64,000 nucleotides of DNA from positions 248,001-312,000 of the forward strand of contig NW_026931531.1 of NCBI RefSeq assembly GCF_032062105.1, in the 5' to 3' direction. The stretch is from Saccostrea cucullata (taxonomy: Eukaryota). Shown here in pieces: positions 1 to 64,000 of this stretch. The position numbers and the translations under genes are program-made. The notes below the pieces were generated by a model. That model was not told the DNA's origin. It made no database searches and saw nothing but the letters and a program-made list of their open reading frames with translations. Each line of letters begins with the position of its first letter. Positions within the stretch are counted from its first letter, which is position 1.

Positions 1-260
1 AGTACATCAGTTGCCAGACGTACAGACTCATCATTTTCCATATTCCTTTTGTTTCGTTGACATCTAAATAAATTAAGACTGTGCTTTACCCAAAAACATG
101 AAATGATGAATGTCGCAATGTTGTGTAAATAATGAAATCGAAAGTAGAAACATGAACCTCGATCCCGAGGATTTGCAATGTGATGTGTTATTTTCACTTT
201 CGATTTATCAGCGTTGTGCAATCTATATGTACTTACACATGTAAATCACAATTTTCCAGG

Positions 261-3200
261 ATGGCATCGAGTGTTCGGCATGAATTTTTAGATATTGATG
301 GCAGTGTACTAGAAGGGGTAAGAATTTTATTCCATTTTAATACACCAAGAACTGTTTTCTTATCATTTGATCATTGTGGCATTGTCCAACATTGACATGA
401 TAGGGTAAAATGTTGAGAATGATGGGTACAGCATTAAGTATAATATATTGAAACACATATAAAAATTGTTTAGCTCATTGTAAATAAATAATTATGCCTA
501 TAAAACTGTTAGATATTTATAAATTTCAACGTTTAGCAAAATTTTGCAATGATGCTTACTTTTTTTTTAGGGTGGACAAATTTTAAGGAATGCTGCATCA
601 TTAAGCTGTTTACTAAATCAACCGATTCGTGTCCAGAAAATAAGGGCAGGGAGAGATAAACCTGGACTCAGGTAAATAATAAACCAAAGGATTTTGTGCA
701 GATACATTGATAGAGCACATGCTTTAGCAGACTGCTTTAGGTAATTATTTTATGTGAGGTCCATGACAACACATGTTAATACTCAATGTTTGGAATTTGT
801 CTATTATTAGCTCATTTCAGTCACATCCCTTGCCCTATATAGTCATTAATGAGATCAGCCAATTGTAACTTATTTATGTGCCCTAATCAACACTGCATTC
901 TGATGATATGTGACAGGCTCATCTCATTTCTGTATTTTGCAAGTTGACAAGGGACTAGTTTCATCTGGCTCCCATATGTGTTGGAGAGTCGGGAAGATTT
1001 ATTTTTTATTTTGCAAATAATTCATTATTTCATAAAAAATTATTTTCTGATTGTCCATTTAATTGCCCATGGTAGCCAAATTAAATAATGCCTTATGGGA
1101 TGATATCTTAATCAAATTTAGTGTAATCATATGACACAATAAATTTGTATACGTACAGTATCTTAGATATGTGTAAATGAATTTTCATGAGAATCAATGA
1201 AGAAAATTTTTTTTTAGACCTCAACACCTCACAGGACTGCAACTTGTTTCAGAAATATGTGGAGGAAAGCTGGAAAATGGAGCTGTGGGGTCAACAGAAG
1301 TGACCTTTATACCAGGGAAGGTCAAGGCCGGGTCCTATAAAGCTGACACTAAAACTGCTGGGTAGGCATTTATAGAAAAATGTCTGTTTTAAACTCCCCG
1401 ACCCACTGCCAATAAATCTCATAACTTAAAAACCTTTTTCAAACCTCTTGTAAAAGATTTTTTTTCTTCATTCATTAGGGATTTTTTCCATCCCATTTTA
1501 TTTTATCAATACTTCTAATTTCAGAAAATTTTGAAAATTCAGCATTGAGGTTATTTTTTTTTTTTAGATTCCCTACTTCTACCTATTAACCAAGATGGAA
1601 GAGGGCAAATTGTTTTTTTTTTAAAGATTGTCCATAAGTTTTAATGTCATATTTTTTTCTATGATACAATTTTAAACAAAGAATATAGCAAAAACAAAAT
1701 AGAAAAAAAAGTGAATGTAAAATTGTGACCATTCACTAGATAATGGGAACATGTCACTGTTTAATGAATTAATATAAGTAGATAAATTTAGTTCTTATAA
1801 AATCATGTCTTTATTTTAGTTTTCAGCATACTGTGCTATGAATGGAGTGAAATGTTTTCTGTTTTGTAGGAGTATATGTTTATTGATGCAGGCAGCTGTG
1901 CCCTGCTGTTTCTTCAGCGATGGAGATGTACACATGTCCTTGATTGGGGGAACCAATGCTGAAATGGCCCCACAAATTGACTATATTCTAATGGTAAACG
2001 TCCTGCACTGAGCAAGCAAGGAGACATTAAATTTCATTCATCTGTCCACTCTGTCTTTCTGTTCATATGTCTGTCACATTAAACTTTGAACCTTGGTCAT
2101 GAATGATTTTTGATTAAGAGTAGACCTGTGACAAGATCTTTTTCTTTTCAAAAAGGCTTCAATTTCTTTTTTCATGACCTTGACCTTAAAGTATGACCAA
2201 ACTTATAAAAATGTTAACAATGGTGATTCAGTGTATGTGTGTTGGTGGGATTAAGAGTTATATATAAGGTTGAATATTTACAAAAATAGAAACATACCTG
2301 TGTAGAACCATCATCTCAAGCCACAGTCAGGAATCCGCTTATAGCTCTCTCATACCCATGGCTGCTTGATCACAAAAAGTGGCGTAATGTTGAATATTTA
2401 CGCCTCCCTATTGTGACGTCATATGTAGTCAATGACAAGTTTTGTTTCCATCGCAATTGAAATCAACAATTTACTTCAGCAGTATTTCGTACACTGCGAT
2501 TTGGTATTGAAAGGTCGCACCAAAGTTCATTATCCGACTATGCTTTACTCGCATTGGTCAATATTTTAATGAGCTACGAAATATTCATATAATCTTCTCA
2601 TGCAACCACAGCCACAATGGGAGAGGATCGTACATTTTGGCTGTGGTTTGCGACGATGGTGTAGAACAAACATCTTGTTTATCTACTTGCATTTTAAGGT
2701 CAAGATCTAGTAAATAACTTGAGACTAATTTTTTGGTGCTAGATCCATTATGACGTCATAATCAATTTCAGAAGGTTAGTGAAACTTTACGGCTTTAGCA
2801 GAATTATGTAGAAAATAGGGTATTTTCATGTCATTCAATTTGAAATCATATGAAAAGTAAACTGGATACCTATATTAAATTTGATATTGATTTAAAGAGA
2901 AGGCCGTGAACATACTAATTACTGTTTTCTGAGAGACTGTAGGCAATCTGGATACATTTCCTTTGCCGAATATGAAAAAAAACTCCCATATTCATGACTG
3001 GTTTTCTTAATTTTTCATTGAAAATGACAGTTTGAAATACAGTTTTTCATCTTGTTTACCTACAAATTATGCCCCGAAACACCTTATTTGACAAGGCTAA
3101 AGTTATAAAGCATCAATAAAGGAATTTATTTCTCAAGTTGGATAAATCTGTAGGCACCTTTCATTTACTAGATCTTGACCTTAATCTGATTGTATTGCAG

Positions 3201-5982
3201 GTATTTCGACCAATAGCTGCACGTTTTGGACTTCATTTTGAAGGTGAAATTAAGAGAAGGTTAGTGAAAATATTAAAGATGCACTTTTTTAAACTTGTTA
3301 CCACTGATCTTCCTTCAAATTTTCATTTTTCTTATACATGTATGCTGAACATCCTTCGCCATTAGACAAATCTAAGAAAACATAAAATTAGGTTTTCACT
3401 CATGTCTTCAGCTGTCTATAAGAAATTAGTCAATAAAATGATATACTTTAGATATCACATTTAATTAATTGTGACAATATTAAATAGCACTAATTGTTTA
3501 TATTCCATCATTTCTAATATTTAAGGCTTTCAAATAGATATTTTAGGAGAGATAATGTTTCTTTAAATTGTAGAGGTTTTTTTCCTAAGGGAGGGGGAGA
3601 GGTTCATGTAAAGGTTTCCCCCTGCTCCGGTCTACGTGGGGTCACAATGACAGATCAGGGCACAGTCACCAGGATATTTGGGCTCTCATTTGTAGCGGGG
3701 GTGCTTCCTAAAAAGGTATGGATAATAAATCAGTAATTAAATAAATTAGTTCTACAAATATAAACCACAACATTCACTAATTATGTAACTTTTCACATCT
3801 TAATATTTCATCGAAACATTGAAATCATCCACATTTTAGATTGAAAATATTAACAACCTACTAGTATCAGGACTTTCAGAAGTGTTTTTATCTGGACTGT
3901 TTGTTTAAAGACCTAGTTTTCTCATCATCCAGACTGATAGTGCCTATGGGCTTTCTAATCAAACATAACATGTAACATGAAACTTTAAAGATTCAAGAAG
4001 GAGGAAGATTGGCAGACAACTCTACACTCATGTGTATTGATATTCAATAACTTAAAGAAGATTTACCTCCCTTTATTGCTGCCATGAATGATATTCTCTT
4101 TACATTTGCTTTGATGCAATGTCTCTTATGAGTGTGCTACAAGTGACATATAGGGCCTAGAGATAGTTCACTTTAAGGCAGAGTGTGCTACAGATGTCAA
4201 ATAATTATTATATAGGTAGCTCACATTATGGCAGAGTGTGTTACAGATGTCATATATTTATTATATAGGTAGCACACATTATGGCAGAGTGTGCTGCAGG
4301 TGACATATATTTATTTTATAGGTAGCTAACATTATGGCAGAGTGTGTTACAGGTGTCATATATTTATATTATATAGGTAGTTCACATTATGGCAGAATGT
4401 GCTACAGGTGTCATGTAATTATTATATAGGTAGCTCACATTATGGCAGAGTGTGCTACAGGTGTCATATATTTATTATATAGGTAGCTCACATTATGGCA
4501 GAGTGTGCTACAGGTGTCATATATTTATTATATAGGTAGCTCACATTATGGCAGAGTGTGCTACAGGTGTCATATATTTATTATATAGGTAGCTGACATT
4601 ATGGCAGAATTGCTACAGGTGTCATGTAATTATTATATAGGTAGCTCACATTATAGCAGAGTGTGCTACAGGTGTCATATATTTATTTTATAGGTAGCAC
4701 ACATTATGGCAGAGTGTGCTGCAGGTGTCATATATTTATATTATAGGTAGCTCATATTATGGCAGAGTGTGCTACACGTGTCATATATTTATTATATAGG
4801 TAGCTCACATTATGGCAGAGTGTGCTACAGGTGTCATAAATTTATTATATAGGTAGCTGACATTATGAGAGAGTGTGCTACAGGTGTTGTATGTTTTTTT
4901 ATAGGTAGCTCATATTATGGCAGAGTGTGCTACAGGTGTCATCAAAGAACACTACAGAGGGGTCCCCATCAAGATAGACGTGTGTAAAGAATCTGAGGCA
5001 ATAGGAGTCGGGTGTGGAATTATGTAAGTGGCCATTCACAACTTTTCAATGTCATTATTAAGTTCTTATTCATAAAACGTTTCATTTTGTATGATGTCAA
5101 CTCTGTTACAATGTAATTAATTACTGACCTATTGTAGAGTTGTGGCAGAAACAAGCACTGGCTGTCTGCTGGCAGGCTCAGCTCTGGGGAAGAAAGGTAG
5201 AAATAAAGTAAAATGGTTGTATGAATTTCAAGCAATTTATTTGAATAAAAATACTTGCATTATTACTTGTATTATAATTCTGTTATCTTTAAATCCTCAA
5301 AAGGTAAGCCGGCTGAGAGGGTGGGGCAGGAGGCAGGGGACATGCTGATTAACAACCTGTATAATGGCGGCTGTGTCGACGAGTTTCTACAAGATCAGGT
5401 CAGAGGGAATATCATATTTATCTGTATAATCACATGGTATTTATTATTCCTTAACTTTCAGCAATTTTAACTTAAATAACATTCAAGAGGAGAACAACAT
5501 TCATTTGTAAGTTTGTTAAAATCATTCAATTTTATCTCTTTAGAAAATTGGACTTTAAACAGAGATTTTATTCATGATTTTCTCCCTATTTTTGGTGATC
5601 AGCTGATAGTTCTGATGGCAGTAGCTGAAGGGAAATCAGAAATCCTGTGTGGCCCATTATCCCTACACACTGAAACCGCCATACATGTTGCTTCATTGAT
5701 GACAAAGGCAAGCTCATGATATTTTGCTGCAAAAGTGAAGGAGGGGGGGTGTTAAAATGATTTATAAATGAAGATCAAATCTTATGCTTACAATTCACAT
5801 GTTTGATCAATATTTTAACTAGTTTTAGAAATAGAAAAATATGTGGGTTTTTTATTTACAATGGAACAAAACCAAGAAAGATTTTTTTATTACAGGCAAA
5901 ATTTGAAGTGCAAGAATTGACAAAGAATTCTACAATCATTAGATGTGAAGGAATGGGTTTAAAAGCTAAAGACAATAGTTGA
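261..5982 (+). CDS. RTCA: RNA 3'-terminal phosphate cyclase, 11 coding exons
   Basis: Exons 261-317, 571-671, 1218-1361, 1870-1993, 3201-3259, 3574-3715, 4905-5023, 5138-5196, 5304-5398, 5603-5707 and 5896-5982 join in frame. The translation has RtcA motifs [61 protein letters not shown] and LHTETAI (adenylated His). The last intron has a GC donor (AAG|GCAAGC at 5708). Confidence 0.95.
2308..2659. mobile_element. Non-autonomous DNA transposon (MITE) in RTCA intron 4
   Basis: Imperfect TIRs CCATCATCTCAAGCCACAG / CTGTGGTTTGCGACGATGG. Flanked by the direct repeat TGTAGAA (7 bp, or 9 bp GTGTAGAAC depending on where the end is placed). Confidence 0.7.
4126..4941 (+). repeat. 53-bp tandem array made of the RTCA exon 7 acceptor plus exon start (~15 copies)
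   Basis: Unit ATATTTATTATATAG|GTAGCTCACATTATGGCAGAGTGTGCTACAGGTGTCAT. The AG|GT recurs at 4216, 4269, 4322, 4377, 4430, 4483, 4536, 4589, 4641, 4694, 4747, 4800 and 4853; the functional copy is at 4905. Confidence 0.95.
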
Positions 5983-6721
5983 GACCCAGAAACTTTAGAA
6001 ATGTCATAAAACTGCTCTACTATCAAGACATGCTTTCAAGAAAAGCAACCCGAAGAATGGATTTCTGTTTATTTTGTTGACAAATGTGTGGATTTACCAA
6101 CAGAAAAAGTTAACAGATCTGCATTCCTTGCTAATTTCTGTCTATAAACAACAAAGAAAGGAAAGAAATTGATCTGAACTTTTATGTTTTCATGTTAACA
6201 GTGAACAATTATACAGATTTATATTCTCTAGGACTTCTTGGAATTAGTGCTTTATTTGGATTGTTATGTTTATATTTGGTGAGAAGTACAACCTTCCATC
6301 ACATGATGACATGAATCATTATGTCAGAACTGTGTCTTGTGATTTCACTTCAGATACTTCAGGATAAATGTCCTTACAGACAATCATCTAGACACTTAAA
6401 GAAAAGCAGTGAGAAGAATGTGGTCATATAAAATTAGAACGTAATCTATGCACATGATCACATGACTTACAATGGGCTTTGTAAATTATTAAAAATTCTT
6501 AGAAAATTCATTTCTTTCTGAATGATATGTACTCAGTAATTCATGCAGCATATGAAACTGACGGGCAAAATATTGAATAAAATGCAGTTAGAAATAGTAA
6601 AAGCACTGAGTCAATTTTCTTTTTACATTTAAAGTGTATGTGTTGAATTATGCTTACATTGAACAACAAAGATTTCTTAGTTTTTTTATGTAGATTTGTA
6701 CATGTATAGTTATTAAAAAAA

Positions 6722-7223
6722 AAAAACATGGGCTACAATGCTACTTGATTAATATTGGCCATGTTGTTTTTCGGGATATTTTTGATATAACTAAGATTAA
6801 TACAGATCGATGTAATGGGGAGAAGGCAAACATGCAGTCCCAGATAGAAACAGATAAAGGGCTGTTGTGGGGGCTCTATGTCCAACAAGGGATAAATAAA
6901 ATTGGTATCCCAGTATACATGTATATACAGAATCTCGCCCCCATTGTGACCCTCCAGGAGGGTATGATTTATTTAAACAATTTAGAATCCACACTATGTC
7001 AAGTCCTTTTTGGCCCAGTACTACTGTTTCTTAAGATTTTTTAAAGACACTGTCAAACTTCTCTTTATCTTTGAAGTAAACTTGGTCCTTCTGAACAATT
7101 TAAAATCCTCTTTACCCAAAAATACTATGTGCCAAATTGGTTCAGTTGTTTTTGAGAAGATTAAAATAAACAAATGAACGCTAGGATATACAGTGATCAG
7201 AAATATGGCTCTGGTGAGCTAAA
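6722..7223 (-). mobile_element. Degenerate Helentron-associated (HINE-like) element
   Basis: Ends in the ...GATCAGAAA...GGCTCTGGTGAGCTAAA terminus. Internal motifs (TTTAAACAATTTAGAATCCACACTA, GTGCCAAATTGG...GAGAAGA) are shared with the other HINE-like copies in this window. Confidence 0.5.
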
Positions 7224-7875
7224 ACGATAAAAATTGATCATTTGGGAAGAATATAATAATTTATTCATCTAAGAATTTTGACTGGTGTAAATTTATCATA
7301 AAAATTTCGATTCCGTATTGTCATAAATTAGAAATTTTCAAAGATTTAAAATATTTATGCTTGTCTCAAATCGTTCATTTTGAAATTACTGGGTGTTACC
7401 GCATTTAATATTCGTGTTTTTTTTTTGTTTTTCAATTTGAAAGCCTAGAGCCTTCCAATTCTTTTACTTTTGCAGACAGGTCAATGTAAGGGACTTTTGT
7501 GGTTGTTGTTCGTTTGTGCCTAAAGATATATATTTTTTACTCTTTATATTTATTTATTTAACCAGCAACGTAATTTTATCTCATATAATCTAAGATTCGG
7601 ATGTCAGAGAATATATCTAAATATATTTCTGGAATTTTACGAGGTAATTGTAAGCATCTTATTCTTTATTTGACACATTTGGTCAATGAGTCACCAGGTC
7701 TTTGAAATGAAAACAAATGGAAGATATGAAAACAGCACCAGCAGCAAAAACAAAATTCCATATAATTGTAGTCAGAAGGCCATCTGCACCAGCGTCAATA
7801 AAACTCCCCCCTGCTTCCCTGTATCATAATTCAAAACACGCACGCACAACATCAACAGCTAGGGCATTCCCCGGC

Positions 7876-10379
7876 TATGGTTGGCCGTTCTACTCACAAT
7901 TATTTATTTTCACTCCACTAAAATTATTTTTACTGCAGTAAAAATAAAACACTGGCCAATGCTACTCACAATTAAATATTTTTACTCCAGTAAAAATATT
8001 TTTACTCCAGTAAAATTATTTTTACTCCAGTAAAATTATTTTTACTCCAGTAAAAATAATTTACTTCTCTACTGGAGTAAAAATACAATGTGGCCATTTA
8101 ACTCACAATTAATTAATTTTACTACAGTAAAAATATTTTTACTGCAGTTAAAATATGACACTGGCCATTTCTACTCACAATTAAATATTTTTACTCAAGT
8201 GAAAATCAACCAATCACAGTCCATGTTAGATATTTGGTGACTCATAGCTCAACGGGGAAAATTCCCCAGACTGTTTACACATGACATGATATACATAGAC
8301 TTTCAATGTGCTTCCTACGCCTAAGACAGGGAATATAACTGCAAATGGACTATACTGTACGGATGTGCCGATATACAGTATACAATATAATCTTTAAAAA
8401 ATATATTAAGAGTATAGAAAACATGTAGTGATACTATAGGAGAGATCAATTAATTAAACTTCTTATGCCTTTTTCCGCTTGTCAAGGAATTTCTGGTAAT
8501 TGATAGTGTCCCCAACTTAAAATATTTGGCTGTGCCAACAGTAGCAGCAATATGTATATAATTTAAGAAGTTTTTCTCGTGAAATTATAGACTGAATGAT
8601 ATGAAAAAGTTTCTATGATAAACATATAGAAGACAGTTCCGCATCTTTTGATATCATAACTTTGGTTTTTTAATTAACTCAATATCCAAACTGCCAAGTA
8701 AATCAATTCATATTAGGTACTTTCTATTTAAGTTTTCAAAAATTGTTAGCTAGTACAAAATAGAAATCAGTTTAGGGCTAGATCTTCACATTTGTGGAAA
8801 TTAATTGTTTTTAAATTATTTGACCTCTAGGGGCAATTTTTGCACGTGTTTGTAATGCTTCGTCATCTGACATCTCTCTCCTCAGTCTCACGATATCGAT
8901 GTCATTTGCCGATGGCTGTTATCAAATTTTATAGCCAGATCTTACACTGGTATACCTTTGAATGGGATTTGCTGATTTTTGTCATTTCCTGCTCTATAAA
9001 TTAATGTTGATTGAGATTGACATTTCAACTCTCTAAAATTGTTTTATTGACTCAATGCATCGAATTTAATTGAATTGAGTCAGTTATACTTCCACTCTGT
9101 TTTGGACCTGTTCTGTTATAGCATTCTGCATAGGAAAAAAATATATCATTTGCAAAAGTAACGATTTTTGTAATATATAAACCGGTATGTAATACGCGTC
9201 AAATGGAAAATATGGATGGTTCAGATACGGATGACTTTTTGCCTGAGATTTCGAGACTGCATGACAGGTTGAAATTGAAAGGTTGGTAGCCCACCCCCCC
9301 ACCCCCTCTGTACACTACAGGAAATTTATATAAGGGAAATGTAGTACTGAATGCTAAAAATTGGTACTGAAAGAACTTGATGACACTGAAAAAAGTTGTC
9401 AAACTACCCGACTTTGGACAATTTTCCTTTTTTGTTTTTTTTTTTTTTGTTTTTTTTTTTCTTGTCAACTTTCTTCAGGTAAGTGAAATTTTTTTTCTCT
9501 GGGCTGCCCCCCCTTCAAAAACGATGCTACGTGGCTGTTGACAACCGAGAGACAAACAAACAAGACAAAAACAATATGCGCCCCGATCTATTGATCCGTG
9601 AGTATAAAAATAATTTTTCATGATACCCATTGCCGAATATAAGAACCTGACAAAAAATATATTTAATTAGATACTGAGTTTTAGTACAAAATAATAACAG
9701 CTGGAATATGAACATGATGAAAATTTTCGATAGGTCTTGAGTAATATAACTTTTCTCACAACACATAAAAAAATCTTGGATCCGCCAACAAACAAGATAA
9801 ATATGCAAATTTATGATGCCTACCTTAAAACAATGCTGTCAATGGTTTCTGCTTCAAGGTTATCTGTGGCTGATAAACGTATACAGTCATTGATGGTTTG
9901 CTTTGTTCGTCTTAAGAATTCTTCTTTAGTGTTTTCTAATTCAAGGTGATGTCTTGTATACGCCATTACCGCCAATATTTATTAGAAATGCTAATTTGTA
10001 ACATACTTGGTTATTGGTTGATTTTTACTTAAGTAAAAATATTTAATTGTGAGTAGAGAAGGCCAGTGTTATATTTCTACTGCAGTAAAAATAATGAATG
10101 TGTGAGTTAGATGGCCAGTGTTTTATTTTTACTGCAGTAAAATTAATTAAATGTGAGTAATGTGGCCAAAAAGTAATCTTACTTCAGTAAGAAATTAAAT
10201 GATTTTTACTGGAGTAAAAATGATACTGGAGTAAAAATAATTTTACTGGAGTAAATTTTTTTTACTGGAGTAAAAATATTTAATTGTGAGTAGCATTGGC
10301 CAGTGTTTTATTTTTACTGCAGTAAAAATAATTTTAGTGGACTAAAAATAAATAATTGTGAGTAGAACGGCCAACCATA
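7876..10379. mobile_element. Non-autonomous DNA transposon with long TIRs, IS3EU-like
   Basis: Termini TATGGTTGGCCGTTCTACTCACAATT / AATTGTGAGTAGAACGGCCAACCATA. The ~330-bp inverted arms contain TTTTTACTCCAGTAAAA subrepeats. 6-bp TSD CCCGGC at 7870-7875 and 10380-10385. TAY...RTA ends with a 6-bp TSD fit IS3EU. Confidence 0.8.
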
Positions 10380-10534
10380 CCCGGCACTGGTCAGTAAGAC
10401 ATGTGAAAGGGGGGCAGAAACTGGAACAAAGCAGCGGGGAGGAAACACTCAAAATACTCAGGATGTAAACAATTTCCTAAAAACAACCCCGCGTGATGGG
10501 GATCAAAAACTACGTAAACTCGGACAAGTCTTAG

Positions 10535-10542
10535 TATAAATA
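10535..10542 (+). promoter_or_regulatory. TATA box of the secreted basic/acidic protein gene
   Basis: TATAAATA lies 50 nt upstream of the ATG at 10585. Confidence 0.6.
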
Positions 10543-10584
10543 GAAGTCCATCAGACGGTACAGCAGAACTCAGGAATCATTAAG

Positions 10585-12086
10585 ATGAAGGTTTGGTTGT
10601 CTCTATTACTGGTGCTGGCCGTACTCAGTGTACTTGAGGCTCGGCGAGGCGGGCGCAGACGAGAATGGCGGAGGCAGAAGTTCGCCGCACTACAGTCGGC
10701 AAGTCACGGGTAAGTCTGCTAGATTTTAATTTCTTGCTTCTATACACTGCAAGTGTAATTTCAAAAAAAAAAATCCAGTTACAAAGATAGAATAGAGAGG
10801 GACTGAAATCTCCTTAGGAAGAATGCAATGATAATTTGGCGTGTATTTTATTTAAAAACGAACTTGACACATGAGTGCGATTTTATCCTTATAGCCAAGG
10901 AAAAGGTGGTACTGATGATTAACCAAATCAAAACTAGATATTTTAGGTTTATAAATTAAGCTTATTAAAATTTCATACATGAGCAAAAAAGAAAAATTCT
11001 ATTTTGCAGGAATTAACTCCCATATTAACTTAACTTTAAATCAGTTTACAAGAATTCAAAAGCGCAATCGAGCTGCATGTTTGTTGAAAAAGTGATTGTG
11101 TTGCTCATTAACCCCTGTGTCCGACAAGTAAAGATAGAAATGTCGAGTTTTCTTGTAAAATAATTATTTTAAAAGTTATCAATCATAGTTGAAACAAATA
11201 CTAAGTAAGTCAAAGAGCAAAACTAATTAATGATATATTGCTAAATATATACCGGTATATGTATCTCGAAATTTCAGCACTAGGAGCATTTTTGATGACC
11301 ACTGATACAAAAATCGTACACTGTACAGCTATTATATTTTACAGAAAAAAAACTGGTACAGCATTCTGAAAGAAAACTGCACAATTTCTCTATGCTTTGT
11401 AGTATCGTCAATTCATTTTATAAATTTCTTTATACATGTAATTACAAATTAATTTTTCATTTTTTTCTTTCAGAGATCCGATGATGGCGAACGATGACGA
11501 TATCAAAGACGATGACGAGGGGTCGGTGTATAAAAACGACTGGATGTCTAGGAAACAGAGAAAAATGAATAGGAAGCGCCAAAGGAAAATGAAATGGATG
11601 AAGAAACGTCGTGGTATGATGACAACAGATGATTCTGACGAAGATAAGACGGACGAGGTATCGAACAGTTACGAGAATAGTCATTCAATGATCCACAGGC
11701 GACGATGGGGCGCTGGTAAAGGAGACAGAGCACAGAGACGTCAGAAATGGAGGAAAATAAAGAAAATGAAGAAATGGATGCATAAGAGACCCAGCTGTTT
11801 CTGTCTGCAGAGCGAGCAACTGGAGAAGCTCCGAGAGCTGATCAAAAAGGAGGGGCTAGAGTCAGACTTCACACAGGTGATGCCACCAGAGGAAGATACC
11901 ACCGACGCTGATACATCGGAGGTGTCTGACAATACATCTGATGCGTCTAACGACTTCACTGAGGATGTTGACGACGATGATGACTTCGATGATAGCGATG
12001 ATGATGATTTCACAGATGAAGTAACAACATCTGTTAATGAAGAACTTCCTGAAATGACAACAGAATCGTTTGTAATTTTAGAGTAA
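10585..12086 (+). CDS. Secreted low-complexity protein (245 aa) with alternating Arg/Lys/Trp/Met-rich and Asp-rich blocks; family not recognised
   Basis: Exon 1, 10585-10709, encodes signal peptide MKVWLSLLLVLAVLSVLEA then RRGGRRREWRRQKF and ends at GG|GTAAGT. Exon 2, 11474-12086, follows TTTCAG and is in phase with ORF 11481..12086. Confidence 0.85.
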
Positions 12087-13852
12087 ACTCTGAGAACTAA
12101 AAGATATTATTTTCCTTTTTAATCTGTATACAGAAAGCTTGTTTCATGTTACTGAAAAAAAAAATTGAATAACTATCTTATTTTTTATGGCTGGTTCAGG
12201 TTTTACAAGGAGTAGGTTACTGATACTGTTATAATTGAATCTTCATATGACTCTGCAGAAGACATAATGAATTACAGGAAACAATTTAAGGATATTTTAT
12301 CAATGATTTTTAAAACGTAACCCAAGAGATACACGTACTTGTTTTAAAGACACGAGGATAGACTGATGATGTTGAAAGAATGAAAAAAATACATGACACA
12401 ATTTTAGCAATGATTGAAAAAAGAAACCCAAGAAACTTTTGTTTTAAAAACTCGGGGGTAGGCTGATAACATTGAAAAACAAACATGATTTGAACAGTCC
12501 TTTATTTCTTGATGAGTTGGCGGATACAGGGATGTGTGTCCAGATTACAACTACAGTCTTACAAGAATAATATTTTAAATGTCAAATATGAGTTTTCCAA
12601 TCGTAAACTTTACCACGACTGAAACACTGCTTTAAGTTTCAAATATATTTGTTACAGTTAGTTTTTTAAAAATTCTATGAATTTCTAAAATTTGAAAATT
12701 ACACGCATATTGCAGATATTTGAGACTTACGGAGTTTTAAATGGTAATAATTCTGTTGGAGAAACAAATCAAAACTGTATTGCTGTAAGATTATAATGGT
12801 AAACCGAAATAATTTATATAATTTTAAAGTAATCTAAAGATGACAGTTTCTTATCCCTAGCAAAATTAATAGCAATGCATGAAGTTTTATCATCTATAGT
12901 ACTATTCGTAGTATGAACTGTAACTGGTGTTCCCAAATGAGTTTTTTCCTCTCTAGTTCCTTACTGTAGAATCATTATATTAGACATATTCCGTTTATTT
13001 TTTAAGAATAACCCACTTCGATGCATGTAAGAGCTGATGACATTCATATAATTAGTAACAAATCTAACCTGAGTTTCAAATTCATCTCTTAATTATTGCT
13101 TATACTTCGAGAGGAAAAACACAGTCCTTAAAATTTGAAGCAATTAATTTGGATTTTTAAAGCATGACTTCCGTACGTGTCAAACTCGTACTTCTTGATC
13201 ATGTTTTAATATTCCCATGCTATGAAAATGGGGGGAAAAGAATATAGCGATTGTGCTATACATATAAAATACCAGTGGATAGAAATTGTGAGATACGTTA
13301 TATTCGCAGAGCGAAAATAGCTCCTTCAGACACTCACAGGTCAACAATTACATTTTACATTGTATTCACATATCTTTAAAGTTTTTATTGAAAATGAACA
13401 TAAATTACCTACTAATAAGTATTTAGAACTTTTTGAATGCAAAAATAGAAAACATCTATAGGCAAAGCTGACAATTGGATAATGGATAAATACAAACATG
13501 TCTTACATTGTACTTATACACTTCAAAGATATGCCCATCGAAAACACTGTCTTGCATAATCAAATACTTGCATTATCAGTATATCATCAGCCTCTCATAA
13601 TTGAGTACACACATCAAGAGACCACCAGAGCCTTGTTTTCCTCTTAAAATAAAAAAAAATGCACCCTCCTTTGAGATAGGCTGATTCAGCTGACGTTATA
13701 AAACAAGGGTTATAAAACCAGTTTTCTCGATGCGCAGTATCCTCTGTTTCTGGGAATTTCTCCTTGCTGCATGTTTTATTCAGTAAACACTTGAGCCTCC
13801 TGTTTAATTGTCCAGTAGCCAGAACTATATATTATCGGACATTCTATTCTTT

Positions 13853-26759: not shown

Positions 26760-29700
26760 CAATTCGACATCACTTACCCTATCGGTGTCTTTGTTGAATT
26801 ATCTTACCTTCACATAGGTTTTTAAATGAAAAAAAAAACTCATCCTGATGGTGTCTTTGATCGAAGAATGTATACTGACGGTGTCTGCACGATTAAAATT
26901 GCCCTGACGATGTCTTGTCAAAAAATTATTCTGACGACATCTTTAATTTGCGAATGAAATTACCCTGATGGAGTCTTTGATAACAATTCCGATTGAGAAT
27001 TTCATTAAAACAACAACGGAGAACTCATCTTGACATTGTATTTAATGAGAGATCGTACCTTCACGGAAAACTGACCATTAAAGTGTTTTGAGAGAACTTC
27101 CTCTGACGATGATTTGATTATACATGTACTTTCTCTGAGAAGTTATTATTATGGTTCTTTGATGAGAACCTACGCTGACTATTTCTTTAATGGTGACGCG
27201 TTTCATTGACGTAGCCTCTGATCTGATTTTAAACTTACCATTACGATACCACTTATGTATAACTCACATCGACAGAGCCTATCATGAAGAACTTTTTATG
27301 ACCGTCTTTTAGCAAATACTTACCCTGTCAGTGACTTTGATCGGTCTAAACCTTTAAGATACTTTAGCTAAAATTAATCTCAGTGCTTCCGATGAGAAAA
27401 TTAATCTGATGGTGCTAGATAAAAAACCTAAATAGACAGTGTCTGTAACAGTTGCTGCCAGTGTCTTTATTGAAGAACGTTCTTGTAGGTATCTTTGAAG
27501 AGGGAACTTACTGTGACTGTATCCATGAAGAAAGAACTGATTATGGTGATGTTTTAATGTCCCGTTTTAGCATAAGATTTTTTAATTATTGTTAAGAAGA
27601 AGTTTTTAAATTAATTACATTTGAAATACTGGTATATAAAGATAACGAACATTATTCAAGCTCAATACGATATGGTGTCTGTGATGACAGAACGTATCCC
27701 AGCGGTTTCCTTCTTGAAAAATGTACCTTTATAATATTTTAGAAGAGAGAACGAATCTGACGGTGTCTTTGTTGAGGAAATATTCCCTTGTGGTGTTTTT
27801 GATGAGACTTTGGCAGCCTTTGATGGGAGAACGCGTTCTGAAAGTGCCTTTTATGATAGTTCGTACTCAGACTGTGTCTATAGTAAGAGAACGTATCCTG
27901 GTGGTGTTTTATATATAGGAAAATATGTTTTGAGAATCGTTTTGATAAGAGAACCTTTTCTTATTGTGTCTTTGATGAAAAAAAATTCCTAACGGCTTCT
28001 CTGATAAAATAATGTACCCTGGTTTCCTTAATAAAAAAAAAGAAAATGTTTGATGAGAGAACGTTCCCTGGTGATATCTTAAATGAGAGATATATCCTGA
28101 CAGTGTTTTTAGTGAGAATAAGTACCGAATCTTTGCTCAAAGAACGTATGTTGACGGTTTCCCTGATGAGAGAACGCGTCCTAACATTGTCATTGTTGGG
28201 AGAATGTATTTTGATGTCTTGTCTTCGATGAGATAAATTGTCTTTATGGTGTCCTTTCGAGAGAACGTATCCTGAACATTTCCCTTATAAGAGAACGTAT
28301 CTTGACGGTGAAATTGATGATGGAACATATTCTAACGGCGCATGTGATGGGAGAACCTGCCATGACAGACTCTTTGATAGGAAAACGTATACTGGTGTTT
28401 TTTTTTAATGGAGTACACACTTTGACGGTGTCTTTGATGGGAGATCGTATATTGACAGTATCGTTGGTGAGAAAGCGTATCCTTACGGTATCTTTGATTA
28501 GAATACATTCACTGACGGTGTCTTTGATGAGAGATCCTAATTTTTTTTTATAAGAAAACATTCTACTACGGTTTATTATTGAAAGAACATATGATGTTGT
28601 CTTTGATAAGTAAACATACCAAGTATTCTGAAGGTGTCCTTGTGTAGAGAACAAATTCCGACGGTATTTTTGATGACAGAAAATATTTTTATGGTGTCTT
28701 TGATGAGAAAACATTTCCTGATGCTGTATTTGATGAGACCATTATATCCTGCCGGTGTCATTCATGACAAAACGTATCCTCCTTACGATGTCCATGATGA
28801 GAAATTCCCACATGTTGTCTTTGATGAGAGAACTATCCTAACTGTGTCTTTCATAAGAGACATTTCCCTTACATATATGATATAGGAAGCAAGTAATGAG
28901 TGAGTTTTCTTTTCATGGAAACGGCACGACGGTTCTAGTGTTTTTTTTATATATAAAAGAAATAGTCTTTTCGGTGTGACTGCCCTTTAAAAGAGATCCA
29001 ATCACGAAAATGTCTTTGATGAGAGAACATATCCTGATGGTGCCTTTGTAGAAAGAACGTATCCTTATGGTGTCTTTGATGAAATAACGTAACTAGGTTG
29101 TGTCTTTGATGACAGAACGTATCCTGATAATTTCCTAGATGAAACAAACGTTAACCTGAATGAATTCTTGATAGGCGAATGTCCTGATGCTCTTTTTGAC
29201 GAAAAAATAGTCCCTACGCCGTGTCTTTTATGTGAGAATGTATCCTGACAGTGTCTATGATGGATTAACGTATCCTGATGATTTCTTATTCTGACGGTGT
29301 CTTTTATTGAAGATTAAATCTTGACACTGTCTTTTATAAGAGATAATACTGTATTCTGATGGTGTCTTCGATGAGAGAATGTATCCTTGTATATTAGATC
29401 TTTGATAAGAGAACGTGTCCTGGTGGTGTTTTTGATGAGAGAACGTATACATACTAACGGTGTCTTCGATGAGAGAATGTATTCTGACGGTGTCCTTGAT
29501 AAGAGAATGTACCTTGCAGTGTTTCTGATGGGAGAACGTATTCTGACGGTGTCGCTGATTAGAAAACGTATCCTGACGGTGCCCTTGGTGAGAACGTGTC
29601 CTGACGGTGTCCTTGATGAAAAAAGTATCCTGACGGTGTCTTTGATGAGAGAGATTGTATTTTGACGGTGTCTTTGATTAGAGAACATATTCTGACGGTG

Positions 29701-32700
29701 TCTTTAATGAGAGAACATGTCCTGACGATTTCTTTGTTAAGAGAACCTATCCTGACGGTGTCTATAATGAGAGAACAAAATCTGACGGTGTCTTCGATAA
29801 GAGAACGTAGCATGACGCTGTATTTGATAAGTGAACATGTTCTGCTGGTGTCTTTGATGAGATAACGTGTCCTTACCCTGTCCCTGATGAAATAACGTAT
29901 TCTGACGGTGTCTCTGATTTGTAAAGTGTATAGTGACGTATCTTTAATGGGAAATAATATTCTTATGGTGTCTCAGATGAGAGAACGTGTCCTGACGATG
30001 CCTTATACAAGAAAACGTATTCTGACGTTTTTTTATGAGAGAACGTATCCTTCCGGTATTTTTTATATTGTGTCGATATCTTTAATGAAAGAACGTATCC
30101 TGACGGTATCTCTGATAAAAGAACGTATCCATTCGGTATCTTAAATGAGAGATTATATCCTGATGGTGTGTTTGATGTGAACGTATCCTGACGGTGTCTT
30201 TGATAAGAAAACGTATCCTTACGGTGTCTTTGATGAGAAAACGTATCCTTACGGTGTATTTTATGAGAAAACCTTTTCTAACGGTGCCTTTTATGAGAAA
30301 ATGTATCCTGACTGTGTATTTTAAGAGACCACGTATCATGACGGTGTTTTTAATGAGAGAACGTGACCTGATGGTGTCTCTAATGAGAGAACGTGTCTTG
30401 ATGGTGTCTAAAATGAGAGAACAAAATCTGACGATGTCCCTGATGAGAGAACGTATCATGACGGTGTTTTTGATGAGTGAACGTATCATTGCGGCATTTT
30501 TGATGTGAGAACGTATCCTTACGGTATCCTTGATAAGAAAACCTTTTTCTGACGTTGTCTGTAATGAGAAAACGTGTCCTTACTCCTACTGGTGTCTTTG
30601 ATGAAAGGAACGTATCCTGGCGGTGTCTTTGATGAGATAAAGTATTCTAACGGTGTCTCTGATGAAAGAACGTATCCTGACGGTATCTTCAATGGGAAAT
30701 ACAATTCTTACGGTATTTTTGTGAGAGAACGTGTCCTGACGGTGTCTTTGATCAGAGAAAGTATCCTGACGGTGCCTTTGGCAAAAAAAGGAACTGGTGG
30801 TGTCTTTCATAAAAGAATGTATCCTGGGGTGTCTTTGATGAGAAAAGGTATTCTGAAGGTGTTTTCGATGGGAAAACGTATTCTGTTGGTGCCTTTGGTG
30901 AGAAAATGCATTCCGAAAGTTTCTTTGATGAGAGAACGAATCATGACGGTGTCTTTGATGAGAAAACGTATTCTGACGTTGTTTTTGATAAGAGAATGTA
31001 TCCTGACTGGTGAGAGAACGTATACTGACGTTGTCTTAGAAGAAGGAACGTATCCTGACGGTGTCTTTAATTAAAGAATGTATCCTTACGTTATCTTTTA
31101 TGGGAGAGTATATCATGACGTTGTTAGTGTCTTTGTTTAGAGAACGAATACTGACGGTGTCATTGATTAGAAAACGTATCTTGATGGTGTCTTTCATGAG
31201 TGAACGTATTTTGACGTTGTCTATAATTAGAAACGTATCCTGGCGGTGAGTCTGATAAGAGAACGTATTCTGACGGTGTCTTTGATGAGAGAGCGTATCC
31301 TGACGGTTATTAAACTTATTCTGACTGTGTCTTTGATTAGAAAAAGTGTCCTCTTGATATCTTTAATTGAAGATTGTATTCTGACGATATCTTTAATGAG
31401 AGAACCTGTCTTGACGGTATTTTTGATGAGAGAACGTATACATGCTAACGGTGTCTTTTTGAGAAAAAGTATTCTGACGGTTTCTTTGATGAGAGAACGT
31501 ATCCTTACGGTATTTTTGATATTGTGTCAGTATCTTTAATGAAAGAACGTATCCTGACGGTATCTCTGATGAAAGAATGTATCCATACGGTATCTTAAAT
31601 GAGAGATTATATCCTGATGGTGTGTTTGATGTGAACGTATCCTGACGGTGTCTTTGATAAGAAAACGTATCCTTACGGTGTCTTTGATGAGAAAACGTAT
31701 CCTTACGGTGTCTTTGATGAGAAAACGTATCCTTACGGTGTATTTTATAAGAAAACCTTTTCTAACGGTGCTTTTTATGAGAAAACGTATCCTGACTGTG
31801 TATCTTAAGAGACAACGTATTCTGACGGTGTCGTTGATTAGAAAACGTATCCTGACTGTGTCCTTGATGAAAAAGTATCCTGACGGTGTCTTTGATGAGA
31901 GAGATTGTATTTTGACGGTGTCTTTGATTAGAAAACATATTCTGATAGTGTCTTTAATTAGAAAACGTATCCTGACGGTGTCTCTTATGAAAGAACATGT
32001 CCTGACGATTTCTTTGTTGAGAGAACTTATTCTGACGGTGTCTCTAATGAGAGAACAAAATCTTACGGTGTCTTTGATAAAAGAACGGGTCCTGACGGTG
32101 TCTTTGATAAGTGAACGTGTCCTGGTGGTGTCTTTCATGAGAGAACTTTCCTTATGCTGTCCCTGATAAAATAACGTATTTTGACGGTTTTTCATATATA
32201 TTAAGTGTATACACGTATATACTATGTGTATAATGACGGTATCTTTAATGATAGATAATATCAATATGGTGTCTCGGATGAGAGAACGTGCCCTGACGAT
32301 GTCTTTCATAATAAAACGTATTCTGACGGTTTCTTTGATGAGAGAATGTATTCTTACGGTATTTTTTATATTGTGTCGGTATCTCTAATGAAAGAACGTA
32401 TTGTGATGGTATACGTATCTCTGATGAAAGAATGTATCCATACGGTATCTCAAATGAGAGATTATATCCTGATGGTGTGTTTGATGTGAACGTATCCTGA
32501 CGGTGTTCTTGATGAGAAAAAGCATCATGACGGTGTTTTTGATTTTTTGAACGTATCCTTACGGTATTTTGATGAGAGAAGGTATTCTGACGGTATTTTT
32601 GAAAAGAAAACGTTTTTTCTGACGTTGTCTTTAATGAGAAAACTTGTCCTTACTCCTATTGGTGTCTTTGATGAAAGGAACGTATCTTGGCGGTGTCTTT

Positions 32701-34843
32701 GATGAAATAAAATATTCTATAGGTGTCTCTGATGAAAAAACGTATCCTGACGGTATCTTCAATGGGGAATTATATTCTTACTGTATTTTTGATGAGAGAA
32801 CGTGTCCTGACAGTGTCTTTGATTAAAGAACGTATCCTGATGGTGTCTTTGATGAGAAATCGAATCCTGACGAAATCTTTGATTAGAGAACGTATTCTTA
32901 CGGTGCTTTTGGTACAAGAACGTATTCTGGTGATGTCTGATAAGAGAATTTATCCTAGGTGTCTGATGAGAAGGTATTCTGAAGGTGTTTTTGATGAGAA
33001 AATGCATTCTGACAGTGTTTTTGATGAGAGAGCGAATCACGAAGGTGTCTTTGATGAGAAAATGTATCCTTACGTTGTCTCTGATGAGATAACGTATACT
33101 GACGGTGTCTTTGATGAGAAAACGTATCCTGACCGTGTATTTGATGAGAAAACATATCCTGACTGTATCTTATGATAGAACGTATCCTGACGGTTTGTTG
33201 AGAGAACATGTCCTGACGGTGTCTCTAATAAGAGAACGATATCTGACGGTGTCTTTGATAAGTGAACTTATCCTGTCTTTGTCTTTGATGAGAAAACGTA
33301 TCCTGATTGTGTTTTTGATATTCTGGCGGTGTCTTTGATTAGAAAACGTGTCCTTACTTCTGGCGGTGTCTTTGGTGAGAGATGGTATTCTGACAGTGTC
33401 TCTGATGAAAGAACGTATCCTGACGGTATCTTTCATGAGATTTTATATCTTTACGGTATTTTTTTTTTATGAGAGAACGTGTCCTGACGGTGTTTTTGAC
33501 AAGAGAACGTATCCTGATGATGTCTTTGGTGATAAAACGTATTCTGAGGTGTCTTTGAAGCGAGAACATATCCTTACGGTGTCTTTATAGAAGATGATAT
33601 CCTGACATTGTCTTAAATGAGAGAACGTATCCTGACAGTGTCTTTGATGAGAAAACGTATTCTGACGATGTCTTTGATTATAGAAATCCTGACGGTGCCT
33701 TTTGAAAAAAAATGTATTCTGATGGTCTTTGATTATAGAATGTATCCTTTGTGTCTTTGATGAGAAAAGGTATTCTGACGGTGCCTTAGGTGAGAAAATG
33801 TATTCTGAGAGTGTCTTTGATGAGAGAACATATCCTTACGGTGACTCTGATGAGAGAACGTATACAAATGATGTCACTGATTAGAGAATGTATCCTGACG
33901 ATGTCTTTGATGAGACAACGTATCTTAGGGTGTCTTTGATGAGAAAAGGTATCCTGGCAGTTTTTCGATGAGAAAATGTATTCTGACGCTATCTTTGACA
34001 ATGGGACTTAATTACTCTGACGTGTCTTTGAAAGGAGAACGTACCTTACAGTATCTTTGATGAGAAAACGTCCATTCACAGTTTCTTTACTCGGAAAAAA
34101 CCCCACCACATCCTGATATATCTCTGAATTAAAATTTACTTTGACGGTCTCATTGATGAAATGATGAACCATTTCTTCAATGACAGAACTGAAGATGATT
34201 TGAGTGTTTTACTTTGAACCTATTTGTCACCATATAAACAATACTTTTATTAGATATATCTTACCTTGACGGTGTATTGAATAAAATAATTTATAACATT
34301 CATCACTGTAAATCATCAATTTTCTATATCTTCACCTTTTAAACCTTTATCTTAATGGCGTCTTTCATTTGATAACTTACCAAGTCAATATCTGTGTTGT
34401 ACATGTTTGCCTTAGCCTGGTGGTGTCTTTAATGTAGAACTTATCCGATGATCGCCGTTGAGAAAACATACCCTGGTGTTTGTCTGATCAGAGAACTTAT
34501 CCATACGTACGGTGTCTCGATTTAAAAAAAACTTACCCTGATAGTGTTTTGGGGTGCCTTTGATATATAACTTGATTGTTGAAGTATAGATTATAAGTAT
34601 CAATGACTTTGAAAGTAGTGATTATCTGTTAATACTTTATTTTAACTTTGTCTTTGACATTGGTGACTGTCTTTCAGAACTTGCTTTATCGTTGTCTTTG
34701 ATACCTGCCTGGTACTATCTGTTAATTAGTACTTATTTTGTCGTTGTCTATGATCCTATTGGCTTTTTTGTGTCTGATAGGTCTTAACACCAAGGGACTG
34801 GGCAAATACTTACGGTTCAGTTGTCATTAAAAGAAATGCTTAC
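26760..34843. repeat. ~8-kb 30-bp minisatellite (~270 units), consensus GATGAGAGAACGTATCCTGACGGTGTCTTT, lying inside the distal intron of the LRR gene
   Basis: 30-nt periodicity, seen in the ORF track as 10-aa repeats MRERILTVSL / IKDTVRIRSL. Homogeneous core, degenerate edges and internal block duplications. Confidence 0.95.
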
Positions 34844-34927
34844 CCTACCAGTATCTCTGACGCTAGAGTAGTCGGTTTTTGTTCGTTCTTTCGATCGTCT
34901 CTGTTTTCTCGGTCGTGATCTCTGACT
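34844..34927 (-). CDS. Putative alternative penultimate exon of the LRR gene (SQRSRPRKQRRSKERTKTDYSSVRDTGR)
   Basis: Acceptor CATCTTTTAG, donor AGG|GTAAGC, 84 nt, phase 0-0. The C-terminal KTDYSSVRDTGR matches KTDYSSIKDTDR of exon 36472-36404. Confidence 0.75.
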
Positions 34928-35816
34928 CTAAAAGATGTGTAATATTATTGATTTTTATTTTTTTTTTCGCTGAAGGTTGTCATAGATTATGTTTTTCATT
35001 TACTTTTGGGGTTTCTAAGGATGTATAAAATTTCAATTTTCAACGCACCTTTTTCCAAATTCCAACTTCTCCAGGTAAAAATTTATCACAAAAGCTTTAA
35101 AAAAAATTTGGTAAGTTTGGAAAACGATCCAAAAATAGAAATTTTGATTTGGAATTCCAAGAGATTCATACGAGTCCTTTCGTTTCACCTGAGTATCGCA
35201 TATTTCTCTAGTTATGGTCAACAAATTCTTACCTGTGAGTGAACCTGTGTAATATGGATTAACTATTTGTTGAAGTATTTTTTTTCTTTACTACACTGAA
35301 TGAGCTTTTTAAAGGCTTAAAAGCGTGAAAACATGGTAAAGATCTTAAATATATGATCAGCATGCACTGAATCCTTGGGACGCAATCTTTCATTGCTTGA
35401 TAAAGGTGTCACAATGTGTGAAGTGATGTTCAAGTATATATTGCCTTTCAAAGAGATCAACAATTCCGTTTTACTTAACTCTGGTATCTTGAAATCCAGT
35501 CTAAATTGTAATTGTCATACCAAACACAATGATCAATTCTTTGATTATTTAAAAAATCATAACAAACAACAAACGCTGCTATTATTTTTTTTACTTCTTT
35601 ATTACTTTTCCTATTTCTCTTTGATATTCTGATTAATATAATGCATCTGTCTTGTGATGTCTGTTCATCAGTGGTTTATGTGATAAACGTGATGAAAAAT
35701 GAAATGAGGAAGACAGATTCTGTTTCACTAAGCAGTGTATTGTGAGCATGTGGCTGTAACTGCGCACAGTGAAACAAATAATGGCTTCTGTGACGTGATG
35801 ATGCAAACAATCTCTG

Positions 35817-38800
35817 TCATGTGCCCTCTCGTGATAGTTCTTTTGAAGCAAACTGTAACAGCTGAAAATACGCAAAGTAAGGAAGACAGGTGAAATGCGT
35901 TGTGAACACAACGAAATGTCTATCCTTTTGTTGTGTTAAAAATAATGAATTTACTAATTGGAGTAAAATTCTAAATATACAATATTGCATTTGTTGCGAA
36001 TATTTGAATACAGTTTGTGGCTTTGACGTAAAAATGCAGAATTAAAGCATATTTATTTATTTCTATCGACATTTTTTTTAGTTTTTGTAAACAAATACTA
36101 GTATGTTTTAAAATATAAGGATATTATATTTGAAATATTTAATTAATTTCTCAATATTCATTCCAAGGTACTTACATGTGTATATATATAATGATTATAT
36201 AATGAATGCTAATTTGCCTGACTATTTAACTTGCCATTGTACAACTTTGGCATATGCAAAGGAGATAATTGAACAAATAGGAAACTGCTATGGTTTTTTT
36301 TTTATTTGTAACACATTTCATGAATATTTCTCCATTGAAATGAAACAAAAGCTGTTTAAAGTTGCTATTCAGATAATATTTTATATTAATGACATACACG
36401 TACCCTGTCTGTGTCTTTGATACTGGAGTAGTCTGTCTTTGGATGGTGGTGGTGATGGTGGTGTTTTCTCCCCTACAAACCAAAATTTCAAACCAGTCTA
36501 AAGAAACTGCTAACTGGATTCTAGGGTATTATTCGTTTTGTTAGAGCCAAGAAATAAATAGTTTGCCTGAGGTCATTAAATTGAAGGCAACCAGATTGAT
36601 ATGATAGATTAAAAAAAATGTACCAGTATTTGTCTAAGAGCACATTCAATAATTTTGTTTTGTTTTGCTGTTCATGGATTCCAAGATGTAAATTTCTGTA
36701 CAATTTATTTTGTTGCAGGCAAACATCAACAAATTCAAATTAAATAAGATTGATCTCACAAGCAGCATAAAAAAAATGTTACAGCAGTCCAATATCTCAT
36801 CATGTTATACCTTTAAAAATGATTTTCTTATGAATAAATCCTTGATATAAGGTCTAAAAACAAACTTTAAAGGTGTAACAATACAAACTGTAAATCTTTA
36901 TAGTAATGAGGATGAACTTTGGGTGTATTTAGGTATCTAGACTGACCTGCCAGACCTTCCCGTGGGGTGTCCCGATGCTGTCTCGGATGTGATCTCTCTG
37001 GACCCCTGACGATTCAGTGGCAGATAAATTGTCCAGATATCTGAACATACAAATAATCAAACATTCTGAAATATTAATTGCAATATCCAAGTATATAGAT
37101 AATCTGGATGGTCCTTGATAAACAAATGCCTCACCTCAAACAAGCTTCCAGGTCTGTCTTTAACTTCTCCTCATAATCCAGGTATTCATTCTGTAGACTC
37201 CTGTCGTTAACATTCAGAAAAAAACAAGTCAAACATTAATATCCAGATCAAAGCCCTAAATAACACTTAAAATGTATGTATCTTTAAATTTATATCTGCA
37301 CCAAAGCAGAGTGCTACTACAGATAACATTAAGCCATACACAATCCTCCTTTGTAGGAAGTTGATGTTTTCGTCCATCTTAGCTCTGGATTCTTTCATGC
37401 GTTCTTCGAATGCCTGTTTGGCTGCGTCTTTTAAAGCGTTGATATTCTGAATGTGTCGACTAGCACCAGGATCGTGTTCTACCTGGAACAAAGATTGTCA
37501 ACCAGCATACAATAAAATCTTATCTAGTTCATTAGAGTTAGGGCTAGAAAATTTACAACTGGGAATATTTCCATCTCTTGTTCATGTACTCACACTGACT
37601 GTTGGTTTAGGTAGTGGACGGACTGCTATATTGTCCAGGGTTTTTATGCTGGTTTCCTTTAGGATGTCAGTCTGGTACATTCTATCTCTTTCTATTGGGT
37701 TACCCTTCAAATGATTAGTATATTACAGTAATTTTATTGTTAGAAATAAAATTTGTTACCAAAATATAGATAAATTAGCAAATTAATGAAACAGTGAATA
37801 AACTGTATAGAGACAAAGTATTTGTACATATTTTAACTCTCATGGGTACTAAAGGGAAAAAAGGGGAAAAACTGTTGCCTTACATGTAGAGAGAGAACAT
37901 CCAGCCTCTTCAGTTGACCTAGGACCCCCACAGCATTGTGAAGGGAGTGGATTCTGTTACCAGACAGATTCAGGATCTGTAGATGGAAGCAGCTGGTCAG
38001 GGGAATCATTTCTGTCTGGAAGAATAACAATGAAAAGATTAACATCCAAAAATATTGTAATGTTTCATGGAAATTTCAAAGGTCATCTAAGTTTGCAATG
38101 TTTAAGATTACTTTGACTTACAAGTTACATTTCCTCGCTTCTAATTCATACATTCATCTTAATTACCTGGTCATGTAACCGCTTTGTACCTACCACTTCA
38201 TTCCTTTGTGCGTACAATTCTCGTAGTTGTGGTAATGCTTGTACACCATCCAGGGACTTGATCTACAAAAAAATATAGCTATACATGTATTTATCTATTT
38301 CCAATCATTTTGTTGATTATATTATTTTGAAGAAGGAGAGAACAATAACTCATTGCACCATTTTATAATAAAATAAATCATGGCATTCTAACATTTTTAA
38401 TGTTAAAAAAAAAATATTTCATTTAGTTATATCTAGTTTATTTGCCAAAAAATATTAGTACTTATTTAGATTCCTTTGGACTGCAGTACAAGACAGAAAT
38501 AAGTTTTACACCAAAGTGTATACTGATACCTTATTATTATTCAGGTTGAGGATCTGCAGGTTCATCATGCTTGGCATGTATGATATATCTTCCAGTTCGT
38601 TCATGCTTAGATTCAACTCAACCAAGGAACTACTTCTCACAAGGTTCTCAATTTGAGAGATAGAATTGTGGGATAAATTCAGTGAATACAACTTTTTACA
38701 CACCTCTATACCTATGAACCTGAAATAACAGAAAATGGCTAGGTAGGATAAAATATAGTATATCAGTTAAACTTGTGAGGAAGCATGCAGTTATAAACTG

Positions 38801-39785
38801 GATGTTTTATTCACATTCATTGATGGCTGTTGTATAAAATTTTCCCAAATTTGAACATCATTGTGTGTTTTTGATTTAGCTGATTTTGACTTGGGCTTCT
38901 GAAGCAAAAAGTTTATGCTATGAATACGGATCAATATTAAATTTTCATGATTTCAAAAATAGAGCAAAAAATAAAACAATTCATTTATATTCATTGTATA
39001 TCTTTATAAAAACATTTTTCATATAACATTCCTCATGTTCCTGTTTCCATGAAAAGGGATTAATTAAATATTCATACTTACTTGTTTATTTTGTTCAGTG
39101 ATGCATTCAGTTCTCGTAGATTCTGAAAAGGGAGGAAACTCTCATGCTCTAAGGAAGACAACTCATTTAAGGATATGTCCATCTTGAGGATTCGAGAGGG
39201 CATGTCAATCACAGAGGACAATCTGGCCTGGGGTTCTCTGTTAGAAAGTTTGGTTTTACAGTAACAATGATAATTATAGTAGACACTCTCATTTGAACAT
39301 ATTAGATTAAACATTAAAATACAAAATATATCAAAATACAAAATCTCCCGACTTGAATATTTAAGATTTACATAGACCAGTTCTGGCACCTAAGGCATAT
39401 AAAGTATGAAGTACCACGCTAAAAAGGAACTAAAAGTCGATACATGACATTCTTGAAGAAAATAATTCTCTATTAGGCCTATTATAAAGATTACTTGAAT
39501 AATGTGTATCAAAAATTAATAACCTTTCTTTAAAATATCAATAGAGAAGTGGACTGCCTTTTGAAATGCCTTAAGTCAATAGCGTGTCCAACTCTCTAAA
39601 GTGAATGAATCAATCTCAAACCTTTCATCTCCCCAGTGGAAGCTGAACACAATATCTCTCAGCTGGCACATCTTTAAATCTAGCTCATAGTTACCACCCT
39701 TTGTTTCTACTCCCCATTCGGCAGGTTGTAAAGTGAGGGGATGAATTCTTCTCTCTACAAAATCTTGTGTCAGTTGCTTAGCCAT
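35817..39785 (-). CDS. Leucine-rich-repeat protein (SDS22-like LRRs, LRRcap, C-terminal coiled coil, His tract)
   Basis: Exons 39785-39622, 39237-39082, 38719-38530, 38262-38194, 38015-37884, 37704-37594, 37482-37340, 37200-37135, 37040-36947, 36472-36404 and 35861-35817 join in frame. LRRs LRELNASLNKI, LYSLNLSHNSI, LVELNLSMNEL, LQILNLNNNKI, LQILNLSGNRI, and cap LSLHGNPIER..Y...IKTLDN. Confidence 0.88.
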
Positions 39786-39859
39786 GTTATCACTTGCTGT
39801 GATGGCCCCGAAAAATCAATTATAAATACAATTTTCCCCCTAAATCAGTAAATGTTAAA

Positions 39860-39895
39860 AAATTGTTTACATTAGTTTCCTTGGAACGGAAGTAA
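39860..39895. promoter_or_regulatory. Candidate forkhead, RFX X-box and ETS motifs in the divergent LRR/GCKR promoter
   Basis: TGTTTACA (39864), GTTTCCTTGGAAC (39875) and CGGAAGT (39887), about 80-110 nt upstream of the LRR ATG. Confidence 0.35.
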
Positions 39896-40894
39896 CTAAC
39901 TATGAGAATTACGATCCCGATTTAAAAGTATTCATTCATTAAAAATATTGACAAAGCTGAGAAGACAACACGTATGCCTTTGGTTATACATTCTGTTGCC
40001 AAAATACATTGACTCAGGATATTTAACAATGGTAAAATATATGGTTTATCATTGCTGGATGATTTTATTAAATTTTAGGCCATCTGCGGTTAGGTACAAA
40101 CCATACGGCATACCAGAAAAGACCAGCTAGCACGTGTTTAGCTTTAAATAAACGCTTTATAAATATTTTATTGATCAAAGGTTATGAAGATAACATTCCT
40201 CTGTATCCAGGATTTTTGTAAAGTGACTGACTTATAATAATACGGACGTGGACATAAAATAATACGATACTAGCTTTATTTTTATGACACCCTGTAGGCA
40301 CAGTCTGTTCAGACTGTTGGTATATTTGGACAGAGTAAATGATCCAGTACCAGGAAGCGCGTTACTCATGTTACTGTTAGTTAAACATGAAAGTAAACAC
40401 GATGTCAGATGACCCCAAAAACCAAACAGTCAATGTGATAAGAGGTTTGCACAGAGCGGACTACAGAAGCATTGTCAGGTAACGTCAGCTAGTGCTTAAT
40501 ACAGGGTATGACATCTCCTAGTTGTTAGTTGGTAGCAAACTGGGTTATTTTCTTTCAAGAAAAATTGTACTGCCCTTTTTACGCAGTAAATACTTCTAAG
40601 ACAAAATCTTTTAGAAGGGTGTTTCAACAAGAAGTTGTCCAGACCTTATGTCAACATGATCAGGTGGCATCATTACTTGATTTGGTAGTCTTTTATTTTC
40701 AGGTTATAGTTGAATGCTTGCTGAGCAGTTATGGTGCAAAGTTTTACACTTACTGGTGCACCAAAGAAAGAAAATGAAATATTCTAGAGAGCAATGCAAT
40801 GCAAACTAAGTCAGAAAGTGTGTTTAAAGGGGAATAACTCTTGATAGACTCCTGAGAGAATGATTGATGGTCCCTTTGTATTGCAGGTGCAGAA

Positions 40895-43800
40895 ATGTCT
40901 ACCCCAGTTACAGAGGCTGCTAACCCAATCACAAAGAACATAGATGTAGCCAGTCCATTAGGTACATGTAAACACTAATTATCAGTTTGCTGTGCCTTAT
41001 CAACAGTACCTGACATTGTTTTAAAGTACATTTTTTCTCTTTCATTTAGATATAGTTTCTTTGCTTCACAAATGTGATCAAGAAATATTTGAAGGTTGGA
41101 ACCAGTATAAAGTAAGTTGCAAATAATTTCTTATATGTATAATAATACAGCATTGGAATTTATATTTAACGCCTTAACGTTTAGGAGACATATATTAAAG
41201 GTATTAGAAAAATTTCTCATGATAAATGTCAAGTTCTTGAAATGTTCTTTATTTTCAGAATTTATTTGATGCAGATGTGTTGGCAACCTTAGACAAATTA
41301 ATTAGTGTTGCAGCCTCTATTATTGAGGTTTGTTTAGCAAGTTTATCACATAGATCCCTTGTCATTGAAATACATTTATTTTTACCAATAACATTCTCTA
41401 TTTGATTGACTTTATCTCAAAATGGAGGATCCTGAACAAAATGTTGAATGCATAACATGACTGAATTTTATTTTTCAGAATCCTGCTACAGGTGCTATAG
41501 TATTAAGTGGCTGTGGAACATCCGGCCGGATTGGTTTTATTACGGCAGTAAGTTAACTTGTTCCATTATTATGAGAATTCCAATGATGACTATTTAGAGA
41601 TGATGACAGCTGTCACTCTTTGTTACAGAGGACTTTCAATGCAAAGCTGTGTGAATTGTCCAGACTGCCATGTTTCAAATACCTTATAGCAGGGAGAGAC
41701 AAGTAAGAACGCCACATACAAATGGACAAGGAACCATTATTAGTTCATTGGATTTTCACTGTGATCTATAATAAATCTTGTCATTTCATTTTTATATCAT
41801 AACAAGGACTCTAATTTCTAGATGTAGATTCCCTTTATTTACCTGATTGTAATTATTTTCTGTGTTGGATTCAGAGCCCTGTTTACTTCCCAAGAGGCCC
41901 CCGAAGACGACCCACAATGTGGAGTGGAAATGCTGAAGGAGGTCTGTATATAGAGTCAGCTACATGCTTTAAAATATAAGGACCATTGTTTTGTAATCCA
42001 ATGTAAAATTCTTGATTTATTGCCAGGCAACAGTTGGGAAGAAGCATGTGCTCTTTATTGGCATAACATGTGGGTTGTCTGCCCCTTTTGTGGGAGGACA
42101 GCTTCAGTATTGCTTGGACAACCTAGATGTGTTCACACCTGTAGTTCTAGGATTCAATCCCACCCATCAAGCAAGGTAAAGTCAGGTGATATCTGGATAT
42201 CTAGATGTGTTCACACCTGTAGTTCTAGGATTCAATCCCACTCACCAAGCAAGGTAAAGTCAGGTGATATCTGGATATCTAGATGTGTTCACACCTGTAG
42301 TTCTAGGATTTAATCCCATCCATCAAGCAAGGTAAGGTCAGGTGATATCTGGATATCTAGATGTGTTCACACCTGTAGTTCTAGGATTCAATCCCACTCA
42401 CCAAGCAAGGTAAGGTCAGGTGATATCTAGATGTGTTCACACTTGTAGTTCTAGGATTCAATCCCATCCATCAAGCAAGGTAAGGTCATATGATATCTAG
42501 ATGTGTTCACACCTGTAGTTCTAGGATTCAATCCCACTCCTCAAGCAAGGTAAGGCCAGGTGATATCTAGATGTGTTCACACCTGTAGTTCTAGGATTCA
42601 ATCCCATCCATCAAGCAAGGTAAAGATTAGCTGAGAGAAATTAAACAGCTGTGAATTAAGTGCTACAGGCACAAAAAAATATTTTTTGAAGCTCATTCTC
42701 CTTTGCTTGTTGTTGAAGTAATGTCAATGTTCTGGACTGCATATGAAAACAAAATTGGTGTTGTGTGACCATGTACTCTTTTTTCTCTTCTTTTAGAAAT
42801 AATCCAATAGAAAAATGGGATTCCACTTTTTTACAAGGCAAGTTTTAAGCGAAACATGTCAGACAAGCTATCCGTTGTAGATGATCACCAGAAACAACCC
42901 AAATCTGAATAGAATTTAGAAGAAATTGGTAATTAAGGTACAAGTGGTTGTCACAATATTTTTTTTTCCTTGCAGTGGTGAACAAAATGGAAGAAATGAA
43001 AGCCTCCTCTAAAGTGTTTATCCTGAATCCTGTTGTGGGGGTATGATATTTCTAAGTGTAAACAAACCTGTGTTTCTCAGAAATAACATATTGCAAATTA
43101 AAGCATTAATTTTTCAGTTTATTCGTTTCTTTTTTTATCTTAGCCAGAGCCCATCACTGGATCTAGTCGAATGAAGAGTGGGTCAGCAACGAAAATCCTT
43201 TTGGAGACAATTTTTGCCGGTGCTACATTGTCCGTTCTGCCTGTGGAGAGACCTTGGTAAGTACTTGTGTATTCATCTGGATGAAACATGCTAAGGATTC
43301 ATTACTTATTGTGAATTGTAACTGGTCCTTGTTTATTCAATTTGTTGGTTCTGAACTGTTAACGATAGCTTTTAGTTAATGTTTATATGAATGATTTTTT
43401 AGGCAGACAGAACCCTTCCTTAGGTGCTATCAAGCTGTATGTAATCATATTTATACCAAAGAAAACACAACAAATATTGCTCAGATGGTAGAAATGGCAG
43501 GAAATAGGTATGTATTCAGTACTGGAATTAAATTACCAGTATTTAAATAAATGATTCCTCCAAAATAATGACTTTATTTTTTCTCCAGTTTAAGGTCTAA
43601 CGGCAGTATATACTACGTGGGTGAGGACACGCTAGGAATCATGGGAATGATTGATGCTTCGGAATGTCCCCCTACTTATGGATCTTGTTAGTTTCTCTTC
43701 TCTCACAATTTTCTTAGGTAAATTTTCTTGATAAGAATTTTTTCGTGGGCCATAGAATTTTACAAGATAACTTGAACTATTTTAGCTCTTTCGGATGTTA

Positions 43801-46607
43801 GAGGATTTTTGGACCAAGGCTACAAAGCTTTCAGGAACAATGATGGAGACCTCAGCTTACTGGTGAGTTCATCTTTAATAGCCATTCTCTGTAAGCTTTT
43901 AAACTCTTAGTGTGTATAGGTGTATGCAGGTAAATGTTTCAGATAAATTTAAAAATGTTACAAAATTATAAGATTTTCATAAATGCAACTTTTAAAAATA
44001 GGTCAAAAATCTCTAAATTAAAAATTAAATGTGGATGTTTAATCACCATGCTTACCTATCCATGCCCTACCTTTTTGCAAAAATTTGATTTTTTTAAGCT
44101 CTTGTAAATTTTACATAATTTTTTTATGTAAGAATTGTTGTGCAATAACCTTGAACTTAGATCATTTAGAAAATCAATGCCAATGACATTTTCATTATTA
44201 TGAATTATAACCTCAATATTTTACACTCCTAGGTAGAGAATTTGGTTGCTTAATTAATTGTTTTTAAATATTTCCTTATTTATTTTCAGGGTAAACACTT
44301 TCAGATATCATATAACGATATGAAGAAGGACATTCTACCTTTTGTGAAGCCCTCTGATCTAGTCATTTACTTATCTCAGAGTAAGTACTTGTCACTTTAA
44401 GGAAGCTGAAAATATATTTTTTAATTTTATTTAAAATGAATGTATTTTGCTGTAAGGTAAAAGGAAAAATGACTTTGAAGATAAAGTTTCCAAATTATAT
44501 TCAAGTAGTATTGTACATGTACACTTAACCTATAAGGAAAAAGAATTATTCCAATCTAAACTTAATTTGCTTATTTATTGAGAAAACAGCTTTTACTTCC
44601 ACCTTTAAGATGAAAAAAAACTTTGCCTTTTTTATTAAAATCAGAATGTTTTAAAGTTACAAAAGCAAAAAAGCATAATATACACCTACCGGTAGTTCAA
44701 AAATTCACAATATCTTATACCGTAAATCTGGAAATTTTTGCCGTAGATTAATTTTTAGCAAAGTTGCGAGTTCATTGCATTCGCAAAAATATTTTTCTTA
44801 AAAATAAATTACCATAAGAAAATGTGAACAAGCAGTTGTCATTTACAAAATGTTGAAACGTAAAAATTAATCAACGGTATTTTGACCCGAATTCGCAAAA
44901 TAAAATCGACGTAAAAATTTCCAGATTTACGGTAATCACAAATGTCCTAAAAATTGTACATTTTTTAAAACATAATAGAAAATTCTTCATAAGATTTACT
45001 ACACTGTTTCATGATTTCTGAACTTCAATAAGACTTTGATAGCGATTTTCAATTTTATTTATCAAAATGTTTCCATGATGTTATCAAAAAGTTCTCCAGA
45101 TATTAACGTAAATTGTATATAGCCTTGGACATGTTCTGTATCAAATGAATTCTTAACTTTTTACATTGGAAGTGTATATTGTATGTTTTTCTTCATATAA
45201 ATGCCCAATACCTAGAAATATGGATTTTTCAGATGGTAAAATTGATGAAACAATGACAAAGTGCCACTGCAAGAAAGCCCTTATTTCTTTTGCCAATAAT
45301 TCCTCTACTGTAAGTATAATAAACTCATCTGAGCATGAAACATCTCATCCTGTAGTTTAACAATTCTCAATCTCTGTTTATTTCCTCATCTTCAGACAGC
45401 AGATTTTATGCTTATCATAAAAAAAACTCTTCAAACTTATTCAAACTTTTTGAATTCAATTCTTCATCAAACTGAAGTTTTTCTTTAATGACAAAGTTTT
45501 GAGTTTGTTTTGAATGATAGATGACTTTTCCAGAGTGATAAGATGGATGTTGAAGTTAAGATTTTGCTGCCAAGAGAGGAGTTAGTGTCCCTGATTGGCG
45601 AGGGTGCTGTGGACCAGTTCCTGATGTTGTTTGAGGAGATCAGCATTAAGTGGATCTGTAACGCCATCACAACAGGTGCACACATCCTCAAGGGGAAAGT
45701 CTTCCAGAACATCATGGTGGACCTCAAAGTCAGGTGAGCACAGTCTTCTACACAATATGTCAGGTTTCTGTTAAACTACCAGTACATGTTAACTTACACA
45801 CCTCGTATTTGAGTTAACTGAATTGCTCTTCACCACAACTGCTAATCAGTAATACATTGTACATAGAACTCCAATTTTTACAGGATTTACAGTCATGCAT
45901 TATGTAACAATTATGTTATATACAGTATATTGAATCTGAAAATTGACGTTATTTTGAATCATTGTCTAGTAAAGTAAAAAGTTGACATAATGAAACATTA
46001 TTTCTATTTCTGTTTCCAGCAATAACAAGCTTTTCCACAGAGCCATTGGCATTATACAGGTTTGTTTCTAACTCGTATCATTTGAAACAGTTTCATCTAG
46101 AGGTTTTATCAAATGTGTGAAAAACTGAAAATATTATTTAGAGAAAAAACACTTTCTTGCATGTGAAATGTCATTGAATTAATGTACAATGCTTCAGTCA
46201 GTGGCTCCTTTTTGCTGGTCCTACTTTATTACATTTCCTGTTTTAGAGGTTCTCAGGACTGTCCACAGAAGAGAGTAGGGATTACCTGCTCCAGTCTATT
46301 TATAGCACAGACAGCCTGACGGAGGATGTCAGAAGTTATAATATATCTAGTCATATAGAAACCGCTACACCTCTATATCAGGTACAGTATAACACATTGT
46401 GTATGTACCCTAAATCTGAAAATTTATGTCAATTTCTGCAAATTTTGGTCAAATTGGTATCTGTTAATTTTGTAGGTTGTACCTCGAGCTCTGCTGTCGG
46501 CCATTTTACACTGCAGTGTGTCAGAATCCCAGAAACTTTTAAACAATGAACCAGTGATACAAAGGGTTATATCTCAAACACTGTCGGGACTACAGAATAA
46601 CAAATAA
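40895..46607 (+). CDS. GCKR: Glucokinase regulatory protein-like (two SIS/MurQ repeats)
   Basis: Exons 40895-40961, 41050-41111, 41259-41327, 41479-41547, 41629-41702, 41875-41941, 42027-42175, 42797-42837 (GC donor), 42976-43040, 43144-43256, 43403-43507, 43589-43686, 43786-43862, 44290-44380, 45233-45309, 45534-45733, 46020-46059, 46247-46381 and 46476-46607. Motifs PVTEAANPIT, LSGCGTSGR, GITCGLSAPFV, GPEPITGSSRMKSGSATKILLE, DASECPPTYG, TTGAHILKGKVFQNIMVDLKVSNNKLF. A probable 5' UTR exon ends near 40478. Confidence 0.93.
42123..42625 (+). repeat. 78/70-bp array of the GCKR exon 7 end plus donor (7 copies)
   Basis: Unit CTAGATGTGTTCACACCTGTAGTTCTAGGATTCAATCCCAYYCAYCAAGCAAG|GTAARG. Donors at 42176 (functional), 42254, 42332, 42410, 42480, 42550 and 42620. 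Confidence 0.95.
44720..44932. mobile_element. Tc1/mariner-type MITE
   Basis: TIRs CCGTAAATCTGGAAATTTT / AAAATTTCCAGATTTACGG with TA TSD. Confidence 0.8.
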
Positions 46608-46950
46608 AACTGTTACATCTCAAACACTGTGGGGACTACAGAATAAATAAAACTGTTATATCTCAAACACTGTCAGGACTACAGAATAACAAATAAAATT
46701 GTTACATCTCAAACACTGTCAGGACTACAGAATAACAAATGAAACTGTTACATCTCAAACACTGTCAGGACTACAGAATAACAAATGAAACTGTTACATC
46801 TCAAACACTGTAACTACATGTGCAAACAGGTTTGAGATGTAACAGTTTCATTTGTTATTCTGTAGTCCTGACAGTGTTTGAGATGTAACAGTTTCACTTG
46901 TTACATGTATTCTGTAGTCCAAACAGGTGTGAGAGGTAACAGTTTTATCA
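46566..46950. repeat. ~46-bp array of the GCKR last codons, stop and AATAAA, followed by inverted copies
   Basis: TGTTACATCTCAAACACTGTCAGGACTACAGAATAACAAATAAAAC occurs ~6 times direct (46566-46812), then ~3 times as reverse complement (46829-46950). Confidence 0.9.
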
Positions 46951-47156
46951 AATGTGGATTACTTTAAAATTACATATTATACACAGGAAGATTTAAGGCC
47001 AGATAAATAGCTAAAAAGAATGGGTTGAACCTCTGGATTGTATCTGCTTCAGTAACAATTATGGAGCATCAGCTCATAATAAATTAATGGAACCCGGCCA
47101 GGACAACTTATTTCGAAAATTCTCTTTCTGCACATTTTAAAATGTGAACTTGCTTA

Positions 47157-47363
47157 CTGTATACAGGGTTATTTTCGCCCCATGGTATTTTCGCCCTTTG
47201 ACACTTGCAAACAATTTTGCCCCATTTTAAATTCGCCCAGTCATAGTTTTGTTTAAGAAATTATACTGTATTATTTGAGTTCGCCCCGTTTTAAATTCGC
47301 CCATATGAGGGTAGGGCAAAAGGGGGAAAAATAAAATGGGGGCGAATATTTCCCTGTATACAG
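47157..47363. mobile_element. Tc1/mariner-type MITE
   Basis: TIRs CTGTATACAGGG..ATTTTCGCCCC / GGGGCGAATATTTCCCTGTATACAG with TA TSD. Confidence 0.8.
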
Positions 47364-48080
47364 TATTACTGTTATAAATTCTTCATGAAGTGTACATCAT
47401 TTCAGTAGGCTTAATACTGGTACATTGTAGATATCAAAGTAAATAATGACTATGAAAATCTTTAAAACTTCTCCAATAACAATTTTATTTGAACTATAGT
47501 CTCTGTGGTCTGTATTTTTCAAGTGTTCTCCTCCATTTTGGGTACAAGATTTCTTGGGTATATGTTCTGCGGCATTATAGAACCACAGTGATATAAATTA
47601 TCCAACCATAACCAATCACTGCTCTGATCCTGATCATTGATTTTATGCATTCTTTGTTTGTTGATAAAATCCTTGCCAATTGATGGTGGTGGTGTTATTT
47701 TTCATAACATTCAGTGGGTTCAATATGTGTTCTGACATTCCAATTTACATGTAGTTAATTTAAAAAATGCATAATTATTTATACAGTATATCATTTTTAA
47801 ACTAAGAGGTAAAGATAACTGTTCAGGTATTTTGCAGAACAAATGATTTTCCCTAGTGGGTGTGAAAAATACATGTACATGTCATTGACTATAAAAGTAA
47901 ATAAAGTTCATGACTACCAAAAAAAAAAAAGGAAAAATTTGAATTGATACTACAATTTGTTTGGAAAACCTTTTGTGAGCTTTTAATTAATACATTCATC
48001 CATTATGTCATATATCATCATACACACAACCATGTTTGCTTGAATACCGGATATAAATTTAAATCAATGTCCAGGCTCAT

Positions 48081-51000
48081 TCATTCACAATGACTGTTAT
48101 TTGAAATTTCCTCATACAGGTATTGTATAAGAGCATCAATTCTACTTCTGTCTTTTTGGGTTATTGCCTGAATTTTAAAAAGTGCTCCTGATGTATCTTC
48201 CAAAAGTTTCATGGAATTACCCTGAAAAGAAAAAAATATAATAAATGCTTTCTCTTTGGAAAACCCATACACATTTTTGAATTACTAGCAATATGTTCAA
48301 TTCTTTAGATAAAATAGGTCAAATTTTGTGTTTTAAATACCAAATTATTCTATTGAATCAGTGAATGCTACACGATTATTATTCTTTTGAAAATATTGTT
48401 GAAAATATTGTCAGAATTTACCATATTTAGTTATCTGCTACTTAATTAATGTGATTGACATCATTTCCCCTTGCTCTCAAGATGACAAAACTTGCAAGGT
48501 TTATAATGATAGTAACTAAAGTACCCCGGTAAGAGGCATGTATCAGTGAAATACAATTTCTTAAACTATTCATAGAATAGATGCATTTATTACATTTTTA
48601 CCCGTGAAATACTGTAATTTATTCATTGAATAAAAATGATATCCTGTCACAGTGTGAAAGGATATCAAAATGATATCCTGTCACAGTGTGACGAATATCA
48701 GAAGTGCGGTAAAACTCTCGATTTCCCTTCCCATAACGAAGATTGCTGAAAAAAAATCTTCCTTGGCCTAATATAAGATAGATGGAAATAAATAAACCAT
48801 TCTGACAGCGAATAAAACTGTCAAAATTACCAAAAATATGTTGCCAAATTCATGTCTACAGTGTTTTCACCTCACTTAGCTATGACGTCTCAACCGCTCA
48901 ACTATGACGTCACCAGCCTAAGACTGTATTACAAAAAGACAGAGGCAAGGGAAAAATCAAAGAATTTTTTTTTTTAAATGTAATAAACAGGAAATTCAAT
49001 GTTTTGTAGTTGAATATGGAATTTATTTCACTCGTGAGACAGGATTTTTTGATATTCGCACTCGTGAAAATATCAAAAATCCTGTCCCACTCGTGAAATA
49101 AATTCCATATTCAACTACAAAGCATTGAATATCCTCTATATATTCATAATGAGGTTAATGTTATCTATGTGTAAGTACCATCTTTCAAATTTAAGGTTGT
49201 GCAAATTAATAATGACAATATGCTGGGATAAAATTTTCAGGATAAATACCAAGCTGTGTCCTCTAAAAGCTACCAAAATATCATTCTAGTTATCGATATT
49301 GCATTATGGCCCTCTTATCTAGAATCAGGACTCACCTTTGGGAAAGACAATAGTTTGAATCTCTCAGAGGGGTACATGATGGCACGATTGTCCCAGCTGA
49401 TCCCTATTACTTTGTTTTTCAGTCTCTCATATACAGATGCCAGGTATAAAGTTATCTTCCTGCGTTCCAACAAAATCTTCATGTTTTCTGAGCTGGTGAA
49501 ATCTAAGATATCCTGTAAAATCACCAATAATTATAGGAACTCTCCGAGAAATTGCATTGTTAAAAATAATTTTTCATTAATAGAAATTTTTTTTTGGTTA
49601 TACAAGTTTATGGTAGTACATGTATACAATGTTTCTATGAAACATATATGCGTATACAACATGGAACTGCTTCAGTGTATCTATTCATTAATTAATGTAA
49701 CTAAATACAGCTCATTTGCATTATATGTTTCTATCTGTAATTATTGACCATACTCAATGAAGTATACAGTAAATTGAAAAACTATCTTGGAGAATTAGAA
49801 TTTCCCTTTAATTAATTTTCAGTGGTATACTAACAATTTCAGGAGAAAGCAATGGTAGAAATATCTGATTATTGTACTAACCTGTTCAGGTGAAAGCAAT
49901 AGTAGGACATGCATGTGTATTTACCAGTTCAAGAAAGAACTGCTGTAGGACTAAATGGTTAACTAACCACTTCAGGAGAGAACTGTTGTAGGACTTTAGG
50001 ATTGTGTAGTATTTACCATTTCTGGAGAGAGCAGCAGTAGGACTTTATGGCTATGTACTCTGTAGGGATAAGAAGCTGCCAGAGGTAGAACCAGAGCTGC
50101 CCGGGACTCTCTCTCTCTCCTCAGAATCTTCTGTAATGTAGCTTCATTGATAGACTTCACATCCATCAAGTATCTACAATCATATTATATATGTGAATTA
50201 CTTCAGGATGACTGTCAACCTCATTAATATTCAAGCTTTATTCCTCTTTTTATGAGAAGTGTATATTACCTGTCACAGAAAAATGAGAAATTAATCTTAA
50301 ATCATTATGAGTCTTTCTACAATGAGTTTTCAACTTTTAAAATCGATTTTCATAGTCATCTGAGTTTTTGAAAACTATTGAAATTTTAGTAAGAACATTT
50401 GTATTGTAATATCAAGTTTAGAGTAATGATTTACAAAGCTCTGAAACACTGAGAATGCTATCAGCAGGAAGTATCCATTTATAAAGTTGAATACAAAGTG
50501 TTGAAGAGAACAGATCAAATTCACATTGAAGGTCAATTTAAAAAAATTTTTTACTGTGGAATCAAGAAAACTTTTATGGGCCAATTTTGTAGATTGCGAT
50601 AACTTTTCAGGTTCAAGGGGACATAATTTTGTGTATTAACTGATAACTACAACAGGATAATGACTCATTTTATAGAACGTTCATAACCCAGTATAATTTT
50701 GTTGAGGATGTAAATTCTTCGATGCAGGGTACCAACAAATTTCACAAATATTGAGCCACCGCAAAATCTTAGAAATCTAAGAATTCCACAATAGATGATT
50801 TGCCCTCATCACTTTGTATTTATTTATGATGTTACTGGAAATAGTACTACCGGTACTATGAACACTTTCTTGCCAACTGAACCAAATTCAAAAAAATTGA
50901 AAAGTATGGTCATGGACATAGGGAAGCTGAAGGTCAGAAGTTTTTGATTCAGTGCTTACTGAGCAGGTTCTGTTGTGTCCTTACTGTCGTAGATCATAAC

Positions 51001-54000
51001 ACCGATCTGTGTGTCTGTAAATCTCCCCTGTATGGACAGGATCAGCTCCAGTAGTACAGAGTCCAGGTCCTCCACACCCTCCAGGGACTCAGGGACAACC
51101 AGGACAATATCTACCGGGGTAGCACCGGGGTCAGAGGTCACTGTCAAATTGTAAATGAAAGACAGTCCAACCGCAGGGTACAAATACTAACTGACATAAA
51201 AATTAATAATACATGAAGATCATAACAATATACTTTGAATATGGGTTTTAATAAATTGCTGCCAAATATTGTCATCTATGACATTAATCAGCCAAAAAGT
51301 TAACCTGGGATAAAAATTTTAGATATATTGAACCTGTGTTCAAATTTATGTAGTACCGTATCAAAATGCTACACTTTACATAAATGTATTCAGTGACTTT
51401 CTAATTTCTGATATCTTAGTTTGTTAAAATTTTTGACAATATGATTTCAGTGCTTTGACACCAGATGACTTACTGGTGTGAGTATAGTTCTGGGTGACAT
51501 TCTGGATTTTCCCTTCTTGATGACAGTATTTGGGTCCACCGAGAGCGTAGGCTGGGAGGAATTGACTGAGTTTCTGTAATATGACTCCCCGGGGGTCCCT
51601 CCAGTCTGTCCCCTCCTCAGAGTCCGGATTTCCCAGCAGTCCCAGCGTCTCGTTACTGAACTCAGGCGACAGCTCCACACGGCATTCATTATGAGGAATA
51701 AAGAAGGTCAGGTTAATGCCATGAGTTGTTTTTATATTTATTGTGTGGTTGTTGGGTTTGCTTATTTGTGCGTCTTTCTGGGTAGATGGTAGTGTGCCAC
51801 TAGTGAGACAAAATACATACATGTACTTCATGATCAGACATAAAGGTGCATACCTAAACAATCTTTATTGAAATTTTTAAAAATGTTTTTAACCATGAAG
51901 ATTAAATTCAGTTTATTTTAAAAAGACATCTCTAGGATTGATAAATAATACAGTAGATTTCTTATTTTTCGTGAGTACTTTATATCATGAACTGGGTCTT
52001 TAATGTCAAATCGCGAGAATTATAATTCGCGAATGGACGATTGATCAACAGAATTTACATAGATTTCAGCACCATAAAAATAAAAGCGAGTAATATTTTT
52101 TTGCGAGTGATGCTTCTCGCGAAATTACGTGATAATCAATTCTTCGCATATAATTAGGAATCTACAGTATACAGACTGTTATAGAACATGCAGTTATAAA
52201 GCATTTAATCACAATCTTGCTAGATAATTTCAATATTGGTAGTAAAGAAGATATAAATTTATAAACTGTATGCAGATACTTAAAATTTATCTCTGTCTTA
52301 CACTGAAACATCACAATCTCCAAGGAATAATCTTCCATTGTTGTCCACGGTAACAAAACTGTCCACGGTAAACAGAGAAATTTCACTGACAGACATGACT
52401 ACTGCAAACCTTCCGCGGTGGAAATCAGCTACTAACAGGTGTTTACACTCTAGCTTGTTCTCTGAAAATAAATAAATGTAAAGTAGTCTTTAAGTTTGTC
52501 TGCAAATCGTGATTACTATTTACTGTGTCTACCAAACTCTCACATGCATATTCACTCCAATACATGCACATACTTTTATTCTTTTTAAATATCAGGCATA
52601 TTGTACAAATATATCATTACAAACTAGACCACATTTACATGTTTCCACAAATGAGACTGAATATAATTTTTAATTTGCTTGAGAATAAATACTGATATTT
52701 CAAGTCTGAGAAGTACCTGGAATTTGAAATGATTTCCCATCAAATGTTGTGATTTGTCTGAACCCCTGTATGATGGCTTTATGGTTTGAGGGCTGTGGAG
52801 GTTTCCTTCTCTTTAGTACAGATAAAACATCAGACAGGTACCTCTGACCAATGGTCTCCCTCCAATGCTATAAACATTCAAACAAATAATATGGTTATAA
52901 CAGCAGGAATAACAAAACTGGTCATCATATATTTAGTTTAAAGTTTAGACCAAGGATAAAGTTTTCATGACAGATTGACAGAATGTTAGATGAATGAGAT
53001 TTAATGTCCCCTCACTTTAATGGAAGCAGGAGACAAAAACACCTTTTAACTTACTAAAATTGTCTTCATCTTAAGTGGGAATGGCTGTACCCAGACTAGT
53101 TTGCCCTCCTTTAAGACCTCAAGGAATTTCCTGTTCAAGCTGTTTGTGGTCCCTAACAAAAGGCCAGGGGGGTTCTGGAGTGAATGTCCAATGATCTTTA
53201 GCAATTCAGCAATGTACACATCCAAGTGCCAAATAAATGCTGATCCTTAATTAAAAATAGGCACAATAAAATAGTTTATGAAGCAGTTTAATAAAAAAAC
53301 AGCTAGGGTATAAACCAAGGTGATAGATTTTCTCCAGTTTATTAATATACACTGTAGATTATGATGTTGATCAGTTTTGGTACACTCACATACAAAGTTG
53401 TCCTGTAATATTTATTGTACTTTACCTGTTTCATTCTCAAAAATCAGTTTAGACTCTAATATACGTCTAACTGGACTAATAAGGGGAACAGTTTGCAGAA
53501 ATGGCTCCAGGTGACTCTTGTAAAAAGTACTCACTGTCTATATAAAGAAACAAACATTCTTAAGTTGTAGTCTGTTACTAAATTCACAAGGAAAAAAGGT
53601 GAAATTTAGTCAGAAAAGTCCTTACCATGTTCAGAAAAGGGATTTCTTTATCTGGGAATGTCTTCCTAAGATTTGTCATCATTGTTTTGCTTGCTGAAAT
53701 GAGAGCCTGCCCCACAAAGTGTACAGATGTCTTGATGGCCCTCAGCTGATGGAGTAGGGTTGTTTTATCTGTGGGCCAGGACAGATTGTGTGTGATCTGA
53801 GTCGACCCAGTCACTTCACTCTCCATAGTCAGGACACGGCTCACATTGGACTGTATAAAATATAAAAACAATCTCGATAAAATCAAAGGTTCCAACAAGT
53901 ATCACAGTTTACTAAAACCCTAAATCCCCACTGAATACTGACCTATTCATTTACATAATGATACATCAAATCTGAAGTCTCATTAAACCATGGGAATAAA

Positions 54001-57000
54001 GGAGACTAATGCATATACACTTATACAGTGCTAATGCAATCAAATGAGAAGTGTCAATTAATTCAACATCTGATTTAATCATCATATAACAAAATTTTCT
54101 AACGGTAAACACATTTTATCATATCTTTAAATCAAAAAGAATTTATTTACCTGAACTTCTGAAGTCAGTGTTACATTAATATGTATGGGTGAGACAAACT
54201 GGACATCCACCACAAAGTTTTTGTTCCACTTGGAGAATTTACCCTGGATATCAAACTGTCCAACTTTCCAAGAATCAAACTTCCCAGCAATACCAAATGT
54301 CATATCCATCGGAATAAAAGAGATCTACAAAATAATTATCAATATGAATCCAGATTCCCACAATTTAATGTTGGGTACAAAAAAAAACTACCATTATAAT
54401 GCTTCTTTATAAAAATCTCTGTTCATTATAAATTCAACACTTTTATTTCCAACAAGATGTGTTTGTGAAACACTATGCGCCCAGCGGCAACAAAGTTAAA
54501 AAAAAAAATATTTTAAGCATATAGGTCACAGTCAAGGTCACAAGGTAATTGATCTTGGTATCATTTGAAAGAACTTGATCAGTGAAGTATGCACACTAAA
54601 TATGAAGTTTCTATCTCTTATAGTTAAAAAGTAATGGTGAAGGTTCAAAAAAACTATTTTTAGCATATAGGACACAATCAAGGTCACAAGGTCATTGACC
54701 TTGGTGTCATGTGAAAGGCTTAATTAGTGGTGTATGGATATGTCTCTATCTTTTATGGTTCAAAAGTTATGGCGAAGGTTAAAGTTCGCAGAAAAAATTA
54801 TTTTTAGCATAAAGGTAACAGTCAAGGTCACAAGGTCATTGAACTTGGTGTCATTTAAAAGAGCTTAATTATTCAATTATGCATACCAAATATGAAGTCT
54901 CTCTCATTCATGGTTCAAAAGTTATGGCGAAGGTTAAAGTTTGCAGACAAACAGACAAACAGATAAACAGACAAACAGAACAAAAACAATATACGCCTCG
55001 GATCTTTCGATCCGGGCGCATAAAAACCTTAATAATCATGCAATCTTTGAATGCTTCAACAAAATTGATTGAATCTGTGTCAGATTATATATTGTTATTA
55101 CATGTTGTATTAAGTTTCGGCTAATCTTACTTTCACCATTTTCTATGCACCTAACCTTATATTCAATATCCCAGCTCGGCTTACTGAGTTTACTAACCTG
55201 ATCTCTCCTCTCTATCATTATTTTCAATCTTTTCTGCTTACCTCACATTTAACGACTTCATCTCAGCTTTACCTTGTTATAAACTTTCTTTACTCAGTTT
55301 AACCCGCATTCCAAAGCTTCCCCCTTCTTACTTCACTATAAGCAATTCCTGCTCTACCTAGAGTCCTAGTTCTGCTTACCTTGCTTTGAATGGTTCCGCT
55401 GTGATTGAGGAATGCTTTGGAATGGTTTCCTTTGATTGTAATATTGTGTCTGGATGTCCAGTATGAGTTGGAGTATCCCAAGATAATATCCACAAGGTAT
55501 TCCTGCGATTGATCAGTTGAATTAAGAACTACAGTATCTGTAATAAGAAAAAAAAATCAATTACCATTAATGTATTCTAATACTGTGTATTATTTTATGC
55601 CCTTTTAATGAAAGACTATTTATATACATTATAAATGAAGGATTCAAACAAAAATACTTTGAAAATTCTATTTAATATACACTGAAGTTGTCTTGTTAGA
55701 AACATAGAGACAATGCCCCTACAGGGCAAGGAGAAATTATTCAATCAATTGACACATAATGTCAATAGTTGCTTAATAATGAACTATAAGTTGTCTAGAA
55801 CATGAATGATACTTTACTGTCTGTCTGATAGTCGAGGAGCTTCCATGGAGTAACTTGGTGGGCTCTGAATATCACTGTCACAGTCTCGTTTTTCTTCTTC
55901 TGATCTTGTAGCTTCCATTCTTGTTTTTTCAGTGAGATTTGATTGGACATGTTGAAATTCCAACTGGGTTGCACAGTATTTGTAATATTTAAGGAAGAAC
56001 TTAATTCACAATCTTCAAAATAAATCTGTTTGGCAAATAAGTTGATATCTGCAGTAACAGATGCATCTAAGTCCTCTCTGGAGACATCAAATTCCTTCTG
56101 TCTTCCATACAGTAAACTTGAGTTGAACCAATGCCTACAAATTTCAAAATTTTGTTAAAACTAAATCTATATATTTAGTAATTCTTTGAATTTGATCAAT
56201 ATTAACCATCTCAAAGATGAATTAAATATCAAATATCAGAGATATATCAAAGTAAGCTGACAGGCCTAACAGTTCAGTCAAACCTGGGTATCAGAGATAT
56301 CTCAAAGTAAACTGACAGACCTAACAGTACAGTCAAACCTGGGTATCAGAGATATCTCAAAGTAAACTGACAGACCTAACAGTACAGTCAAACCTGGGTA
56401 TTAGAGATATCTCAAAGTAAACTGACAGACCTAACAGTACAGTCAAACCTGGGTATTGGAGATATCACAAAGTAAATTGAAAGACCTAACAGTACAGTCA
56501 AACCTTGATATCAGATATCTCAAAGTAAACTGACAGACCTAACAGTACAGTCAAACCTTGGTATTAGAGATATCTCAAAGTAAACTGACAGACCTAACAG
56601 TACAGTCAAACCTGGGTATTAGAGATATCTCAAAGTAAACTGACAGACCTCAAAGTAAACTGAGTTTAACTGACAGACCTAACAGTACAGTCAAACCTGG
56701 GTATCAGAGATATCTCAAAGTAAACTGACAGACCCTAACAGTACAGTACAGTCAAACCTGGGTATCAGAGATATCTCAAAGTAAACTGACAGACCTAACA
56801 GTACAGTCAAACCTGGGTATTAGAGATATCTCAAAGTAAACTGACAGACCTAACAGTGCAGTCAAACCTGGGTATCAGAGATATCTCAAAGTAAACTGAC
56901 AGACCTAACAGTACAGTCAAACCTGGGTATCAGAGATATCTCAAAGTAAACTGACAGACCTAACAGTGCAGTCAAACCTGGGTATCAGAGATATCTCAAA

Positions 57001-60000
57001 GTAAACTGACAGACCTAACAGTACAGTCAAACCTGGGTATCAGAGATATCTCAAAGTAATCTGACAGACCTAACAGTACAGTCAAACCTGGGTATCAGAG
57101 ATATCTCAAAGTAAACTGACAGACCTAACAGTGCAGTCAAACCTGGGTATCAGAGATATCTCAAAGTAAACTGACAGACCTAACAGTACAGTCAAACCTG
57201 GGTATCAGAGCTATCTCAAAGTAAACTGACAGACCTAACAGTACAGTCAAACCTGGGTATCAGAGATATCTCAAAGTAAGCTGACAGACCTAACAGTACA
57301 CACAAATCTGGGTATCAGAGACATCTCACAGTAAGCTGACAGACCTAACAGTACAGTCAAACCTGGGTATCAGAGATATCTCAAAGTAAACTGACAGACC
57401 TAACAGTACAGTCAAACCTGGGTATCAGAGCTATCTCAATGTAAACTGACAGACCTAACAGTGCAGTCAAACCTGGGTATCAGAGATATCTCAAAGTAAA
57501 CTGACAGACCTAACAGTACAGTCAAACCTGGGTATCAGAGCTATCTCAATGTAAACTGACAGACCTAACAGTGCAGTCAAACCTGGGTATCAGAGCTATC
57601 TCAAAGTAAACTGACAGACCTAACAGTTCAGTCAAACCTGGGTATCAGAGATATCTCAAAGTAAACTGACAGACCTAACAGTACAGTCAAACCTTGATAT
57701 CAGAGATATCTCAAAGTAAACTGACAGACCTCACAGTGCAGTCAAACCTGAGTATTAGAGATATCTCAAAGTAAACTGACAGACCTAACAGTACAGTCAA
57801 ACCTTGGTATTAGAGATATCTCAAAGTAAACTGACAGACCTAACAGTACAGTCAAACCTGGGCATTAGAGATATCTCAAAGTAAACTGACAGACCTAAAA
57901 GTACAGTCAAACCTAGGTATCAGAGATATCTCAAAGTAAACTGACAGACCTAAGAGTGCAGTCAAACCTGGGTATTAGAGATATCTCAAAGTAAACTGAC
58001 AGACCTAACAGTACAGTCAAACCTTGGTATTAGAGATATCACAAAGTAAACTGACAGACCTAACAGTACAGTCAAACCTTGATATCAGATATCTCAAAGT
58101 AAACTGACAGAGCTAACAGTACAGTCAAACCTTGGTATTAGAGATATCTCAAAGTAAACTGACAGACCTAACAGTACAGTCAAACCTGGGTATTAGAGAT
58201 ATCTCAAAGTGAACTGACAGACCTAACAGTACAGTCAAACCTGGGTATTAGAGATATCTCAAAGTAAACTGAGTTTAACTGACAGACCTAACAGTACAGT
58301 CAAACCTTGATATCGGAGATATCTCAAAGTAAACTGACAGACCTAACAGTACAGTCAAACCTGGGTATCAGAGATATCTCAAAGTAAACTGACAGACCTA
58401 ACAGTACAGTCAAACCTGGGTATTAGAGATATCTCAAAGTGAACTGACAGACCTAACAGTACAGTCAAACCTGGGTATCAGAGATATCTCAAAGTAAACT
58501 GACAGACCTAACAGTACAGTCAAACCTGGGTATCAGAGATATCTCATAGTAAACTGACAGACCTTACAGTACACTCAAACCTTGATGTCAGAGATATCTC
58601 ACAGTAAGCTGACAGGCCTTACAGTACTGTCAAACCTTTGTATCTCAAACTCATGCAATGAGGAAAGGAAAAGCAAGGATATCTGGGGATTTGAGATAAT
58701 GAGGGTAAAGAATATAAAAACAGTGGTTGGAACTTTCAACTCATTTCGACATACTGGTAAGTAAGGTATTTGAGATATTAATGATTGACATAGAGAAATT
58801 CCACTGCAATTACCAAACAAAACAAGAGGCCCACAGGCCTTATAGGTCACCTGAGTATCATGTAACAACTTTCCAACAATTGAATTTGGTTCGTGTTTTA
58901 AACCAGAGGCTATGAAATTCACAATTTTGAAAGAGGCACCATTGCTTATCATAATTATACACTTAGCCTGCTTACTCTAGTTACTAAATACTAGTGTTGG
59001 CAAATCGGACGATTTTTAGTAACCGGTTACTCGCTTCATCTTCCGATCGAGTACCCGGTTACTCGGATGATTTTTGGTAAAAGTATCAATAACTATTATT
59101 TATCTATTATTTTATACTTATTGGTAGTAGTAATGCACAAACATATTGTATAGAGACGTTATACTTACAATACACACATACGATATCGTCAAAGATTTAC
59201 GATTTTAAAATAAAGAAAATTAATAGGGAATTCACACACAAAGACAAATAAATACGTCAACGTCAATCACCAGTTTACACTTTCTTTTTCACCCCCAGAA
59301 ATATATAGCAATCAAGGATAATAATTATTTACATACTCCATAATAAATAGTTAAATGTGGGATTTGAGATAAATCACTGGCTTAAAGAATATAAAAACAG
59401 GGATTGGAACTTTCAACTCAGCTGTTTTTCCTTTGTTACAACTCGACAAGCTTATTACTGGTAAGTCAAATGCGGTATTTGAGATATTAATATGTATACA
59501 TAGCAAGAAATATCAATTATGCAAGTTACTAATCAAAACAATTTGATTCACTACAACCATGCACTTATAGGTCTAACGGTATCATTAACAATCCAAGGGA
59601 AATTGAATTTGTTTACATTTATAAATTATAAAACATTTATATTCATGCGCTTACTATGAAATTTAATTTTGAGTAAGAGGCACCATTAACCGATATCATA
59701 ATTATACACTTAGCCTGCTTACTCTAGTGCCAACACTACTAAATACCAAGAGGTAGATCAGAGTAACAGAGAAAATGCAATTCCACTTTTTAACCAGTTA
59801 TGCATCCCATCCCAAAAGAAACCACTGACCCAGATGGGGCCAGATATTTCAAAATTTTGGAAATTTTATCATAAATTTTATTTCATCATAAATGGTTGAT
59901 TAATACCAAAGAGCAGATTTTAATGCATTAATTTATTTTCAGACTATGAACCCCCCCCCCCCATACCCCTGACCCAGGGGCATGAAATTAACCATTTTGA

Positions 60001-61208
60001 TAGATGCACCTTTCTTTGTCATAAATATATATACTTAGATCATTGGCATAATACCTAGGAGCAAAGGAAAAAGATTTTCAAAGAATTAATGTATTTTCGC
60101 TACATAATTAAAAGAGCCCCCCCCCCCCCCCACCAAAAGACAAAACCCCTAACCCAGGGGCCATGAAATTCATAATCTTGGAAGAGGCACTCTTGCTCAT
60201 CATAACTATCAGTATGCACTTAGTTTAATTAATACCCAGGAGCAGAGAAGAAGATTTTCAAATAATTAATGTATTTTCACTATATAATAGGGCTGGGGAA
60301 AAATATCGATATTTCGGTATATTGCAATACAATGACAAAAAATTTCGTATTGCAATAGGTTTTTGTAATATCGATATACAGGCAAAATACTTAGACTAAG
60401 GAATTTTATCATTAAATGTAAAAATAAATGGAAGAAAGGTTTGTTATGAAGACAAAAAGTACAACAGTAGCTGTTTTGTGGGTGTATTTTAGAGCATAAC
60501 TTAAAAAGAATTAACAAGATTTTTTTTTTCTTTTGGTTACTGATCATAGTTATGTACATTCTGCATATAAATGAAAGGTAAATTAATAAGAAAATGCCAT
60601 TTTATTTTCGTTGAAAATATTGCAATACATATCGCAATACAGTTTAAAATATCACAATATATGGCAATACAAAATCTTTGGCCATTACCCAGCCCTACTA
60701 TATAATCAATAGAGTCCTTCCCTAACACCGGAACCCCCGATCCTGGGGCCATAAAATTCAATATTTTGGAAGTGGCACTTTTGCTCATCATAACTATGTA
60801 CTTCGTTAGTTTATTTGATATCAGGAGCAGAGAAAAAGATTTTCATAAAAATAATGCATTTTCACTATATAATCTATATAGCCCAGCCCTAGCACTAGAA
60901 CCCTGACTCTGGGGCCATAAATTTCACAATTTTTATAGAGGACTCAATGCTCATTACATTCATGCAAACAGTTTGACAGCTTGATGTCCAGGAGTAAAGA
61001 AGATCTTTAAAGATTTCATTAATTTTGGTGGTTTTGGCCCCAACCTTCAGGCCCCAGGGGGCGGGGACAATAAAATTCATAATTTTTGTCCCCCTTCACC
61101 CATAGATGCTGTATACCAAATATGGTTGAAATTGGTTCAGTGGTTTCAGAGAAGAAGCTGAAAATGTTCAAATGTTAACACATGACAGACGAAGACGAAT
61201 GAAAATGG

Positions 61209-61245
<37 letters not shown>

Positions 61246-63697
61246 TAAAAAAAGGGAGGGAAATGGGAGAATTCCCCCTCTTCCACACTGAAATCAGTTT
61301 TTCAAATCTTTTTTCTGATAAAGTCCTACCTGCTGTTAAAAAAAGTGTTTCTGATCAGTTTTCCAATAGACCCATTACCAATCAAGTACACATAGTTGTC
61401 ACAGGAGGGGTACACAAAGATAAGTGTGTAGTCTAAGTTTGTTGCAGGGCCCTGTTGTAAAATCAGAGGAGTTCTCCTGGATGTCAGATTTGCCTTCATT
61501 CTCCACTTCTGTTTACGTAATATTCCAGACCATTCACACTCTGAGTATGGCCCATCACCATCTTGTCCATATGTGCTTGATTTTGATTTTAAATTCTATG
61601 AAAAGGAGTATATATACATGTAAATGAACAGTATATCCAAAATATTTTCATTATATTTATTAAAATATCTAAGAATAAAGTTAAAAATAAAACAATTTAA
61701 TGCTATTTCTTTCTAACTACATATATTACTTACAATACCACATATATCACTTATACAAGTATTATTGAGACACTATATTGTTTCTTTTATAACAAAAATT
61801 ATTATGGGTACAAGAAAATCTAATAAAATAAGGAATTTCTTATTTGATGTAAACATAGTATATTTACCTTGGAGTTGTGTAGGTCTGCAGAATTAAACAG
61901 TTTATAGAACACATCTATATCTGCTCCTATATTTTGAGACAGACTGATATGGCTTGAGACATTCACAATGTATCTGCCTTTCTGTTCCAGCAGTATGTTA
62001 CACTGATATCCAGAATTCTTTGCTTCATCAGGCTTTTCTATCTTGGCATTTATCATAAAATTAACCTATTCATAAAATAAAAAATTCGGGGATAATAGGA
62101 AACATATTTATGTTTTTCTTGTAAATAGCGAGGAAATTAAAAACAAAAAAGTGCATGTATACGAATCATGTTGAAAAATAAGTCCATTGGCCTGAAAATC
62201 ATTAGGCCAATCTTTATTTGTTATCTATTCTTATCTAGACTACCTATTTCTAAAACCTAAGAGCTCTAACGCATAATTACCTGGTCCGAATGAAAATATT
62301 TATATAATTCGTGGATTATTTTGCTTTCTTAAATATTTTCTTTTTAGTTTTTCTTCTTTCTGTAGACTTATCTGCTCAATGGATCAATGTTTGAAAAAAT
62401 TCATTATGCATTTTATCAGATTGTTAGACAATAAGAACTGAAGCAGCTACTGGAATCACAATGACACATGTACCTGTTGTTGATGCTGTCTGAGGAATGA
62501 GACATCTGCTGAAATATCAAAAAGTGTGTCATTGTTTTCTTCTCTGTATTCTACTTCAACTTCTTGACCTAAACATAAAAATATGAACCTGGTTGTCTTC
62601 ATATTTTTCAGATTTTGAAATATTAGTACAATGACATGTGACATAAGATATTTGTATTTAGTGATGACATAACTATATCACGATTTCTGGAAAAAAAAAG
62701 CTCTCATATGAAAAATATTTAAATTCCATCATTTTTTATATTAAGTGTGCTGAAGGTTTTGTCTAGGGATAACAGTATTAGTTACTTAGTAACAAGTTGT
62801 ATTTAACACATGAATGATTTAATAGTTAGTAACAAGTTGTGTTTTTGAATTTGTAACATGTTATGTTTGGAATAGCATTAGTTAGTAACAAGTTGTGTTT
62901 GTCTTGAGATGGAATAATATTAAAAGTTAGTAACAAGTTGTGTTTGTCTAGGGATGGAATAGCATTAGTAAGTAATGTCATATTTGTCTAGGGATGGAAT
63001 AGCATTAGTTAGTAACAAGTTGTTTCTGTTTAAGGATGGAATAGCATTAGTTAGTAACAAATTGTGTTTGTCTAGGGATGGAATAACATTAGTTAGTAAC
63101 AAGTTATGAGTACATGTACAAGAACTAAATGTCAACTAAATGGATTACCTGGATATCCTAAGTGAATAGTGTAATTTCTTATTGAAGTTTCATTTTTATT
63201 GAAATCACTTAATTCCATTTCAATAAATACATCAGTTCTGTCTAGATTCTTTGATGCATATTTTGTGTTGAAGTGCAGTGGATATAGGGAGGGCCAAGCC
63301 TTAGTGCTGAAGCAGAAAAGTATTATAGTCTCAAAAATAAATGAAAAAGAGTCAAATTTCTACAAAATTTCTCATCAAAACTGTTGTCTAATCCAGCGAT
63401 TTTCTATAGAACCAGGTGTTCAAATTAAACAAGTTTTACTGTAATATAATTTAATTGTAGGTTTTAAGTTGCAGTGGACTTTAAGAAAAATTACCAAATT
63501 GTATTGTAAAGATCAAAGAAGGTATCCACATTAAATCCTACTCACCAGAACAGTTTTCTCTGTAGCTTCCTGTATATATGATCATGATTGTATCTTATTT
63601 TATCCCAGATGAAGTTGACTTCAAACTCCGGAGCACTTATTTCAATAGAGCTGTTTCTGGTCAATGTTCCTCCTACATCACTACCGGTAAATGTTTC
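48081..63697 (-). CDS. 3' part of a large lipid-transfer-like protein (apolipophorin/vitellogenin-like) with a VWD domain and a C-terminal VWA-like region; the 5' end lies beyond the window
   Basis: Exons 63697-63546, 63306-63149, 62568-62474, 62065-61868, 61595-61330, 56134-55818, 55537-55380, 54324-54151, 53850-53626, 53537-53426, 53245-53055, 52867-52717, 52461-52302, 51799-51474, 51140-50960, 50173-50017, 49512-49336 and 48221-48081 join in frame. VWD motifs QITTFDGKSF, CKHLLVADF and TLGLLGNPD. Beta-rich upstream region and VDIVLVVPES VWA-like strand. The family assignment comes from domain order only. Confidence 0.75.
48600..49140. mobile_element. Repeat element ending in a long palindrome (possibly Crypton-like, non-autonomous)
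   Basis: Near-perfect ~60-bp inverted arms at 48994-49055 and 49068-49130 with CACTCGTG motifs. Direct repeat GATATCCTGTCACAGTGTGA at the other end. The superfamily is uncertain. Confidence 0.45.
49826..50050 (-). repeat. Degenerate 43-49-bp array of an exon end plus donor in the VWD gene (5 copies)
   Basis: The functional GTCCTACTGCTGCTCTCTCCAGAAATG|GTAAAT (donor 50016) is followed by progressively diverged copies with GT at 49967, 49924, 49881 and 49834. Confidence 0.8.
51951..52167. mobile_element. Tc1/mariner-type MITE
   Basis: TIRs CAGTAGATTTCTTA / TAGGAATCTACAG with TA TSD and TCGCGA-rich subterminal motifs. Confidence 0.65.
54450..55026 (-). mobile_element. HINE-like element with internal ~145-bp tandem units
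   Basis: AACAAGATGTGTTTGTGAAACAC end, three AGGTCACAGTCAAGGTCACAAGGTCATTGACCTTGG units, ACAGAC microsatellite and terminal hairpin CGGATCTTTCGATCCG. Confidence 0.7.
56230..58645. repeat. 55-bp minisatellite (~43 copies), intronic
   Basis: Unit CAGTCAAACCTGGGTATCAGAGATATCTCAAAGTAAACTGACAGACCTAACAGTA, highly homogeneous. Confidence 0.95.
58992..59738. mobile_element. hAT-type non-autonomous element
   Basis: TIRs TAGTGTTGGCA / TGCCAACACTA with 8-bp TSD CTAAATAC at 58984-58991 and 59739-59746. Confidence 0.8.
60288..60697. mobile_element. hAT-type MITE
   Basis: TIRs TAGGGCTGGG / CCCAGCCCTA with 8-bp TSD CTATATAA and ATTGCAATAC subrepeats. Confidence 0.85.
62760..63108. repeat. ~42-bp intronic tandem repeat (~8 copies)
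   Basis: Unit GTCTAGGGATGGAATAGCATTAGTTAGTAACAAGTTGTGTTT. Confidence 0.85.
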
Positions 63698-63782
63698 CTG
63701 TATTTGAAAAAAAAAAGAAAAAAGTTCAGGCCATTCGTTTCTCAAGTGCTGAGCATGCCTGAATAAATACAAAGTGTGATAT

Positions 63783-64000
63783 TTGATTGATTGATTGTTT
63801 GTTGTTTAACATCCCTCTCAAGAATTTTTCACTCATATGGAGAAGCCACCATTTGCAAGTGGAGAGATACAAATTTCGTCGTATACTTGGCACTCGGGGC
63901 TATTGAGCAGTGATGATCTTTTTTTGTGCCAGCACCTACTGCAACACAGGACCTTGGTTTTATACGGTCTCATCGAAGGACAGTCTCCATGCCCCTCATT
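63783..64000 (-). mobile_element. SINE (3' tail and body), truncated by the window edge
   Basis: (TTGA)n tail. Body GAGCAGTGA..TTTTTTGTGCCAGCACCTACTGC.ACAC.GG.CCT.GGTTT.TACGGTCTCATC matches 21812-21890. Confidence 0.7.

What the first reader, a model, noticed from the sequence alone, without database searches (positions are those of the whole stretch)
26760..34927. An 8-kb 30-bp satellite appears to be a ~270-fold amplified exon-end/5' splice site of the LRR gene
Seen in sequence: the minus-strand unit ATCAAAGACACCGTCAGGATACGT(TCTCTC) matches the LRR exon junction ATCAAAGACACAGACAGG|GTACGT (36421-36398) at 21 of 24 nt. The array starts immediately after the donor of the paralogous exon 34927-34844 (GTCAGAGATACTGGTAGG|GTAAGC) and ends ~260 bp before the next exon at 26503. 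Degenerate units at both edges still carry the donor (plus-strand CTTACCCT near 26772, 27319, 34532, 34839, i.e. AGG|GTAAG). In the homogenised core the +1 G has become A (AGG ATACGT). Inference: the satellite has a traceable origin in a splice junction, and large expansion was tolerated only for a splice-dead variant. The core resembles the proximal exon's junction (21/24) more than the adjacent exon's (about 15/24), so the order of events is not settled.
Basis: partly seen in the sequence, partly recalled or inferred. Interest (0 to 1): 0.85.

Follow-up and report, generated by a model that had tools for sequence, protein, structure and literature searches.

The report
Oyster splice-donor minisatellite ("mirage")
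In a rock oyster, the last 18 bases of an exon plus its splice signal have been copied about 280 times into the next intron; this is a very large, old example of a known and probably harmless repeat type, and the sister species shows that the copies did not have to lose the splice signal in order to multiply.

Summary
Observation confirmed. A 30-bp array of about 280 unit-lengths fills window 34843-26620 (minus strand). In 1.17 Gb the only match outside it (3 or fewer mismatches) is the exon junction at 36421-36398.

Corrections. (1) The annotated LRR gene (Saccostrea cucullata, XP_062570885.1) stops at 35817. The array lies in the intron of a duplicated exon pair (B 34927-34844, U 26503-26450). 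That pair is conserved in five oysters, under purifying selection, with a 295-709 bp array-free intron outside Saccostrea. (2) S. echinata has the orthologous array, about 165 units, with consensus donor AGG|GTAAGT: GT in 71 of 135 units, 13 perfect donors, +1 G decaying like other G positions. Donor death was not required for expansion; the +1A core is a later S. cucullata-specific expansion of one sub-block. (3) The source exon is unresolved (24/30 for A, 23/30 for B), but the array is in phase with B's donor.

It belongs to the junction-reiterating minisatellites (human F7, CBS, IFI6; amphioxus "mirages"). The scan has already noted several others in this genome. No RNA evidence was obtained.

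The parts
26620..34843 (-). 30-bp junction-reiterating minisatellite, about 279 unit-lengths; unit = 6-nt spacer + 18-nt exon-end copy + 6-nt donor copy
34071..34843 (-). Proximal old edge, colinear with the S. echinata array; GT kept in 5/12 scorable units; first pseudo-donor exactly 30 nt after the real donor (34813), preceded by an in-frame TGA in both species
27700..34070 (-). S. cucullata-specific core, about 215 units, +1 A in 87% and +4 C in 68%; higher-order duplications of 85-95% identity (offsets 855, 1454, 2071, 2279 bp); every 200-bp piece best matches one S. echinata block (L027 about 19810-20290)
26620..27699 (-). Distal old edge, roughly colinear with S. echinata L027 22400-24030; intact AGG|GTAAGT donors with the G at 27323 and 26777
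34844..34927 (-). Exon B (84 nt, phase 0-0), duplicate of exon A; its donor is the first in-phase monomer of the array
26450..26503 (-). Exon U coding part (17 aa + stop), duplicate of terminal exon T; RefSeq joins the orthologues of B and U in Crassostrea/Magallana
36404..36472 (-). Exon A, penultimate LRR exon; its end plus donor is the only genome-wide match to the unit outside the array (21/24)
35817..35861 (-). Exon T coding part: true terminal exon of the annotated LRR protein, with stop codon
35560..35603 (-). AATAAA plus GT-rich tract, conserved in S. echinata: probable LRR poly(A) site, upstream of exon B (inferred from sequence only)
35817..39785 (-). LRR gene coding span (412 aa, XP_062570885.1; conserved across molluscs and some other lophotrochozoans; automatic names PPP1R7-like or internalin-like)

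Best explanation
A locus-specific minisatellite of the F7/CBS/'mirage' kind. On the Saccostrea stem a 30-bp piece spanning the end of a KTDYSS..DT.R exon and its GTAAGT donor was tandemly duplicated into the B-U intron and grew to 100 or more units with live-looking donors (shown by comparison). After the split from S. echinata one small, relatively donor-poor block expanded again to about 215 units in S. cucullata, and a G-to-A change at +1 rose with it (shown). Growth was by slippage or unequal exchange, which leaves the edges old (inferred from block duplications and colinear edges). The spliceosome most likely uses the first, authentic donor and removes the whole array, as shown experimentally for human F7 (inferred here; not shown for oyster). 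On this reading the +1A core is mostly a founder effect, not a precondition for expansion.
For: Locus-specific and the junction is the only outside match. Sister consensus differs only at +1 and +4 and has a perfect donor. Period in register with exon B's donor in both species. Array absent from the 295-709 bp orthologous introns of O. edulis, C. virginica and M. gigas. Edges colinear, core traced to one block. +1 G retention 0.70 versus 0.74 at other G positions, +2 T 0.81 versus 0.86 in S. echinata. Exons B+U under purifying selection despite the arrays: pN 0.016, pS 0.32, p = 5e-5. Two further independent junction repeats nearby. Precedent: PMC1557585, PMC3087553.
Against: No RNA data: neither the B-to-U splice nor silence of the pseudo-donors is shown in Saccostrea. 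In both species the most consensus-like units are donor-poor (S. cucullata core 0/193 strong donors; S. echinata block 0/23, and GT in 2/12 of units at 17/18 or better), which is what weak selection against live donors would give. The seed exon (A or B) is not resolved.
Confidence: 0.75

Rival explanations
1. Same origin, but selection filters the array: units with strong donors are tolerated only in moderate numbers, and donor-dead variants expand preferentially (weak form of the first reader's idea).
For: Two separate younger expansions are both free of strong donors, by different changes: +1A in S. cucullata, +2A or +4C/T in the S. echinata block. The S. cucullata intron has 3 perfect pseudo-donors in 8.3 kb against 13 in 6.4 kb.
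Against: The two expansions share a founder block, so they are about one event. S. echinata's latest 105-bp duplication carries GT units and differs in copy number between its two assembled copies. Donor bases decay at about the background rate. In F7, downstream donors do not compete.
Confidence: 0.15
2. The array has a function: a ladder of in-frame donors or U1-binding decoys that regulates inclusion of the B+U tail, yields truncated tails, or protects the long intron from early polyadenylation.
For: Kept in two species whose LRR genes differ at about a third of synonymous sites. Period is a multiple of 3. An in-frame TGA precedes the first pseudo-donor in both species.
Against: Three other oyster genera keep B and U without it. 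The donor was lost from the S. cucullata core. About 45% of core units are not 30 nt long and all frames carry 89-123 stops. Units are about 20% diverged from the consensus, as expected under drift.
Confidence: 0.06
3. An unrelated dispersed satellite or transposon fragment, or an assembly artefact, that resembles the junction by chance.
For: None found.
Against: No copy elsewhere in 1.17 Gb or in metagenome contigs. Both junctions rank first and second in three genomes. Internal duplications are only 85-95% identical and an independent assembly of a sister species has the array.
Confidence: 0.02

Closest known systems
Human F7 intron 7 37-bp VNTR (Borensztajn 2006, PMC1557585)
   Same: First monomer spans the exon-intron boundary; the donor is reiterated downstream in one intron; locus-specific.
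   Different: 5-9 near-identical copies versus about 280 diverged copies; the F7 unit is mostly intron (4 exon nt), here 18-24 of 30 nt are exon-derived; F7 pseudo-donors were tested and are silent, here untested and mostly mutated.
Human CBS intron 13 31-bp VNTR, IFI6 (6-16) intron 2, LMNB2 and PDGF intron repeats (as cited in PMC1557585)
   Same: Same architecture. [quoted passage not shown]
   Different: 10-25 copies; CBS and IFI6 use the nearest two pseudo-donors. I read these only through the citing paper.
Amphioxus 'mirage' minisatellites in Adh3 and globin genes (PMC3087553)
   Same: Invertebrate; tandem copies of an exon-intron boundary; 10-160 bp units; many but not all keep the splice signal; cluster edges excluded from homogenisation.
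   Different: The globin mirages have 3-6 units. This one is far longer, predates a species split and has two layers with different donor states.

Membership tests
Junction-reiterating minisatellite (F7-type / mirage) | Head-to-tail tandem array of 10-160 bp units | tested here: met
   30-bp period, about 279 unit-lengths
Junction-reiterating minisatellite (F7-type / mirage) | Unit is a copy of an exon-intron boundary of the host locus | tested here: met
   Junctions A and B rank 1 and 2 outside the array in three genomes; exon A exceeds the maximum of 1000 shuffles
Junction-reiterating minisatellite (F7-type / mirage) | First monomer is the authentic junction, array in phase with it | tested here: met
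   Next GTAAGT lies exactly 30 nt after exon B's donor in both Saccostrea species; the first few units are strongly degenerate, and sequence alone does not exclude exon A as the seed
Junction-reiterating minisatellite (F7-type / mirage) | Locus-specific, not dispersed | tested here: met
Junction-reiterating minisatellite (F7-type / mirage) | Copies carry splice signals, many but not all intact | tested here: met
   GT in 71/135 units in S. echinata and 14/224 in S. cucullata
Junction-reiterating minisatellite (F7-type / mirage) | Array is spliced out; authentic or nearest donors are used | not testable with these tools
Indirect only: purifying selection on B+U and RefSeq B-U joins in Crassostrea/Magallana
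Junction-reiterating minisatellite (F7-type / mirage) | Copy-number variation between alleles | tested here: inconclusive
   The two assembled S. echinata copies have 164 and 169 units; whether they are alleles is not known; only one S. cucullata copy is available
Dispersed satellite DNA or transposon-internal repeat | Same unit at many unlinked loci | tested here: not met
Coding tandem repeat | Open frame maintained through the array | tested here: not met
   89-123 stops per frame; longest open stretch 282 codons

The most novel reading that the evidence does not exclude
Saccostrea has a lineage-specific process that seeds tandem repeats at exon-end/donor junctions (three independent cases within about 16 kb here), and selection on splicing then favours donor-dead sub-lineages in later expansions, so that these arrays record selection against decoy 5' splice sites unit by unit.
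Probability: 0.15. Interest if true: 0.6.

Novelty: new member of a known kind. Interest (0 to 1): 0.3.

Why it matters
It is a satellite whose seed, approximate age and layered growth can be read from the sequence: absent in three oyster genera, shared by two Saccostrea species, re-expanded in one. The pair of species is a natural comparison of a 6-kb intron with many perfect decoy donors against an 8-kb intron with few, which could test 5' splice-site choice in an invertebrate. It does not reveal a new mechanism, and similar arrays are already noted elsewhere in this genome.

Tried and rejected
Search for an LRR isoform ending in B+U: the O. edulis exon B frame found nothing; a profile search found only the separate Crassostrea/Magallana gene and genomic fragments. 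The upstream proline-rich micro-exons of that gene were not found in the window, O. edulis or S. echinata; a genome search with it was blank and uninformative. Alignment A1 misplaced the U rows and was not used. One exon block in the dS script was out of frame and is excluded by hand (65 changes in 202 synonymous sites, pS 0.32, JC dS about 0.42). A unit tree was not built: 30-nt units at 20% divergence carry too little signal, so block matching was used. Ongoing concerted evolution with the exons was tested and not seen. The original IFI6 paper is not held; no divergence date for the two Saccostrea species was found.

Full report
1. The observation. The array is real. TRF reports periods of 30, 60 and 90 over 29351-34071 with 65-68% neighbour matches. 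Wrap-around parsing extends it, with fading identity, from 34843 to about 26620: 279 unit-lengths, 215 in a core at 34070-27700. In the whole 1.17-Gb assembly the 24-mer has 57 matches at 3 or fewer mismatches: 56 in the array and one at that exon junction; the reversed-pattern control gave one. A profile of the core scores the junction at 24.1 bits; 1000 shuffles of the flank never passed 19.0. GT at the donor position occurs in 9 of 31 edge units and 5 of 193 core units. The core is only 82% identical to its consensus and contains block duplications of 85-95% identity, so it is neither very young nor an assembly artefact.

2. The host. The exons match XP_062570885.1 of Saccostrea cucullata, a 412-aa LRR protein conserved across molluscs. 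Its coding sequence ends with exon A (36472-36404) and exon T (35861-35817, stop), followed by a conserved AATAAA and GT-rich tract at about 35603. The array therefore lies behind the annotated gene. It fills the intron between exon B (34927-34844) and exon U (26503-26450), which are old duplicates of A and T. B and U are present in S. echinata, Ostrea edulis, Crassostrea virginica and Magallana gigas. Between the two Saccostrea species they show pN 0.016 and pS 0.32, p = 5e-5, so they are very likely coding. In Crassostrea and Magallana RefSeq/UniRef models join B to U as the end of a separate micro-exon gene. I found no such micro-exons in Saccostrea or Ostrea; there B+U may be an alternative LRR tail, which is inference.

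3. Comparison with relatives. The B-U intron is 709 bp in O. edulis, 295 bp in C. virginica and 355 bp in M. gigas, with no unit in it. In S. echinata it is 6.4-6.6 kb and holds 164-169 units plus a 1-kb insertion. The two consensus sequences differ only at donor +1 (G versus A) and +4 (A versus C), and the S. echinata one reads AGG|GTAAGT. Both edges of the S. cucullata array are colinear with S. echinata, clearly at the proximal end and more weakly at the distal end, while every 200-bp piece of its core best matches one block of roughly 15 units. So an array with live-looking donors existed before the species split (LRR pS 0.32, dS about 0.42, from the in-frame rows), and the +1A core is a later expansion in one lineage.

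4. The selection claim. In S. echinata GT survives in 71 of 135 scorable units and the intron has 13 perfect AGG|GTAAGT pseudo-donors. Retention of +1 G is 0.70 against 0.74 for other G positions; +2 T is 0.81 against 0.86. The latest duplication there, a 105-bp block present in two or three copies, carries GT units. Expansion to well over 100 units did not need a dead donor. A weak form survives: the most consensus-like units in both species lack strong donors (0 of 193 and 0 of 23). These two sets share a founder block, so they count as about one event and cannot separate selection from drift.

5. Which exon seeded it. Against the ancestral unit, exon A matches 16/18 in the exon part and 2/6 in the spacer; S. 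echinata exon B matches 13/18 and 4/6. With the ancestral donor the totals are 24/30 and 23/30. The profile ranks A first in S. cucullata and O. edulis but B first in S. echinata. I lean to B but cannot settle it. Species-specific exon substitutions are not reflected in the arrays, so there is no sign of ongoing exchange with the exons.

6. How it most likely works. Shown: junction origin, restriction to Saccostrea among the genera examined, two-layer growth. Inferred: growth by slippage or unequal exchange, and removal of the array by splicing from the authentic donor. [quoted passage not shown] Any use of a downstream donor here would include an in-frame TGA in the first repeat and lose the 17-aa tail. 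The array is not coding.

7. What is known. Minisatellites whose first monomer spans an exon-intron boundary are described in human F7, CBS, IFI6, LMNB2 and PDGF, with 5-25 copies (PMC1557585), and as 'mirages' in amphioxus Adh3 and globin genes, where edges escape homogenisation and splicing appears normal (PMC3087553). I found the F7 paper by my own search; the term 'mirage' came from an earlier scan note and I checked it in the paper. Every structural feature that could be tested is met. Earlier notes list at least eight similar findings in this genome (unchecked by me), and I found two more cases nearby: the GCKR-like exon repeat at 42123-42625 and the S. echinata exon A repeat.

8. Verdict. 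A real, very large and old member of a known kind. What is special is its size, the two-species record and the contrast in donor state. Interest 0.3.

Noticed in passing
window 42123-42625 (+): A second junction repeat: about 7 copies of 70-78 bp covering the end of a GCKR-like exon and its donor; also repeated in S. echinata (L027 about 7300-7700), single in O. edulis, C. virginica and M. gigas.
   Followed up: partly
L027 16860-17131; L028 16457-16600: S. echinata has a separate young 70-bp repeat of exon A's end plus donor, 4 copies in one assembled copy and 2 in the other, carrying S. echinata-specific substitutions; absent from the window.
   Followed up: yes
window 34927-34844 and 26503-26450; L029 18705-22945; L036 8001-11715: Exons B+U end a separate annotated proline-rich micro-exon gene in C. 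virginica, C. angulata and M. gigas. In Saccostrea and Ostrea the micro-exons were not found, yet B+U are under purifying selection, so they may be an unannotated alternative LRR tail. Pinctada shows no such duplicate in the 877 bp before the fasciclin gene.
   Followed up: partly
L029 22594: The exon B donor in C. virginica is GC rather than GT.
   Followed up: no
L027 21343-22305: A roughly 1-kb unrelated insertion, probably a transposon remnant, splits the S. echinata array.
   Followed up: no
L027 and L028: The whole locus occurs twice, inverted, 3 Mb apart on one S. echinata contig: uncollapsed haplotypes or a segmental duplication.
   Followed up: no
window 4164-4942, 46566-46818, 56234-58644: Other tandem arrays (53 bp x 15, 46 bp x 5, 55 bp x about 44), 89-93% matches; not checked for exon anchoring.
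   Followed up: no
L026, L027, L029, L030, L034: Gene order GCKR-like, LRR, fasciclin is conserved from oysters to Pinctada.
   Followed up: yes
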